Of a stretch of DNA of 64,000 nucleotides, positions 1 through 64,000 are shown piece after piece (the first letter of the stretch is position 1; the number at the start of each line of letters is the position of its first letter). Made by a program: the position numbers and the translations under genes. Where the stretch lies: positions 406 to 64,405 of the forward strand of contig JBFWQE010000013.1 in NCBI GenBank assembly GCA_050249615.1, given 5' to 3'. The DNA comes from Vicinamibacterales bacterium (GTDB taxonomy: Bacteria > Acidobacteriota > Vicinamibacteria > Vicinamibacterales > UBA2999). Below the pieces are notes generated by a model that searched no databases, was not told the origin of the DNA, and saw only the letters and a list, made by a program, of their open reading frames with translations.

Positions 1-113
1 AGCGCGCGGATCCTGCCGAGCGTGTCGCCCCGCCAGTCGCCGAGCTCGGCGATTCTCCGGCTGATCAGCTCGGACGCGGACTCGCCTTCCTGCCTGGCCC
101 CGGACCGTTTCAT
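1..113 (-). CDS. DUF1801-like protein, N-terminal fragment (gene runs off the left edge)
   Basis: ATG at 113-111 is preceded by GAGGAGG (revcomp of 114-125). It translates MKRSGARQEGESASELISRRIAELGDWRGDTLGRIRA, an N-terminus typical of YdhG/DUF1801-type proteins. Confidence 0.5.
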   Translation of the reverse strand, partial: MKRSGARQEGESASELISRRIAELGDWRGDTLGRIRA

Positions 114-151
114 CGTCGCCTCCTCAGAATGATTCGCCTGCATCGGTGCCG

Positions 152-649
152 CTACGGAAGCCAGCCGGGCAGCGCCGCCGCCTGCTTCACCCATGCCGCC
201 ATCTGCCCCTCGTCCAGTTCGCCTTCGCGGATGTCGACGTAGCGTGTCTGCTGGCTCTTGCTGGCACCGGGCGGGATCGGCATGAGCGATGTGCCGCGGA
301 AAAACGCCACCTTGACGTAGTGCGTGAACGTGTGGAACGAGAGGAACCAGCCCCGACCTTCGATGCCGTAGAACGGCGAGTTCCACTTCACGGCCTTGCG
401 GACGTCGGGAACGGCCCGGACGATGAGTGCATCCAGCCGGTGCCCGACGTCACGCTTCCAGCCCGGCATCGCCGCGATGTACGCCTGCACCGGGGCGTCG
501 CCGTCGGCCTTCGCGATCTGCGGATTGCCGCCGGACAGGAGTCTCGGTGACTTGGCCTGCCCCCCACTCGGCCATGGCCGAGTGACCGCCTTCGACGCGA
601 GCCTGGCCCCGGGCGGCGTGCGATGCCTGCCTGCGCGCGATGTCGTCAT
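152..649 (-). CDS. DUF1801 (YdhG-like) domain protein
   Basis: 165-aa ORF. The segment VQAYIAAMPGWKRDVGHRLDALIVRAVPDVRKAVKWNSPFYGIEGRGWFLSFHTFTHYVKVAFFRG is the recognisable DUF1801 core. Confidence 0.8.
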   Translation of the reverse strand: MTTSRAGRHRTPPGARLASKAVTRPWPSGGQAKSPRLLSGGNPQIAKADGDAPVQAYIAAMPGWKRDVGHRLDALIVRAVPDVRKAVKWNSPFYGIEGRGWFLSFHTFTHYVKVAFFRGTSLMPIPPGASKSQQTRYVDIREGELDEGQMAAWVKQAAALPGWLP

Positions 650-661
650 GGGTTGGCTCTC

Positions 662-883
662 TCAAGCGGTGCGTCGCTCGCTGCGGCGCCTCGCGGCATA
701 CGGCAGCACGAACAGGTACAGGCCGGTGAAGAGGAGCACGGCGAGCGGGAGCAGCGGTGAGTAGGTCACCCATGGCGGCGGTGCTTCGCCTCCCCCCTGC
801 GCCAGGGCGACGACGTTGGCGATGACGGTCACGGTGAAGGCCACCGACACCCAGCGGTGGGTCTGCCGAATCCAGTTGTTCAT
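662..883 (-). CDS. small two-helix membrane protein
   Basis: ATG at 883-881 overlaps the TGA of the upstream SRPBCC gene (ATGA). The 73-aa product MNNWIRQTHRWVSVAFTVTVIANVV...LLPLAVLLFTGLYLFVL has two hydrophobic helices. Confidence 0.55.
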   Translation of the reverse strand: MNNWIRQTHRWVSVAFTVTVIANVVALAQGGGEAPPPWVTYSPLLPLAVLLFTGLYLFVLPYAARRRSERRTA

Positions 884-1308
884 GAGCTCCTCGCGAGCAG
901 GTCGACGAGCTTGTCGCCCATCATCTTCCAGCCGTAGCGCGCGCCGCCGAACTCCCTCTTCTGGTCCGGCTTGAAGCCCGACTGCACGAGGGACAGGCGC
1001 GTGCCCGAGGCCGTGCGCGTGAGGGTGAACGTCACGACGGTGTCGATCAACCATCCGCCAGGCTCCCCGACGACCCAGGTGTAGCGGAGCTTCCGATGCG
1101 TTTCGATCTCGACGAACCGGCAATTCACGATGCCGTCCCAGCCGGGCTGCGGCTGGGTCTTGAACGTGAACGCCGCTCCCGGCTCGAGCGTGAGGTCGAC
1201 CACGGGCAGGAGCCACTCCGCGAGCAGCGCGGGGTCGGTGAGCGCACGCCACACCTTCTCCGGCGGATGAGGCAGATCGAACTCGAACGACAGGGCGTCG
1301 GTACTCAT
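880..1308 (-). CDS. SRPBCC / AHSA1 (Aha1-like) domain protein
   Basis: 142 aa. FDLPHPPEKVWRALTDPALLAEWL and the C-terminal GWKMMGDKL pattern are typical of the AHSA1/SRPBCC fold. It overlaps arsR by 4 nt, the classic ArsR-SRPBCC pairing. Confidence 0.85.
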   Translation of the reverse strand: MSTDALSFEFDLPHPPEKVWRALTDPALLAEWLLPVVDLTLEPGAAFTFKTQPQPGWDGIVNCRFVEIETHRKLRYTWVVGEPGGWLIDTVVTFTLTRTASGTRLSLVQSGFKPDQKREFGGARYGWKMMGDKLVDLLARSS

Positions 1309-1634
1309 TCGTCCATCTTCTCCAGCAGCCGCTCGAGGCGGCCGACGTGCGCGGGCCAGAAGGCCCGGTAGTGGGTAATCCAGTCGATGAGCGGCCTCAT
1401 CCCGCGCGGCTCCACGCGGTAGTAGACCGAGCGCCCCTCGCGCCGGGCGTTCACCAGCCCGGCGTCCTTCAACGTGCCGAGGTGCTGCGAGACTGCCGGC
1501 TGCGAGATGTCAAAGCGGGCCGTGAGGTCCTTCACCGCTGCTTCGCCACGCGTGAGCGACTCGAAGATCGCGCGGCGGCTGGGGTCCGCCAGCGCGTGGA
1601 AAATCCGGTCCTCGACGGCGGCCGCGCGCGGCAT
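1305..1634 (-). CDS. ArsR/SmtB family transcriptional regulator
   Basis: 109 aa. ALADPSRRAIFESLTRGEAAVKDLTARFDISQPAVSQHLGTLKDAGLV is the ArsR winged-HTH signature. Confidence 0.9.
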   Translation of the reverse strand: MPRAAAVEDRIFHALADPSRRAIFESLTRGEAAVKDLTARFDISQPAVSQHLGTLKDAGLVNARREGRSVYYRVEPRGMRPLIDWITHYRAFWPAHVGRLERLLEKMDE

Positions 1635-1640
1635 GCCGAA

Positions 1641-1669
1641 TATATAAGCAAATACTTATTGATTGTCAA
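1641..1669 (-). promoter_or_regulatory. sigma70-like promoter with embedded palindrome, driving a near-leaderless arsR
   Basis: The minus strand reads TTGACA (1669-1664), a 17-nt spacer, TATATA (1646-1641), 6 nt, then ATG (1634). The palindrome ATAAG-N6-CTTAT (1644-1659) lies in the spacer/-10 region. This is the only AT-rich patch in the area. Confidence 0.5.
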
Positions 1670-1772
1670 GCGGCGCGAGGCTCGCCGCTCCTTGCCGGGT
1701 GGGAGATAGACGAAGGACGAGGGCTCCGCCGCCGCGAGAGCGTGGCGGCGGCGGAACCCGTATTGCCGACGA

Positions 1773-4685
1773 TCAGGGCACGACGACCGTCTGCGCAGGC
1801 GTCGGCGCGCTCGACCCGCACGCGTTCTGCGCCGTGACCCGGACGTTGTAGGTGCCGGGTGCGGCCGTCCCGCTGATGAACCGGGCTGTCGTGCTGAAGC
1901 TGCCGGTATAGGCGCCGGTCACCTCCACGACATAGGTGGTGGGCGCCGGCCCGCTGGCGGCAAGATCCCAGACCGCCACGATCGTGTTTCCCAACCGGTA
2001 GGCGAGGAAGCGATCGGGAGTCAGCGGAACGCCGGTGCACGCCGCCGGGACCGACAGCGTGACCGGGCTCGAGCTCGCGCTGGTGCCGGTGGCGTTCGCC
2101 GCCCGGACACTGACCGTGTAGCTGCCCGCCGGCACGTTGTCGAAGGTGATGGACTCGGTCAGGCCGAGCGGGATCGATGTCGTGAGCGGGCCGGACACGT
2201 CCAGCAGGATCGAGCTGGGCTCGCCGCCCTCGAAGGTGTTCCGCCAGGCCAGGGCGACCGACGAGCCGTTGACCAGCCCGACGAGGTTCTGCGGCGCCGA
2301 CGGCGCCTCCGGCACGTTCACGAAGATCCGGATCTCGTTGGACGGCTCGGCGGGATCCTCACCGTGCACGCTGACGTAGAACGCGCCGCTCGGTGCGGTC
2401 AACGTGAAGATCGGATCCTGGCTGCCGGTCGGGATGAGGACCTGCGTATCGCCGGGGGTGAGACCGCCGCGGATGACGTAGCCGCCAGCCGGCGGCCCCG
2501 CCTCGGGCTCGGTCCATCGCAGCGTCACCTGGTTGCCGACGATGGAAGCGGCGTAGAGCCCCGTGGGCTGCGTGAGCACTTGCGTCACGACGCCCCGGGC
2601 GTATTCCGAGTAGGTGTCGCCGGTCACCGTGTTGCCCTGGTTCCAGACCCCGTAGAAATGCAGGCCGTCGGGGCGGGTCACGATCTGCGACTCGTACGCG
2701 TACTCCTCGTCCTGGAACACCGTCCCGGCAGCCGTCGAGTAGCGCACGGGCGTCGCGAACGTCTCGGCCGCGTCGGTGCTGACCGTGACGAAGATGCCGA
2801 GATCGGCACCGCCGTCCGGGTCATAGGGAGAGACGTTCTCCTGCGTGCCCCACGCGAGAATGATGACGTCGGGGTTCTGGCACTGCGTCGGATCGGTCGT
2901 CGTGGGATCCTGCGGGTTGCCGGTGGGGCACGTCGTCTGGCTGCTCTTGGGCGTGCCGATGATGCGAGGCTCGCGAACATTGATGGCCCGGTCCGTGATC
3001 CTGGAGATGTTGGCGGGCACGCCCCACCCCTGGCCGAGTGTGTACTTGCGCAGCCAGAAGTTGTAGTTGTCGAGCTGCGCCCAGAGCTTCACCAGGTCGC
3101 TGGTGTAGTTCCAGCCAACCCACAGGTCGCCACCGCGCAGCACGCCGCGGTGCGCGAGCGCGTTCTCGGTGTAGTTGAGCTCCGTGTCGTCAGACAGGTT
3201 CGCGCTCGTCGCGGTCGGCGTGTTGCTGCTCAGGTTCTCCGCGTGCGCGTTGGCCAGGGTGATCGCCGTCGGGTAGTCGGAGGTGGCGCAGGCCGGATCG
3301 ACCGCCGGCACCATCTGGGCCGGCTGCAGACCGCTCATGCCGCGGCGCAGCACGATGTCGGAGGGCCCCCCCCTGTCGTAGATGCCCTCCTTCCAGAAGA
3401 TGGCGATGTTGATCCCCCCGGGGCCGGCATCGGCCGGGCTCTGGGTGAGGAAGCGCACGCGGCGCCCGTTCTTCAGCGGGTCGCTGATGATGCACCCCGC
3501 CTTGCCCGCCGGATCGACCGGCGGCGTGGCATACGGGAACGCGTGGTAGCGGATGAACTTGCCCTCGTCGAGCCCTTCAGACGCCTTCGTTTCCTCGTAG
3601 GCGATGATCGACGTGCCGCCGACCATCCCGATGTTCGCGCGGGACGCGCCCGCCTGGCCCTTCTCGATCAGGCCCGGGTCGACATTGACGCCCTGGCTGT
3701 CGAAGATCGGGTTGACCTGTCCGGGCAGCCCGTACAGGCCCTGCCAGTTGTCGGTCAGCCGCGCCGGCGCGGCCAGGACGAAGTCGTCGTTGGGGGTGCC
3801 GGGGATAGAGAGGTCGATCGTCGCGAAGGTATACCAGACGTCGGTACCGCCACTGACCTTCGCGCCGGACGCGCCGTCACCGGGACCGTCGGCCTCGCCG
3901 AGCTGCAGCCCCATCGGATCCTCCTGCCAGGAGACGATGACCTGCCCCTTGCGGAAGCTCGGGCTGGCGGGGTCGGTGTTGACGTTGCCGCTGTGTGCGT
4001 CCTGTTTGGCGTCGCGCTCACCAGTGCTGAGCTGAACCGGCGTACTCCACGTGCTGCCATTGTTGGTCGTGTACGTCAACCACGTGCACGCGAACGGGAT
4101 GACGCGGTTGTCACGCTCGAGGTAGCGGACCGCGCGCTGCACCGGCGGCTGAATGCCGGCCGTCGCCAGGTCGCCGTCGGGACAGTAGTTGCCGATCCAC
4201 GAGGCGACCATCACGGGACCGCTGGTCTTGATGTTGACCTTGTCGATGTCGCCCGGATAGGGCAGGCGGTTGGCAGCCGGGTCGCCGCCCTGCCACGCCG
4301 TCGAGATGCTCGACTGGAGCGCCGAGTTCGAGAGGTTCTGTGCCGCCGACCAGTCCTCCGGCACGTCACACGTGCGCACGACCGAGTCGGGCCGGACCGT
4401 GCCGGGTTTGCACGTCTTGACGTAGACGTCGCGCGCCGACCGCTCGGCGTCGGCCTTGGTATCGTAGACGTTGCCGGCGCCCGGCGTGTTGTCACCGTAG
4501 ATGACGACGAGCGTGCCGTCGCCAGCGCGCTGGATCTTGGGCTTGTCGCCCGACTCGCCGTCGCTGACGGCAAACGGCGTGCTGATGGTCAATCGCGTGA
4601 CCGCGGCCAGCGTGACCGTCGTCCCCAACGCGACGGCAATCACCAGCGCGGTCTTGCGCCACGGATGAACGTTATTAGGACTCAT
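1773..4685 (-). CDS. secreted BNR/Asp-box (sialidase-like propeller) protein with three C-terminal Fn3-like domains
   Basis: The likely start is MSPNNVHPWRKTALVIAVALGTTVTLAAV (signal anchor) at 4685; the ORF maximum is 4751. Asp-box-like TNNGSTWSTP and VSTDAAETFATP are present. Three ~90-aa repeats with the Fn3 pattern (e.g. APQNLVGLVNGSSVALAWRN...YTVSVRAANATGTSASS) lie at the C-terminus. Confidence 0.75.
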   Translation of the reverse strand: MSPNNVHPWRKTALVIAVALGTTVTLAAVTRLTISTPFAVSDGESGDKPKIQRAGDGTLVVIYGDNTPGAGNVYDTKADAERSARDVYVKTCKPGTVRPDSVVRTCDVPEDWSAAQNLSNSALQSSISTAWQGGDPAANRLPYPGDIDKVNIKTSGPVMVASWIGNYCPDGDLATAGIQPPVQRAVRYLERDNRVIPFACTWLTYTTNNGSTWSTPVQLSTGERDAKQDAHSGNVNTDPASPSFRKGQVIVSWQEDPMGLQLGEADGPGDGASGAKVSGGTDVWYTFATIDLSIPGTPNDDFVLAAPARLTDNWQGLYGLPGQVNPIFDSQGVNVDPGLIEKGQAGASRANIGMVGGTSIIAYEETKASEGLDEGKFIRYHAFPYATPPVDPAGKAGCIISDPLKNGRRVRFLTQSPADAGPGGINIAIFWKEGIYDRGGPSDIVLRRGMSGLQPAQMVPAVDPACATSDYPTAITLANAHAENLSSNTPTATSANLSDDTELNYTENALAHRGVLRGGDLWVGWNYTSDLVKLWAQLDNYNFWLRKYTLGQGWGVPANISRITDRAINVREPRIIGTPKSSQTTCPTGNPQDPTTTDPTQCQNPDVIILAWGTQENVSPYDPDGGADLGIFVTVSTDAAETFATPVRYSTAAGTVFQDEEYAYESQIVTRPDGLHFYGVWNQGNTVTGDTYSEYARGVVTQVLTQPTGLYAASIVGNQVTLRWTEPEAGPPAGGYVIRGGLTPGDTQVLIPTGSQDPIFTLTAPSGAFYVSVHGEDPAEPSNEIRIFVNVPEAPSAPQNLVGLVNGSSVALAWRNTFEGGEPSSILLDVSGPLTTSIPLGLTESITFDNVPAGSYTVSVRAANATGTSASSSPVTLSVPAACTGVPLTPDRFLAYRLGNTIVAVWDLAASGPAPTTYVVEVTGAYTGSFSTTARFISGTAAPGTYNVRVTAQNACGSSAPTPAQTVVVP

Positions 4686-5060
4686 ACACCAACTCCATAT
4701 CCGACCGATGCGTGTGTGTGCGTACGTCCGCCGGCGCCGCGCGGTGCTCATGACCTCGATGACCGACCAGTGCGCAGTACCGGAGCCGTAGATTCATGCC
4801 CTGAGGCACGCGAGATCGACGCTAGCACACAGAAGGCATTCGAAGTCCGTTTGTTTTCGCTGGAGACATAAGATGACATACGTTACAGGACACAGGATGA
4901 CACCTCGATTCCTCGACAGATGATGGCGGGATGGCTTCAGTTCAGGGCGAGTCTCGGCCCAATCCGGCGGGATGCGACGAGGGACCAAAGCAGTGCACCG
5001 ATTGGTTGACAGATGCCCGACGCATGATGACCATCAATGCCGTTCACGAAAGGAGAAGAC

Positions 5061-5909
5061 GTGTCGACCGTCGTCGTGGCAGGTGCGACCGGATATCTGG
5101 GGCAGTTTGTGGTGGCGGAGCTGGCTCGCCGCGGACATCGGGTCCGTGCACTCGCGCGGCCGGGCAAATCGGTCGCGGGTGCAGCGGATGTGTTCGAGGC
5201 CGAGGCGACGCGGCCCGAGACCCTGCATGGCCTCTGCGATGGCGCGGAGCTGGTGTTCTCGAGCCTGGGCATCACGCGCCAGATCGATCGCGTGACGTTC
5301 GAGGACGTCGATCACCGCGCGAACGCGAACGTCCTGGCGCAGGCCGTCGCCGCCGGCGTGCGGCGCTTCGGTTTCGTCTCTGTCGTGTCGCCCGAGGTGT
5401 TCGCGCACTCGGCACTCGTGCAGGCGCGCGAGCGGTTCGTCGCCGAGCTCGCGCGCGCGCCGATCGAGGCGACGCTGATCCGTGCGACCGGCTTCTTCAA
5501 CGACATGGCGGAGCCATTCCAGATGGCTGCCAGGGGGCGCGTCTACCTGATCGGTCGCGGGACGACCCGGATCAACCCGATCCACGGTGCTGATCTCGCC
5601 ACGGCCTGCGCCGACGCCCTCGAGGTGGGTGATGCGGCACGCGCCGTCGGCGGCCCCGAGATCCTGACGTGGAACGAGGTCGCCGGGCTCGCGTTTCGCG
5701 TGCTCGAGAAGCCCGCGCGCGTCACCCACGTACCGAGCTGGATGGTTGGTGCGGCACTCCCCGCCATTCGGCTGTTCAGCCAACGCGCTCACGACATCGC
5801 GACATTCGTCCGGACGGTGATGACGCACGACATCACGGCACCGCAGAGCGGGAGCCACCGCTTGGAGGATCACTTTCGCGAGCTCGCGCGCGCCGGGGCA
5901 GACCGATGA
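5061..5909 (+). CDS. NAD(P)-binding SDR/NmrA-like oxidoreductase
   Basis: GTG at 5061 lies 6 nt after AAGGAG; the ORF track offers ATG at 5037. The N-terminus VVVAGATGYLGQFVVAELARRGHRVRALAR is a Rossmann GxxGxxG motif. Confidence 0.8.
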   Translation: MSTVVVAGATGYLGQFVVAELARRGHRVRALARPGKSVAGAADVFEAEATRPETLHGLCDGAELVFSSLGITRQIDRVTFEDVDHRANANVLAQAVAAGVRRFGFVSVVSPEVFAHSALVQARERFVAELARAPIEATLIRATGFFNDMAEPFQMAARGRVYLIGRGTTRINPIHGADLATACADALEVGDAARAVGGPEILTWNEVAGLAFRVLEKPARVTHVPSWMVGAALPAIRLFSQRAHDIATFVRTVMTHDITAPQSGSHRLEDHFRELARAGADR

Positions 5910-6075
5910 CAACCCCTCGGACCGGCCACGCCCGACAACGACCTCTTCACGTCGGGAAGGTCGGCGGAAACGAAGGGGGGACCTTCGGCACGCGCCCCGT
6001 GGCTCGGTCGATGCGCCGCGCCCAGACGCGGAGCGGCCCTTGCCGGCTGGAGACCTGATTATGTTGGATTCATTC

Positions 6076-6150
6076 TGGCTCCTCGGGCTGGATTCGAACC
6101 AGCAACCCTCCGGTTAACAGCCGGATGCTCTGCCGTTGAGCTACCGAGGA
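6076..6150 (-). tRNA. tRNA-Asn (GTT)
   Basis: The minus strand reads TCCTCGGTAGCTCAACGGCAGAGCATCCGGCTGTTAACCGGAGGGTTGCTGGTTCGAATCCAGCCCGAGGAGCCA. It has a 7-bp acceptor stem, anticodon loop CTGTTAA, a GGTTCGAATCC T-arm and an encoded CCA. Confidence 0.9.
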
Positions 6151-6201
6151 ACGCGGCAGGTGCGCGCCCGCGGACAGGACTCCCGCGGGCGAAAGGAACC
6201 C

Positions 6202-7629
6202 CTATCGTAAACCGACTTCGCCCTGCGCCGCAAATCCCTTCCGCACCATCCGGCCCCACCCCTGGCGGCCTCGGAGGAAGTCCACCGTCCCCTTCAATCG
6301 CCACCACGTCGTCAGCTGCCGGAACCCGAAGTTCTCGAGCACGCCCAGCGCCGCCAGCAGCAGTAGATCCCGCACGCGCGGGTAGCGCCGGAACGACACC
6401 TCCTCCAGCAGCACCGCCATCACCGAGATGAGGGCGCCGTAGGCGATGGCCGTCAGGAAGAACAGCTGCGCGAAGACCACGTCCACCAGCCCGAAGGCGA
6501 GCGCCGCGCCGTTGACCAGGTAGCCGAGCGACTCGACGACCGGGCCCGCCGCCTCGAAGATGGCGAAGTACGGCAGCGCGAAGAGTCCCACCACGCCGTG
6601 CCGCGCGCTCCCCATCATCGCAGCGTGCGCCGTCAGCACCTGCAGCGTCCCCCGCTGCCAGCGGTTCCGCTGGTTGGCGAGGATGGACGCCGACTCCGGC
6701 ACCTCGGTCCAGCACACCGGGTCCGGCTGGAAGACGATGCGGTAGGGGCGCCCACGCTGGCGCTGGAGGCGGTGCAGGCGCACGATCACCTCCATGTCCT
6801 CGCCGATGGTGTCGGTGCGGAACCCGCCCGCCTCGATCACGGCGTCGCGCCGGAACAACCCAAAGGCGCCCGACACGATGAGCAGCGCGTTGGCCGCGGA
6901 CATGGCGACCCGCCCGGCGAGGAACCCGCGGAGGTACTCCACCACCTGGAAGCGCGCCAGCCATCGGCGCGGCAGCCGCACCTCGGTCACGCGCCCCGCC
7001 TCCACCGTGCAGCCGTTCACGATGCGGACGATGCCGCCCATGGCGACGGTGTGGGGATCCTCGAGGAACGGCAGGACCGCGCGCGCGAGCGCGTGCTCCT
7101 CGAGCAGCGAGTCGGCGTCGATGACGCAGACCAGGTCGTGCTTGGCGGCATTGAGCCCCGCGTTGATGGCGTCGGCCTTGCCGCCGTTGGCCTTGTCGAT
7201 GACCACGAGGTTGGGATGGTCGAGCGATCGGTACAGCCCGCGGACCGGCGCCGTCTCGAGCGGCTGCCGGTACGCGACCGGCGCGCGCATCAGCCCGAAG
7301 GCCCCTTGCGCGGCGTCGATCGTGCCGTCTTCGGAGCCGTCGTTGACGACCACCACCTCGTACTGCGGGTAGTCCAGCAGCAGCAGCCCGCGCAGGCTCT
7401 CCGAGATGGTGGCCTCCTCGTTGTACGCCGGCACGATCACCGAGATGGGCGGCGTGGCCGGCGAGCGGAGCACCGTGTCGAGCTCGCGGGGAGTCCAACG
7501 CCGACGGTGCTGCATCAGGCGGACGAAGGCGACGACCGAGAACCCGAGGTACAGCGTATTGAGCGCCAGGAAATAGGAGAGGACCACGAGGTCGAAGCCC
7601 TGGACGAAGGTGACCAGCGACTCCCTCAT
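6202..7629 (-). CDS. processive family-2 glycosyltransferase (PgaC/IcaA/NfrB/YaiP-like polysaccharide synthase)
   Basis: The start MRESLVTF at 7629 overlaps the upstream stop (ATGA). Motifs: VIVPAYNEE, NDGSEDGT, VIDADS, GAFGLFRR, GEDMEV and QRNRW (QxxRW). TM helices are present at both ends. Confidence 0.85.
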   Translation of the reverse strand: MRESLVTFVQGFDLVVLSYFLALNTLYLGFSVVAFVRLMQHRRRWTPRELDTVLRSPATPPISVIVPAYNEEATISESLRGLLLLDYPQYEVVVVNDGSEDGTIDAAQGAFGLMRAPVAYRQPLETAPVRGLYRSLDHPNLVVIDKANGGKADAINAGLNAAKHDLVCVIDADSLLEEHALARAVLPFLEDPHTVAMGGIVRIVNGCTVEAGRVTEVRLPRRWLARFQVVEYLRGFLAGRVAMSAANALLIVSGAFGLFRRDAVIEAGGFRTDTIGEDMEVIVRLHRLQRQRGRPYRIVFQPDPVCWTEVPESASILANQRNRWQRGTLQVLTAHAAMMGSARHGVVGLFALPYFAIFEAAGPVVESLGYLVNGAALAFGLVDVVFAQLFFLTAIAYGALISVMAVLLEEVSFRRYPRVRDLLLLAALGVLENFGFRQLTTWWRLKGTVDFLRGRQGWGRMVRKGFAAQGEVGLR

Positions 7630-8696
7630 GGCCGCTCGTGCTCCCACAGGAAGTGGCGCGCCAGCTCGAGGCCGTGCCCGCCCAGGCCCGAGGCCTCGCG
7701 GGCGCGGAGCGCCAACACGCCCGGCCGGCCCAGCCACGCCAGCGCGCGCGCCCCCTGTGCCGCCACCTCCCACTCGTCGTCCAGGTGCGCGGCGAGATAG
7801 GGCACGACATCGGCGCGTCCCGTGCGGCCCAGTGCCTGCGCCGCGTGCGCGCGCACCCGCGGGTCGGCATCGCCCAGCGCGCGGAGTGCGTGATAGGCGG
7901 CGCGGTCGCCCACCCCGATGGCGCCGATGGCGCGCCAGGCGCCGGCGCGCACGCGCGCGTCCTCGTCCGAGGTCCACTCGAGCAGCGTGGCGCGGGCGCC
8001 GGGGCCGCCCACCATCGCCAGCACTTCGGCCAGCAGGATGCGCTCCTCGGCGTTGGCCGCGCCGCGCCCCACGATCGCCTTCGTGACCGGCGGGCCGATT
8101 CGCCGGAGCGCCTCGACGAGCCGCGCCTGCTGGTGGCGGGACTGCTGGCCGAGCCGCCCGAGCAGCGCCTCGATGGCGGCGGTGTCGCCGATCATCCCGA
8201 GCGCGTCGGCGGCGGCCGCCCGCACCTGGTCGCTGGCATCGTCGAGCAGGACCACCAGCGCGGGCACCGCCTCGGCGTCGCGAACAAGGCCGAGCGCGAG
8301 CGCGGCCCTCGAACGCACGGCCCAGGATCCGCGGGCCAGGCTCGTGCGCCAGCCGGCGAGCAGGCCGAGGTCCCGCGCCACCATCCGCGCGCGGTCCACG
8401 GTGTTGCCCCGGACCACGCGCAGCGGTTCGACGAGCGCGTCGGCCACGACGGCGCGATGGCGGCGGGCGGCGCGGCCGAGGGCCGTCATGGCTCGCGCCT
8501 GCGAGGCCTGGTCGCCCTCGAGCGCGTCACGGAGCAGCGGCGCGTACCGGGCGCGATCCCGCGCGTGGCGCGAGGCACGCCAGTCGCGGGCGACACGCTG
8601 TGCGATGACGACGACCAGCAGCAGGGCGACGGCTCCGCCCAGGAGGAGCAGGAGGGGTATCAGCCAGTCGCGCAACCGTTCGGCGAGGGCGAGCAC
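7626..8696 (-). CDS. membrane-anchored HEAT-repeat protein
   Basis: GTG start at 8696, 4 nt after the regulator stop. There is an N-terminal TM segment (WLIPLLLLLGGAVALLLVVVIA). HEAT/PBS-lyase-type units repeat: DQVRAAAADALGMIG, DARVRAGAWRAIGAIG, DPRVRAHAAQALGRTG. Confidence 0.75.
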   Translation of the reverse strand: MLALAERLRDWLIPLLLLLGGAVALLLVVVIAQRVARDWRASRHARDRARYAPLLRDALEGDQASQARAMTALGRAARRHRAVVADALVEPLRVVRGNTVDRARMVARDLGLLAGWRTSLARGSWAVRSRAALALGLVRDAEAVPALVVLLDDASDQVRAAAADALGMIGDTAAIEALLGRLGQQSRHQQARLVEALRRIGPPVTKAIVGRGAANAEERILLAEVLAMVGGPGARATLLEWTSDEDARVRAGAWRAIGAIGVGDRAAYHALRALGDADPRVRAHAAQALGRTGRADVVPYLAAHLDDEWEVAAQGARALAWLGRPGVLALRAREASGLGGHGLELARHFLWEHERP

Positions 8697-8700
8697 GGCG

Positions 8701-11118
8701 TTACCGGAGCAGGCGGGCGATGCGCGCCAGCAGCTCCTGTGGGCTGAAGGGCTTGGTCAGGTAGTCGTCCGCGCCGAGCTCGAAGGCGCGCATCACGTCC
8801 TCCTCGCGCGAGCGGGTGGACACCACGATGACGCGGGGGCGCGGTTCGGGCAGCTCGCGGAGGCGCGCCAGGACATCGAAGCCCGAGCGCTTGGGCAGCA
8901 TCAGCTCGAGCACCATGACGGAGGGCGCGCACGTGTCCACCTGGTGCAGCGCCGCCTGGCCGTCGAAGGCCACCACGGTCCGCAGGCCCGCGGCCTTGAG
9001 CCGCGCGTCGATGATGTGCACCACGTCGGGGTCATCGTCCACGACGAGGACGGTGGCCTGCTCGGCGGACACGCCGGCGCCGTGGAGCACGACGGGCCGC
9101 CCCACCACCTGCGCCTGTGCCAGCGCCGCCTCGGCCTGCGCGAGCAGGGGCTCGATGAACCGCTCCGCGGACAGGCCAGACGCCGCAATGCCCGCACAGG
9201 CCGCGTCGAGGCCCGCCGCGCGAGCGATGTCGAGCACGCCGCCGATGCGCCGGGCTGCCACGCCGGCCGAGGCGCCCGGCATGAGGACCACCAGCTGCGT
9301 CTCGCTGTAGCGCCCCAGCAGGTCCTTGCGCCGGAGATCGTCGGCGAAGAGCGCCGCCAGGTCGGCCATGGCGCGCGGCGGCACGCGCACGAGCCCGAGG
9401 GCGGCGGGCCCCTTGTGCAACACGTCGCGCGCCGCCGCCACGAAGGTGTCGGACGGCATCAACCCGCCGCCCGCGCGCGGCGCCGGCTGCTGCTCGGCCT
9501 TCGGCCGCGTCAGCATCCAGCGCACCCGCAGCAGCATCTCGACCGCGTGCACGGGCTTGGTCAGGTAGTCGTCCGCGCCCAGTGCGAAGCCCTCCATCCG
9601 GTCCACGGTAGAGCCATGCGAGGCGACCAGCACGACGGGGATGTCGGCCAGCGCGGGATCGCTCTTCAGCTTCCGGCAGACCGCGTGCCCATCCAGTTCG
9701 CCCGAGAGCTCCACGTCGAGCAGCACCACGGCGGGCCGGTCGGTCCTCGACACGGCCAGGGCGCGCAGCCCGTTGCCCGTGGACGTGACGCGATACGCCG
9801 CGCCGTGCAGGTCGTCGGTCATCTGCGACGCGAGCGCGCGATCGCCGATGACGAGCAGCACGTGCGCGCCCGCCAGCGGGCCGGGCGGGGCCGCCCAGAC
9901 CGGGGGCACGGCGGCGAGGTCCGTGGTGAACGCCTGCTGCAGCTCGTCGAAGGCCTGTCGCACGCGCGGGAGATGCTCGCCAGGCAACGACTCGAGCAGG
10001 CGGTCGAGTGCGATGGCGCGCTCGCTCACCGCGGGCATCCCCACGACCGCCGCGATGCCCGACAGCCTGTGCACGATCTGCCGCACGGCGAGGATGGGGC
10101 CCTGAGCGCCCTTCTGCTCGATCTCGGCGATCAGGGCGTCGATGCTGGCAGCACGCTTCGAGAACCCCGAGATGAAGCGGCTGCGCGCCTCACGGAGTGA
10201 GATCTCCGCATCGTCATTCTCGGGTGCAGGGTGCAGGGGTGCAGGGTGCACGGGTGCGGGGTGCAGGGGTGCAGAGTGCACGGGTGCGGGGGGCACGGGT
10301 GTGGGGTGCGGGGCATCGAGGCTGGCCTCGCCGACGCGGCCGGCGGCAGCAGCGGGCCGCGAAGGCGAGGGCTCGGCCACCGGAGCTCGTTCCGACAGAC
10401 TGCGAGAGAAGGCGGGCGTCAGGGCCGAGAGCAGCGGCGCCAGCTGGGAGGCCAGCAGCGTGGCCAGCGCCTCTGCATCGGGCGAGACGCGGGACCCGAA
10501 GGCCGGGTCGATCTCGGCAGTGAGCACCCCCACCGCGTGTTCGTTGCACAGCACCGGCACGGCGATCGCGGCCGGTCGGTTCGCGCCGCTGGCGCGCGTG
10601 CGGGTGCGCCGTTCCGTGAAGGCCGCTGTCGTGAGCGCCCGCGCCGCCAGTGGAAGCGGGCTGATCCGTGCGAGGAACGTTTCGCTATAGCCGTGCGAGG
10701 CCAGGACGTCAAGTTGCGTGCGATCGGGCGTGCAGGCCCAGACGGCCACGCCGGTCGCACCCAGCAGACGTGCCGCCGGCTCGAGGCGCCCGGCGGCCTC
10801 GGCGATCCCCGTCAAGCTGGCAGAGGCTGGCGCGACGATCGTGCGTGCCGCGCCGGCTTCCAGCGTCGGCTCCGGCGCCCGATCCGGGGAGCGTCGGGTA
10901 TCCAGGGGCGGGCCGGGCACGTCCTCGGGCGCCGCCTCGGTAACCGGGCGGGGCGAGCGTTCAGGTCCCGACGGCGACACCGATAGCCCGAGCGTCGATA
11001 CGCGGGACGCGTCCCCAGTCCCGCGTCCACGCCGCCGCAGCAACGTCACGGTGATTCCCACGCACACCAGGGCCGGCGTCGCCGCCGCGGCGGCGATCTG
11101 GGCCAGTGCCGATCTCAC
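8701..11118 (-). CDS. multidomain regulator: TM - GAF-like - Pro-rich repeat - Hpt - REC - degenerate GGDEF (I-site kept) - pseudo-REC
   Basis: GTG start at 11118. Hpt motif IVHRLSGIAAVVG. REC1 has VVLLDVELSG and GADDYLTKP. The GGDEF position reads RRKDLLGRYSETQLVVLMP: RxxD is kept and GGDEF is lost. REC2 reads VMVLELMLPK, with Glu where the acceptor Asp is expected, and GADDYLTKP. Confidence 0.8.
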   Translation of the reverse strand: MRSALAQIAAAAATPALVCVGITVTLLRRRGRGTGDASRVSTLGLSVSPSGPERSPRPVTEAAPEDVPGPPLDTRRSPDRAPEPTLEAGAARTIVAPASASLTGIAEAAGRLEPAARLLGATGVAVWACTPDRTQLDVLASHGYSETFLARISPLPLAARALTTAAFTERRTRTRASGANRPAAIAVPVLCNEHAVGVLTAEIDPAFGSRVSPDAEALATLLASQLAPLLSALTPAFSRSLSERAPVAEPSPSRPAAAAGRVGEASLDAPHPTPVPPAPVHSAPLHPAPVHPAPLHPAPENDDAEISLREARSRFISGFSKRAASIDALIAEIEQKGAQGPILAVRQIVHRLSGIAAVVGMPAVSERAIALDRLLESLPGEHLPRVRQAFDELQQAFTTDLAAVPPVWAAPPGPLAGAHVLLVIGDRALASQMTDDLHGAAYRVTSTGNGLRALAVSRTDRPAVVLLDVELSGELDGHAVCRKLKSDPALADIPVVLVASHGSTVDRMEGFALGADDYLTKPVHAVEMLLRVRWMLTRPKAEQQPAPRAGGGLMPSDTFVAAARDVLHKGPAALGLVRVPPRAMADLAALFADDLRRKDLLGRYSETQLVVLMPGASAGVAARRIGGVLDIARAAGLDAACAGIAASGLSAERFIEPLLAQAEAALAQAQVVGRPVVLHGAGVSAEQATVLVVDDDPDVVHIIDARLKAAGLRTVVAFDGQAALHQVDTCAPSVMVLELMLPKRSGFDVLARLRELPEPRPRVIVVSTRSREEDVMRAFELGADDYLTKPFSPQELLARIARLLR
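10222..10313. repeat. in-CDS tandem octamer repeat (GTGCRGGG)n encoding a PAPVHPAPLH linker
   Basis: The plus strand reads gggtgcagggtgcaggggtgcagggtgcacgggtgcggggtgcaggggtgcagagtgcacgggtgcgggg. The minus strand translates to PVPPAPVHSAPLHPAPVHPAPLHPAP. Confidence 0.8.
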
Positions 11119-11263
11119 GGCCGGGGTTATCGGCCGGAGATCACAGAAACGTCAGGCCGGGAATGGTTCAAGGGGTGCGCCAGGCCAGCCAACGCGTGTC
11201 GTACCGCGCCTTTCCGCGTAGCCGCCCTGCACCCCGCACCCTGCCCTTCCGATACCCCAATCG

Positions 11264-12496
11264 ATGAGTACCGTCCGCGCGTCCCTGCTCGCCTGTCTCC
11301 TCGCCCTGTTTCCGGGCGTCGTGCCGGGCGCCGCGCAGCCGCCGTCCGGCGAGGCCGTCCTGAAGGAGGCGCGAGCCGCCGCCACCAGCGGGCGCCGCGA
11401 CGCGGCGCTCGCGATGCTCGAGGCACGCCTGGCCACCGCGCCGCGCGACGTGGACGCACGCCTGCTCTACGGCCTGGTTCTTTCCTGGGCCGGTCGCTAC
11501 GAGGAGGCACGACGCGAGCTCGGACAGGTCCTCGCGCAGGCCCCAGCCTACACCGACGCGCGTGTCGCCCTGGCCAACGTCGAGTGGTGGTCGGGTCAAC
11601 CCGAACGCCTCGAGGCCGTGGCAGCCGAGGGGCTGCGCCTCCAGCCCGACGACCCGCGATGGCTGGTCTACCGGGCGAGAGCCCTCGACGGGATGGGTCA
11701 ACCGAGTCAGGCGCGCACCGCGATCGATCGTGTGCTCGCGCGCGACCCCGGCGACGTCGCGGCGCGCGCGCTCGGCGAGCGCATCGACGCGAAGCTCCAG
11801 CCCTGGTCGGCTCAGATCACCCACACGGCCGACTGGTTCGACGATGGGCGGGAGGCGTGGAAGGAGACGGCCGCCACCATCGGGCTGAAGACGGGCGTGG
11901 GTACCGTGCTGGCACGCGCGAGCTACTCCGAGCGCTTCGGCATGGCCGACACGCAACTGGAGCTCGAGGCGTATCCGCGCTTCCGTCCCGGCACCTACGG
12001 ATACGTCAACATCGGTGCCAGCGCGAACCAGACGCTGTACCCGGTCCGGCGCGTCGGGCTCGAGCTCTACCAGTCACTGGGCGGCGGCTTCGAGGCGTCG
12101 GGCGGGTGGCGCAGCCTGGACTTCGGCGAGACGACGAACATCTACGTCGGCGCCCTGACGAAGTACGCGGGCAACTGGATGCTGACCGGTCGCGTGTATC
12201 ACGTGCCGGGCGAGTCACGCGACTCGACGACCTACCAGGGGCAGGTCCGCCGCTATTTCGGATCCGACGGGACGAGCTTCTTCGGCCTCGGCTACAGCCA
12301 CGGATTTCAGCGCGAGGAGATCCGTAATGTCGCGGATTTGGCGTCGCTCGATTCCGACACCTATCGCGGCGAGCTGGACGCGCGCGTGGCGCGGCGCCTC
12401 CGCGCCGCCCTCTCAGGCAGCACCAGCCGTCAGCACCGCGCGTGGGGGCCGCTCCGCCAGAACACGTTCTCGGCCAGCCTGCGCGTGATCTTCTAG
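11264..12496 (+). CDS. TPR + YaiO-like outer-membrane beta-barrel protein (candidate EPS export porin)
   Basis: Signal peptide MSTVRASLLACLLALFPGVVPGAAQ, then ~170 aa of TPR-like helices. The C-terminal half has alternating beta-strand patterns and ends in aromatic ...FSASLRVIF. The YPRFRPGTYGYVNIGAS region resembles the YaiO family from memory. Confidence 0.65.
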   Translation: MSTVRASLLACLLALFPGVVPGAAQPPSGEAVLKEARAAATSGRRDAALAMLEARLATAPRDVDARLLYGLVLSWAGRYEEARRELGQVLAQAPAYTDARVALANVEWWSGQPERLEAVAAEGLRLQPDDPRWLVYRARALDGMGQPSQARTAIDRVLARDPGDVAARALGERIDAKLQPWSAQITHTADWFDDGREAWKETAATIGLKTGVGTVLARASYSERFGMADTQLELEAYPRFRPGTYGYVNIGASANQTLYPVRRVGLELYQSLGGGFEASGGWRSLDFGETTNIYVGALTKYAGNWMLTGRVYHVPGESRDSTTYQGQVRRYFGSDGTSFFGLGYSHGFQREEIRNVADLASLDSDTYRGELDARVARRLRAALSGSTSRQHRAWGPLRQNTFSASLRVIF

Positions 12497-12511
12497 CGCC
12501 GCCCGCCCGGC

Positions 12512-13381
12512 ATGTCTCCCCTTTCGCGGCTGATGGTGGCCCTGGTGATGCTGGCGACGTTCAGCTGGGCACTGCTGCCCTCCGCCGCAAGCACGGAGCG
12601 CGCCGGCGATCCCGAGGCCGAGGCCTGGATGGCGGAAAGCCGCGATGCCTTCGCCGACGGGCGGTGGCACGACGCGCTCGCCCCGACCCAGGCGCTGGTC
12701 GAACGCTTCCCGTCGCAACAGGTGTACTCGGACCGGCTGGCCCGCATCTATTTCGGGCTCGGACGTGCCGCAGACGAAGCCGCGGCGTGGGAACAGTTCG
12801 TCAAGGTGTCGCCGACGCCCGAGGACGCGTGCCCGGCAATCGGCCATGCCTACTATCGCGCAGGCGATCGCGCGCGGGCCCTCGAGGCCTTCAGGCGGTG
12901 CCGCGACTTCGACCCGATGAGCGCAGAGGGCGCGTACTTCCTCGGGCGGGCCTACCAGCGCGAGGGCCGCCACCAGGAGGCGCTGGAGACGTTCCGCGAC
13001 GCGGTGCGCGTGGATCCCGTGCACAGCGACAGCCGGGTCGGCCTGGCCAGTGCGCTCCTCCAACAGGGCGACGCCCGCGAGGCCCTTGACGTCATCGAGC
13101 CCAGCGTGTCGCGCGTGCCCGGCAATCCCGACGTGCACCTGATGCAGGGACTGGCCCTCCAGCGCCTGGGACGCCGGGCGGCGGCGCGCGCGGCGCTCGA
13201 GCGGGCAGCGGCACTCACGACCACTTACGTCGACGTGCACGTCGCCCTCGGCATCCTGGACTACAGCGAGGGCCGGATCGCGAGCGCGCGGGCGCGGTTC
13301 GAGCGCGCCCTCTCGCTCGGGCCGGACCGGCAGGCCGAACTGCAGGTGTGGCTCGAACGCACGGCGGAGGCGGGCCGGTGA
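12512..13381 (+). CDS. secreted TPR-repeat protein
   Basis: Signal-like MSPLSRLMVALVMLATFSWALLPSAAS. Multiple TPR units follow (AIGHAYYRAGDRARALEAFRRCRDFDP, YFLGRAYQREGRHQEALETFRDAVRVDP, etc.). Confidence 0.8.
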   Translation: MSPLSRLMVALVMLATFSWALLPSAASTERAGDPEAEAWMAESRDAFADGRWHDALAPTQALVERFPSQQVYSDRLARIYFGLGRAADEAAAWEQFVKVSPTPEDACPAIGHAYYRAGDRARALEAFRRCRDFDPMSAEGAYFLGRAYQREGRHQEALETFRDAVRVDPVHSDSRVGLASALLQQGDAREALDVIEPSVSRVPGNPDVHLMQGLALQRLGRRAAARAALERAAALTTTYVDVHVALGILDYSEGRIASARARFERALSLGPDRQAELQVWLERTAEAGR

Positions 13382-15840
13382 TCGCGCGCCTCGAGGGCCC
13401 GGCTCGTGTCGTCGCCGTCGGGTTCTGGTACTTCACGGCCGTCTTCACGTGGCTGGTGTCCATCCCGTTCGCGTACGCCAACTTCATCCAGCCGCGCCTG
13501 CTTCCAGACTTCATCCGGCTGGCGGAGAAGCACGCGTGGCTGACCGTCGTGCTGCTGCCCGTCGCGTGGATCAGCTTGTGTCGGCCGCTGGCGCATCCCA
13601 GGTCGAGACGGCTGGCCCAGGGCCTGCTGGGTGCGTGGGCCATTCTCGCGGTGGTGCTGCCGTTCACGCCGAGCCTGGCCGCCATCCAACCGGACGGCTG
13701 GGCGCTGGTGGCCTGCTTCACCGCGCTCGTCTTCCCTCTGGGCTGCGCCGTCGTGGACCTCCTGAGTGCGGATCCGCTTCCCGACCTGCCGGCCACCGAC
13801 CGCACCGCACGGGACTTCCTGGCCGTGGTCGGAGCAACCACGTTCGTCCTGATCTTCTACGCGTCCCAGGCCGTGGGATCGACCCCCTGGACGCCGATCG
13901 GCCTCGCGGCCAGCGTGCTGACGCACCTGGTCGCGGCTGCCGCGATGTTCCTCGTGCTCACCGCGCTTCGCGCGCTCGCGGCGCTGCGCGAGCGCCCCCT
14001 CTACGCGGAGTTCTGGCTGGCCACGATCCTGATCTTCGCCTGCCTCGCCGGCGTCATGGGCAGCATCGTCCTGCCCACGATCTCGGTGACGGGCGGCGCG
14101 CGCTGGTACGCCGGACAGGCCTTCGCGTTCACGCTGACCATCGGGCTCGTCGCGCGGGGCCGCTTGCAGGGCGCGGTGCACGGCGACGGGGTGCTCGTGG
14201 CGCTCGGCGGCCTGGTCCCCGCGACGCTGGCGGCACGGACGCTCTGGGTGTGGGCCCTCTGGCTGCCGGTCGTCGCCGGCGCAGGCCTCGGCATCGCCGC
14301 CATCGGGCGCATCGTCGACTGGAACTTCCTCGTCTCCACGCTCGGGGTGCTCATCGTGTGGGGGCTGTCCCTGGTGAGCGCGCTCGCCCTGCTCGCCACA
14401 CCCGGTCCGGGCCCGTCGCCGGCGCGGCTGCCCACGCGCGCCGCGCTGGCATGCTGCCCGGCGGCGCTCGTGATCTACCTGCTCGTCGTGCCGCCGCCGT
14501 CGCACGCGGACACCAGCACGCCCGTCGATGCCTGGACGGTGGCCGATCCCTCCTTCCGCACGCTGCGCGAAGTGCTGCGGCCGCCGGCCCCGGCCGACGC
14601 GGACTTCTACCCGTTCCTGCAGCGGCACACGAACCTCGGGCCCGAGGTGACGGTTCCCGTATTCGACGTGCGTCACGCGCCGCTCGGCGGCGTGCCCGCG
14701 GCCACGCGGCCGCACGTGTTCCTCTTCGTCATCGACAGCCTGCGGCGCGACTACGTGTCCGCCTACAACGCCGCCAACACCTTCACGCCCGCGCTGAAGG
14801 CCTTTGCCGCGGAGAACATCGTCTTCGAGCGCGCGTTCACGCGGTATGGCGCGACGGGACTGTCGGTCCCCTCGATCTGGGTGGGCGGGATGGTGCCGCA
14901 CAAGCAGTACCCGACGCCGTTCGGCCCATTCAATGCGCTGTACGCGCTGCTGATGGACCAGCAGTACACGCCGTGGCTCTCGTGGGACAACGTGGTGGAC
15001 GTCATCGTCCCGCGCGAGGGCACGGGGCCGCGGCTCAGCGCGAACCGGGCGGTGAAAGACTTCCGCTTCTGCGAGATGGTGGGCGACATCCGAAGCCGGC
15101 TGGACCAGCTGACGCCCGGCGGGCCTCCCGTGTTCACGTGGGGCCTCGCGCAGGACGTGCACATCTCGGCCATCACGCGGGAGGGCGGCGGCGTGGTGGA
15201 CCACGACCCATACCCGGGCTTCCACCCGCCCTACGCCTCGCGCGTGCGACGCGTGGACGCGTGCTTCGGCGCGTTCGTGGACGACCTGAAGGCGCGCGGC
15301 CTCTACGATCACAGCATCATCATCTTCACGGCGGACCACGGCGACTCGCTGGGCGAGGAGGGCCGATGGGGCCACGCGTACACGCTGTTCCCCGAGATCC
15401 TGCAGATTCCGCTCATCGTGCACCTGCCGCGTGCGATGCGCGAGGGGTTCGAGACCGACACGACGGCACCGGCCTTCACCGCGGACCTCACGCCGACGCT
15501 CCATGCGCTGCTCGGCTACGAGACGACGCCCCCGTCGCCGGCGTTCGGCGAGCCGCTGTTCTGGCCCCGCGGCCATGCGCGTCCCGTGCGCGCGAGCGAG
15601 GGCGCACTGGTGGCCTCGAGCTACGGCAGCGTGTACGGCTGGCTGGACGACAACGGGCGCCGGCTCTACGTGTCGGACGGCGTCTCGCTGCGCGACTATC
15701 GCTACGAACTGGACGGCACCCCGACGGGCCGCGCCCTGCCCGTCACCCCGGAGGAACGACGCGCCGGACAGAAGTCGATACGAGAGGCGATTGGGGAAGT
15801 GGCCACTTTCTATCGGTATGCGGCGGCGGTGACGAAGTGA
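13378..15840 (+). CDS. polytopic membrane protein with C-terminal sulfatase/alkaline-phosphatase-superfamily transferase domain (LtaS/EptA/BcsG-like)
   Basis: GTG at 13378 overlaps the upstream TGA (GTGA); the ORF track start is 13348. The first ~380 aa hold many TM helices, followed by FLFVIDSLRRDYVSAY, YGATGLSVPSIW and FTADHGDSLGEEGRWGH (DHG metal site). Confidence 0.75.
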   Translation: MIARLEGPARVVAVGFWYFTAVFTWLVSIPFAYANFIQPRLLPDFIRLAEKHAWLTVVLLPVAWISLCRPLAHPRSRRLAQGLLGAWAILAVVLPFTPSLAAIQPDGWALVACFTALVFPLGCAVVDLLSADPLPDLPATDRTARDFLAVVGATTFVLIFYASQAVGSTPWTPIGLAASVLTHLVAAAAMFLVLTALRALAALRERPLYAEFWLATILIFACLAGVMGSIVLPTISVTGGARWYAGQAFAFTLTIGLVARGRLQGAVHGDGVLVALGGLVPATLAARTLWVWALWLPVVAGAGLGIAAIGRIVDWNFLVSTLGVLIVWGLSLVSALALLATPGPGPSPARLPTRAALACCPAALVIYLLVVPPPSHADTSTPVDAWTVADPSFRTLREVLRPPAPADADFYPFLQRHTNLGPEVTVPVFDVRHAPLGGVPAATRPHVFLFVIDSLRRDYVSAYNAANTFTPALKAFAAENIVFERAFTRYGATGLSVPSIWVGGMVPHKQYPTPFGPFNALYALLMDQQYTPWLSWDNVVDVIVPREGTGPRLSANRAVKDFRFCEMVGDIRSRLDQLTPGGPPVFTWGLAQDVHISAITREGGGVVDHDPYPGFHPPYASRVRRVDACFGAFVDDLKARGLYDHSIIIFTADHGDSLGEEGRWGHAYTLFPEILQIPLIVHLPRAMREGFETDTTAPAFTADLTPTLHALLGYETTPPSPAFGEPLFWPRGHARPVRASEGALVASSYGSVYGWLDDNGRRLYVSDGVSLRDYRYELDGTPTGRALPVTPEERRAGQKSIREAIGEVATFYRYAAAVTK

Positions 15841-15923
15841 TGCCCTGCCCTCCTGGCTCCTGATCCCTGATCCCTGATCCCTGCCTTTCTGGACCCCCAC
15901 CCGTCCCCGCGGGGTCATACCAT

Positions 15924-16697
15924 ATGGGTATGCCCCTCCTGTCCGCCACGGACCTCACGAAGACCTACACCGGCGGCACGGCCACTGTCCGCGCGCTGGA
16001 CGGGGTGTCGTTCACCCTGGAGGCCGGGGACTTCGTCGCGCTCATGGGGCCGTCGGGCTGCGGCAAGTCCACGCTGCTGCACCTCTGCGGCGCGATGGAT
16101 CGGCCCACGTCCGGGCGGGTCGTCCTCGAGGGCCGCAACCTCGCGGAGCTGGCCGACGACGAGCTGACGAGGCTGAGGCGCGATCGCATCGGGTTCGTGT
16201 TCCAGTTCTTCAATCTGCTGCCGACGCTGACCCTCGGCGACAACATCGCGCTGCCCTGCCTGCTGGGCGGCATGGCAACGGCGGAGGCCGAGGCGCGCGC
16301 GGCGCGGCTCGCCGAGCGGGTCGGCATCGGCCATCGCCTGCGTCACTACCCGCAGGAGGTGTCCGGCGGCGAAATGCAGCGTGCTGCCATCGCGCGGGCG
16401 CTGGTGCACGAGCCGGCGCTGCTCGTGGCCGACGAGCCCACCGGCAACCTCGATTCCGAGAACGGCGCGCGGGTGCTGGCACTGCTGGCCGAACTGAACC
16501 GCGAAATGCACATCACCATCCTGCTGGCCACGCACGCGCAGGAAGTTGCGGCCGCCGCCGGCCGCGTGATGCGGATGAAGGATGGCCGCTTCGCCACTCC
16601 CGACTCCCGACCCTTCGACGGCGCTCAGGGTCGCCCTGAGCCTCTCGAAGGGCGACTCCCGACGCCCGGCCCCGTCGATGTTCTCCCGGCTGTTTAG
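15924..16697 (+). CDS. ABC transporter ATP-binding protein (LolD/MacB/AttE-like)
   Basis: Walker [10 protein letters not shown], signature SGGEMQR and Walker [13 protein letters not shown]. The conserved sequence ends near [10 protein letters not shown] (~16590). The last ~35 codons run through a repeat/palindrome element. Confidence 0.9.
16611..16652. repeat. REP-like nested palindromic element flanked by GACTCCC repeats
   Basis: CCCTTCGA-cggc-GCTCAGGG-tcg-CCCTGAGC-cctc-TCGAAGGG forms a 42-nt hairpin. It is flanked by actcccgactcccga (16596-16610) and cgactcccga (16653-16662). Confidence 0.7.
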
Positions 16698-19329
16698 CCA
16701 GTTCATCCTCCGCCGCATGGCGCAGGAACGCGCGCGGACGCTGACGACGGTCGTCGGCATCGCGCTCGGCATCGCCGTCGTCCTCGCCATCCAGCTGACC
16801 AACGCGAGCTCGGTGCGCGGGTTCGAGACCGCGCTCACGTCGGTGGCCGGCCGGACTTCCATCGAGATTCTGGGGACGGGCGGCATCGACGAGACCCTGC
16901 TGCCCGGGCTCGGCTGGCTCCGCGACTTCGGCGCCATGTCGCCGGTCATCGAGGGCGAGATGGCGATCGTCGGGAGCGGACCGGACACTCCGCAGCAAGG
17001 CTCGTCCACTCCCTCCACGCGAGCGGAGCGGGGGTTCCGGGCGCCTCGCAGCGAGGCCGTCAAGGTGCTCGGCGTCGACATTCTCCAGGACCTGTCCGTT
17101 CGCGACTACCTCGGCGTCGATGTGGAGACGCCGCAGCAGTTCCTCGAGCTGCTCACGAGCCCACGGGCGATCGTGATCACCGAGAAGCTGGCGCGGCGGC
17201 GGGGGTACGCGCCCGGCGACGAGCTGCAGCTGATGGCGGGCGACCGCGTGAACACGTTCGTGGTCCGCGGGCTGCTGAAGGACGAGGGGCCGGCGAAGGT
17301 GATGGACGGCAGCTTCGTGCTGATGGACATCGCGGCCGCGCAGCTGGCGTTCGATCGCCTCGGCCGCATCGATCGGCTGGACGTGCAGCTGCGTGGCGAC
17401 GGCGAGGCGGCGGCGAGCGCCCCGGGCTCCGCCGACATCGATGCCGCCCTGTCCGCCATCTCGGCGAGGCTGCCGGCGGGGCTCACCGCCCAACGGCCGG
17501 CGCGCCGCGGCGAGCAGGTGGAGCGCATGCTGGCCGCGTTCCACCTGAACCTCTCCGCGCTGTCGTGGGTGGCGCTGGTCGTCGGGCTCTTTCTCGTCTA
17601 CAACACCGTGACCATCTCGGTCATCGCGCGGCGTGAGGAGGTCGGCATGCTCCGCGCCCTGGGCGTGACGCGCCGGCAGGTGCTGGGGCTGTTCCTCGGC
17701 GAGGCCGCCGTGCTCGGCCTGGCAGGCACGCTCCTCGGCATCGGGCTCGGCCGGGTGCTGGCGGATGCGGCCGTCGGGCTCACGCGCTCCACGGTCAGCA
17801 CGCTCTACATCGCCACGGCGGCCTCGACGCCGGCGCTGGCCGGCTGGCACGTCGCGCTGGCCTTCGCCATCGGGCTGCCGCTGTCGCTCCTGGCCGCGTC
17901 GCTGCCGTCGCTCGAGGCGAGCCGCGTGCCGCCCACCGCGGCCATGCGCGGCAGCGATCGGCTGGAGTCGCGGGTGCGCCTCCGCGCGGTGTCGCTGATC
18001 GCACCCGCGCTGGTGCTCGCCGGCGCGCTCCTCCTGTCGCAGCTGGGCCCTGTCGGTGGACAGCCGCTCTTCGGCTACGCCGCCTCGTTTGCCACCATCA
18101 TCGGGGCCTCGCTGCTCGTCCCGGCCATCATCTACCTGCTGGCCCGGAGCCTCGCGGGCGTGCTCCGCCGCCTGCTGGGCGTCGAGGGCCTGCTGGCGCA
18201 CGCCAACCTGGCCGCGGCGATCCCGCGGCTGTCCATCTCGGTGGCGGCGCTCGCGGTGAGCCTGTCGATGATGGTGGCCGTGGCCGTGATGATCGGGAGC
18301 TTCCGCGACACGGTGGCCTACTGGGTGGGCCAGACGCTCCAGGCGGACCTCTTCATCGGCCCGGGCCTGCAGCCGACGGTGGGCTCGGAACAGACTCTCT
18401 CGGCGCCGGTCATCGAGGCCGTCGAGGCGCACCCGGGCGTGGAGGCCGTGGACTCGTTCCGCAACATCGACCTCGTCTACAACGGGAATCTCGTCGTGCT
18501 CGGCGCCGGGAACTTCGAGCTCGTGCTCTCGCACGGCTCGCTGCTCTTCAAGGCGCCCGCGGACGGGCGCGAGGCGCTCGGGCGCGCCATCGGCACCGAG
18601 TCGGTCGTGGTCTCCGAGGCCTTCGCCAACAAGTACGACACGAGGCCCGGCGACACGCTCACGCTGCAGACGCCGCAGGGCCCGCGACCCTTCGCGGTGG
18701 CGGCCGTCTACTACGACTACGCCGTGGACCGCGGCGTCATCGTCATGGATCGTGGCACGTTCCGGCGCTACTTCGGGGACCTCACCCCCAGCGGCCTCGC
18801 GGCCTACCTGAAGCCGGGCTTCGAGCCGGAGCGCGTGCGGGCCGAGATCCTGGCGGCGCTGGACGAGGGCCACCGCGCGTTCATCTACACCAACCGCGAC
18901 CTGCGCGCCGAGGTGCTCCGCGTCTTCGACAGTACGTTCGCCATCACCTACGCGCTCGAGATCATCGCCATCGTCGTGGCCATGCTCGGCGTGGGCGCGA
19001 CCCTGCTGACGCTGGTCCTCGAGCGGCAGCGCGATCTCTCGATGCTGCGGCTGATCGGCGCGGCCCGACGCCAGGTGCAGCGCGTCATCGTCATCGAGGC
19101 GGCGCTCATCGGGGCCGCCAGCCAGGCAATTGGCCTCGTCGTGGGCCTCGCGCTGTCGGTGCTGCTCGTCTACGTGATCAACGTGCAGAGCTTCGGCTGG
19201 ACGATCCAGTTCCGCGTGCCGGTCGCGTTCCTGGCGCAGGTGTCAATCGCCGTGATCGTCGCCACGGCCGTCGCCGGTATCTACCCGGCGCGCCGCGCGA
19301 CAAGGCTGGTGGTGGCGCGGGATGAGTAG
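16678..19329 (+). CDS. ABC transporter permease with duplicated FtsX/MacB-type domains (AttF/AttG-like fusion)
   Basis: The start [38 protein letters not shown] is at ATG 16678. Two FtsX-like 4-TM modules are separated by large periplasmic regions, ~884 aa in total. Confidence 0.85.
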
Positions 19330-20479
19330 CGGGCGAATGGGTGCGAACGGGTGCGGGCGGGTGCGGGCAGGTGCGGGCAGGTGCGGGGTTTCCCGGCACT
19401 CCGTACTGATGCTCCTCGTGCTGAGCCTCGCCGCCCTCTCCGCCGCAGGCTGGCGTGAGGCGGCGCCAGGGTATCGCTTCGAGTTCCCACGCGACCATGC
19501 GAGCCACCCTGAATACAAGATCGAGTGGTGGTACTACACGGGCAACGTCGAAACCTCGGCAGGCCGGAGGTTCGGTTACCAGGTGACGTTCTTCCGCGTC
19601 GGCGTGGTCCCGGTGCCGGAGAACCCGTCGCGGTGGGCGGTGCGGGATCTGTATATGGCCCACCTCGCGGTCAGCGACCCGGAGGGCCGGCGGTACCGCT
19701 TCGACGAGAAGCTCACGCGCGGCGGCCCGGGCCTCTCGGGCGCGGCGACGGATCGCTACCGCGTCTGGAACGAGGGCTGGACGGCCTCGCTGGACGACCA
19801 GGGTCGCCACGTGATCAAGGCTGCCGGCGAACGCGCCGGCGTGGACCTGGTGCTCTCCGAGGGCAAGGCGGCGGCCATCAACGGCATCGACGGCATCTCA
19901 CAGAAGGGCGCGCAGGCCGGCAACGCCTCGCACTACTACTCCCTGACGCGCATGCCCACGCGCGGCGTCATCGCCATCGATGGCGAGCGCTTCGAGGTCT
20001 CCGGCGAGAGCTGGATGGATCACGAGTTCGGCACGAGCTTCCTCGAGCGCGAGCAGCAGGGATGGGACTGGTTGTCCCTGCAGCTCTCGGACGGGCGCGA
20101 GCTGATGCTCTACCAGCTGCGTCGATCGGATGGCACGCGAGATCCGCGGTCGAGCGGGACGCTCGTCGACGCCGACGGCCGCACCACCCACCTGGCCGCC
20201 GCCGACTTCACGCTGGCGCCGACCGGACAGACCTTCAGCGCACCCTCGGGCGCGACCTATCCCATCGGCTGGACCATCGCGGTGCCCGGACTGGGCCTGG
20301 ACCTGCGCGTCTCGACGCCGATGGAGAACCAGGAACTGTTGACCCGCGGCGCCGGCATCGCATACTGGGAGGGCCTGGTGGACGTGGCCGGCACGTCCCG
20401 CGGCGCCCGCCTCACCGGCCGCGGCTATCTGGAGATGACGGGATACAAGGGCAGCCTCGGAAGGGTGATGAGTCAGTAG
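19322..20479 (+). CDS. AttH/CrtC-like (lipocalin-like) secreted protein
   Basis: FEFPRDHASHPEYKIEWWYYTGNV...GYQVTFFR is the AttH/hydroxyneurosporene-synthase-like signature. ATG 19322 overlaps the permease stop, but 19338-19388 is a (GGTGCGGGC)n repeat. ATG 19409 (MLLVLSLAALSAAG) may therefore be the real start. Confidence 0.8.
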   Translation: MSSGRMGANGCGRVRAGAGRCGVSRHSVLMLLVLSLAALSAAGWREAAPGYRFEFPRDHASHPEYKIEWWYYTGNVETSAGRRFGYQVTFFRVGVVPVPENPSRWAVRDLYMAHLAVSDPEGRRYRFDEKLTRGGPGLSGAATDRYRVWNEGWTASLDDQGRHVIKAAGERAGVDLVLSEGKAAAINGIDGISQKGAQAGNASHYYSLTRMPTRGVIAIDGERFEVSGESWMDHEFGTSFLEREQQGWDWLSLQLSDGRELMLYQLRRSDGTRDPRSSGTLVDADGRTTHLAAADFTLAPTGQTFSAPSGATYPIGWTIAVPGLGLDLRVSTPMENQELLTRGAGIAYWEGLVDVAGTSRGARLTGRGYLEMTGYKGSLGRVMSQ

Positions 20480-20512
20480 GCTTTCCCCCGACTCCCAACT
20501 CCCGAAACGATC

Positions 20513-21547
20513 ATGAACATACTCACGATCGGCGCCGGCATCGCCGGGCTCACCGCGGCCAGGCGGCTGCAGGCGAACGGGCACACCCTCACGGTGCTCG
20601 ACAAGGGCCGCGCGCCGGGCGGCCGCATGTCCACACGGCGCGTGCTGAACGGCGATGCGGACCGTCCCGAGCTGGCCGAGCTTGCGTTCGACCACGGCGC
20701 GCAGTACTTCACGGTGCGCGACCCGCGTTTTGCGGGAGAGGTAGAGGGCTGGCACAAGGCACGAGTGGCGCAGTTGTGGCACGGCAAGCTGGCGGCGTTC
20801 GACAGCGAGGGACGTGAGCCGGTGGACGACGGCCAGGCCCGCTGGGTGGGCGTCCCTGGAATGAGCGCCGTCGCGCGTCACCTGGCCCGTGGCCTGGACG
20901 TCCTGTGCAATGCACGCGTCACGAGCCTGGAGCGCGATGCCGTGTCGGGCGCCGTCGCCTGGCACGCCTCACTGGCCGACCAGCGAGCCCTCGGCCCCTT
21001 CGATGCCGTTGTCGTGGCGCTGCCCGCGCCGCAGGCCCTGCCACTGCTGGCGGCGTCGCCGTCCCTCGCGCGCGAAGTGGGCGCGGTTCGCATGCACCCG
21101 TGCTGGGCGGTGATGGTGGCCTTCGACGATCGCGTGGCCACGCCCTTCGATGCCGCCTTCGTCACCTCGAGCCCGCTCGGCTGGCTGGCGCGGGACCGCT
21201 CGAAGCCGCAGCGCGGCCTGGCCGAGACCTGGGTGCTCCAGGCCAGCGCCGACTGGAGCGCCGCGCACGTGGACGACGACGCGGACGTCGTCGGGCCGTT
21301 CCTGTTGAATGCCTTTGCGGACCTCGTGCGGGCTCGACTGCCGCGGCCGGTGCATCTCGCCGCGCACCGGTGGCGGTATGCGTGCGGCCATCCGCCGGCC
21401 CATCACGGCGCGCTCGTCGATGCCGACCTGCGGCTGGCGGCCTGCGGCGACTGGTGCGCCGGCAATCGCGTCGAGGGGGCGTTCCTGAGCGGCATGGCCG
21501 CGGCGGATGCGCTGCTGGCGCAGCGCGAAGTGAGAAGCGAGAAGTGA
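20513..21547 (+). CDS. NAD/FAD-dependent oxidoreductase (renalase/amine-oxidase-like, COG3380-type)
   Basis: The N-terminal dinucleotide motif is MNILTIGAGIAGLTAARRLQANGHTLTVLDKGRAPGGRMSTRR. The C-terminus has GDWCAGNRVEGAFLSG. Confidence 0.8.
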   Translation: MNILTIGAGIAGLTAARRLQANGHTLTVLDKGRAPGGRMSTRRVLNGDADRPELAELAFDHGAQYFTVRDPRFAGEVEGWHKARVAQLWHGKLAAFDSEGREPVDDGQARWVGVPGMSAVARHLARGLDVLCNARVTSLERDAVSGAVAWHASLADQRALGPFDAVVVALPAPQALPLLAASPSLAREVGAVRMHPCWAVMVAFDDRVATPFDAAFVTSSPLGWLARDRSKPQRGLAETWVLQASADWSAAHVDDDADVVGPFLLNAFADLVRARLPRPVHLAAHRWRYACGHPPAHHGALVDADLRLAACGDWCAGNRVEGAFLSGMAAADALLAQREVRSEK

Positions 21548-21559
21548 GAAGTGAGAGCC

Positions 21560-22201
21560 TCACTCGCCGGATTTCGGTTTCCGTTTCCGGCGGCCGACGC
21601 GCCCGCGGTCGCCCCCGGTCCAGTACATCTGCACCAACGTGCCCACGGCGCCGAGCGCCAGCCAGGTCCACGGCATCCACGCCTGTCCCGGCACGGGGTT
21701 CATCGGATAGGCCACCCAGATGTCGCCATTGGACGCGGCCTCGAGCGCGGTGGCGTCCCCCATCAGGGCGGTGAGCCCCACGAGGAACGTCCATGCCCCG
21801 CCAAACGCCGTCGTGAGGATGATGACGTAGCGCTGCAGCCACGTGGCCAGCAGCGCGCCCACGATGGAGAGCAGGATGATGGCGATGGGATGCGGATCGC
21901 CCTGGATGCGCGTCCAGAGAAGGTTGGCAGCGAAGGCGCCGATGCCTGCGCCGACGAGCGCCACGCCCACGAAATAGCCCGCGAGCAGCACGAACGCCCC
22001 GGCCAGGCCCCCGACGATGGCGGCGATGACCATGGGCGTGGTGTCCGACGCGCCGAACACCGAGCTGGCGAGTAGCGCGCCGAGGATGAAACCGAAGACC
22101 GCCAGCACCACCTTGAACAGGCGGTAGCCGAAGAGGCACGAGAGCAGCCCGCCCGCGACGAGCACGGCGGCGGCCGGAATCTGGTACGCGACAGGAAGCA
22201 T
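21560..22201 (-). CDS. multi-pass membrane protein (DUF4203/TM7S3-like)
   Basis: 213 aa with ~7 hydrophobic helices rich in small residues (FGFILGALLASSVFG, AIVGGLAGAFVLLAGYFVGVALVGAGIGAF) and a basic C-terminal tail. Confidence 0.6.
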   Translation of the reverse strand: MLPVAYQIPAAAVLVAGGLLSCLFGYRLFKVVLAVFGFILGALLASSVFGASDTTPMVIAAIVGGLAGAFVLLAGYFVGVALVGAGIGAFAANLLWTRIQGDPHPIAIILLSIVGALLATWLQRYVIILTTAFGGAWTFLVGLTALMGDATALEAASNGDIWVAYPMNPVPGQAWMPWTWLALGAVGTLVQMYWTGGDRGRVGRRKRKPKSGE

Positions 22202-22240
22202 GGGCCAGGGGGGTGGCTGGGAGAGATCTTAGCACTGGGC

Positions 22241-22437
22241 GTGGGCCTCGCTTCGCCCGGCTGGCGCTCCGCGTGGGCGGCGCTTCGCGCCGTGGGCGCT
22301 CCGCGTGGGGCGGGCCTTCGGCCCGTGGGCGGCGCTGACGCGCCGTCAGAACTCCCGCCGAGCGAAGCAGGGCCCCTACCGCGCCTCAGCGTGGCCTACC
22401 GCGCGTCAGCGCCCCTACCGCGCCTCAGCGCGGCCTA
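22241..22437. repeat. intergenic repeat block (GTGGGCGS-type units, then 3x ~19-nt unit CCTACCGCGCSTCAGCG)
   Basis: Units cccctaccgcgcctcagcgtgg / cctaccgcgcgtcagcg / cccctaccgcgcctcagcgcgg occupy 22373-22433. The next partial unit cctag supplies the recR stop codon. Confidence 0.75.
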
Positions 22438-23028
22438 GAGTTCCCGCCGCCCTTCCAGGGCGCGGGTCATCGTGAGGTCGTCGGCGTATTCGAGGTCGCT
22501 GCCCACGGGGATGCCCATGGCAATGCGCGTCACGCGCACGCCCAGCGGCTTGAGCAGCCGCGCCAGGTAGATGGCGGTGGCCTCGCCTTCGACCGTGGGG
22601 TTGGTCGCGAGGATGATCTCCTCGACGCCGCCGGCGCCGATGCGGCTCAGCAGGCCCTTGATCTTGAGATCGTCCGGCCCGATGCCCGCGAGCGGCGAGA
22701 TGGCGCCCATCAGCACGTGATAGGTGCCCCGGAAGCCGCCGGTCTTCTCCACCACGTTGACGGTCTGCGGCTCCTCCACCACGCAGATGCTCCGGCGGTC
22801 GCGCGACTCGTCCGCGCAGATGGGGCATGGATCCACGTCGGTGATGTTGCTGCAGATCGAGCAGTAGGTGACGCGATCCTTCACCTGGCGGATGGCATCG
22901 GACAGCCGCTCCGCCTCCTCGCGTGGCGTCCGCAGGATGTGGAACGCCAGCCGCTGCGCGCTCTTGCTGCCGATGCCGGGCAGGCGCTTGAACTGGTCGA
23001 TCAGGTGCTGGAGGGATTCGGGGAGCAC
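22435..23028 (-). CDS. recR: recombination protein RecR
   Basis: GTG start. It has [17 protein letters not shown] (HhH), the zinc finger [16 protein letters not shown] and a Toprim domain ([26 protein letters not shown]). Confidence 0.95.
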
Positions 23029-23035
23029 GGGGTCT

Positions 23036-23170
23036 GCGGTTCTCGGGTTCTCGGGTTCTCGGGTTCTCAGGTTCTCAAGTTCAGGGGTTCTCGGATTCTC
23101 AGGTTCTCAAGTTCAGGGGTTCTCGGGTTCTGAGGTTCTGAGGTTCTCGGGTTCGAGGTTCGCGGGTTCT
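23036..23170. repeat. tandem octamer array (GGTTCTCR)n, ~16 units
   Basis: ggttctcgggttctcgggttctcaggttctcaagttcaggggttctcggattctcaggttctcaagttcaggggttctcgggttctgaggttctgaggttctcgggttcgaggttcgcgggttct fills the whole ybaB-recR gap. Confidence 0.9.
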
Positions 23171-23467
23171 TCACAGGCCCGGGAGGCCGAGGCCGGTCAT
23201 CATGCCGCCCATCGTTCGCTTCAGCTCATCGTCCACTTTGCGGTGGGCGTCGTTCACGGCCGCGACGATCAGGTCCTGCAGCATGCCGACGTCGTCCTTC
23301 GACACCACCTCGGGGTCGAGACGGAGCGACAGCGGGTGCTTGTGGCCGTTGACCACCACGGTGACCATGCCGCCGCCGGATGTTGCCTCGACGCGCAGGT
23401 CGGTCATCTGCTGCTGCAGGCGCTGCTGCATCTCCTGCGCCTGCTTCATCATCGCCTGGATGTTCAT
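23171..23467 (-). CDS. ybaB: YbaB/EbfC nucleoid-associated protein
   Basis: ATG at 23467. The 98-aa product is MNIQAMMKQAQEMQQRLQQQMTDLRVEATSGGGMVTVVVNGHKHPLSLRLDPEVV...GLGLPGL, the textbook YbaB pattern. Confidence 0.9.
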   Translation of the reverse strand: MNIQAMMKQAQEMQQRLQQQMTDLRVEATSGGGMVTVVVNGHKHPLSLRLDPEVVSKDDVGMLQDLIVAAVNDAHRKVDDELKRTMGGMMTGLGLPGL

Positions 23468-23469
23468 CG

Positions 23470-23506
23470 CCCGACTCCCGGTTCCCGACTCCCGGTTCCC
23501 GACTCG
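23470..23506. repeat. tandem 14-mer (CGACTCCCGGTTCC)x2.5, GACTCCC family
   Basis: cccgactcccggttcccgactcccggttcccgactcgg fills the dnaX-ybaB gap. The gene strand reads (GGGAGTC) immediately upstream of the ybaB ATG. Confidence 0.85.
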
Positions 23507-23508
23507 GT

Positions 23509-25248
23509 CTACTCCCCCTGCACCGTTGTCTTCTCCACGGGGAAGACTTCGAGGAGGGTGCGCACGGTGTCGTGCTCGAGGGCGCTCTTCTGCCGATCGC
23601 CGGAGACCGGCGTGGCTCTGGGCGCCACCGGATCGGCCGGCGCGGGCGCCGGAGCATCCGAAGCATCGGTGAAGACGATCTGCACGGGCAGCCTGGCGCC
23701 GGCCACCTCGTCGACGATGCCCTGCAGCCACGCGCGGTTGTCCTCGCACTGGTTCTTCGGCACCTTCTGGTTCGGCTGGAACGCGAAGGTCACGCCCGCC
23801 GCATCCGCGTCGATGCGAAACGCCTGTGCCACGACTAGGTTGTAGAACGTGGGCTTGGCCGACTTGAGCCGGGCGAGCAGGGCATCGCGGTAGTCGCCCG
23901 CCGGGCGGGTGCCGGCACCTGTCGCGGGCGCCGCATCCTCTCGCGCCGGCACCGGGGCCGCTGGCCCGGGTGGCGGCACGCGTGACGGTCCCTGTGCTCC
24001 GGGAGCCCGGGAGGCCGGTGCCGCGGCGCGCGGGGCCGTGGGTCCCGATCTCGCCAAAGGCATCCGCGCCGATGGCGCGGCCGCTGGTGCCGGAGCGCTG
24101 AAGTTCCGTGCCGCGCCCGTCGCCCCCAGCAGCAGATCCGACAGCGGTGTGAGCTTGCGCAGGTGCATCAGCCTGAGCAGCGCCATCTCCATGTTGTAGC
24201 GCGGCTGATCCGATCCGCGGATCTCCTGCTCGGCCCGCGTCAGCAGATCGAAGCCGCGCAGCAGGTCCTCGCGCGACCAGCGGTCCACCAGCGCCAGGAG
24301 GCGATCGCGGTCACCGTCGCCGACGACATCGGGATCGGACGCGCGCGACTTGTCCACCGAGAGGACGAGCAGGTCGCGCATCGCGCGCGAGAGCTCGCGG
24401 CAGAGCAGCTTCAAGTCGTACCCGCGCTCGATGGCGCGCTCGGTGAGCGCGAAGGCCGCGGGCGCGTCCTCGGCCACCACCGCGTCGAGCATGTCGAGGA
24501 CGAGATCCCGGCCGACCAGGCCGAGCACGCTGACGACGTCCTCGGTGGTGATGGCGTCGCCGGCGAAGGCGCGCACCTGGTCGAAGGCGCTGAGCGAGTC
24601 GCGCATGCTGCCCTCGCCCGCCCGGGCCAGCAGCATCAGCGCCTCGTCCGGCGCCTGGATGTGCTCCTGGTCCGCGATGTAGCGCAGCCGCTCGGCCACC
24701 GTCTTCGCCGAGATCGTGCGGAACTCGTGCACCTGCGCGCGCGAGAGCACCGTGTCGGGGATCTTGTGCAGCTCGGTCGTCGCCATCATGAAGATGACGT
24801 GCGGCGGCGGCTCCTCGATGGACTTGAGCAGCGCATTGAACGACGAGGCCGACAGCATGTGGACCTCGTCGATGATGAAGACCTTGTAGCGGTTGCGGAC
24901 CGGGGCGATGGAGAGCCCCTCGATGATGACCTCGCGGACGTTGTCCACGCCGGTGTGGGTGGCGGCGTCAATCTCGAGGACGTCGATGTCGCGGCCCTCG
25001 GCAATCTCGATGCAGGGGTCGCATTCGCCGCACGGCTCGGCCGTGGGCCCCTTCACGCAGTTGAGGGCACGCGCCAGGATGCGCGCGCTGGTGGTCTTGC
25101 CGCACCCGCGCGGGCCCGCGAACACGAAGGCGTGGGCAATCCGCTTGCTCTTGAGCGCGTTCCGGAGCGTCTTCGTGACGGCCTGCTGGCCGAGCACGTC
25201 GTCGAACCGCTGGGGACGCCACTTGCGGGCGAGAACCTGGTAGGACAT
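23509..25248 (-). CDS. dnaX: DNA polymerase III subunits gamma/tau
   Basis: The start is MSYQVLARKWRPQRFDDVLGQQAV at ATG 25248. Walker A is GPRGCGKTT, followed by a zinc module CGECDPC and IIDEVHMLS. The ORF track extension to 25359 runs into a repeat array. Confidence 0.9.
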   Translation of the reverse strand: MSYQVLARKWRPQRFDDVLGQQAVTKTLRNALKSKRIAHAFVFAGPRGCGKTTSARILARALNCVKGPTAEPCGECDPCIEIAEGRDIDVLEIDAATHTGVDNVREVIIEGLSIAPVRNRYKVFIIDEVHMLSASSFNALLKSIEEPPPHVIFMMATTELHKIPDTVLSRAQVHEFRTISAKTVAERLRYIADQEHIQAPDEALMLLARAGEGSMRDSLSAFDQVRAFAGDAITTEDVVSVLGLVGRDLVLDMLDAVVAEDAPAAFALTERAIERGYDLKLLCRELSRAMRDLLVLSVDKSRASDPDVVGDGDRDRLLALVDRWSREDLLRGFDLLTRAEQEIRGSDQPRYNMEMALLRLMHLRKLTPLSDLLLGATGAARNFSAPAPAAAPSARMPLARSGPTAPRAAAPASRAPGAQGPSRVPPPGPAAPVPAREDAAPATGAGTRPAGDYRDALLARLKSAKPTFYNLVVAQAFRIDADAAGVTFAFQPNQKVPKNQCEDNRAWLQGIVDEVAGARLPVQIVFTDASDAPAPAPADPVAPRATPVSGDRQKSALEHDTVRTLLEVFPVEKTTVQGE

Positions 25249-25262
25249 GAACGGCGGGCTGA

Positions 25263-25313
25263 AGGTTCTGAGGTTCTGAGGTTCCGGGGTTCTGGAGTCC
25301 TGGGGTTCTCGGG
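25263..25313. repeat. tandem octamer array (GGTTCTGR/GGTTCTCG), same family as 23036-23170
   Basis: aggttctgaggttctgaggttccggggttctggagtcctggggttctcggg lies 15 nt upstream of the dnaX start. Confidence 0.85.
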
Positions 25314-25321
25314 CTGCCCTA

Positions 25322-25445
25322 CGGGCCGGACCGCGGTCCGGGATGGCTGCACACATCACGGAAACGACTTAGCGCTGCTGCCTTCCGGCCCTGACGCGGT
25401 TCGCCGCCCTGAGATTGCACAGGTCCCGGGCCGCGGTGCGGCCCG
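25322..25445 (-). ncRNA. ffs: signal recognition particle RNA (small 4.5S-type)
   Basis: The minus strand contains CCGCGUCAGGGCCGGAAGGCAGCAGCG, matching the conserved domain IV motif (E. coli 4.5S has GGUCAGGUCCGGAAGGAAGCAGCC). The terminal helix pairs CGGGCCGCACCGCGG (25445-25431) with CCGCGGUCCGGCCCG (25336-25322). Its position directly upstream of dnaX is the common ffs-dnaX-ybaB-recR synteny. Confidence 0.8.
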
Positions 25446-25627
25446 CCACCGGGACACAGACGTGGCCGCCCGGTGAAGGAACGTAACGCCAGTCTAGCAT
25501 CCCCGGGCGCTGGTTGCAGCCGCAGATGCCGCAGATGGCCCGGAAGCCACAGACAGCGGATTTCTGGGGTTCGCGGCAGCCAACTCGCGCAGGCGGCAGG
25601 GCGCGAGAGCCGCGTCACCAGCCGTGA

Positions 25628-25777
25628 TCTGCCTTGCCTGCCTTGCCTGCCTTCTCTACCTTGTCTGCCTTGTCTACCTTGTCTGCCTTGTCTGCGCCAT
25701 CTGCGCCATCTGCGTCATCTGCGTCATCTGCGTCCACCATCTGCGTTCATCTGCGTTCATCTGCGTCATCTGCGTCC
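25628..25777. repeat. compound tandem array: (CTGCCTTG/TCTACCTTG)n then (CATCTGCGY)n
   Basis: tctgccttgcctgccttgcctgcc...ttgtctgccttgtctgcgccatctgcgccatctgcgtcatctgcgtcatctgcgtcc...catctgcgtcatctgcgtcc. The last units encode the final Arg-Arg-stop of the M20 gene. Confidence 0.9.
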
Positions 25778-26770
25778 CATCAGCGTCGCCGCCAGGCGCT
25801 CGTACAGCGTGACGGCCTCCAGCAGCTCGTCCACCTTGATGTGCTCGTGGTCGGTGTGTGCGACGTGGATGGAGCCTGGACCGAGCAGGAACGGCGTGCC
25901 CCAGTTCGACAGCAGCGGGATGTCGGTGGTGTAGGCGAACACGGCCGTGTCGAATCCCTCGCGCGTCTCCAGGTGGACCGGGGGCACTTCGAGCACTTCC
26001 ACGATCTCCGCGCGATCCCCGACCGTTGCTGCCAGCACGGAGCGGATGTCGTCGTGCGGTCCCACGCTCCGGAAGATGATCTCCGCCTCGGCGTGCGCCG
26101 GCACCACGTTGGGCGCCACGCCCCCCGAGATGAGCCCCACCGTATAGCTGGTGCGCCCCAGCAGCGGGTCGTCCGGCCAGGGCGCCGCGCGCAGCGCGAC
26201 GAGGACGTCCACCAGCGCCTCGATGGCCGATCGGCCGAGCGCCGGGTAGCCCGAGTGCGCCGCGACGCCTGTCGTGACCAGCTTCACGCGGAACACGCCC
26301 CGCGTCGCGGAGCCCAGGCGATTGTCAGTGGGCTCGCCGTTGATCAGGAAGCCGGATCGCGACGCGATGCGGTTCGCTGCCAGCGCCCCTTCGCTCCCGC
26401 GCTCCTCTCCCGCGACGAACACGAGGCCGACGCGCGTCTCGCCCGCGGCGCGCAGCCGCTCGGCCGCCGCCACCTGTGCCGCGAGGATGCCCTTCGCGTC
26501 GCAGGCGCCGCGACCGTACAGCAGGCCGTCCTCGAGCCGGCTGGGGAAGAACGGCGGCACGCAGTCGATGTGGGTGGAGAACACCAGGCTCGGCTCGCCC
26601 ACGGCCGCGATGACGTTGATGCGGTCCTCGACGACGGGCTGCTCGAGGACGGAGTAGCCGCGGTCGCGCAGGTACGCGGCCAGCACCCGGGCAGCCTCGC
26701 CCTCACGCCCGGTGGTGGAGTCGATGTCGATGAGCCGTCGCGCCAGCGCGATCGGGTCTACCGGATCCAC
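25766..26770 (-). CDS. M20 family metallopeptidase, probable succinyl-diaminopimelate desuccinylase (DapE/ArgE family)
   Basis: The likely GTG start at 26770 (VDPVDPIALARRLIDIDS) overlaps the dapD end. Motifs: STHIDCVP, GRGACDAKG, VAGEERGSEG and AHSGYP. Context is the DAP operon. Confidence 0.75.
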   Translation of the reverse strand: MDPVDPIALARRLIDIDSTTGREGEAARVLAAYLRDRGYSVLEQPVVEDRINVIAAVGEPSLVFSTHIDCVPPFFPSRLEDGLLYGRGACDAKGILAAQVAAAERLRAAGETRVGLVFVAGEERGSEGALAANRIASRSGFLINGEPTDNRLGSATRGVFRVKLVTTGVAAHSGYPALGRSAIEALVDVLVALRAAPWPDDPLLGRTSYTVGLISGGVAPNVVPAHAEAEIIFRSVGPHDDIRSVLAATVGDRAEIVEVLEVPPVHLETREGFDTAVFAYTTDIPLLSNWGTPFLLGPGSIHVAHTDHEHIKVDELLEAVTLYERLAATLMGRR

Positions 26771-27585
26771 GTCTCGAGCTCCGTGCGCGTGTCGGTGCGA
26801 TCGTCCCGGTACTTGACGATGACGGGGGTCGCCAGCGACAGTCCCCAGTCCGCGCCGGCGCCCACCTTGACGGATCGCGCGCCCGGCACGACCACGGCGC
26901 CCTCGGGAATCACGAGCGGCTGCCCCGGCTCGGGGCGGATGATGCGGCCGTTGGGCAGGTCGTACACCGGGGTGGAGCCGGTGAGCACGGTGCCCGCCGC
27001 GATGACCGCTCGTCGCCTCACGACGGCGCCCTCGTAGATGCCCGTGTTGCCGCCCACCAGCACGTCGTCCTCGATGATGACGGGCATGGCGCCGACCGGC
27101 TCGATGACGCCGCCAATCTGCGCCGCGGCGCTCACGTGCACCCGCGCGCCGACCTGCGCGCACGACCCGACCAGGGCGTGCGAGTCGACGAGCGTGCCCT
27201 CGCCCACGTAGGCGCCGATGTTGACGTACATCGGAGGCATGCAGATGACCCCCTTCGCCAGGAATGCGCCCTCGCGCACGCTCGACCCGCCGGGCACGAT
27301 GCGGATGCCCGCCGCGGTTCCCGGCCGCTTGAGCGGCATCGTGTCCTTGTCGTAGAACGGCAGCCCCTCGCTCATGTCCACGAGGTCGCCGAACCTGAAG
27401 CCGAGCAGGATGCCCTGCTTCACCCAGGCGTTGACGCGCCACCCGGTCGGCTCGGCGGGGTCGGGCTCCGCGGCCCGCACTGCCCCGGCGCTCAGCGCCT
27501 GCCGCAACGCCGAGAACGCCTCGCGCGCCGCGCCCTTATCTGCCGCGGCGCCCGCCGCGAACAACTCTTCGATTCGCTCTCTCAC
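26758..27585 (-). CDS. dapD: 2,3,4,5-tetrahydropyridine-2,6-dicarboxylate N-succinyltransferase
   Basis: GTG start at 27585. Hexapeptide-repeat region IGAYVGEGTLVDSHALVGSCAQVGARVHVSAAAQIGGVIEP...IIEDDVLVGGNTGIYEGAVV, plus the N-terminal WRVNAWVKQGILLGFR. Confidence 0.9.
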   Translation of the reverse strand: MRERIEELFAAGAAADKGAAREAFSALRQALSAGAVRAAEPDPAEPTGWRVNAWVKQGILLGFRFGDLVDMSEGLPFYDKDTMPLKRPGTAAGIRIVPGGSSVREGAFLAKGVICMPPMYVNIGAYVGEGTLVDSHALVGSCAQVGARVHVSAAAQIGGVIEPVGAMPVIIEDDVLVGGNTGIYEGAVVRRRAVIAAGTVLTGSTPVYDLPNGRIIRPEPGQPLVIPEGAVVVPGARSVKVGAGADWGLSLATPVIVKYRDDRTDTRTELETWIR

Positions 27586-27610
27586 ACTGAATGCCCTTTC
27601 GACGCCGATG

Positions 27611-27666
27611 CGACGCAGATGACGCAGATAACGCAGATAACGCAGATGACGCAGATGACGCAGATT
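27611..27666. repeat. tandem nonamer array (CGCAGATRA)x6
   Basis: cgacgcagatgacgcagataacgcagataacgcagatgacgcagatgacgcagat lies 25 nt upstream of the dapD start. It is the reverse complement of the array at 27892-27917. Confidence 0.9.
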
Positions 27667-27891
27667 TCACGGGTTCCGGCGGTTTGCTGAACACAGTCGG
27701 GCAGACGGTGCCGGACGGCAGAGCCGCCGGCCGGGAGATGTCGAGGCCGGGATGAGCGCCGCCTGACGGGATTGCGCGCCCGCGCGAGCGTTCATCCCGA
27801 CCTCGACGTCTTCCGGCACGTGGCGCGAACGCGCGCCACGGCCGTCTGCCCGACGGTCAACCTGGGGCCCACACGCCAGCCAATCCTGCTT

Positions 27892-27917
27892 CATCTGCGC
27901 CATCTGCGCCATCTGCG
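27892..27917. repeat. tandem nonamer array (CATCTGCGC)x3
   Basis: catctgcgccatctgcgccatctgcgg abuts the dapA stop codon at 27920-27922. Confidence 0.85.
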
Positions 27918-27919
27918 GC

Positions 27920-28822
27920 TCAACTCCGCGTCATCCCCGCCGCGATCCCCGCCTCGGCCAGCGCCGCGAGGATCTTCTCCTTCGACGCCGGTCGCGGCGG
28001 CACCATCGGCAGGCGGTAGACCTCCTCGCACAGTCCCATCGCCGCCATCGCGAACTTCACGGGGCCGGGGTTCGACTCCACGAAGTTGACGAGCAGCAGC
28101 GGCAACAGCCTGTGGTGCATCTCACGCGCCGCGAGATAGTCCCCGCGCTCCGCGGCCTCGACCATCCGTGCCATCTCGGCGGGAATCTCGTTCGACGCCA
28201 CCGAAATGATCCCTCGTCCGCCAATGGCCATCAGCGGAATCGTGATCGCATCGTCTCCCGAGAGCACGCGAAAATCCGGCGGGACCGCACGGAGGATCTC
28301 GGCCATCTGCTGGATGTTGCCGGAAGCCTCCTTGACGCCGACGATGCGGGGAATCGTGGCGAGGCGGGCCACGGTGGACGCATCCATGTTGCAGCCGGTG
28401 CGGCCCGGCACGTTGTAGAGCACGATCGGCAGCGGCGTGGCCTCCGCCACCGCCGAGAAGTGCCGGAAGAGCCCTTCGGGCGTGGGCTTGTTGTAGTACG
28501 GCGTCACCGAGAGCAGCCCGTCGGCGCCGGCCTTCTCCATCTCCCGTGCCGCGTGGACCACCTCTTTCGTGTCGTAGCCGCCTGCACCGGCCATCACCGG
28601 CACGCGGCCGGCGGCTTCCTCCACGACCAGCTCCACGACGCGCCGCTTCTCCGCGTCCGACAGCGTGGGGGTCTCTCCAGTGGTGCCACACGGCACCAGG
28701 AAGTGCACGCCGGCCTCGATCTGCCGGCGCGCCAGGCGCCGGACACCGGCCTCGTCCAGCTCACCGCTCTTCGTGAAGGGCGTGATCAACGCCGTCCCGA
28801 CACCGGTCCACATCTCGCGCAT
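27920..28822 (-). CDS. dapA: 4-hydroxy-tetrahydrodipicolinate synthase
   Basis: The start is MREMWTGVGTALITPF at ATG 28822, with a GAGGAA RBS. Motifs: LVPCGTTGETPTLS, YNVPGRTG, and VGVKEASG containing the Schiff-base Lys. Confidence 0.9.
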   Translation of the reverse strand: MREMWTGVGTALITPFTKSGELDEAGVRRLARRQIEAGVHFLVPCGTTGETPTLSDAEKRRVVELVVEEAAGRVPVMAGAGGYDTKEVVHAAREMEKAGADGLLSVTPYYNKPTPEGLFRHFSAVAEATPLPIVLYNVPGRTGCNMDASTVARLATIPRIVGVKEASGNIQQMAEILRAVPPDFRVLSGDDAITIPLMAIGGRGIISVASNEIPAEMARMVEAAERGDYLAAREMHHRLLPLLLVNFVESNPGPVKFAMAAMGLCEEVYRLPMVPPRPASKEKILAALAEAGIAAGMTRS

Positions 28823-28837
28823 AGGGCAGTTCCTCGG

Positions 28838-28897
28838 TCTTGGGGCTTGGGGCTTGGGGCTTGGGGCTTGGGTCGTGAGGTCTTGAGGTCTTGAGGG
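28838..28897. repeat. (GGGGCTT)x5 heptad array followed by (GAGGTCTT)x2.5
   Basis: cttggggcttggggcttggggcttggggcttgggtcgtgaggtcttgaggtcttgaggg begins 16 nt upstream of the dapA ATG. Confidence 0.9.
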
Positions 28898-28904
28898 TGG
28901 GGGG

Positions 28905-29012
28905 CAATCGCTCAATCACCCAATCGCTCAATCCGCCAATCCTGAAATGCCCCAATCACTCAATCACAAATCACCCGATGAATCGTCAATCATCAATCCG
29001 CAATCACTCAAT
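28905..29012. repeat. degenerate tandem array of CAATCRCT/CAATCA units
   Basis: caatcgctcaatcacccaatcgctcaatccgccaatcctgaaatgccccaatcactcaatcacaaatcacccgatgaatcgtcaatcatcaatccgcaatcactcaatgg overlaps the dapB stop. Confidence 0.8.
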
Positions 29013-29699
29013 GGACGGCCGCAGCACGTCAACCATCCCGTACCACCCCCTCCGCCCCACCAGCCAGCGTGCGGCGACCAGCGCGCCGCGGGCGAAGACG
29101 GCGCGGTCCCGCACGGTGTGCGTGAGCTCGATGGTCTCCGAAGGACCGTCGAAGCCCACCGCGTGCGTCCCGGGAATGGACCCGGCCCGCGTGGACGACA
29201 CGTCGATGGCCCGATCGAAGCCCGCCTGCTCCATCCCGGCCTTCAGCGTGAGCGCGGTCCCCGACGGCGCGTCCTTCTTCCTGTCGTGATGCGCCTCGTG
29301 AATCCACGCGCCGAAGTCGTGCTGCGGGGCGAAGAGGCGCGCCGCCTCCGACACGACCAGCTGGAAGAGGTTCATCCCGAGGGAGAAGTTCGAGGCGGAG
29401 ACGACGCCGATGCCGGCGTCCGCCACGAGCCGGCGCAGGGCCGCTTCGTCGGCCTGCCATCCCGTCGTCCCGATGACCACGTTGATGCCGCGCGCCGCCA
29501 GCGCGGGCAGGGTCTTCGGAACGGCTTCGGCCAGCGTGAAGTCGATGGCCACGTCCACGTGGCCGAAGACGCCGTCGGCGATGGCCCGGTGTCCGTTCTG
29601 CGTGGTGACGACGCCCGCCACGTCGAAGCCGTAGGCGCCGGCGAGAGACGCGACGAGCGAACCCATGCGGCCGTGCCCGACGATCAGCAGCTGCGGCAT
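29004..29699 (-). CDS. dapB: 4-hydroxy-tetrahydrodipicolinate reductase
   Basis: 231 aa. MPQLLIVGHGRMGSLV (NAD site), VIGTTGW, and EAHHDRKKDAPSGTAL (the E-x-HHxxKxDAPSGTA signature). Confidence 0.9.
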   Translation of the reverse strand: MPQLLIVGHGRMGSLVASLAGAYGFDVAGVVTTQNGHRAIADGVFGHVDVAIDFTLAEAVPKTLPALAARGINVVIGTTGWQADEAALRRLVADAGIGVVSASNFSLGMNLFQLVVSEAARLFAPQHDFGAWIHEAHHDRKKDAPSGTALTLKAGMEQAGFDRAIDVSSTRAGSIPGTHAVGFDGPSETIELTHTVRDRAVFARGALVAARWLVGRRGWYGMVDVLRPSIE

Positions 29700-29705
29700 C
29701 GCGGG

Positions 29706-31124
29706 TCAGCCCCGGGTCCCGGCCACCGAGGCCGAGACCGGATACGGCGCGAAGAAGGTGTCGTGCAGGCGGCTGAGCGCCGTCGCCACGTCGCGCTCGC
29801 GGATCACGAAGGTGATGTTCCGCCGCCCGGCGGCCTGCGACACCATGCGCAGCGGCACGTCGCCCACCGCCGCCAGCACCCGTGCCGCCATCGCCGGATC
29901 CCGCTCCAGGCCGTCCCCCACGGCGCAGACGATGGCCATCTGGCCCTCGCACGACACCTCGGCGAAACTCGAGAGCTCCTCGACGACCGCGGGCAGGCGC
30001 CGCGCGTCGTCCACGGTCACCGACACGCTCACCTCCGAGGTCGTGACCACGTCCACCGGCGTCTTGTAGCGATCGAACACCGAGAACAGCCGGCTCAGGA
30101 ACCCGTGCGCCATCAGCATGCGCGTGGAGGTGATATCCACGACGGTGACGCCCTTCTTCGCCGCCACGGCCGTCAGCGGGCGCTCGCTCACCGGCCTCTC
30201 GGCCGTGATGAGCGTGCCGCGCGCGTTGGCGCGCCGCGAATTCAGGATGCGTACCGGGATGTTGCGCGCGACGGCCGGCTGGATGGTGGCGGGGTGCAGC
30301 ACCTTCGCGCCGAAGTACGCCAGCTCCGACGCTTCGGCAAACGAGATGTGCGGCACGACCTGCGGCTCGTCCACGATGCGGGGGTCCGAGGTGAGCATGC
30401 CGTCCACGTCGGTCCAGATCTGGATCTCGCCCACACCGAGGCACGAGCCCACGATGGCGGCCGAGTAGTCCGAGCCGCCGCGCCCCAGCGTCGTCGTGAC
30501 GCCCTCGCGCGTGGCGCCCACGAACCCGCCGAGCACGGGAATGCGGTGCGCAGCCAGCACTGGATCCACGTGGATCATCAACGCCGCGGTGGTCTCGGGG
30601 AACTGCGGCGCCGCGGCCTGGTGCTCGCCGTCGGTGACCACGGCCAGGCGCGAGTCCACCCACGCGGCAGGCAGTCCCCGTGCGTTCAGCGCCGCGGCCA
30701 CGATCCGGCTACTGAGGATCTCACCCGCGGCGGCAATCGTGTCCATCCACCGCGGCGACACCTCCCGCAGCACGCCAAGGGCCGCGACCACGCGCTCCAG
30801 CTCCGCGAACTCGGCCGCGAGCTCGCCGCGCAGCACGGTCTCGAGCGCATCGTCGGTCACCACTTCCGACACCATGACGTGCCGCTGGTGCAGATCCCGC
30901 AGGCTGGCGATCGCGCCATCGATGTCCCCGGCGCCGGCCTGCGCAGCCACGCCCAGCAACCGATCGGTCACGCCCGACAGCGCCGACACCACCACGATGG
31001 GCCCGCGCGCGTCGCCGCCTTCCTGCTGCGCGTCGGCCTGCCGCTGCGCCCGCACGATGGCCATCAACCGCTCGATGGCCGCGCTGTCTGCCACCGAGGT
31101 TCCGCCGAACTTCATTACGACCAT
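29706..31124 (-). CDS. lysC: aspartate kinase
   Basis: MVVMKFGGTSVADSAAIERL, GRGGSDYSAA, and two C-terminal ACT-like regions (MAIVCAVGDGL...). Confidence 0.9.
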   Translation of the reverse strand: MVVMKFGGTSVADSAAIERLMAIVRAQRQADAQQEGGDARGPIVVVSALSGVTDRLLGVAAQAGAGDIDGAIASLRDLHQRHVMVSEVVTDDALETVLRGELAAEFAELERVVAALGVLREVSPRWMDTIAAAGEILSSRIVAAALNARGLPAAWVDSRLAVVTDGEHQAAAPQFPETTAALMIHVDPVLAAHRIPVLGGFVGATREGVTTTLGRGGSDYSAAIVGSCLGVGEIQIWTDVDGMLTSDPRIVDEPQVVPHISFAEASELAYFGAKVLHPATIQPAVARNIPVRILNSRRANARGTLITAERPVSERPLTAVAAKKGVTVVDITSTRMLMAHGFLSRLFSVFDRYKTPVDVVTTSEVSVSVTVDDARRLPAVVEELSSFAEVSCEGQMAIVCAVGDGLERDPAMAARVLAAVGDVPLRMVSQAAGRRNITFVIRERDVATALSRLHDTFFAPYPVSASVAGTRG

Positions 31125-31142
31125 GACAACTCCGATGGATCC

Positions 31143-31210
31143 TGGGGCTTGGGGCTTGGGGCTTGGGGCGTGCGCCGAATCCCTTCACTCCGACTCCCGG
31201 CTCCCGACTC
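31143..31210. repeat. (GGGGCTT)x4 heptad array plus GACTCCC-family repeat
   Basis: tggggcttggggcttggggcttggggcg (31143-31170) starts 19 nt upstream of the lysC ATG. cactccgactcccggctcccgactc follows at 31186-31210. Confidence 0.9.
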
Positions 31211-31224
31211 AATTCACTCCCGTC

Positions 31225-32265
31225 TCAACTCAGCAACCCTTGCGCGTGCATCAGCTCCGCGTTGAGGATGGCCGCCCCGGCGGCGCCCCGCACGGTGTTG
31301 TGGCCCAGGGCCACGAAGCGCGTGTGCAGCACGGGACACGGTCGAACGCGGCCGACGCTCACCGCCATGCCGCCGCCGAGGTCGGCATCGAGCCGCGGCT
31401 GCGGGCGGTTCGGCTCGTCCATCACCACGATGGCCGGCTGCGGCGCGCTGGGCAGGCCAAGCTCCTGCGGCCGCCCCTTGAAGGCACGCATGGCTGCCAG
31501 CACAAGTTCGGGTGAGGGCTTCTCGCCAAGGTCCACCGACACCGTCATGGTATGGCCGTCGATGACGGGCACGCGATTGGTATGCGCGCTCACGACCGCG
31601 GCCAGCGGAACGCGCCCGCCGTCGCTGCCGAGAATCTTCAGGGTCTCGGTCTCCATCTTCTCCTCTTCACCGCCGATGTACGGGACGACGTTGCCGAGGA
31701 TATCCAGCGATGGCACGCCCGGGTACCCGGCCCCGGACACCGCCTGCATCGTCGAGACGACCACGCTCCGGATGTCGAAGAGTCGGAGCGGCGCCAGGGC
31801 CATGGCCAGCACGATGGTCGAGCAGTTCGGGTTGGTGACGATCGCGCCCGTCCAGGCCTTCGCGGCACGCTGCTCGGGCAGCACCTGCAGGTGCTCCGCG
31901 TTCACCTCGGGGATGAGCAGCGGCACCAGCGGGTCCATCCGGTAGTTGCGCGCATTGCTGACGACGATGTGTCCCGCGGCGGCAAAGGCGCCTTCGATCT
32001 CACCCGCCACCCCGGCGTCCAGTCCGGAGAAGACGACCCTCGGCCCCCGGCCCGGCGTGCAGGACTCGACCAGGCGGCTCGCCGAGGCCTCGGGAATCGG
32101 CGTGGAGAGACGCCATGGCGCCACGGCTTTGTACGACTTGCCCTCGGAGCGCTCGCTGGCGGCCAGCCAGGTGAGGTTGAACCACGGATGCCGCGCGAGG
32201 CGGGACACGAACTGCTGCCCGACCATCCCCGTAGCCCCGAGCACGCCGACGTCGATCCTCTCCAC
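31225..32265 (-). CDS. asd: aspartate-semialdehyde dehydrogenase
   Basis: GTG at 32265 lies 5 nt after GGGAGG; the ORF track maximum is 32301. Motifs: VGVLGATGMVGQQFV, VTNPNCSTIVLAMAL (active-site Cys) and VDGHTMTVSV. Confidence 0.9.
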   Translation of the reverse strand: MERIDVGVLGATGMVGQQFVSRLARHPWFNLTWLAASERSEGKSYKAVAPWRLSTPIPEASASRLVESCTPGRGPRVVFSGLDAGVAGEIEGAFAAAGHIVVSNARNYRMDPLVPLLIPEVNAEHLQVLPEQRAAKAWTGAIVTNPNCSTIVLAMALAPLRLFDIRSVVVSTMQAVSGAGYPGVPSLDILGNVVPYIGGEEEKMETETLKILGSDGGRVPLAAVVSAHTNRVPVIDGHTMTVSVDLGEKPSPELVLAAMRAFKGRPQELGLPSAPQPAIVVMDEPNRPQPRLDADLGGGMAVSVGRVRPCPVLHTRFVALGHNTVRGAAGAAILNAELMHAQGLLS

Positions 32266-32276
32266 GTGTTCCTCCC

Positions 32277-32315
32277 GAAAACAAAAAACCCGCCTGGGCA
32301 TCTGCCGCGGCGGGT
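32277..32315 (-). terminator. intrinsic terminator-like hairpin + U-tract inside the asd 5' leader (attenuator / expression platform)
   Basis: The minus strand reads ACCCGCC-GCGGCAGAUGCCCA-GGCGGGU UUUUUUGUUUU, directly followed by GGGAGG AACAC GUG (asd). No upstream minus-strand gene exists that it could terminate. Confidence 0.6.
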
Positions 32316-32464
32316 AGCTGTGGCCCAGACAAGGGGCCGAATCGATGTTCCTACTCTATGGAGTAGACCACTGATCCACGCATCCCGGCGCATGGCACGC
32401 CCGCTTTCGCGTGCTGCACTTTCGGGTGTGGATGGCGGTGGTCACGGATGGGAGTATAGCACGG

Positions 32465-32578
32465 GGTCCTGGGGTTCTCGGGTTCTCGGGTTCTCGGGTT
32501 CTCGGGTTCTCGGGTTCTCGGGTTCTCGAGTTCTCGGGTTCTCGGGTTCTCGGGTTCGGGGGTTCGGGGGGTTGGGGC
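32465..32578. repeat. tandem octamer array (GGTTCTCG)x~13, decaying into GGTTCGGGG units
   Basis: ggtcctggggttctcgggttctcgggttctcgggttctcgggttctcgggttctcgagttctcgggttctcgggttctcgggttcgggggttcggggggttggggc sits in the divergent asd / 32634 gap. Confidence 0.9.
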
Positions 32579-32633
32579 GGTCGCGGGATGAGCGTGGGAT
32601 ACTGAGGTCGGTCCTCGCTGTCCGCCGGAACCC

Positions 32634-33320
32634 ATGCAGACGACACTGATCAACCCGGCGGAGCTGTTCCGCCTCGTCTATTTCTTCGACATCCTGGCGG
32701 CCGTCGTCTTCGCGGTATCTGGCGCGCTCGTCGCGTCTCGCAAGGGGATGGACGTGATGGGCTTCATGTGGCTCTCGGTCATCACGGGCGTCGGAGGCGG
32801 GACGGTGCGCGATCTGATCCTGGACGTGCCCGTGTTCTGGGTGCAGAACCCCGTCCACGTGTCGGCCTGCCTGATGACGGCGGTGGTGATGCACTTCGTC
32901 GCGCCGCTGGTCGAGTCCCGCTATCGAACGCTCCTGTGGTTCGACGCCTTCGGCCTCGCCCTGGTCACCGTTGCCGGGACGGTCAAGGCCATGGATGTCG
33001 GCGCGCCGGCGCTGGTGGCCATCGCGATGGGCGCGGTCACCGGGACGGTCGGCGGCATGATCCGGGACACGCTCGGGCACGTGCCGTCGGTGCTCCTCCG
33101 CCACGAGATCTACGTGACGGCGTCGGTGCTCGGCGCCTGCACGTACGTCGGGCTCGACCAGGCGGGCGTAGAGCGCCTGCCGGCGATGATCGGCGCGTTC
33201 CTCACGACCTTCACCGTTCGGGGTTTGGCGATCAGGTACGGGTGGTCGTTGCCCGTGTTCCGCGCATCGGAGACGCGGGAGCGCTGGAGAAACGACCGGA
33301 AGGACTCGGGGCAGGGATGA
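32634..33320 (+). CDS. TRIC-type cation channel / UPF0126 (YadS/YicG-like) membrane protein
   Basis: Duplicated UPF0126 pattern: FDILAAVVFAVSGALVASRKGMDVMGFMWLSVITGVGGGTVRDLIL, and a second copy FDAFGLALVTVAGTVKA...GAVTGTVGGMIRDTL. Confidence 0.8.
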   Translation: MQTTLINPAELFRLVYFFDILAAVVFAVSGALVASRKGMDVMGFMWLSVITGVGGGTVRDLILDVPVFWVQNPVHVSACLMTAVVMHFVAPLVESRYRTLLWFDAFGLALVTVAGTVKAMDVGAPALVAIAMGAVTGTVGGMIRDTLGHVPSVLLRHEIYVTASVLGACTYVGLDQAGVERLPAMIGAFLTTFTVRGLAIRYGWSLPVFRASETRERWRNDRKDSGQG

Positions 33321-33592
33321 CGAGCGATCACTCCGTCCCTGGGCCGCGATCATCACGGCGCTCGCGGAGCTCGCCGTGTTGACGTCATCACCCCTCCTGC
33401 CGTTGTCGCCGACCTGACCCGCTACGCCGAATGGACTGGCGAAACGCGCCAAGTCAGGCGTCCACATGGCGCGTGCTGGAGGCGCATGAGCGGCTCCTTC
33501 GTTGGTGTCGACGGCATGTCAACGAAGCGGAGTGTCGCACCAGGCGGGCCGGCAGGACCGGATCGAGCAGCTGATCTTCTTGAACGAATCGG

Positions 33593-34411
33593 CTATCCGG
33601 GTTGCCGGAGCGGGCGCCTGTCAGTCTCCGGCGCGGGCGTGTTGAACGGCGAGGTGATCTCGATGAGATCGCCCTGCATCAACGCCGACGGGGCCATGCC
33701 CACCATCTGGTAGAACGTGCGGGTGAGGTGTGCGGCGTCGGCGAAGTCTGCCGCGTGGGCGGCTGCTGCAATCGTTCGCTCCGACGCGACGGCCACCATC
33801 GCCCGCGTGAGCTTCCGCCAGAGCATGTACCTGCTGAACGGCAAGCCGACCTGTTCCTTGAACAGGTGCGCGAACCGGGTCGGCGACAGGCACGCCTTGT
33901 CCGATGCTGTGTCGAGCGACATCCGCAGGTCGTCAGATGCACGAATCGCGTCGAGTATCGCGGTCACGCGGGAGTCGAGCCGGCGCGTCGGTGCCTGGCC
34001 GGGACTCAGGCCGTGTACGAAGCGGCGAACGAGCGCCGACACGTCCACGATGTCATCCGGCCGATCGGCCAACCCGCGGAGCTCGGGCACGATCGCATCG
34101 AGCCGCGAGTCGGGAACGGTCGTGATGTCTTGTCGCAGGGAGCCAGCCAGCCAGGCCCCCTCGATGGACTCCGGATCGACGAAGAGCATCACGCCGAGCG
34201 CCCCATTGCAGTCGAACGAGTGCTCGGCATCGGGTCGCACGACGAGGCCTCGGCACTCGCGCCACCCGTGGCCGCTCCCCCGGATCGCCACACAGCCCTC
34301 GATCGCAACCACGGCCTGAATGGCATGGTGCGCGTGGGGCGGCACGAGGCCCCGGGCTTTGGCCGTCAGGAGGAAGCCGCCCTCCCACAGGTACCAGCGC
34401 GGGACGCTCAA
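33593..34411 (-). CDS. AraC family transcriptional regulator (cupin-like N-domain)
   Basis: C-terminal dual HTH: CLSPTRFAHLFKEQVGLPFSRYMLWRKLTRAM...IAAAAHAADFADAAHLTRTFYQMVGMAPS. The apparent start is TTG at 34411. Confidence 0.85.
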   Translation of the reverse strand: MSVPRWYLWEGGFLLTAKARGLVPPHAHHAIQAVVAIEGCVAIRGSGHGWRECRGLVVRPDAEHSFDCNGALGVMLFVDPESIEGAWLAGSLRQDITTVPDSRLDAIVPELRGLADRPDDIVDVSALVRRFVHGLSPGQAPTRRLDSRVTAILDAIRASDDLRMSLDTASDKACLSPTRFAHLFKEQVGLPFSRYMLWRKLTRAMVAVASERTIAAAAHAADFADAAHLTRTFYQMVGMAPSALMQGDLIEITSPFNTPAPETDRRPLRQPG

Positions 34412-34600
34412 CCAGCGATACGGATCGTCGTTCGGCGTATACGGCAGGGCCCGATTCTAGCGCAGCCTCGCCGAGAGAAGGCGGGGCACAACCCCTCGGC
34501 AAGAGCATCGACCGATTCGTTCAATCATGAGCCACGGTGCGGTCGCTACTCTTCGAATGACGCCACCGGCGACACCGCCGTCCTGGTGCTCGGAGGAGCC

Positions 34601-34990
34601 ATGACCAAAGCGGTCGATCTCGTCGTGGTCGGTCAGACCCGCGCCGCCCACGCGGCCGCAGCAGATGCACTGCGACGTGGCCAGCGTGTGCTCATGGTGC
34701 TGGCGTCTGGCGACGAGCGCGCCGGGCGACGGGTGCGGAGACGGCTGCGCCTGGTCTTGGGCGCCAGCGGCAGTCAGATCGCCGTGATGACAGGGGCTCA
34801 GATCGCGTGCGTGGACGGGATCGACGGCGTTGAGGCCGTCGTCGTTCGGTACGTGAAGACCGGACGCCTGCGCGGCGTGAACGCATCAGCGATCTGGCAG
34901 ACTCGACGGAGAACAGCCGATTCGTTCAAGGACATCAGCCGGTTCGTCCAATCCTGGCGTCCTGACGGAGTGCGACACTCCGATCGTTGA
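34601..34990 (+). CDS. hypothetical protein (degenerate Rossmann-like N-terminus)
   Basis: ATG at 34601 follows GGAGGAG. MTKAVDLVVVGQTRAAHAAAADALRRGQRVLMV resembles an FAD/NAD fold beginning but lacks GxGxxG. 129 aa. Confidence 0.4.
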   Translation: MTKAVDLVVVGQTRAAHAAAADALRRGQRVLMVLASGDERAGRRVRRRLRLVLGASGSQIAVMTGAQIACVDGIDGVEAVVVRYVKTGRLRGVNASAIWQTRRRTADSFKDISRFVQSWRPDGVRHSDR

Positions 34991-35024
34991 CATGGCGTCA
35001 ACCCAGGACCCTGAAGGAGCTGTC

Positions 35025-35594
35025 ATGCATACCAGGACCTACGTCTGTTCGTGTGAATCGTGCCAGGGCACCGGCTGCACGTGCGGCTGCCAGGCCGCTA
35101 CAGCGCTCGCGAGGACGACGCGACCCACGGCACCCGCTGGCCCCGCAACCACCGCGACAGCCGTCTTGCTGGCGGTGTCAACGGCACTGGTGGCGCTCGC
35201 GCCAACGCCAGCAGCCGCACAAGCGTCCGTCTGCGGAACGGCCACCCTGCTGGACGTCGAGGTCGTGATGTCCCGGATCCCTCAGCCGACTATCACCTTC
35301 GTTCAGACACGGCGCAAGGGACACGGCAAGTCCGGTGATCGCGCCGTACAGGTCTACACGACGCCCAGCGAGCGGCAGAACAAGACCTACGTGGTGACGG
35401 TGCGGCTGAACGATTTCACCTATGTCGCTCAGTCGCCTGGTAGCGATTTCTGGAACTTCAATCCGACCCGACTCGTGGTCAACGACGCGATTGACGCGTG
35501 CGTCTCGAATGGTCACCTGCGCCTGCGTCGACCCGACGGTAAGGACTACAAGACGACGATCGTGCGGGTCGAACGATCTGCCGCCCTGCCCTGA
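35025..35594 (+). CDS. hypothetical membrane-anchored protein with N-terminal Cys cluster
   Basis: ATG at 35025 follows GAAGGAG. MHTRTYVCSCESCQGTGCTCGC is followed by a TM/signal-like AVLLAVSTALVALAPTPAAAQA and a ~110-aa beta-rich domain. Confidence 0.5.
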   Translation: MHTRTYVCSCESCQGTGCTCGCQAATALARTTRPTAPAGPATTATAVLLAVSTALVALAPTPAAAQASVCGTATLLDVEVVMSRIPQPTITFVQTRRKGHGKSGDRAVQVYTTPSERQNKTYVVTVRLNDFTYVAQSPGSDFWNFNPTRLVVNDAIDACVSNGHLRLRRPDGKDYKTTIVRVERSAALP

Positions 35595-35914
35595 GTGGCA
35601 TGCGGCGCAAGACGAAGGTATTCAGGCGCACGGAGACGTTCAATGGCCGTTCGGCGATTTCGTCGCATCAGCGGCTTCCGCCGCTCGCTCGATTCGGCGT
35701 CGGACGGCTGGTCTTCCACAATGGCTTTGACCGTCTCCCCGCAGAGGCTCGCGAGATGCAGCGTCTCCACTACTCGTCGGCGCGTCACTGGAGCAGCCCG
35801 CGCGGCCTCGTTCGCCGCAAGTCACTGAAACCCTGCGGCTTCGAGTTCAAGGGGCGATGGCACGCGACGTGTGCGATAATTGTTGGTCGACCGCTCGCAA
35901 GTTGCTGATCCTGA

Positions 35915-35955
35915 ACGGAGAGATGTCCGAGTGGTTGAAGGAGCACGCTTGGAAA
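35915..35955 (+). repeat. attL: 41-bp direct repeat = orphan 5' half of tRNA-Ser(GGA)
   Basis: ACGGAGAGATGTCCGAGTGGTTGAAGGAGCACGCTTGGAAA is identical to 50907-50947. Identity ends at the last base of the anticodon loop. Confidence 0.85.
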
Positions 35956-36235
35956 TCCACCTGGCCGTGCGCGATGGCGTGCTCTCGATTGCGATAAGCG
36001 TTACAGATTCAGGCGCTTAGCGCGAATCGCCTCACGAGCGTCGATCCCCATAAACCACTGTATTTCTCTCGAAATTGATCGGGTCACGTCACGGTTGCGT
36101 CACGATCGGGCGCTGTGACGTCGGGCACGTTCGCGGCATCGTGAACATGGCGCGGGCGTGGACATCGACCGCCAACCTATGCGCCCGGCCTGGGCGAAGG
36201 AGACGGAGTTCGAAGGCACTTGGCGTCGGACCTCC

Positions 36236-37066
36236 TCACCTCTCCCCGGCCACGCTGGCCAGTGCGGCCTTCAGCACGTGAACGCAGAGCGTGGCGGTGT
36301 GGTGGTCGGGTGTGAAGCCTGACACCATCTGCTCGTACGGGTGAATGTAGTTGCGGAACTCTCGAAGGCCGTGGCCGAACTTCTTGACGTCCGGCTTGAG
36401 GATGCCGATTTCGCAGGCCACATCGATGAACTGCGCGAGCGTCCACTCGTGGAACTTCCTGACGCTGGCGTCCTGGTTTCTTGGGCTGGCGGATGCTTTG
36501 TTGAAGCGCGCCGGTTCCTTCTGGGCGGCACCGAGAAGGACCGCTTCGAGCACGCTCCCGCACAGGAAGATCACTGACAGGTGGGCCCCGGCGGCCAGTG
36601 CCTTGTCGGCTTCCGCCAAGCGGCTTTCAATGATGGGCACGACCTGCTGCTCGATGGGGAGTTTCTGAACGTTTGGAGCGGCGAAATGACGGCTCAGGAA
36701 CTCCGCGGCAGACTGCTCCGGAGGCGGTGGTGCCGCTCTTCCTTGAAGGCGCGCGACGATGGCGCGCGTCTTGGTCAGAGCGGCGGAATCGATCTCGCGC
36801 TTGTTGAGATCGCAATCCGCCTCGTAGGCGTCGAGCAGTTCGGACAAGACCGAACCGACGACGGCGTCCGGCTCGACCTCCCAGAAGGCGCGAAGCTTCT
36901 TGGCCTTGGATGTACCGTACTTCTGATATGGGCCGTGGTGGATGTCGCGCTTGTGGCGCTTGAAGAACGTGTCGAAGGTCGCGTCCGTGAAGTCGAGGAC
37001 GTAGCCGCCACCCATGCCAAGCACCTTCTCGACGTAGCGCTTCTCAATATCGGTGAGACTGCTCAT
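36236..37066 (-). CDS. hypothetical protein with HEPN-like C-terminal domain (AbiJ-like architecture?)
   Basis: The start MSSLTDIEKRYVEKVLGMGGGYVLDF is at ATG 37066. The helical C-terminus has HLSVIFLCGSVLEAVLLGAA and GHGLREFRNYIHPYEQ (an R-x6-H / RNxxH-type motif). It lies 105 nt downstream of gajB on the same strand. Confidence 0.5.
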   Translation of the reverse strand: MSSLTDIEKRYVEKVLGMGGGYVLDFTDATFDTFFKRHKRDIHHGPYQKYGTSKAKKLRAFWEVEPDAVVGSVLSELLDAYEADCDLNKREIDSAALTKTRAIVARLQGRAAPPPPEQSAAEFLSRHFAAPNVQKLPIEQQVVPIIESRLAEADKALAAGAHLSVIFLCGSVLEAVLLGAAQKEPARFNKASASPRNQDASVRKFHEWTLAQFIDVACEIGILKPDVKKFGHGLREFRNYIHPYEQMVSGFTPDHHTATLCVHVLKAALASVAGER

Positions 37067-37171
37067 GAGCGGGTTCCGGGCGTGTCGTTGGGAGGGTGAG
37101 CGGTCTTCCGCGCTACCGCCAGATCCTTGTGAAACGCCTTGGACGGCGGATTGACGACCAACGGCGGCCAA

Positions 37172-39088
37172 CTACGCACTGGCCTCAACGAGCCCCATCT
37201 CCACTAGGAACCGCGACGGCGCCTTCTTCCAACCTCGATAGCTCTTGGCTCGGCTGAGCACGAGGCATTCTTTCGTACGGGTGATGGCGACGAAGCAGTT
37301 GCGACGCTCTTCCTCCATCTCCGGGCTCCCGTCGCCCTTCTGGCGACTCTGGAAGGAGGGCATGATGTCTTCCGCCAGTCCGATCACGTACACGCGCTCA
37401 AACTCCCGCCCCTTCGCCCCGTGTATGGTCATAAGCGTAACAGAGTGCGGTCTCGGCGCTGGCTCCTTTGAGCGCAGCTGCAACTCCTGCAGGAACTGTT
37501 CGAGCGGTGCGCCCGTTCCAATGTGGCTCGCGATGTCTCGGCTAAGGCCGCGCCACGCAGCCATGTCTTCAGCCACATCCGATTCGTCCGACGCGGCGTT
37601 CTGTCGGTCCGACAACTCCTGAAGTATGCCGCTCATGTCAATCTGGATCGTCGACGCAGTGCTTGTCGTTTGCACGTACTGAAGCAGTGCATCCGATGGC
37701 GACGACGCGCCACTCAGACGCGCAGACTCCAACCACGTTGCAAGGTAGCTGAATCCCGTTGATTCGGCATCCGCGACCACCTGCGCGCCGTCGACGGATG
37801 TCCCCGCCATTCGATTGAACGAATCGACGAGCACCGACAGGTTCCGCCTGTCCAATGGTCTGACCGTCTGCCGCAAGACGGCAACAAGCCACCTGAACTC
37901 CGGCGACAGAAAATCGTCGCGACGTTGCGCGACTCCTGCGGCTACACCTGCGTCATGCAATGCTCTGTTCATCCGGTCTAGGAGGGCCTTCGTTCGCGCA
38001 AGGACCGTCGTCTGGTCCCAGGAGCCTCGGCCGGTGCTCGCGATCTCCGTGGCAATTCCGACGGCCTCGTCATCCTCCGTCTCGAACACGCGCAGCTGAA
38101 TCTGCTCAGAGTCCGGGTACAGGCCGCTCGTCTTTCCCGCGACTAGTGGCCCCTTGGTTGCCGTACGTTGAACGTTATAGACAACGAGCCGATTGGCCGC
38201 CTCTACGATCGCTGCGGGGCACCGATAGTTCGTCGGCAGCTGGATGACCTGAGCACCGAAGTCGGCGATAAATGCTTGAATCTGCTGGTAGCTGGCTCCA
38301 TTCCATCCGTAGATGATTTGGTCATCATCTGCAACAGCGAACACGTTCTGAAAGGAGTTGGCGGCAAGACTACGGAGGAGAGAGTACTGGGCACGATTCG
38401 TGTCCTGGAACTCATCTATCAGCCAGTACGGATACGACCGCCGATAGCGCGTCGCGATTGCCGGAAACGCCACCAGAAGACGATGGGCCTGAAGGATGAG
38501 GGAGTTGAAGTCCAATGCGTTCAGCCGGCGCAACTCCTCTTCGTAGACCCGGTACGTGACTGCAATCCGCTTGGCTTCGGGTGCCCTCCCCAGCGCGCTC
38601 TCTGCTTCCTCCGGCTCAATGAGGCTCGCCTTGAGTCGGTCGATGACTGGCAGGTGCCTGACGTCGTCCGGGTCACTCTGTCCTTCGGCCCTTGCCAAGG
38701 CATCCTCCAGGACAGCTTTTCGATCTGCATCTGTCGAGTAGATTGCAAAGTCGGACTGAATCCCGATATGGACGCCGTGCTGTCGCAGTACCTGACCGCA
38801 GAAACCGTGAAATGTCGCGATGTTGGCGCGCTCTTCCAGGCCCGGCACGAACGTAGCGACGCGGCTCTTCATCTCGTCGGCCGCCTTGTTCGTGAACGTG
38901 AGAGCGAGAATCCGGAACTGCTGATCACGCGAACGGTCGAGCAGGTCGGCAATGCGACACGTCAAGACCTGCGTCTTGCCCGAACCGGGGCCCGCAAGCA
39001 CGAGCAGTGGTCCCTGGTCCCACTGTACCGCTTGACGCTGAATGTCGGTGAGTTGCGCAAGAGCGGCGTTGAACGGCGACTCGGTCAT
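37172..39088 (-). CDS. gajB: UvrD/PcrA/Rep-family helicase, Gabija GajB
   Basis: Walker A LAGPGSGKTQVL, motif II LIDEFQDTNRAQY, a VLARTK-type motif and C-terminal TIHGAKGREFERVYV. The start overlaps the gajA stop (ATGA at 39085-39088). Confidence 0.8.
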   Translation of the reverse strand: MTESPFNAALAQLTDIQRQAVQWDQGPLLVLAGPGSGKTQVLTCRIADLLDRSRDQQFRILALTFTNKAADEMKSRVATFVPGLEERANIATFHGFCGQVLRQHGVHIGIQSDFAIYSTDADRKAVLEDALARAEGQSDPDDVRHLPVIDRLKASLIEPEEAESALGRAPEAKRIAVTYRVYEEELRRLNALDFNSLILQAHRLLVAFPAIATRYRRSYPYWLIDEFQDTNRAQYSLLRSLAANSFQNVFAVADDDQIIYGWNGASYQQIQAFIADFGAQVIQLPTNYRCPAAIVEAANRLVVYNVQRTATKGPLVAGKTSGLYPDSEQIQLRVFETEDDEAVGIATEIASTGRGSWDQTTVLARTKALLDRMNRALHDAGVAAGVAQRRDDFLSPEFRWLVAVLRQTVRPLDRRNLSVLVDSFNRMAGTSVDGAQVVADAESTGFSYLATWLESARLSGASSPSDALLQYVQTTSTASTIQIDMSGILQELSDRQNAASDESDVAEDMAAWRGLSRDIASHIGTGAPLEQFLQELQLRSKEPAPRPHSVTLMTIHGAKGREFERVYVIGLAEDIMPSFQSRQKGDGSPEMEEERRNCFVAITRTKECLVLSRAKSYRGWKKAPSRFLVEMGLVEASA

Positions 39089-40998
39089 GCCAGCCCTCTC
39101 AGTTCTCCGATCGCGTCGCGAAACTGCTGAAGAGTGCGTGTCGCCAGCGCGGGGTCAGTGGCCAGGCGCTCGGCGAGTTTGGCAGCGACATCGATCTTGC
39201 ACTTCTCGAGTCGTGTCTGGAGAATCGGCAGACCGATCGTGCCGGCGTCGGCGTGCCCGAGTTCCTGCAGGATGGCGCGAAGCTCAGGTTCCAGGCCGTC
39301 CGCCAAGAGTTGCTGCTCCAGATGGCCCCCAGCCAGAGTACGGCACCGCTGAGCCACAAACCCAGGGTCAAACTGACGATCGGTGATCTTCTGGACGTAC
39401 CCATGGCCAGCGTTGTCGCCATCGAAGACGGCCAGCCACGGGATTGACAGCGCTCGGGCCAGAGCCGCGAACGTGGATGGATGGCCGTTGTTCATGGCAT
39501 CGATAACAGCCACGCCATGTTCATCCAAGTCGTATCCGATCGCCTTGGCAAGCGCGTGAACGATCAGGTACTCCGCTTGTCCTTCCACGAGCATCCAGCG
39601 TCGAGCGAAGAAGATCTCACCTCGGATGCGTCGTGCGAAGGTCTCGAGTGACGCCAGTTCGTCGTCCGACATGAACAGCATTGAGCGGTCCTTCAGCTCT
39701 CTCAGGACCCCGTGGATCACTGCCCTGTCAGGGTGCTGTCCATAGACGGTCAGAGTGTCGCGGTATAGAGCCTCGGGAAAGGCGCCGTTGACCGTAAGCG
39801 TCTCCGTCAGTCGGTCGTAGACGAGGAGGCCACCCGACCCCGCCACGACGCCATCGAGGGACGGAACGTGCGGAACGGTGGCTGAGAAGTTCGGGGGCAG
39901 CCAGCTAATCTCGGTGCCGCGCTCAGTCAAACGGACGAGGCGAAGGTCACGAAAGGGGACGTGCGGGACGAAATACGGCGAGTGCGTCGTGATGATCTTC
40001 TGCCCGGGGAGCGCATTCACGTGCGCCCACAATGTCCGGGCAGCCTGTGGATGCAAGTGCGTCTCAGGCTCCTCCAGAGCGAGGGCTGGAACGCTGTCGG
40101 GCTGATACAGCTCGGCCAGCAGGTGCTGGACGAACGCTTGAAAGAGAAAAATGACGGAAAGACTCTGGAGGCCTTGGCCGTGACGCTGCAATGGCAACCA
40201 TGGCCAGTCCGGTTCGTTGCGCAGAATGATCTCTGCCTTCGAGAGCAGATCCCATGCCTTGAGTGGAACAAGGCGGAGGTTGACTCCACCGTCACGGTCG
40301 CGCGCGGCCACCTTCGTGGCTCCGGACAGGGTCGTCGCGACTTGCGCCAGCCTTGGGTCCGCGTCTAGCAGCCTGGTGTTGAGTCGATCAAGTATCTTCT
40401 GGACCCGAGCTTCCAGCGTTGCGGGGATCTTCATCGCCTTTAGAAGACGGCCCCAGAACTGTGATCGCGAGGAGAACTCGTCCTCGGCGTCTCGAAGGGC
40501 ACCGAGGTAGAAGACGGGCAAGTACTCCCAGAAGCGTTCGAGGTTCAGCCGCCGCGTGGCCCCACCGAAGAGCGGAGCTCGAGCCGCGTTCAGGAAGGCC
40601 CAGTCCGCCACGAACTGCTCTTCGCCGGCATTCCACCCCCAGCCCGCCCGCAACGTGATCGAGTTCTGTCCGGTCGCTGGATCGGTCTGGACAATCTGAT
40701 CCAGAGCCTGTTGGACGGCATCTGGCCATTCGCCCGCCGCGCCCTCCTCGGTTCGGAGTTCGATAGCAACTGGAGTCGAGGTTTTCGGGTCGTCAGTCTG
40801 GGTGGCGAGGTGAATGTCGTATTCGGTGAAGCCCGTTCCGCGCTGTCCCCAGCGTCGCGTGAGCACAATTCGGACGGCATCGAGAATTGCCGTTTTCCCC
40901 GCGTTGTTTGGCCCGATGAAGACCGTCGTTTCGCCGAGCTGAACATCGAGCGCCTTTATGGAGCGAAAGTTCTCAATGCGCAGGGATGTGATTCTCAT
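39085..40998 (-). CDS. gajA: OLD-family ATPase-Toprim nuclease, Gabija GajA
   Basis: MRITSLRIENFRSIKALDVQLGETTVFIGPNNAGKTAILDA (ABC/AAA_15 N-terminus), LALEEPETHLHP (Walker B/D-loop) and C-terminal Toprim MLVEGQAEY ... VFDGDNAG. A class-2 OLD nuclease next to UvrD is the Gabija arrangement. Confidence 0.8.
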   Translation of the reverse strand: MRITSLRIENFRSIKALDVQLGETTVFIGPNNAGKTAILDAVRIVLTRRWGQRGTGFTEYDIHLATQTDDPKTSTPVAIELRTEEGAAGEWPDAVQQALDQIVQTDPATGQNSITLRAGWGWNAGEEQFVADWAFLNAARAPLFGGATRRLNLERFWEYLPVFYLGALRDAEDEFSSRSQFWGRLLKAMKIPATLEARVQKILDRLNTRLLDADPRLAQVATTLSGATKVAARDRDGGVNLRLVPLKAWDLLSKAEIILRNEPDWPWLPLQRHGQGLQSLSVIFLFQAFVQHLLAELYQPDSVPALALEEPETHLHPQAARTLWAHVNALPGQKIITTHSPYFVPHVPFRDLRLVRLTERGTEISWLPPNFSATVPHVPSLDGVVAGSGGLLVYDRLTETLTVNGAFPEALYRDTLTVYGQHPDRAVIHGVLRELKDRSMLFMSDDELASLETFARRIRGEIFFARRWMLVEGQAEYLIVHALAKAIGYDLDEHGVAVIDAMNNGHPSTFAALARALSIPWLAVFDGDNAGHGYVQKITDRQFDPGFVAQRCRTLAGGHLEQQLLADGLEPELRAILQELGHADAGTIGLPILQTRLEKCKIDVAAKLAERLATDPALATRTLQQFRDAIGELRGLA

Positions 40999-41489
40999 GA
41001 TGTGCTGTCCAACGGCCCTACGCTAGTGAAACAACAGCACGGGCGAGTGCGAGTGGCGTCGACCTCGAACGTCAGCCATGGACTTTTGCCCTCGCCGAGT
41101 TGCCCTGACAATCCGGCGGCGATCTCGGGTGCCAGCGCGTCACGGACGACAGCCGTGCACTTCGCTTCGGCTCGTTCCATCCACTTGCCCGCCTGGCCCT
41201 TGCTCAAGGCAGCCATCGCGTCGGGTTCGTCGAGGCCGAGGAACGCCGGCGCCAGCGAGAGGTCGATGTCCTCCGGAAACCGATTGATGACGTCGAGGGC
41301 TTTCGAGAGCGACGTACCGCCCTTGAAGGCGATGGCATCTCGAAAGGACGACTGGAACAAGATGCTGAGGAGCCAGCACACCCAGAAGCCCTTCTCGACG
41401 ATTACGGGAGCCAGTCCTCGACGGGCTGCGGCTTCGTCGATGTAGACGTTGCGCTCGGCAGCCGGCAGCTCGAGGAACGCCAGCGTCAT
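40995..41489 (-). CDS. AbiEii/AbiGii-family nucleotidyltransferase toxin, C-terminally truncated (probable remnant)
   Basis: EKGFWVCWLLSILF...FKGGTSLSKALDVINRFPEDIDLS are the NTase motifs I/II. It is only 164 aa against ~250-300 expected. The tail TRTRPCCCFTSVGPLDSTS looks like read-through into the gajA leader. ATGA overlaps occur at both ends. Confidence 0.6.
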   Translation of the reverse strand: MTLAFLELPAAERNVYIDEAAARRGLAPVIVEKGFWVCWLLSILFQSSFRDAIAFKGGTSLSKALDVINRFPEDIDLSLAPAFLGLDEPDAMAALSKGQAGKWMERAEAKCTAVVRDALAPEIAAGLSGQLGEGKSPWLTFEVDATRTRPCCCFTSVGPLDSTS

Positions 41490-42094
41490 GACGCCAGATC
41501 CTTCAGCGGACGGTGCATCCATTCTGGCGCCAGCGTCAGGTCCTTGAGCAGCGAGCGCCGATCGTCGGCTGGCAGCGTGCGCCGGAGTCTGGCGATTCGT
41601 TCCGGCGTGATGCACTCCGGGCCGAGGTGACGGAACGCCTGAATAACGAGCCCAGACGGACGTCCGGCAGCCGCCATATTGCGCGGCGTGGTGCGTCGAA
41701 GCTGCAGCGTGATTGGGCCGACCCGGACCACTCGGCTCGGGCCATCGGTGAGGAAAACCACCTTCGCGGGCACATGCTCCGAAAGGCCCAGCAGATTCGC
41801 GGCATAGGCTCCGGACGGCTGAAGTCTGACGCGATCACGCCCGGCCATCGCCTTCGCGAGGGCCTCTGGCGTCGGAGAGAGCTGGCCCAAGCTCGGGTGC
41901 AGCTTCGGAAAGTCGTACAGGCCTCGGCCGAGCTGACGGATCGTCCCTGCCTCCGTCTGGCGCCGTAACGCCGAGGTAATGGCCGGACGGCTGGCCAGGT
42001 CCAGGAAGTGGCGCGGGGTGAACACCCACCCCCTCCCGTGCCCCCTGATGCGGTCAAGTATCGACTTTTCAGCCGATTGTGGGCGCTTCGCCAT
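41486..42094 (-). CDS. AbiEi-family (type IV TA) antitoxin / transcriptional regulator
   Basis: The start MAKRPQSAEKSILDRIRGHGRGWVFTPRHFLDLASRPAITSALRRQTEAGTIRQLGRGLYDFPK is the AbiEi_4/DUF6088-type N-terminal wHTH. The stop overlaps the abiEii start. Confidence 0.8.
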   Translation of the reverse strand: MAKRPQSAEKSILDRIRGHGRGWVFTPRHFLDLASRPAITSALRRQTEAGTIRQLGRGLYDFPKLHPSLGQLSPTPEALAKAMAGRDRVRLQPSGAYAANLLGLSEHVPAKVVFLTDGPSRVVRVGPITLQLRRTTPRNMAAAGRPSGLVIQAFRHLGPECITPERIARLRRTLPADDRRSLLKDLTLAPEWMHRPLKDLAS

Positions 42095-42174
42095 GAAGAT
42101 TCGAAGCAAAAGATGCCATAAATTTGCTGCACAAGGAAGCTCGATGGACCGCCGCAAGGTCAGCGGGGCCCGTT

Positions 42175-42213
42175 CCGCGGTTATCCGCGGTTATATAACC
42201 GCGGTGCGGTTAT
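42175..42213. promoter_or_regulatory. candidate AbiEi operator: CCGCGGTTAT half-sites (direct, direct, inverted, direct)
   Basis: ccgcggttat ccgcggttat ataaccgcgg tgcggttat includes the perfect 20-bp palindrome CCGCGGTTATATAACCGCGG (42185-42204), ~90 nt upstream of abiEi. Confidence 0.5.
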
Positions 42214-42224
42214 TTTCGCCCGCC

Positions 42225-43931
42225 TCACGAAGGGCCGGACCGTTCGTACCACGCCCCCTTCTTGCTGCCGCGCTGGACCAGACGGCCATCCTCGGTCAGG
42301 CGCGTGAGGAGCCGGTACGCCTGGTCTGCCGACAGCCTACAGAGCTCCGCCACCTCGGCTCTGGTGATCCGTCCGTGTCGTTCGACGTACTGCAGCACCA
42401 TCTGTTCCTGCTGCAGCGGTTCGAATCCCCGCTGGCGCACGTACGCGGCCTTGTCGCCAAGGGCTCGATACGTCGCAGCCGAAAGGTGCCAGGTGCGTCC
42501 CTTCTTCTGGCCACGCTCTTCGACGAAGCCAGCCTCCACCAGGCGGTGTAGCACGGCGCGCGCGTCACCGTCCGGCTTCTGAATGAGCCGGCCGACATCG
42601 GGTGTAGTCAGGCTGCGCTCCTGCCACAACGCATTCAGCACGAGCAGCTCGTCGAGGCTCAGGTCGCGCTCGTGCTGCGCCTCGGTGACGAGCAGCCTCA
42701 CGAAGTCCAGATTCGCCTCGCCACCTGGAATGACCACCACCACGCCGGTCGCGTCGCTGCGTGCGTAGGATGGCGCTGGCCGGCCGTTTCGCAACTGCTC
42801 GAAAAAGATCGTGTCGATCCCGCGCGCGGTCCGTTCGACGATGCCGGCCCGTTTGAACGCGTCAGCAAGAAGCGGATTGCGCGGGCGAGGGGCCGTGACC
42901 AGCAAGTTGTCAAGGCGAACGCCTTCCGGAAAACCGCCGGGGCTGCTGATCTCGATACGGTCCAAGTGCCACTGAAAGTGCACCGCACCGAGGCGCTGAT
43001 AGTCACGGTGGATCAGCGCGTTGGCCAGCGCCTCACGCAGGGCCCGCTCCGGGTAGTCCGGCACGCCCACGCGCAGCAGGCCCACCATCAGCTCCTCTTC
43101 GCGATTGCGCGCACGAATCCGCGCTTCGATCTCTTCCATCACCCGGAGCAGGGGCCAGCGGAAGAAATCGTTGACCTCGACATCGAGGCCACGCAGCACC
43201 TGGAACGCGACCTCATTGCCGGGTACGAATCGACGAAGAGCATCGTCCTTCCCGAAGAGGAGCACGGCAGCCAGGCGCAATGCTCGTGGGCTCCCGTTGG
43301 CATCAACCACGCCGAGGGCCTTCGCCAATTCCAAGTCAGGCAGGTTGAGAAGGGATTCGTCGCTGCGTCCCCGACGTTCGCGGACACTTCGTCGGAAGCG
43401 CTCGAACTCAAGCGGGTCCAAATCCTCCCACCGCGCGCCGCCCACCACCTGCCCTGAAGGGTCTAGCTGACCCCGGTCCGCCTGCTGCGACTGGATGGCA
43501 AGAGCGTCCATTGGAGCGCACGCCGGGCGTCCGTCACCGCCCAACGTACGGCGCAGGAACTGTCCGTCACTCGTGCAGACGACGTGCTGTTGTGGCGGCA
43601 CCTCGACCACCAGAACGGACATACCGTCCAGCAAGTGCTCTTCGACTTGCACGGCCAGCGCCGGCCGCGTTCGACCCGCGACGAGGGCGGCGACTCTGTC
43701 GAGATCCGTCGTCGCGTCGTGCCGGGGACGAGCGCCGGTGACTGTGCCGTCGTCCTCCACACCCACGAGCAGCCAACCTGGTGCGACGGCGGTCCGATTG
43801 GCAAGACAGACGACGGCCTCGACGAGCTCGCGGTCGTTGAGGATCGATCGCTTCTCTCCCTTGAACTCGACATCCAGTGTTTCGCCGCCAGCGATGATGC
43901 GGCGCAGTTGCTTCACGGTCATGGGTATCAC
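42225..43931 (-). CDS. AlbA_2 (Schlafen-like) + HATPase_c_4 + C-terminal wHTH protein (COG2865-type)
   Basis: N-terminal GGETLDVEFKGE...LVEAVVCLANRTA (AlbA_2), mid ALREALANALIHRDY (HATPase_c_4), and C-terminal wHTH repeats (LHRLVEAGFVEERGQKKGRTWHL; LLTRLTEDGRLVQRGSKKGAWY). Confidence 0.75.
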   Translation of the reverse strand: MIPMTVKQLRRIIAGGETLDVEFKGEKRSILNDRELVEAVVCLANRTAVAPGWLLVGVEDDGTVTGARPRHDATTDLDRVAALVAGRTRPALAVQVEEHLLDGMSVLVVEVPPQQHVVCTSDGQFLRRTLGGDGRPACAPMDALAIQSQQADRGQLDPSGQVVGGARWEDLDPLEFERFRRSVRERRGRSDESLLNLPDLELAKALGVVDANGSPRALRLAAVLLFGKDDALRRFVPGNEVAFQVLRGLDVEVNDFFRWPLLRVMEEIEARIRARNREEELMVGLLRVGVPDYPERALREALANALIHRDYQRLGAVHFQWHLDRIEISSPGGFPEGVRLDNLLVTAPRPRNPLLADAFKRAGIVERTARGIDTIFFEQLRNGRPAPSYARSDATGVVVVIPGGEANLDFVRLLVTEAQHERDLSLDELLVLNALWQERSLTTPDVGRLIQKPDGDARAVLHRLVEAGFVEERGQKKGRTWHLSAATYRALGDKAAYVRQRGFEPLQQEQMVLQYVERHGRITRAEVAELCRLSADQAYRLLTRLTEDGRLVQRGSKKGAWYERSGPS

Positions 43932-44085
43932 GCTAGGGGGCCTCTGCCGACCTCACCTTGCCAGTTCCTTAATGATTCTGCTCCAAGTCGCATGCACCCA
44001 CCACGGCCCGAAGCGGCCCGAGAACGGCAGAGGATGAATTGCACCCCGCTCGCGAACCGATCATATTCGCAGCGTAGGTGGCCGT

Positions 44086-45024
44086 ATGTTCGACCGTTAC
44101 GACCCGCGCGACGACGACCGTCAGTACCGAGATCGAGGCCGCGATCTCGATCGCGGTGGCCGCGGCAGCGGCCAAACGTCCGACCGCCGCGAGCGGGACC
44201 CGCGCGACGTCTTCACGCGCGACCTCGACCTGCCACGCGGGCGCGAGCGGGAACGCACCCGAGACCGCGATCGCGTCTACGACATCGACGGCTCCGAAAG
44301 CCGGATGCTAGCGACGGTCGGCTCGTTTCGCGTGGTCGCCGAGCGCGACCTGGCGGCGCTGCGCGACGACGCCCGGAAGCCGCACCAGAGCATCCGTCAC
44401 CTGGAAGACGAGAGTCTGATTCGGCGGTCGCCACTCGATGCCAACGACCGCGCCGTCGTCCTCACCGAGCGCGGCCGGGACCTGCTCGAAGCCAATCGAT
44501 CGCTTCCGCGCGACGAGCGAACACACGAGCCCCGCCAGGAGTTCTACGCCGGCCTCAGGAAGCCGCGCGAGTTGACCCACGATGTGAAGGTCTACCGCGC
44601 CTACGAGCGCTCCGAGGAACGCATCCGTGACTGCGGCGGGCGCGTCCAGCGCGTCGTCCTCGACTACGAGATGAAGCGCGACTACCAGCGTTTCCTGCAC
44701 GAGCGGAATCGCGGCAGGAAGGATTGCGACGGCCGTCCCGATCGCGAGGCCGACGAGATCGTCCACTGGGCGAAGGAGCACGACCTGCCCTACGAGGAGG
44801 ACGGGCACGTGCACTTCCCGGACGCTCGCATCGAGTACGAGGACCGTGATGGCCGTTCACGCTTCGAGGACCTCGAGATCGTGACGCCGCACTATCGCGG
44901 TGCCCACGCCGCCGGCGCGGCGAAGTCCGGCTTCACCTGCTACGTCTCGATGGGGTCCGGCGTTGGCGGACGTGGCGGCGGCAGGGGCGGACGAAGCCCG
45001 CGGATCATGGAGGAGTTCCTGTGA
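44086..45024 (+). CDS. hypothetical wHTH protein with RD/RE-rich N-terminus and RGG C-terminus (replication-relaxation-like?)
   Basis: N-terminus DPRDDDRQYRDRGRDLDRGGRGSGQTSDRRERDPRD...RGRERERTRDRDR, core LATVGSFRVVAERDLAAL...LIRRSPLDANDRAVVLTERGRDLL, and C-terminus GVGGRGGGRGGRS. Confidence 0.45.
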   Translation: MFDRYDPRDDDRQYRDRGRDLDRGGRGSGQTSDRRERDPRDVFTRDLDLPRGRERERTRDRDRVYDIDGSESRMLATVGSFRVVAERDLAALRDDARKPHQSIRHLEDESLIRRSPLDANDRAVVLTERGRDLLEANRSLPRDERTHEPRQEFYAGLRKPRELTHDVKVYRAYERSEERIRDCGGRVQRVVLDYEMKRDYQRFLHERNRGRKDCDGRPDREADEIVHWAKEHDLPYEEDGHVHFPDARIEYEDRDGRSRFEDLEIVTPHYRGAHAAGAAKSGFTCYVSMGSGVGGRGGGRGGRSPRIMEEFL

Positions 45025-46085
45025 GTACGCTGCCGTTGGAGCCGACGCCGCTTCCACCGGAGCCCCAGTTCTGGTTCATCAAGGAGACGAGCGCAGAACG
45101 GCTGCACGCGATATCGGCGTTCGGGTTCACGGACCGGCAGTCGCGCTTTCTCCTGGAGGTCCTCCTGCATTCAGGCGTCTTCCTCGAACGCCAGTACTGC
45201 CAGTTCGCCGGCATCGTCCACGGCCAGAAGAGCACCGACTTCATCAGGAGCCTCGTTGACCGCCAGTTCGCCACGCCCATCGCGCCAGGCAAGCTGCATC
45301 GCGGGCGGATGTTCCACCTGCACTACAAGCCGTTCTGGACCGCCATTCGCGAGCCCGACAGCCGGTTCCGCAAGCGGGCGGCGCTCGGCCGCCTGATCGA
45401 GCGCGTGATGCTGCTCGACGCCGTCCTGGACGATCGCTCGATGGTCTGGCTTGGGCCGTCCACCGACAAGCGTCGGCACTTCACCAGCCACCTGGGTGAC
45501 CGCTTCGATCTCGCTGATCTACCCCGCCTGCAATTCGGCCACGGCCCGCGCCCGACATATCGCCACTTCCCGGACAAGCTCCCGATCGGCGACGACCCGG
45601 AGCGCACCGACCACCACGTCTTCGTCTATCTCGTGACGACGCCGGTGCCGTGGGACTTCAGGCTGTTCCTGCTGCGGCACGTGCCGCTGCTGTGGAAGCT
45701 CAGTCGGTGGACCATCCGGCTGCTGTTTCCGAAGCCCCTGATGAAAGCCGAACGAGTCTACCTGCACGCCGCCCGCGAGCATCTGATGGGAACGACGGGC
45801 GGGCGCAACGTGAGCATGATCGAGCGGATGTTCAAGGAGCGCCTGCGGCAGACCCACCCCAATCCCGGGCCTTCGTACACCGGGTACCAAGAGGACGGGC
45901 GAGTGTTCTCCGGGCCGCGCTTCCAGGCCCTCTATCGCCAGTGGTTGGTCGACCCCGAACGCACCCTCTGGATGGCCGATTCCCATGTCCTCGCGGACGC
46001 GATCGAGCGCGGGTTGGGCCGTGTCGAGTGCGTCGAGCTGACGCGCCAGTATCTGCATCTCTCACCCCTGGTCGACATCGCCTGA
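45021..46085 (+). CDS. hypothetical protein (second wHTH-like, replication-relaxation-like?)
   Basis: GTG at 45021 overlaps the upstream TGA (GTGA). FTDRQSRFLLEVLLHSGVFLERQYCQFAGI resembles the Replic_Relax-type wHTH opening. 354 aa with no other recognisable motif. Confidence 0.45.
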   Translation: MSTLPLEPTPLPPEPQFWFIKETSAERLHAISAFGFTDRQSRFLLEVLLHSGVFLERQYCQFAGIVHGQKSTDFIRSLVDRQFATPIAPGKLHRGRMFHLHYKPFWTAIREPDSRFRKRAALGRLIERVMLLDAVLDDRSMVWLGPSTDKRRHFTSHLGDRFDLADLPRLQFGHGPRPTYRHFPDKLPIGDDPERTDHHVFVYLVTTPVPWDFRLFLLRHVPLLWKLSRWTIRLLFPKPLMKAERVYLHAAREHLMGTTGGRNVSMIERMFKERLRQTHPNPGPSYTGYQEDGRVFSGPRFQALYRQWLVDPERTLWMADSHVLADAIERGLGRVECVELTRQYLHLSPLVDIA

Positions 46086-46128
46086 GCGGCCTCAAGGACC
46101 GAGCGGGCACCGAGTCAGCGAGTGCGTT

Positions 46129-47160
46129 TCAGCCCCGCATTGCCTGACCGTCCGGTCGCGGATATGCCTTCTCCGCCATCGCGAAGATCGGTGCCAAGGG
46201 CCAGACTGAGCCCTCGGCCTTGAACTCGAACGAGGCTCGCTCCTCCTTCAGTTCCGCCAACCGACCGTAGAGCTCACCCGAGTCGCGGATGGGCAAGAAC
46301 ACGAGGACCGGGCCCATCTGAACGCCCCAGCAAACAGGCAGTTCGGGTCTGGAAATACGAAAGACGCGTCGCTCCGAGAAGGGCAGCGGCATCGGCAACC
46401 GGAACGAGAATGCGTCGATCCATTCGTGGGTTGGCTCTTGAATCTGCCGTCGGACTGGCCCCAGAAACGGATGCATGGCGTACCGGTAACCCAAGAGCGC
46501 GAAGACGGCCAAATACGCCGACTTCAACCAGCTGACCTTCGCTCGTCTGTCGTTGGGATCTGTCAGTTGAAACGACAGCCGAAAAGGGGCAGCCAAGGCC
46601 GGTGCCCGCGTGACGCCGTCGAAGTACTCCGCGACACGACTCAGAGTCGCCGGAGCCCCGCCCAGCATGGTGATGCGATTCTCTCCCGCCGCGCTCGTCT
46701 CAAACTTGGCTGGCAGTTCGTGGTCTCCGACGTGCAGCCGGCCGTGCACCGGCTCCTGACCGGCAAGGGCTCTGATGCTGCGCTCGACGCGATGAGCCAT
46801 GGCATCGATGCCGTGTCCGGCAGTGCTGTTACATGGCTTGCAGGTGAGCACCAACGGACGCCCGTCTGAGTGCCTGGGAGGGACGTCCTCGATGGTCAGG
46901 AGGGTTCCCAACATCGCCGCGGTGAACAGCTTCATCCGCGCTCGGCCGTCAGCCTCGGTGACGGCGCACAGGGGGCACGCGTAGGCTGGCGGAATCGGAT
47001 CGCCGGTGGCTGTTGTCAGTTGTCCAAACGTGAGCCCGAGGTCGCGTACGCCCGCCTCGAACCAGACTTGCCGCCGCTTGTCTCTCGAAGCTCTCCCCAC
47101 TGACCGATGATAGTCTGCAACAGCGTCACACGGACCCTTCGTTCGGTAAGGCCGGGACAA
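46129..47160 (-). CDS. HNH_5-like zinc-ribbon protein with His-to-Asp change at the catalytic position
   Basis: CPLCAVTE...LTIEDVPPRHSDGRPLVLTCKPCNSTAGHGID parallels the CxxC...EH(V/I)xP...CxxCN layout of HNH_5 endonucleases, but reads ED instead of EH. 343 aa. Confidence 0.5.
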   Translation of the reverse strand: MSRPYRTKGPCDAVADYHRSVGRASRDKRRQVWFEAGVRDLGLTFGQLTTATGDPIPPAYACPLCAVTEADGRARMKLFTAAMLGTLLTIEDVPPRHSDGRPLVLTCKPCNSTAGHGIDAMAHRVERSIRALAGQEPVHGRLHVGDHELPAKFETSAAGENRITMLGGAPATLSRVAEYFDGVTRAPALAAPFRLSFQLTDPNDRRAKVSWLKSAYLAVFALLGYRYAMHPFLGPVRRQIQEPTHEWIDAFSFRLPMPLPFSERRVFRISRPELPVCWGVQMGPVLVFLPIRDSGELYGRLAELKEERASFEFKAEGSVWPLAPIFAMAEKAYPRPDGQAMRG

Positions 47161-47289
47161 CCCCGGGGGACAACCTCGATTTCGGAGGTCGTCCCCCTGA
47201 GCGCTTGCTCAACGACCTGGCCGCGTGCGCAGCCGGCGTTGGCAGCCACCCGCCCTGGAGCGCGACAATCGCCTGTTCGCGCGCCACTT

Positions 47290-47459
47290 CGCGGCACAGC
47301 AGCCAGCCGCCGCTCTCGACGGGCGGCGCTCTGTGCCGCCCCTGTAGGCGCAAGAGTAGACGCCAACACAGGACACCATGGCGTGAGCGACCCCGGTTGG
47401 CGCGCTCGATTCCGTCCCGCGCGTGTCCGGAAGGGTCGCTCACGCCATGGCTGTCAGTG
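47290..47459. other. structured non-coding segment: two long hairpins in a 637-bp gene-free gap
   Basis: GCGGCACAG...CTGTGCCGC (47290-47339, with inner CCGCC/GGCGG). A perfect 18-bp inverted repeat CCATGGCGTGAGCGACCC / GGGTCGCTCACGCCATGG (47376-47393 / 47442-47459) encloses a 48-nt loop. Confidence 0.6.
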
Positions 47460-47797
47460 TCGCTCTCGGTGTCGGTACGGGCCTGGATGTGGCTGGTGCG
47501 CGCCGCTATCGTGCGGGAGATACTGGTCCCGAACGTGGCCAGGTTGTGCGGTAGGTTTCGCGACGGATAGCGCCGAATTGCCAGTGCGGAGAACAGGCTG
47601 ATTCCGGACCGGTTTCCGAGCCGCTGCCATCACGCATTCGATGCTCGATCTGTGCTCGGCGCCATCAAGGCGCGTCGCTTCGCTCGGCCCGCGTGACTGT
47701 GAGCGGCTCCGGCCTTGACCGCGCCTGCGCGCAGTCGGTGATGGGCAACTGCGTGATGGCTTGGCGTGCGCGCCGGAATCGGCCAGCGGACTCTGCT

Positions 47798-48673
47798 CTA
47801 CTTGCGCAGTTCGCGTTGGCAGACCGTATCGATGCGCTCGGCAAGGAAGGCGGCCAGCTTCCGGCTCTCGTCGAAGGCTGACGCGCGCAACAGTTCGATC
47901 ATGTCTTCGTACGTCGCGACAGCCAGCCGATCGCCGTACTCCGGCAGGAGAACCTGTTCCCTGAACGCACTCACCTGTGCGCGCAGAACAGCACCCACAC
48001 GGTCCGGCACAATCGCCAGCGTAGCCCACGCTGCGCGTCCCGACGATGCAGCGAACAGGACGTTGCGCATCAACTGGAAGTTCGGCCCCCGGAACGGACA
48101 CACCTGGCCGCTGGCCTGTGTTGCGAACACACGCTCCCGAAACAGGGACCGCCCCTTGCGCCAGTACGAACGGGCTCCCCGAGCGCCGTCGGCCACTTCG
48201 AGGCGACAGTTCGACGCTGTGCCGGTCTTCAGGTCCGAGCCGGGGCCGTAATGGCCGCCACAGTGTTTTGGAAATTGACTGCAGGGGCCGAATCCTTCGC
48301 GCGCATCCATGATGAACTTGGACTCGATGCACACGGCGCTGGATTCCGAACGGCAGAACACGTCCAGCGAAGTCGCCGTCACTCGACCCGACTCGTCCAG
48401 AATGCGACGATCGGAATGCTCCAGCAACAGTTCCCACGGGCCGGTGAGGCCGCGTTTCGGGAAGTGGCGGGTCAGAAGGGCCTGCAGAATCACCTGGCCG
48501 TCGGCCGCGTGGCGCAAGGAGCCAAACGCGGACACGCAGAACACCTGTGACGACTGCTCGCTCAGCGGAGAGTGCCACCGAATGCTCAGGCCTTCTGACT
48601 CCGTCAACGCGCCAGCCAGGTATGTGGCGTTCGTCTGGACTTGGTGCCAGCGCTCAGCGGGATGGGTGCGCAT
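47798..48673 (-). CDS. PD-(D/E)xK nuclease-like protein
   Basis: The start MRTHPAERWHQV is at ATG 48673. TSLDVFCRSESSAVCIESKF fits D-x(n)-E-x-K. 291 aa, no methyltransferase partner nearby. Confidence 0.5.
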   Translation of the reverse strand: MRTHPAERWHQVQTNATYLAGALTESEGLSIRWHSPLSEQSSQVFCVSAFGSLRHAADGQVILQALLTRHFPKRGLTGPWELLLEHSDRRILDESGRVTATSLDVFCRSESSAVCIESKFIMDAREGFGPCSQFPKHCGGHYGPGSDLKTGTASNCRLEVADGARGARSYWRKGRSLFRERVFATQASGQVCPFRGPNFQLMRNVLFAASSGRAAWATLAIVPDRVGAVLRAQVSAFREQVLLPEYGDRLAVATYEDMIELLRASAFDESRKLAAFLAERIDTVCQRELRK

Positions 48674-49199
48674 TGCGCACGGTTGTAGCACATCAGTTGG
48701 GAGGAGCAGTGCTCCTCGTGTCGATCTTGCCCATTGACCTCGACCCGGAGCAGCGGTAGCCTGTCCTCTCGTCCGTGCCCCACTGCACACCTGCCGCGCG
48801 AGCGACACTCGGCGCGGGTTGCTGACGGCCGGCGCCTTCAGGGCTCCCGCCAGCAACACACTTCCTGACTAGCACGGCTTCGAACTCCAGCGCGCGTACC
48901 GAGTGCGGCGTCTCGGAGTTCCACCATCGCTCGCGGCGTGCCACAACGGCCTGCCGCGGCGGTGTTCGGGAGCCCGGTTGTCCCACTGACGATTCAAGAA
49001 GGCAGCACGTCAGCGCACCGAGGGCTTCGGAAAGCATCGGCCTCAGGCCGTGCATGAACGCGGCGCCCATCGCCCCGCGTTCTCGGTGTTCGGCGTTACG
49101 CCGGCATCTCGCGCAACTGCCTGCGGCGCGTTGACCCAGGTCACCGCGTCCGAGCGCGCCATTCGTGGACGTTCGGCAACAAGCATTGCGAGGTGCACC

Positions 49200-49424
49200 A
49201 TGAGGCCTTGGTTGACGGTCGGCGAAGGCGCTGACTACGCGAACGTGAGTCGGGACACGATCTACACCGCGTGCGAAGGAAAGGAACTCCGGCACGTGCG
49301 GATCAGCGGACGACGGACGATCCGGTTGCGGCCGATCTGGATCGACGCCTGGCTCGAAGAGCACGCACGGGAACCGCGAAGCGCGCGCGGCACGATGCAC
49401 CTGCAGAACGGAGCGGCATCATGA
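49200..49424 (+). CDS. excisionase-family HTH DNA-binding protein
   Basis: MRPWLTVGEGADYANVSRDTIYTACEGKELRHVRISGRRTIRLRPIWIDAWLEE is the Xis/AlpA/MerR-type pattern. Confidence 0.7.
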   Translation: MRPWLTVGEGADYANVSRDTIYTACEGKELRHVRISGRRTIRLRPIWIDAWLEEHAREPRSARGTMHLQNGAAS

Positions 49425-49672
49425 ACGCGCAGGTCATTCACCACGGCACCCGCGCGCTCACCGAGCGCGAGGTCTCCGACCTGCTCGGCCTGTCGGTGGC
49501 TACGCTGCGCGCGTGGCGGCATCGAGGCCAGGGGCCGCGGTTCCTACGCCTCGGACGGGCCGTACGCTACCTCCCGGCAGACCTTGAGAAGTTCGTCCGT
49601 GCCAGCACCGTTGACGCCAGTGCGGAACCGTCGCCTGATCGGCAGACCGGCATCGAGGAGTTGCGGTCATGA
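49421..49672 (+). CDS. AlpA/HTH_17-like DNA-binding protein
   Basis: ATGA overlaps occur with both neighbours. LTEREVSDLLGLSVATLRAWRHRGQGPRFLRLGRAVRYLPADLEKFV. Confidence 0.7.
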   Translation: MNAQVIHHGTRALTEREVSDLLGLSVATLRAWRHRGQGPRFLRLGRAVRYLPADLEKFVRASTVDASAEPSPDRQTGIEELRS

Positions 49673-51690
49673 GCCTCTGGAAGCGCGGACGCCAGTACTG
49701 GGCAGACTTCACGGTGGACGGTCGGCGCTACCGCAAGCGCCTCGGCACGACGAACCTCCAGGTCGCGAAGCAGAAGGAACGGCAGCTCATCGAGGATGCC
49801 GGCCTCGGAGGCGTGGCCACGCACGCGCAGGGGCCGAAGCGCCTCTTCGAGGCCGTGGACGCCTACATCGAGGGGAAGCGCCTGCACTGCTCGCCGCGCA
49901 CCATCGAGTTCGAGGAGGAGCGCCTGATTACTCTGAAGCGCTGCTTCGGTGACGTGCCGCTAACCGCGATCACGGCCAAGGCGATTGCCGACTACCAGCG
50001 CCAGCGCCACGAGGCCGGCAAGGCCAACCGCACCATCAACATGGACGTCGGCGTGCTGTCGCGCGTGCTCAAGTCGTGCGGCCGGTGGCGCGCGCTGGCC
50101 GACCATGTGCGCAACCTGCCCGAGCGTCAGCGACCGGTCGGGCGGGCGCTGACGCCCGAGGAGCGCAAACGGCTCTTCGACGCAGCGGCGTCGAATCCGG
50201 AGTGGGAGCACGTCTACTGCGCGGCTGTCGCTGCTGCCAACACGTCGATGCGCCCGGTGGAGGTCAAGCACCTCCGCCGGCGCGACGTCGATCTCGAGAA
50301 GAAGCTCCTGTACGTCCGCCGGAGCAAGAACGAGACGAGCCACCGCGTCATCCCGCTCAACGCGTCGGCGCTGCAGGCCATCACCAGGATGGTCGAACGC
50401 GCCGATCTGCTCGGCCACACCGAGCCCAATCACTACCTCTGGCCTGCCTGCCAGTGGGGCCGCTACGACCCGACGCAGCCGATGCTGAAGTGGGACACAG
50501 CTTGGCGGGCCCTGCGTGACGCCGCTGGGCTGCCGCGGTTCCGGTTCCACGACCTCCGGCACACGGTGATCACCGAACTCGCGGAACTCGGCGTGGCTGA
50601 TCACGTGCTGGAGTCGATCAGCGGACACCTATCGAGGCGCATGTTGGAGCACTACTCGCACATCCGCATCGACGCCAAACGGCAGGCCCTCGACGCACTG
50701 GACGAATCACGGCGAGACGGCCACAATGGCGACGGCACGAGTGGAGACGCGCACGCGGACAGGAGCGGCGACAGCACTGAAAGACCCAAGAACGGCGAGG
50801 AAGTCCCGCTGCTCGTGGCACTCGCCGAGGGGCTTACGTCACAGTTACGTCACAGTTTGCGTTTGGCGGGATCGCCGCCCTCCGCTAAACTATTGATTCC
50901 ACTTGCACGGAGAGATGTCCGAGTGGTTGAAGGAGCACGCTTGGAAAGCGTGTGTAGGGGAAACTCTACCGTGGGTTCGAATCCCACTCTCTCCGCCATC
51001 CTTCGCGCCACCAAGCCCATTCGCGGCACGCCGCCGCGGGATCTCATGCGAATCTCATGGCTCGCTCACGATTCGGTGAGGACTTCGCGGCCGGCCTTCC
51101 GTCACAGTGGCGCATATGACACCCACTGTGACGCCCTCCGTGAAGGCTCTCGCCCTCATCGCCCTCGGACTGGCCATTGCCGGGATGGGCCTTTACGTCG
51201 CCAACGCCGACGACGCGCCCGGCGCGGCGGTCATCGGATTCGTGCTGATGCTGGCCGCGGTCCTGTTCGCCGTCAGAACGGCACGGAACCGGCTGCCCAC
51301 CTGGGCTGGGCGCACTGCCCTGGCGGTCGGCGTTCTCACTGCGGCGTTCGCGGCATTCCTCACCCATGTGGTCACCGCGGCAGCGCCGCTCTTCCCGCAA
51401 GCGCGCGACGTGCCATCGGTCGGCGATTCGGCACCGTCGCCGCAATATGCGGGGGCCGTCGAGCGCGCGCGGGAGTTCGTGCGTGCAGCCGTCCTCCAGC
51501 AGAACCTGCCAGGGGTGTCGGTGGCGGTCGGTGCCGGCGGCACGGTCGCCTGGTCGGAAGGGTTCGGCTGGCGGGACATCGACACGCGGACGCCGGTGAC
51601 ACCGGATACCCGATTCAACATCGGCACGGCGGCGTCCGCGGTCACAGCCGCCGCCGTGTCGCCGCTCCGGCTGACCAACACCGGCGTTGA
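49669..51690 (+). CDS. tyrosine recombinase / phage-type integrase (catalytic core ~49669-50720; the ORF has no stop until 51690)
   Basis: N-terminal SAM-like domain with AIADYQRQR. Catalytic residues RPVEV (Arg), HDLRHTVITELAE (HxxR), GHLSRRMLEHYSH (His...Tyr). The ORF then reads through attR and the tRNA-Ser gene and overlaps the next gene out of frame. Confidence 0.85.
   Translation: MSLWKRGRQYWADFTVDGRRYRKRLGTTNLQVAKQKERQLIEDAGLGGVATHAQGPKRLFEAVDAYIEGKRLHCSPRTIEFEEERLITLKRCFGDVPLTAITAKAIADYQRQRHEAGKANRTINMDVGVLSRVLKSCGRWRALADHVRNLPERQRPVGRALTPEERKRLFDAAASNPEWEHVYCAAVAAANTSMRPVEVKHLRRRDVDLEKKLLYVRRSKNETSHRVIPLNASALQAITRMVERADLLGHTEPNHYLWPACQWGRYDPTQPMLKWDTAWRALRDAAGLPRFRFHDLRHTVITELAELGVADHVLESISGHLSRRMLEHYSHIRIDAKRQALDALDESRRDGHNGDGTSGDAHADRSGDSTERPKNGEEVPLLVALAEGLTSQLRHSLRLAGSPPSAKLLIPLARRDVRVVEGARLESVCRGNSTVGSNPTLSAILRATKPIRGTPPRDLMRISWLAHDSVRTSRPAFRHSGAYDTHCDALREGSRPHRPRTGHCRDGPLRRQRRRRARRGGHRIRADAGRGPVRRQNGTEPAAHLGWAHCPGGRRSHCGVRGIPHPCGHRGSAALPASARRAIGRRFGTVAAICGGRRARAGVRACSRPPAEPARGVGGGRCRRHGRLVGRVRLAGHRHADAGDTGYPIQHRHGGVRGHSRRRVAAPADQHRR
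50907..50947 (+). repeat. attR: 41-bp direct repeat (5' half of the intact tRNA-Ser)
   Basis: Identical to 35915-35955. Two direct TTACGTCACAG arm-type repeats lie at 50834-50855. Confidence 0.85.
50909..50998 (+). tRNA. tRNA-Ser (GGA)
   Basis: GGAGAGATGTCCGAGTGGTTGAAGGAGCACGCTTGGAAAGCGTGTGTAGGGGAAACTCTACCGTGGGTTCGAATCCCACTCTCTCCGCCA has anticodon loop TTGGAAA, a long variable arm, a GGTTCGAATCC T-arm and an encoded CCA. Confidence 0.9.
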
Positions 51691-52126
51691 CTCGGCGGCG
51701 GAGTGGAGTCCGGAACATATCGGCGAGCCGGAAGAGGACTTCCCGCTGTTCACGATCGTGCGCCACGTCATCTTCAGGCCGATCGGCCTGGCCCCTGCGC
51801 ATCCATTGCCGGGTGATCGGGCGACGTTCTATGTCCCGAGATCCGATGACAACAATCCCCGCCGCGGACGACGACTGATGTACATGCGGGACCTGGCGTG
51901 CTGCGCGGGTGGGATGGCGTTCTACTCCACGCCGTCCGATCTGGTCCGCTTCGCCCTGGGGACGACAGCAGGCAGCGTCACCGGCGAGCTCGCCGGCGGA
52001 AGCGTGATGTCGCTGATCACGCGCCGCGACGACGGGATCGTCGTGGCCGTGGCGTCGAACATCGCCCACGCCAACACGGCCGCTCTCGCATTGACGGTGG
52101 CTGACGTGTTCGCCGGGCAGAAATAG
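51107..52126 (+). CDS. membrane-anchored beta-lactamase/serine-hydrolase-fold protein with degenerate SxxK
   Basis: Three N-terminal TM helices are followed by a transpeptidase-fold-like region (VLQQNLPGVSVAVGAGGTVAWSEGFGWRD...TRFNIGTAASAVTA). GTAAS sits where GSxSK is expected. GTG 51107 or ATG 51116 is the start. Confidence 0.6.
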   Translation: MAHMTPTVTPSVKALALIALGLAIAGMGLYVANADDAPGAAVIGFVLMLAAVLFAVRTARNRLPTWAGRTALAVGVLTAAFAAFLTHVVTAAAPLFPQARDVPSVGDSAPSPQYAGAVERAREFVRAAVLQQNLPGVSVAVGAGGTVAWSEGFGWRDIDTRTPVTPDTRFNIGTAASAVTAAAVSPLRLTNTGVDSAAEWSPEHIGEPEEDFPLFTIVRHVIFRPIGLAPAHPLPGDRATFYVPRSDDNNPRRGRRLMYMRDLACCAGGMAFYSTPSDLVRFALGTTAGSVTGELAGGSVMSLITRRDDGIVVAVASNIAHANTAALALTVADVFAGQK

Positions 52127-52459
52127 ACAGCTGCCGCGCCACCGACGTTCAAGACGGCTTCCGGCAGGGCAGGGCCGCTATCATCGCCGGCTCATGCGAA
52201 AACGGGATCTCCTCGCGCGCATCTCTGCCGGCGGCGCGGCCCGAGCATCACGGCCGTGCTGATGCGAAGCATCGAGTTCGGGGGAATCTCCCACAGGCAG
52301 CCCGACCGCATCGGCCGCGGCTGCCCCCATCACCACCGCCGGGTTGTTGCCTGCCCGCGAGGTGAGGTGTATGATGCCCGCCCCCCCCGCTGGAAAGGAG
52401 ACCGCACGCCTCGCTCTGCATCGTCTCCGAGTCGATCCGGAACATAGCTGGAGGTGCAT

Positions 52460-64000: not shown

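Follow-up and report, generated by a model that had tools for sequence, protein, structure and literature searches.

Five consecutive minus-strand genes, the first four chained by stop/start overlaps and drawn from two different defence systems, raise a question: does such a chain represent a composite system, or the debris of a decaying defence island? The genes lie in a 64,000-nucleotide stretch of a Vicinamibacterales MAG (a soil bacterium), hereafter the window. In the direction of transcription, the features are:

42175-42204, minus strand: three copies of a AACCGCGG / CCGCGGTT repeat in the spacer ahead of abiEi
42101-42131, minus strand: candidate abiE operator/promoter, an inverted repeat ending 6 nt ahead of the abiEi ATG
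41486-42094, minus strand: abiEi, intact 202-aa antitoxin and regulator of the DUF6088 type
40995-41489, minus strand: abiEii remnant, whole ORF
41055-41489, minus strand: abiEii remnant in its native frame, codons 1-145, aligning solely to residues 1-154 of relatives
41024-41054, minus strand: out-of-frame part of abiEii, native codons 146-155 plus 2 nt
40999-41023, minus strand: gajA leader, 25 nt kept right of the junction, starting GCGTAG
39085-40998, minus strand: gajA, intact 637-aa ATPase of the OLD family with a TOPRIM nuclease (class 2 OLD type)
37172-39088, minus strand: gajB, UvrD/PcrA-type SF1 helicase, 638 aa, intact
36236-37066, minus strand: ORF5, 276 aa, an N-terminal helical domain plus a C-terminal DUF4145/HEPN-like domain

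Pfam and PADLOC matches bear out the identities that a sequence-only reading had given to the first four genes (AbiEi, AbiEii, GajA and GajB). AbiEi is a full-length antitoxin/regulator of the COG5340/DUF6088 type, matching Pfam DUF6088 at 2.9e-39 (residues 12-177) and the PADLOC AbiEi model at 3.4e-63 (over 6-200 of 202), with 86-91% identity to its relatives. The OLD/UvrD pair passes the PADLOC Gabija models at full length: GajA matches PDLC00062 at 3.6e-246 (residues 1-636 on profile positions 1-637 of 639), together with Pfam AAA_15, DUF2813 and OLD-like_TOPRIM, and GajB matches PDLC00114 at 3.2e-241 (residues 8-635 on profile positions 3-633 of 635), together with UvrD-helicase (3.7e-71) and UvrD_C. 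The pair has the composition of Gabija, an OLD-family ABC-type ATPase plus TOPRIM nuclease with a UvrD-like SF1 helicase directly downstream. Its motifs are visible in the sequence: Walker A GPNNAGKT and the TOPRIM acidic VEGQAE and DGD in GajA, and GPGSGKT and DEFQD in GajB. By sequence, the nearest solved structure to GajA is 6p74 (annotated as a putative ATP-dependent endonuclease of the OLD family; 2e-20); PDB GajA chains match it at E about 9e-4 over residues 1-64 only, and the best PDB matches of GajB are PcrA and UvrD.

Direct reading of the sequence confirms the three ATGA overlaps that chain these genes, gcgtcATGAcgctg at 41489-41486 (abiEi/abiEii), acatcATGAgaatc at 40998-40995 (abiEii remnant/gajA) and ggcATGAccgag at 39088-39085 (gajA/gajB), as well as the 105-nt gap between the gajB stop and the ORF5 start. 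The abiEi/abiEii and gajA/gajB overlaps are native to their own systems and are seen again in relatives. The overlap between the abiEii remnant and gajA is present because of a deletion and a 1-nt frameshift, and is the product of these alone; without the frameshift, the remnant ORF would end at a TAG created by the junction, 24 nt upstream of gajA. The abiEii-gajA fusion has no further case among 15 species-representative Gabija loci or among 80 metagenomic AbiE loci.

The toxin gene at this fusion is a fragment. Its 164-codon ORF (164 aa) matches Pfam AbiEii at 9e-13 over profile positions 2-76 of 238 only and PADLOC AbiEii at 1.9e-33 over positions 5-119 of 309, and its homology to relatives stops at residue 155. 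The truncation first noticed is real: 59 of 71 complete AbiEii relatives have 322-360 aa, and the direct comparator, in the metagenomic relative L103, has 343 aa. The shortfall, put earlier at about 100 aa, is about 180 aa. That the 164-aa NTase belongs to a naturally short AbiEii family has virtually no probability. Many database relatives do measure 130-180 aa, but these are fragments at contig ends, or copies broken by a frameshift or truncation whose homology resumes in another frame, and the idea is refuted by the grouping of complete ORFs at full length and by the L103 copy. NTase motifs I and II (as defined in PMC3985639) are kept, as had been claimed, with GG-x15-DID visible in the sequence; motifs III and IV fall within the deleted part, leaving a DUF1814 NTase with an incomplete set of motifs I-IV. 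In S. agalactiae AbiEii, changing one residue in motif III or IV was enough to abolish toxicity (PMC3985639).

The odd C-terminal tail of the remnant, originally taken as read-through into the gajA leader, has two parts. Read-through accounts for the final nine residues, SVGPLDSTS, which are encoded by the 25-nt leader. The preceding TRTRPCCCFT is instead frameshifted abiEii: relative to L001, L002 and L103 one nt is missing (GACGC-CAC, about 41056), which puts codons 146-155 out of frame, and tblastn recovers the native HSHSPVLLFH in the second frame at 41055-41026.

Substitution patterns distinguish this fragment from its neighbours. Window-specific changes in the remnant are 10 nonsynonymous and 1 synonymous, as against 3 and 7 in abiEi (Fisher p = 0.0075, on small counts of 11 and 10 sites), and dN/dS against L103 is 0.23 for the remnant and 0.07-0.12 for the other four genes (abiEi 0.119, gajA 0.072, gajB 0.105). 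Changes unique to the remnant fall at near-invariant columns (D34G, V54A, V64A, F65L, S72P). At the level of sequence, these comparisons show a remnant that evolves without constraint and four intact genes, abiEi, gajA, gajB and ORF5, on which purifying selection acts. The remnant would be non-toxic, and AbiE here is almost certainly dead as a TA or Abi system.

How the remnant came to lie against gajA is indicated by L103, which aligns colinearly with the window (nucleotide identity 85-87%) and carries AbiEi, AbiEii, a 183-nt spacer, GajA, GajB and ORF5 in that order. Window 42140-41024 aligns to L103 2220-3337 at 86.6% identity and window 41023-35929 to L103 4058-9146 at 84.9%, placing the deletion junction between 41024 and 41023 (window 41023 aligns to L103 4058). 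The window is the L103 arrangement minus a clean 720 bp, plus the 1-nt frameshift. The L103 sequence comes from one short-read metagenome contig, that of the window from a MAG contig; the junction sequences of both were read directly. The L103 spacer holds a 66-nt hsdM scar, and the locus with the closest GajA (P0391, 96% identical) reads abiEi-abiEii(342)-hsdM-hsdS-hsdR-gajA-gajB, with neighbouring genes 20-24 nt apart or overlapping. L108 and L001 are further deletion variants of the same backbone. The GCGTAG of the window leader corresponds to where a remnant of an upstream gene ends in relatives, and L110 shares its ...LVA* end. Given the gene order of L103 and P0391 and the missing 3' abiEii fragment, the adjacency of AbiE and Gabija is ancestral and the fusion arose by deletion. 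From the ancestral form, either 720 bp or ~6 kb may have been lost, the 720 bp being measured against L103 only.

The sequence-only reading had proposed the reverse order of events, in which a mobile Gabija cassette landed inside an intact abiEii, split it, and came under AbiEi control. The truncated gene does adjoin gajA and read through into its leader, and Gabija of the same clade is also found without AbiE. However, a complete abiEii stands upstream of the same gajAB in both L103, where ORF5 follows, and P0391, and the window equals L103 less 720 bp. A simple insertion would also leave a 3' abiEii fragment, and tblastn finds no C-terminal or 3' piece of abiEii anywhere in the 64-kb window; nor are there terminal repeats, a target duplication or a transposase around gajAB-ORF5. 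Insertion is judged to be already refuted, and is left with a very slight chance. An artefact of MAG assembly, at the junction or at the 1-nt frameshift, is improbable, if less extremely so: the frameshift is a homopolymer change (CCC-to-CC) and related contigs from long-read-style assemblies contain many split genes (L100), but the two flanks are equally diverged from L103, gajA, gajB and the other long window genes are unbroken, and the nonsynonymous excess of the remnant is not expected from an artefact. A deletion-fused AbiE remnant and Gabija pair, placed distally in an integrative defence island, is probably the best explanation of the whole. The arrangement has the look of routine gene decay and not of a hybrid system by design, and the one-off fusion is better taken as a side effect of island decay than as a purpose-built composite.

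In the proposed history, the AbiE TA pair and the class-2-OLD/UvrD (Gabija-type) pair would already have been co-directional neighbours in the island lineage, with a type I restriction-modification system between them in some relatives. In the window lineage, a deletion would have taken abiEii from codon 156 to its stop, plus the DNA upstream of gajA except 25 nt. A further 1-nt deletion would then have shifted the frame, such that the stop codon of the dead ORF is now the TGA within the ATGAGA of gajA; any ribosome completing the remnant would therefore come to its stop where gajA begins. With only 25 nt and no recognisable promoter ahead of gajA, transcription of gajAB would come chiefly from an inverted-repeat promoter repressed by AbiEi, with gajAB at the distal end of the abiEi transcript. 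This co-transcription may pre-date the deletion, since the gaps along abiEi-abiEii-hsdMSR-gajAB in intact relatives are only 20-24 nt.

AbiEi autorepression via promoter inverted repeats is established in other AbiE systems (PMC3985639, PMC7319586). Here, the pair is bicistronic, overlaps by ATGA at 41489-41486 and is preceded by a candidate repeat at 42101-42131. The repeat is kept in all related AbiE loci (consensus TTGAAGCGAA-N12-TTnGCTTCAA), and homology between island variants begins exactly at it (window 42140). In the window this repeat is slightly degenerate (TGCAGCAAA / TTTGCTTCGA), with three lineage-specific changes in 46 nt, and AbiEi control may therefore itself be weakened. Relatives do not conserve the repeats at 42175-42204, and these are unlikely to be the AbiEi operator. 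Expression of Gabija from an AbiEi-controlled promoter is plausible on this sequence evidence.

Other accounts of gajAB expression bear on this proposal. Compact islands often have promoters embedded within the coding sequence of upstream genes, and one member of the gajAB clade stands alone behind an intergenic region of roughly 550 nt, such that the clade has its own promoter in some contexts. An independent promoter within the abiEii remnant or abiEi, making the fusion of no regulatory consequence, is accordingly a minority prospect to be taken seriously. Against it, the deletion took 155 of the 183 nt upstream of gajA (judged from L103), and a sigma-70 scan, weak for the host phylum, finds no promoter-like site in 35800-42400; sigma-70 and terminator scans gave nothing useful even upstream of abiEi. 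It is rather unlikely that the change was adaptive, with the toxin lost, AbiEi kept as a dedicated Gabija repressor and the frameshift selected for translational coupling of gajA. This would fit the purifying selection on abiEi while abiEii decays, the mere 25 nt with a weak Shine-Dalgarno sequence ahead of gajA, and the recurrence of an intact AbiEi beside a degraded AbiEii in L001, L002, L003 and L101. The fusion, however, is found just once, and AbiEi retention does not need Gabija, because the other orphan-AbiEi loci have unrelated or opposite-strand genes downstream. Purifying selection on abiEi could equally reflect anti-addiction immunity or a short time since the deletion, and the three lineage-specific changes in the operator repeat also count against the idea. 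A broader form of the idea, more doubtful still, would keep AbiEi after toxin loss as gatekeeper of the downstream defence operon, with its promoter heading an AbiE/type I RM/Gabija array and the recurrent abiEii breakpoints (codons 155/156 and about 221) marking a fragile or recombinogenic site. If true, an antitoxin-type autorepressor would set the expression of unrelated defence systems, and these breakpoints would drive cargo turnover.

The fifth gene, which had been called HEPN-like, is so at the level of its family. The window protein itself has no match in Pfam, PADLOC or NCBIfam; PF13643 DUF4145 is matched by 22 of 42 aligned relatives, with a best E of 7.5e-6. Across the 42 sequences R149, E174, R238, H242 and P243 are invariant, and the motif R235-DF-R238-NYI-H242 supplies the Rx4-6H pattern of HEPN as R235-x6-H242. 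The AF2 model (pLDDT 94.8) finds two HEPN proteins by Foldseek, 1wol with the highest match probability (prob 0.82, TMt 0.62) and 1ufb (prob 0.69), at non-significant E-values of 2-3. The family is large and uncharacterised (2,758 cluster representatives), shows >70% identity across matches annotated from several phyla, and has no model in PADLOC or NCBIfam. Elsewhere, the gene lies between an MmeI-like gene and helicase+T5orf172. ORF5 is an independent single-gene module that travels separately from Gabija, and would be a separate module of HEPN type; it is a reasonable candidate for single-gene HEPN defence, worth testing by itself.

The whole block lies within a roughly 15-kb tRNA-Ser integrative island, whose ends are:

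35912-35955, no strand assigned: att-like island end, a 44-nt direct repeat of the 5' part of tRNA-Ser
50909-50998, plus strand: tRNA-Ser(GGA), the other island end (ARAGORN)

The repeat is 98% identical to 50904-50947. A tyrosine-recombinase domain (about 50146-50664, in an ORF starting at 49669; Pfam Phage_integrase 1.4e-23) sits just upstream of the tRNA, and GC3 is 0.85-0.95 outside the island versus 0.71-0.83 inside. The recombinase by the tRNA, the far-end repeat and the compositional shift together identify a tRNA-integrated island.

The locus offers a worked example of defence-island erosion, in which a toxin dies, its regulator survives, and a neighbouring system joins the regulator's transcription unit. 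It also warns that closely packed genes and ATGA overlaps within a defence island should not be taken for a designed composite. Should AbiEi really control Gabija or, in relatives, the entire AbiE/type I RM/Gabija array, an antitoxin-type repressor would join the few known defence-island regulators.

Among known systems, abiEi-abiEii is nearest to the AbiE type IV TA/Abi pair (AbiEi COG5340/DUF6088 plus AbiEii DUF1814 NTase; Dy et al. 2014, PMC3985639). It shares the intact AbiEi homologue overlapping the AbiEii start by ATGA, the inverted repeat at the promoter and NTase motifs I and II. It differs in a toxin cut to 145 native codons out of about 343, with motifs III/IV deleted, the frame shifted and neutral evolution of what is left. 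ORF5 is nearest to the DUF4145 HEPN proteins (RAZR / PD-T7-4, PMC13017515; DUF4145 family of Anantharaman et al. 2013, PMC3710099). Its relatives match DUF4145, and its family has a conserved R...H motif (R235/R238-H242) and a predicted all-helical C-terminal domain and occurs as a single gene in defence islands; in contrast, its N-terminal domain is helical, not a zinc ribbon, and the window protein falls below Pfam significance and has no PADLOC model. The island resembles tRNA-targeting defence islands with TA stabilisation modules (AbiE on ICESa2603, PMC11062541) in its tyrosine integrase next to a tRNA, far-end direct repeat, lower GC3, stacked defence genes and AbiE as a recurrent backbone element. 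It differs in that no conjugation genes are seen in the window island and the AbiE module is toxin-less in most variants sampled here. The Gabija pair is full-length, overlaps by ATGA and matches the PADLOC models end to end, but appears far in sequence from the characterised Bacillus cereus system (VD045) and closer to PDB 6p74, and its gajA lies 25 nt behind a dead toxin gene, not behind its own intergenic region. It may equivalently be described as a class 2 OLD nuclease next to a UvrD/PcrA helicase.

The five genes under study, on the minus strand of a contig from an NCBI MAG assigned to Vicinamibacterales, are arranged as follows:

41486-42094, minus strand: abiEi, 202 aa counted from the conserved ATG (MAK...)
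40995-41489, minus strand: abiEii-like ORF, 164 codons
39085-40998, minus strand: gajA
37172-39088, minus strand: gajB
36236-37066, minus strand: ORF5, 276 codons

Three 4-nt ATGA stop/start overlaps join abiEi, the abiEii remnant, gajA and gajB, and 105 nt separate gajB from ORF5; this chain, described in an earlier sequence-only reading, is read directly in the sequence. Profile matches make the family assignments of the first four genes firm. AbiEi matches Pfam DUF6088 (2.9e-39) and PADLOC AbiEi (3.4e-63), and the short nucleotidyltransferase (NTase) matches Pfam AbiEii (9e-13) and PADLOC AbiEii (1.9e-33, profile positions 5-119 of 309 only). The OLD/UvrD pair passes the PADLOC Gabija models, with end-to-end matches of GajA to PDLC00062 (3.6e-246) and of GajB to PDLC00114 (3.2e-241). 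An NCBIfam search assigned none of AbiEi, the AbiEii remnant and ORF5 to a specific family.

The junction between abiEii and gajA can be compared with two related loci. L103, a metagenomic relative reached through its ORF5 homologue (91% identical), has the gene order GmrSD_N, AbiEi, full-length AbiEii (343 aa), a 183-nt spacer, GajA, GajB and ORF5. Window positions 42140-41024 are colinear with L103 2220-3337 at 86.6% DNA identity, and positions 41023-35929 with L103 4058-9146 at 84.9%. Because both flanks are colinear, the window corresponds to the L103 arrangement minus L103 3338-4057; these 720 bp take in the rest of abiEii, starting at the third base of codon 156 and running through its stop, together with 155 of the 183 spacer nucleotides. 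Microhomology was looked for at the deletion junction, and none was found. The closest database GajA (P0391, JGI 3300056388, 96% identical) is encoded in a co-directional array of seven genes, abiEi-abiEii(342 aa)-hsdM-hsdS-hsdR-gajA-gajB, in which neighbouring genes overlap or stand 20-24 nt apart. Downstream of the AbiEi promoter, this array seems to pack three different defence systems into a single apparent operon.

Further variants of the backbone carry other pieces of it. The L103 spacer retains a 66-nt hsdM scar. L108 consists of an SLFN-type gene, the first ~100 nt of abiEi, hsdM, the last third of gajB and ORF5; L001 carries abiEi, abiEii truncated at codon 156 and a 3' hsdR fragment. 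L099 and L002 have island ends, integrase and AbiE in common with the window backbone and differ in cargo. Given L103, the P0391 locus and these variants, AbiE and Gabija were already neighbours in the island lineage, and the window represents one of several deletion derivatives of one island backbone. The sequence-only reading had instead proposed that a Gabija cassette inserted into abiEii. Its description of the arrangement (abiEi, short NTase, gajA, gajB, fifth gene and overlaps) is right, as direct reading and the Pfam and PADLOC matches show, but the proposed origin is wrong: a full abiEii stands upstream of gajAB in both L103 and the P0391 locus, and tblastn found no displaced abiEii C-terminus anywhere in the 64-kb window. 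Locus comparison indicates that the junction arose by deletion between neighbouring systems.

The extent of the loss is apparent from 80 metagenomic AbiEi/AbiEii loci gathered by means of an alignment of relatives. Among these, AbiEii measures 322-360 aa in 59 of 71 complete ORFs, which rules out a natural short family and makes the window protein ~180 aa short, rather than the earlier estimate of about 100. In-frame homology to AbiEii relatives reaches residue 145, followed by a 1-nt deletion (GACGC-CAC, ~41056). The native peptide HSHSPVLLFH is still readable in a second frame down to 41026, and alignment to the relatives places the breakpoint, where all abiEii homology ends, between 41024 and 41023. 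The unusual C-terminal tail, previously explained as read-through into the gajA leader, is therefore composite: its last 9 residues are read-through of the 25-nt leader, and the preceding 10 are frameshifted abiEii. NTase motifs I and II (GG-x15-DID) are kept, and motifs III and IV fall within the missing part. In S. agalactiae AbiEii, single substitutions in motifs III/IV abolished toxicity (PMC3985639).

Substitution patterns separate the remnant from its neighbours. Counted across eight AbiE loci, substitutions unique to the window lineage comprise 7 synonymous and 3 nonsynonymous in abiEi versus 1 synonymous and 10 nonsynonymous in the remnant (Fisher p = 0.0075), with changes at near-invariant columns that include D34G, V54A, V64A, F65L and S72P. 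With L103 as the comparator, the remnant has a pairwise dN/dS of 0.23, as against 0.12 for abiEi, 0.07 for gajA, 0.10 for gajB and 0.08 for ORF5. The remnant is decaying freely, with abiEi, gajA, gajB and ORF5 maintained. Within the nearest AbiE clade, the toxins sampled are mostly truncated or frameshifted and AbiEi is intact. Independent abiEii lesions gather at two sites. Codon 155/156 (CAC TAC) holds the window junction (41024|41023), the L001 junction (~5548, joined to another sequence on its right) and a 1-nt deletion in L101 and L102. At codon ~221 (FWEKA), the breaks in L101 and L002 are only a few nucleotides apart, with unrelated right-hand sequences. The lesions in L101 lie at ~2023 and ~2218, and that in L002 at ~8660. 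A rough uniform model gives this clustering a probability of ~0.5% or less.

Among the loci searched, the abiEii-gajA fusion appears non-recurrent and peculiar to the window contig. AbiE stands upstream of GajA in 0 of 15 species-representative Gabija loci (GajA 66-81% identical), and GajA or GajB lies near AbiE in 0 of the 80 metagenomic AbiE loci. One GajA relative (85% identical) stands alone behind a ~550-nt intergenic region; in several others gajA overlaps a different upstream gene, from a helicase + T5orf172 pair, by TAATG. Close same-strand packing against any upstream gene is common in this Gabija clade. The recurring pair comprises a DEAD-type helicase (~686 aa) and a T5orf172/MUG113 protein (408 aa), at ~2700-6001 in L011-L014 and 8831-12107 in L105-L107. 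In some loci it immediately precedes gajA, with the TAATG overlap, and in others it follows the ORF5 homologue; it resembles a further two-gene defence module subject to shuffling.

The block forms the distal end of a ~15-kb integrative defence island, as indicated by a repeat, a tRNA, a tyrosine recombinase and a shift in GC3. tRNA-Ser(GGA) occupies 50909-50998, and its 5' part is copied in a 44-nt direct repeat (98% identical; 35912-35955 and 50904-50947). Directly upstream of this tRNA a tyrosine-recombinase domain is encoded, and GC3 is 0.71-0.83 between the repeats versus 0.85-0.95 outside. The 3' end of the tRNA falls outside the repeat, and the integrase ORF (49669-50700 region) seems open through the tRNA. 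Other island genes include:

42225-43931, minus strand: the gene immediately before abiEi and co-directional with it, whose 568-aa product combines SLFN/AlbA_2 and HATPase_c_4 domains with a winged helix at the C-terminus
44086-47443: four genes without a Pfam match
47798-48859, minus strand: REase-ARP family gene (Pfam 1.8e-12)

In L103 the place of the SLFN-type gene is taken by GmrSD_N, so the two seem to have been exchanged within this family of islands. L002 keeps the 44-46 kb genes beside AbiE at 73% nucleotide identity, and positions 45750-45885 have a 97% match in L101. The island also contains a perfect 18-nt inverted repeat (47376-47393 / 47433-47450, 39 nt between arms). Outside it, a tandem array of the octamer GGGTTCTC (12.8 copies, 93% matches; 32464-32565) lies just upstream of the gene at 32634-33320.

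Homology among the related AbiE loci always begins at one point, marked by an inverted repeat (consensus TTGAAGCGAA-N12-TTnGCTTCAA) that stops just short of the abiEi ATG. The slightly degenerate window copy (42101-42131) is the best candidate for the AbiEi operator, by analogy with AbiEi autorepression at promoter inverted repeats in other AbiE systems (PMC3985639, PMC7319586). Between the SLFN-type gene and abiEi lie three AACCGCGG / CCGCGGTT repeats (42175-42204), one of them the palindrome AACCGCGGTT. These are partly conserved in L108 only and absent from other AbiE loci; unlike the 42101-42131 repeat they are not conserved at related loci, and on that ground they are probably not the operator. 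In the window block and in L103, scans for sigma-70 promoters and intrinsic terminators yielded no usable result, the region before abiEi included, and the 105-nt gajB-ORF5 spacer is not structured beyond shuffles (z = 0.93). Because only 25 nt with a weak Shine-Dalgarno-like GGA precede gajA, the simplest expectation is that gajAB would be transcribed from the abiE promoter. Given the equally tight P0391 array, AbiE-Gabija co-transcription may pre-date the deletion. Control of Gabija by AbiEi, as suggested earlier, is a plausible regulatory consequence, peculiar to the window contig.

ORF5 had been called HEPN-like, a description that is upheld at the level of its family. The window protein itself matches no Pfam, PADLOC or NCBIfam model. 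Its family comprises 2,758 cluster representatives (E <= 1e-3) of uniform length and is unusually well conserved: hits with annotations from several phyla share >70% identity. PF13643 (DUF4145), a divergent HEPN domain (PMC3710099, PMC13017515), is matched by 22 of 42 diverse members, and R149, E174, R238, H242 and P243 are invariant in the family alignment, giving R235-x6-H242. The protein has an unassigned N-terminal helical domain and a C-terminal DUF4145/HEPN-like domain. Its AF2 model is confident (pLDDT 94.8); in Foldseek against the PDB, small HEPN proteins rank top by match probability with non-significant E-values. The family profile against PDB sequences gave chance-level VPS35 matches only. 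ORF5 is not a Gabija component, since it is missing from 14 of 15 Gabija loci, precedes gajA by 3.3 kb in L013 (1901-2731), and in L105-L107 (8001-8834) stands between an MmeI-like enzyme and the helicase/T5orf172 pair. Adjoining MmeI-like, helicase/T5orf172 or Gabija genes, it is a candidate single-gene defence.

Taken together, the components are of known kinds, and their arrangement exemplifies defence-island erosion. The GajA-GajB pair has the architecture that defines Gabija and matches its PADLOC models; from this family membership we infer Gabija function. The nearest PDB structures to GajB are PcrA and UvrD. GajA is closer by sequence to PDB 6p74 (2e-20), annotated as a putative ATP-dependent endonuclease of the OLD family, than to B. 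cereus GajA (9e-4, N-terminus only).

Follow-up and report, generated by a model that had tools for sequence, protein, structure and literature searches.

Comparison of related loci supports the view that the non-coding gap at ~47101-47797 of the window, by which we mean the whole 64-kb stretch of DNA that was analysed, is a conserved, structured and functional element of an island backbone. We read the gap in this way because its sequence blocks are kept in ~49 loci and because the base pairs of one of them, block A, have undergone compensatory changes. The initial annotation had likewise taken the gap for a structured functional RNA or DNA element and not a decayed gene, and that part of it holds; its further proposal, that the gap works with the two neighbouring nuclease-like genes as a defence or addiction module, does not. 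We propose, with a probability of roughly 45%, that the gap is the cis-acting region for DNA processing of a ~15-kb integrative, probably mobilisable, defence island, most likely its oriT and maybe a replication origin too.

The island occupies positions 35915-50947 at a tRNA-Ser gene, and the GC profile of the window changes from ~70% outside to 60-66% at roughly 35-51 kb. Its left attachment repeat (35915-35955) is an exact 41-nt match to the 5' part of tRNA-Ser (blastn, 100% identity), and its right attachment repeat (50907-50947) overlaps the tRNA-Ser(GGA) gene, which lies at 50909-50998 on the plus strand (ARAGORN; Rfam tRNA, 58.6 bits). The same strand carries two HTH_17 (AlpA/excisionase-like) genes (PF12728, E 3e-9 and 9.5e-11), extending over 49050-49424 and 49271-49672 in their longest possible reading, and a tyrosine integrase gene (49669-50900; Pfam Phage_integrase, E 5e-24), whose ORF in the ORF list crosses the tRNA gene and meets its first stop only at 51690. 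The sequence TTGACC, 17 nt, TAGCCT (48734-48762, plus strand) is a candidate promoter of this HTH_17/integrase operon; a strict promoter scan did not call it, and its invariant columns GGTCAA and AGGCTA (alignment A8) form a conserved edge at the left junction of a cargo slot. The left-hand cargo, on the minus strand at 36236-43931, was assigned from Pfam matches, with PADLOC matches for a 568-aa protein, and includes a 311-aa ORF to which no family is given, a GajB-like UvrD helicase (37172-39088), a GajA-like AAA_15/OLD-TOPRIM protein (39085-40998), AbiEii (40995-41615), AbiEi/DUF6088 (41486-42157) and a Schlafen AlbA_2/HATPase_c_4/wHTH protein (42225-43931).

Related loci were collected by scanning DNA for the pattern of one invariant arm of the inverted repeat in the gap (block B), and the limits between backbone and cargo were set by blastn to related islands. 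The backbone runs in one direction as p312, p354, the non-coding blocks D-C-B-A, the cargo slot, the two HTH_17 genes and the integrase gene, and this order and orientation are common to ~49 related loci, mostly Vicinamibacterales MAGs, with the four blocks directly 3' of p354. The 18-mer arm of block B occurs at two sites only in the window, where 0.3 matches would be expected even at 3 mismatches. Lone 18-mer matches outside Acidobacteriota, of which ~17 are expected in 596 Gb, were treated as chance because no other block is present at those loci; a scan of viral_contigs with the arm pattern gave no match, and a search by the HNH-like protein found 1 locus in metagenomes and 0 in genomes. 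Cargoes across the islands comprise Gabija, AbiE, a Schlafen-type protein, type I restriction-modification, REase-ARP and toxin-antitoxin pairs. Defence islands of this kind, integrated at tRNA-Ser, are widespread in soil Acidobacteriota.

In regard to the gap itself, the limits first given were 47161-47797. The non-coding gap is real, but the HNH_5-like gene on its left starts at GTG 47100, not at 47160, as its conserved N-terminus RDKRRQVWFEAG and alignments indicate, and the gap therefore extends over ~47101-47797. Block D (47154-47197) contains three GGGACRACC units, two direct and one inverted, and where an island lacks the HNH gene, the block follows the p354 stop codon at a distance of 15-25 nt. 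Its hairpin, previously placed at 47164-47197, is confirmed at 47165-47197; the arms are 13 nt long and 92% complementary, and the loop is 7 nt. Block C is the hairpin GGGCGGC-N7-GCCGCCC at 47321-47341 (RNAalifold, alignment A3), nearly invariant and without covariation among the 45 sequences aligned; the 9-bp stem described earlier is present in the window (arms 47291-47299 and 47331-47339), but relatives keep this local hairpin instead. Block B (47376-47450) is a perfect 18-bp inverted repeat, CCATGGCGTGAGCGACCC / GGGTCGCTCACGCCATGG, with arms at 47376-47393 and 47433-47450. The repeat had rightly been called perfect, but the 48-nt loop and end at 47459 then reported are measured here as 39 nt and 47450. 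The block B arms are nearly invariant in 45 loci, with 0 compensatory changes, and in blocks B and C together 0 of 24 predicted pairs covary. These pairs stay invariant while their flanks diverge to ~70% identity, a pattern that fits sequence-specific protein recognition; invariance without covariation in blocks B, C and D is what would be expected of putative protein-binding sites.

A poorly conserved spacer (47451-47624) separates block B from block A in the window, and the B-to-A stretch falls into two length classes of ~237 or ~320 nt, with the spacer nearly missing in one locus (L071) and split by an IS3-family element in another (L008). Folding z-scores of the gap against dinucleotide shuffles, only 20 in number, were -6.6 on the minus strand and -7.2 on the plus strand. 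With cmscan of 45500-51500 (Rfam 15, E up to 1) no family matched the gap: the matches were tRNA-Ser, a spurious plastid motif on the tRNA, and Guanidine-II on hairpin D, which was dismissed (E 0.36, below the gathering score, second hairpin absent). Promoter and terminator scans found none conserved inside the gap.

Block A (47625-47761, minus strand) is a 137-nt multi-helix element, and it is the only block with compensatory base-pair support for its structure, in contrast to blocks B and C. Its parts are an outer stem P1 (47752-47761 / 47625-47634), followed by P1b, P2, P3 and an invariant GCGAAGC mini-hairpin. In an alignment of 41 sequences (A2), 13 pairs are changed on both sides and the paired fraction of cells is 93.8%; none of 500 shuffles was as high as the observed value, and slid controls are 25-41% paired. 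Covariation analysis of homologous gaps, which the initial annotation had put forward as a check, bears out a conserved structure here. On the minus strand, G·T outnumbers A·C by 26:6 in P1, P1b and P2 taken together, and the covariation fits RNA as well as single-stranded DNA.

Two nuclease-like genes border the gap in the window. The REase-ARP (PD-(D/E)xK) gene, encoding 291 aa on the minus strand at 47798-48673, is the only gene in the cargo slot (47761-48720). Its earlier description as PD-(D/E)xK-like proved sound: the minus-strand ORF at 47798-48859 has a full-length match to Pfam REase-ARP (PF22558) above the gathering score (E 1.8e-12; 47.9 bits against a cut-off of 27), and the D...ExK signature LDVF...IESKF, common to this protein and REase-ARP proteins, is intact in the translation. 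Homologues are ~291 aa long and GC3 periodicity starts only near 48650; the real start is ATG 48673, and the end coordinate 48673 given previously was therefore right. By blastn, backbone homology is lost at 48721-48771 and returns exactly at 47760, block A's first base pair. REase-ARP fills the slot in 5 loci (the window, L004, L047, L051 and L071). In other islands its place is taken by Exo_endo_phos (L001), by a UPF0175/DUF3368 pair (L006-L008) or by an unknown protein of 500 aa (L013), and in L049 the slot is nearly empty. By this comparison, REase-ARP is one of many interchangeable cargoes and not a partner of the gap. Here it is a solitary gene without an adjoining partner, whereas elsewhere REase-ARP genes belong to small operons, as in Roseovarius, where the operon includes RE_endonuc (PF19778); a literature search under the name 'REase-ARP' found no paper.

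The HNH_5-like gene (46129-47100, minus strand, 323 aa from GTG 47100) is found only in 13 loci (L001-L013), where it is an optional gene inserted after the p354 stop codon and before block D, and the alignments indicate that it, too, is a separate cargo insertion and not a partner of the gap. The ORF at 46129-47160 has no Pfam match at E up to 0.1, and homologues with 27-38% identity carry HNH_5 (PF14279). The family alignment reads CxxC...E[H/D]VPP...CxxCN...D, with the zinc and Asn/Asp motif invariant, and in the window's subfamily the general-base catalytic His is replaced by Asp, giving ED where most PF14279 members have EH; the initial annotation had read this motif correctly. The start is preceded, at 6-8 nt, by a conserved TATCAT/TATGAT box, and the mRNA may therefore be leaderless. 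The protein shares the CxxC...CxxCN zinc and metal-binding motif with HNH_5 ββα-Me nucleases and free-standing homing-endonuclease-like genes, and it resembles the latter in its solitary insertion in an intergenic spacer and its presence in unrelated contexts. Unlike HNH_5 proteins, it falls below Pfam significance and has a ~200-aa C-terminal part without a structural match; a PDB fold search with its AlphaFold2 model (pLDDT 91.6) gave no match better than E 0.2. Searches of NCBIfam, PHROGs, PADLOC and PDB sequences with the HNH-like protein, p312 and p354 returned nothing useful.

The backbone proteins p312 (44086-45024) and p354 (45021-46085) are both encoded on the plus strand. In alignment A5, the N-terminus of p312 is disordered and rich in Arg and Asp, and the protein also has a winged helix and a candidate PD-(D/E)xK site in a conserved VVLDYE(L/M)KRDYQ / FPDARIEYE region. 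Members of its family give weak MarR/wHTH matches, and 2 of 20 reach Replic_Relax at E ~0.1, far below the cut-off; ten more distant relatives gave no match to Replic_Relax (PF13814). The AlphaFold2 model of p354 (pLDDT 82, pTM 0.83) predicts an N-terminal winged helix, which has MarR-like PDB structure matches, and an α/β domain. The sole significant BFVD match of p354 is Bacillus phage G gp146 (E 6.5e-4, TM 0.40/0.49, rmsd 8 Å), itself a Replic_Relax protein (PF13814, E 4e-25), and in this single moderate match the α/β domain appears to have a Replic_Relax/MOBC-relaxase-like fold. We know of no demonstrated role for the phage Replic_Relax proteins. Replic_Relax is the MOBC relaxase family in CONJscan (PMC5357655), and its fold is PD-(D/E)XK (PMC3424549). 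PF13814 gave no Pfam match in 18 p354 members, and none of the >1669 p354 homologues has a Pfam domain. Comparison of p312 and p354 with the TraX-like MOBC relaxase of pTEF1 by hhalign was not significant (E 0.15 and 0.27, respectively), and a tblastn search of plasmids with both proteins gave no match. The two were also considered as paralogues, an idea that was rejected, there being no similarity between them by BLASTP or hhalign.

In the reading of the gap as an oriT or origin region, the steps that we infer, namely binding, nicking, transfer and the use of a helper conjugation system, would run as follows. The integrase and HTH_17 proteins would excise the island, after which p312 and p354, each with a winged helix and a putative nuclease-like domain, would bind the invariant repeats of the gap (the GGGACRACC units in block D, the hairpin of block C and the 18-bp inverted repeat of block B) and would nick one strand. 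The window's minus strand, now single-stranded, would fold into block A, which would either be recognised at the initiation or termination of transfer or prime complementary-strand synthesis as a single-strand origin. The two nuclease-like genes would be independent cargo in two hotspots flanking the gap. In favour of this reading stand the fixed order of the blocks beside p312 and p354, the covariation in block A, the invariant repeats and the fold of p354. A Pfam search of the island found no coupling protein or T4SS gene, and conjugative transfer would therefore need a helper. This result counts against the reading, as do the lack of a plasmid match, the failure of p312 and p354 to reach PF13814 or TraX by sequence, and the moderate structural match to a single protein.

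Several known systems offer parallels. A MOBC relaxase with its oriT, such as TraX/oriT2 of the Enterococcus plasmid pAD1, also sets a winged-helix and restriction-endonuclease-like protein beside a repeat-rich non-coding region, and MOBC oriT systems share invariant repeats spaced tens of bases; TraX, the MOBC prototype, carries a winged helix at its N-terminus, and the direct repeats to which it binds lie 70-120 bp from the nic site (PMC12857230). Like IMEs, the island has its own integrase and excisionase-like genes and lacks genes for a conjugation pore. Unlike in MOBC systems, p354 and p312 are below the Pfam and hhalign thresholds, and the fold of p354 is the sole link to Replic_Relax. 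The island differs from TraX/oriT2 in having two such proteins and in its Acidobacteriota hosts; nicking and transfer are predicted only, and its non-coding region, of which a 137-nt covarying multi-helix element is part, reaches an unusual length of ~600 nt. Single-strand origins (sso) are on the order of 100 nt or more in size. Block A resembles the sso of rolling-circle plasmids and of ICEBs1, the latter a structured single-strand origin proven by experiment in an integrative element, in being a structured, orientation-fixed segment with strand-specific pairing on an integrative element (PMC4595007). Unlike in the sso systems, neither a rolling-circle Rep nor an HUH relaxase was found here, and priming by block A is purely conjectural.

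That the gap instead specifies one or more structured ncRNAs of the backbone, regulating excision, copy number or island gene expression, is rather unlikely, though it carries real weight; block A would then be a ~137-nt minus-strand RNA domain, or D-C-B-A would form a structured 3' UTR of p312-p354. The compensatory changes in block A with their one-strand G·U-type bias would suit such an RNA, as would the variable length of its apical helices (with insertions in L030 and L045), which is typical of RNA families, and conserved, covarying structure within an int/alpA-type backbone that carries defence cargo recalls known mobile-element ncRNAs (integrase-/AlpA-associated motifs, P4 CI RNA). Blocks A and B are also present in contigs of two genuine RNA libraries (X39 and X40), one contig of 405 nt running from B to A, but these metatranscriptome contigs hold no strand information and their depth of 3-5 is that of p312/p354 fragments, so that read-through transcription or DNA carry-over explains them; RNA runs searched for the window's own gap gave no match. 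Furthermore, the backbone part has no conserved promoter or terminator, with only variable cargo upstream of block A on the minus strand, the hairpin D loop is inverted between island classes, and the invariance of blocks B and C is unusual among RNA helices. Unlike in the mobile-element ncRNAs, half of the conserved helices here are invariant instead of covarying, no match to an Rfam family was obtained (E up to 1), and a defined transcript, promoter and terminator were not found. If block A were a cargo-capturing recombination site folded as single-stranded DNA, like integron attC/attI, this would explain why cargo ends exactly at its first base pair, a limit that coincides with the start of stem P1 (47760-47761) in all islands compared; the cargo is indeed highly variable, and block A is a strand-biased imperfect palindrome. 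We consider this improbable nevertheless: the opposite cargo limit has no related repeat but the promoter-like TTGACC...TAGCCT, each island has a single block A with no copy brought by cargoes, the sole recombinase is an ordinary tRNA-targeting tyrosine integrase and not of the IntI type, and no such structure accompanies the second hotspot, which lies between p354 and block D.

The module in which the gap would serve two nuclease-fold proteins as an RNA or DNA partner is very hard to reconcile with the wider set of islands. All three adjoin on one strand in the window and in L004, and the island carries defence genes overall, yet ~36 loci have blocks A-D beside p354/p312 without either nuclease gene, the HNH-like gene is optional, and REase-ARP is swapped for unrelated cargo. 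In other genomic contexts, homologues of the HNH-like protein (L009-L011) and of REase-ARP (L083, L084) have no gap sequence beside them; the initial annotation had itself proposed to judge the link by such conservation, and by that measure the link therefore fails. To a decayed, frameshifted gene we give next to no credence. A GC3-like peak in one window of the GC frame plot (47400-47600) and long spurious ORFs across the gap, as expected at 66% GC, might suggest one, but tblastx against six related gaps scores all six frames about equally, with no single conserved frame. ORFs from two CCATGG sites range from 2 to >134 aa and conserve neither length nor sequence, the conserved blocks, nearly invariant in ~45 islands, alternate with unalignable spacers, and indels are not multiples of three. 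Thus the earlier observation that the gap has no credible ORF stands, and the pseudogene that had been named as its possible refutation is not upheld.

Acidobacteriota are among the most abundant bacteria in soil, and to our knowledge few of their mobile elements have been characterised. Going beyond the reading of the gap as an origin region, we suggest, with more doubt than confidence, that blocks A-D, p312 and p354 jointly mark out a large Acidobacteriota island family not found described in the literature searched, that it is processed by a new, highly diverged, REase-fold branch of MOBC-like relaxases, and that block A represents a new class of single-stranded DNA or RNA element essential for its spread. 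If this is true, the two flanking hotspots would make the island family a natural vehicle by which defence genes move among soil bacteria. The backbone seems very common, with >1669 p354 homologues and 1951 p312 representatives at 50% clustering, none of which has a family name. The comparison also carries a caution, in that adjacency in one genome hinted at a three-part module, which dissolved when further loci were compared. Knowledge of a conserved 600-base cis-acting core, and of the cargo nature of the genes beside it, would provide a handle for finding such islands, predicting their hotspots and testing gene movement in Acidobacteriota.

GC content is 60-66% between roughly 35 and 51 kb of the window and about 70% around this region. 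A tyrosine integrase gene (49669-about 50900, + strand; Pfam) abuts a tRNA-Ser(GGA) (50909-50998, + strand; ARAGORN and Rfam), and 41 nt at the start of the tRNA region (50907-50947) recur exactly at 35915-35955. The integrase at tRNA-Ser and this exact repeat together mark the limits of a 15-kb integrated island, whose left half (36236-43931) encodes a Gabija-like pair (AAA_15/OLD-TOPRIM, 39085-40998, and UvrD helicase, 37172-39088; Pfam), an AbiEi/AbiEii pair in which the AbiEi partner is DUF6088, and a Schlafen AlbA_2/HATPase_c_4 protein that also has a wHTH; thus, the island carries defence genes. Related islands, which we number by locus (L), differ on this side: L001 and L012 encode type I restriction-modification and AbiEi_2; L006 and L007 have metabolic genes, among them FA_desaturase and a methyltransferase. 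The integrase ORF (49669-51690, + strand) reaches its first stop only at 51690, after running across the attachment repeat and the entire tRNA-Ser, so the protein would have one C-terminal tail when the island is integrated and another when it is excised. Integrase calls in related loci vary from 415 to 537 aa.

Within the island, a non-coding gap (about 47101-47797) containing four blocks, D, C, B and A, separates an HNH-like gene (46129-47100, - strand) from a REase-ARP gene (47798-48673, - strand). Both strands of the gap fold much more stably than shuffled sequence (z scores of -6.6 and -7.2). All three inverted repeats described in the initial annotation exist, although the loop of the 18-bp repeat is 39 nt rather than 48 and the repeat ends at 47450. 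The gap was also said to hold no credible ORF, and indeed no frame is conserved: all six frames matched alike in tblastx against six related gaps, ORFs anchored at CCATGG sites range from 2 to over 134 aa, and indel lengths are not multiples of three. Because none of these comparisons conserves a frame, a pseudogene filling the space is scarcely credible and is the last of the explanations we ranked. The gap has no Rfam match, and consensus scans found no promoter or terminator in it.

The PD-(D/E)xK-like gene of the initial annotation matches REase-ARP (PF22558), with its start set at 48673 by homologue lengths (about 291 aa) and the GC3 profile. The HNH_5 label applies to homologues at 27-38% identity, which carry that domain, but the window protein itself has no Pfam match; alongside two CxxC pairs, one Asn and one Asp are invariant in the alignment. 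The report of ED in place of EH was correct, since the residue before VPP is Asp in the window subfamily and His in most PF14279 members. Alignments place the onset of conservation at GTG 47100 rather than TTG 47160. A GACTAT(C/G)ATC box, conserved in all carrier loci 6-8 nt upstream of the GTG or ATG start (window 47101-47125, minus strand; columns about 715-725 of gap alignment A1), may be the -10 element of a leaderless mRNA.

Both genes also occur apart from the gap. HNH-like homologues stand alone beside ABC-transporter genes, with homology confined to the ORF; in L009-L011, a 74%-identical copy lies between MacB/FtsX-type ABC transporter and glyoxalase genes (L009 4836-5804). Because homology there ends at the ORF limits, these copies suggest that the gene moves by itself, like a homing-endonuclease-like gene. 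REase-ARP homologues of other genomes have unrelated neighbors. One from Roseovarius litorisediminis (L083 159-1909) is the last of three genes, the other two encoding an unknown protein of 128 aa and an RE_endonuc (PF19778) protein, and another (L084) is preceded by a 106-aa ORF; the window gene lacks any such partner. No gap sequence was found in these outside loci of either family.

Contigs that encode homologues of either nuclease share a backbone. It starts with the integrase and a pair of HTH_17 genes, continues through a variable stretch into the gap, and ends with the HNH-like gene and genes for two unnamed proteins of 354 and 312 aa (p354 and p312). In blastn against related islands, homology extends from the tRNA to 48721-48771, breaks, and resumes at 47760, continuing through the gap to 44086. 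The content of the variable stretch changes from locus to locus: the window, L004, L047, L051 and L071 have REase-ARP there, L001 has Exo_endo_phos, L006-L008 have a UPF0175/DUF3368 pair, L013 has an unknown protein of 500 aa, and in L049 the stretch is nearly empty. When one genome per species was scanned for the invariant 18-mer from the inverted repeat, we recovered 66 loci, of which about 45 are from Acidobacteriota, mostly Vicinamibacterales MAGs, and share further gap blocks. None of these roughly 45 loci carries the HNH-like gene, and in them hairpin D sits 15-25 nt past the stop codon of p354; the window copy of the gene is thus an insertion of roughly 1 kb between that stop and block D. 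Other insertions occupy this spot in L035 (B at 2119, p354 at 4183-5058) and L056, where an additional 2-3 kb separates block D/B from p354 and marks a second cargo hotspot. Order and orientation are fixed across all loci, reading on one strand p312, p354, D, C, B, A, cargo, HTH_17, HTH_17, integrase. At the far edge of the cargo slot, a conserved TTGACC-17 nt-TAGCCT probably acts as promoter for the HTH_17/integrase operon.

L016 has two A-B-C copies in opposite orientation (476-977 and 6525-7059) within 8 kb of Acidobacteriota chromosome, which may be two islands inserted near each other. Some islands (L021, L071, L050 and L054) lie on contigs that binning assigned to Bifidobacteriaceae, Acidimicrobiales or Gemmatimonadota, reflecting either a mis-binned mobile element or hosts beyond Acidobacteriota. 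One region (L050 3980-4700) occurs mostly in sequencing runs of people, and contamination of human sequencing data by this common variant of an element from soil bacteria may be frequent.

Block A (47625-47761) is highly conserved among 41 copies (alignment A2), and its nested structure of P1, P1b, P2 and P3 is paired in 93.8% of cells, compared with 25-41% in slid controls. Thirteen pairs change on both sides, including a P2 pair where 14 sequences have G-C in place of A-U. The 500 column shuffles, a control blind to phylogeny, never reached the observed values; we therefore read this as support and not as a probability. The excess of G·T over A·C in P1, P1b and P2 (26 to 6) points to the window minus strand as the folding strand. 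The apical part has an invariant GCGAAGC, which we take to be a very stable DNA mini-hairpin and treat only as a lead. Two loci (L030 2142-2298 and L045 685-839) have an extra GC-rich insertion of 40-45 nt in the apical loop (A2 columns 77-120), with the outer helices intact where covered. Block B, the 18-bp inverted repeat, and hairpin C hardly vary among 45 copies, and 0 of their 24 predicted pairs covary, while the surroundings have diverged to about 70% identity. In block D, GGGACRACC occurs three times, twice as a direct repeat and once inverted. Relative to A and B, the 7-nt loop of this hairpin in window-type islands (47165-47197) is the reverse complement of that in L049-type islands (1900-1932); either the hairpin was inverted or only its symmetric stem matters. 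The B-A spacer is variable, with two length classes, and appears dispensable because it is almost absent in L071 (about 28 nt) and split in L008 by an IS3-family element (HTH_Tnp_1 and rve, 3194-4365).

The proteins encoded beside the gap, p312 and p354, have no match in Pfam, NCBIfam, PHROGs, PADLOC or PDB sequences, and their families are large (1951 cluster representatives and more than 1669 matches, respectively). p312 has a conserved VVLDYELK motif and weak winged-helix matches, and 2 of 20 members reach Replic_Relax at E about 0.1. The AlphaFold2 model of p354 (pLDDT 82, pTM 0.83) has a MarR-like N-terminus and a single significant structural match, Bacillus phage G gp146 (E 6.5e-4, probability 1.0, 266 aligned columns), itself a bona fide Replic_Relax protein (PF13814, E 4e-25). 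This family, which CONJscan names MobC, comprises the MOBC relaxases (PMC5357655) and has been placed in the PD-(D/E)XK superfamily (PMC3424549). The family prototype is TraX of pAD1, which carries a winged helix at its N-terminus and binds direct repeats lying 70-120 bp away from nic (PMC12857230). Sequence tests did not place p312 or p354 in Replic_Relax, so our claim is that they work like members of this family, not that they belong to it.

We tentatively favor the gap as an oriT or origin region of a mobilisable island, with a probability of about 0.45; its transfer function is a prediction. Counted toward such a DNA cis-element are the invariance of blocks B, C and D, a backbone part without any conserved promoter, variable cargo upstream of block A on its folding strand, and the adjoining Replic_Relax-like proteins. 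The covarying pairs of block A and its strand bias suit single-stranded DNA or RNA equally, and structured single-strand origins exist in integrative elements such as ICEBs1 (PMC4595007). A non-coding RNA of the backbone, to which the same features of block A lend themselves, is the chief alternative, and a somewhat less likely one. No RNA sequencing run contains the window gap; runs with a related island exist. In two genuine RNA libraries, contigs include blocks A and B, one running from B to A. These contigs have a depth of 3-5, no different from p312/p354 fragments of those libraries, which fits stable RNA, read-through transcription or DNA carry-over alike and does not separate them.

That the gap instead serves as a cargo-capture site seems improbable beside the origin reading, and part of the probability is assigned to none of the ranked readings. 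The defence or addiction module that the initial annotation built from the gap and both nuclease-fold genes is wrong, and we give it very little weight: the underlying observation was largely right, but the gap is backbone and each gene occurs elsewhere without it. The element consists of unnamed parts and belongs to a family that is abundant among Acidobacteriota of soil.
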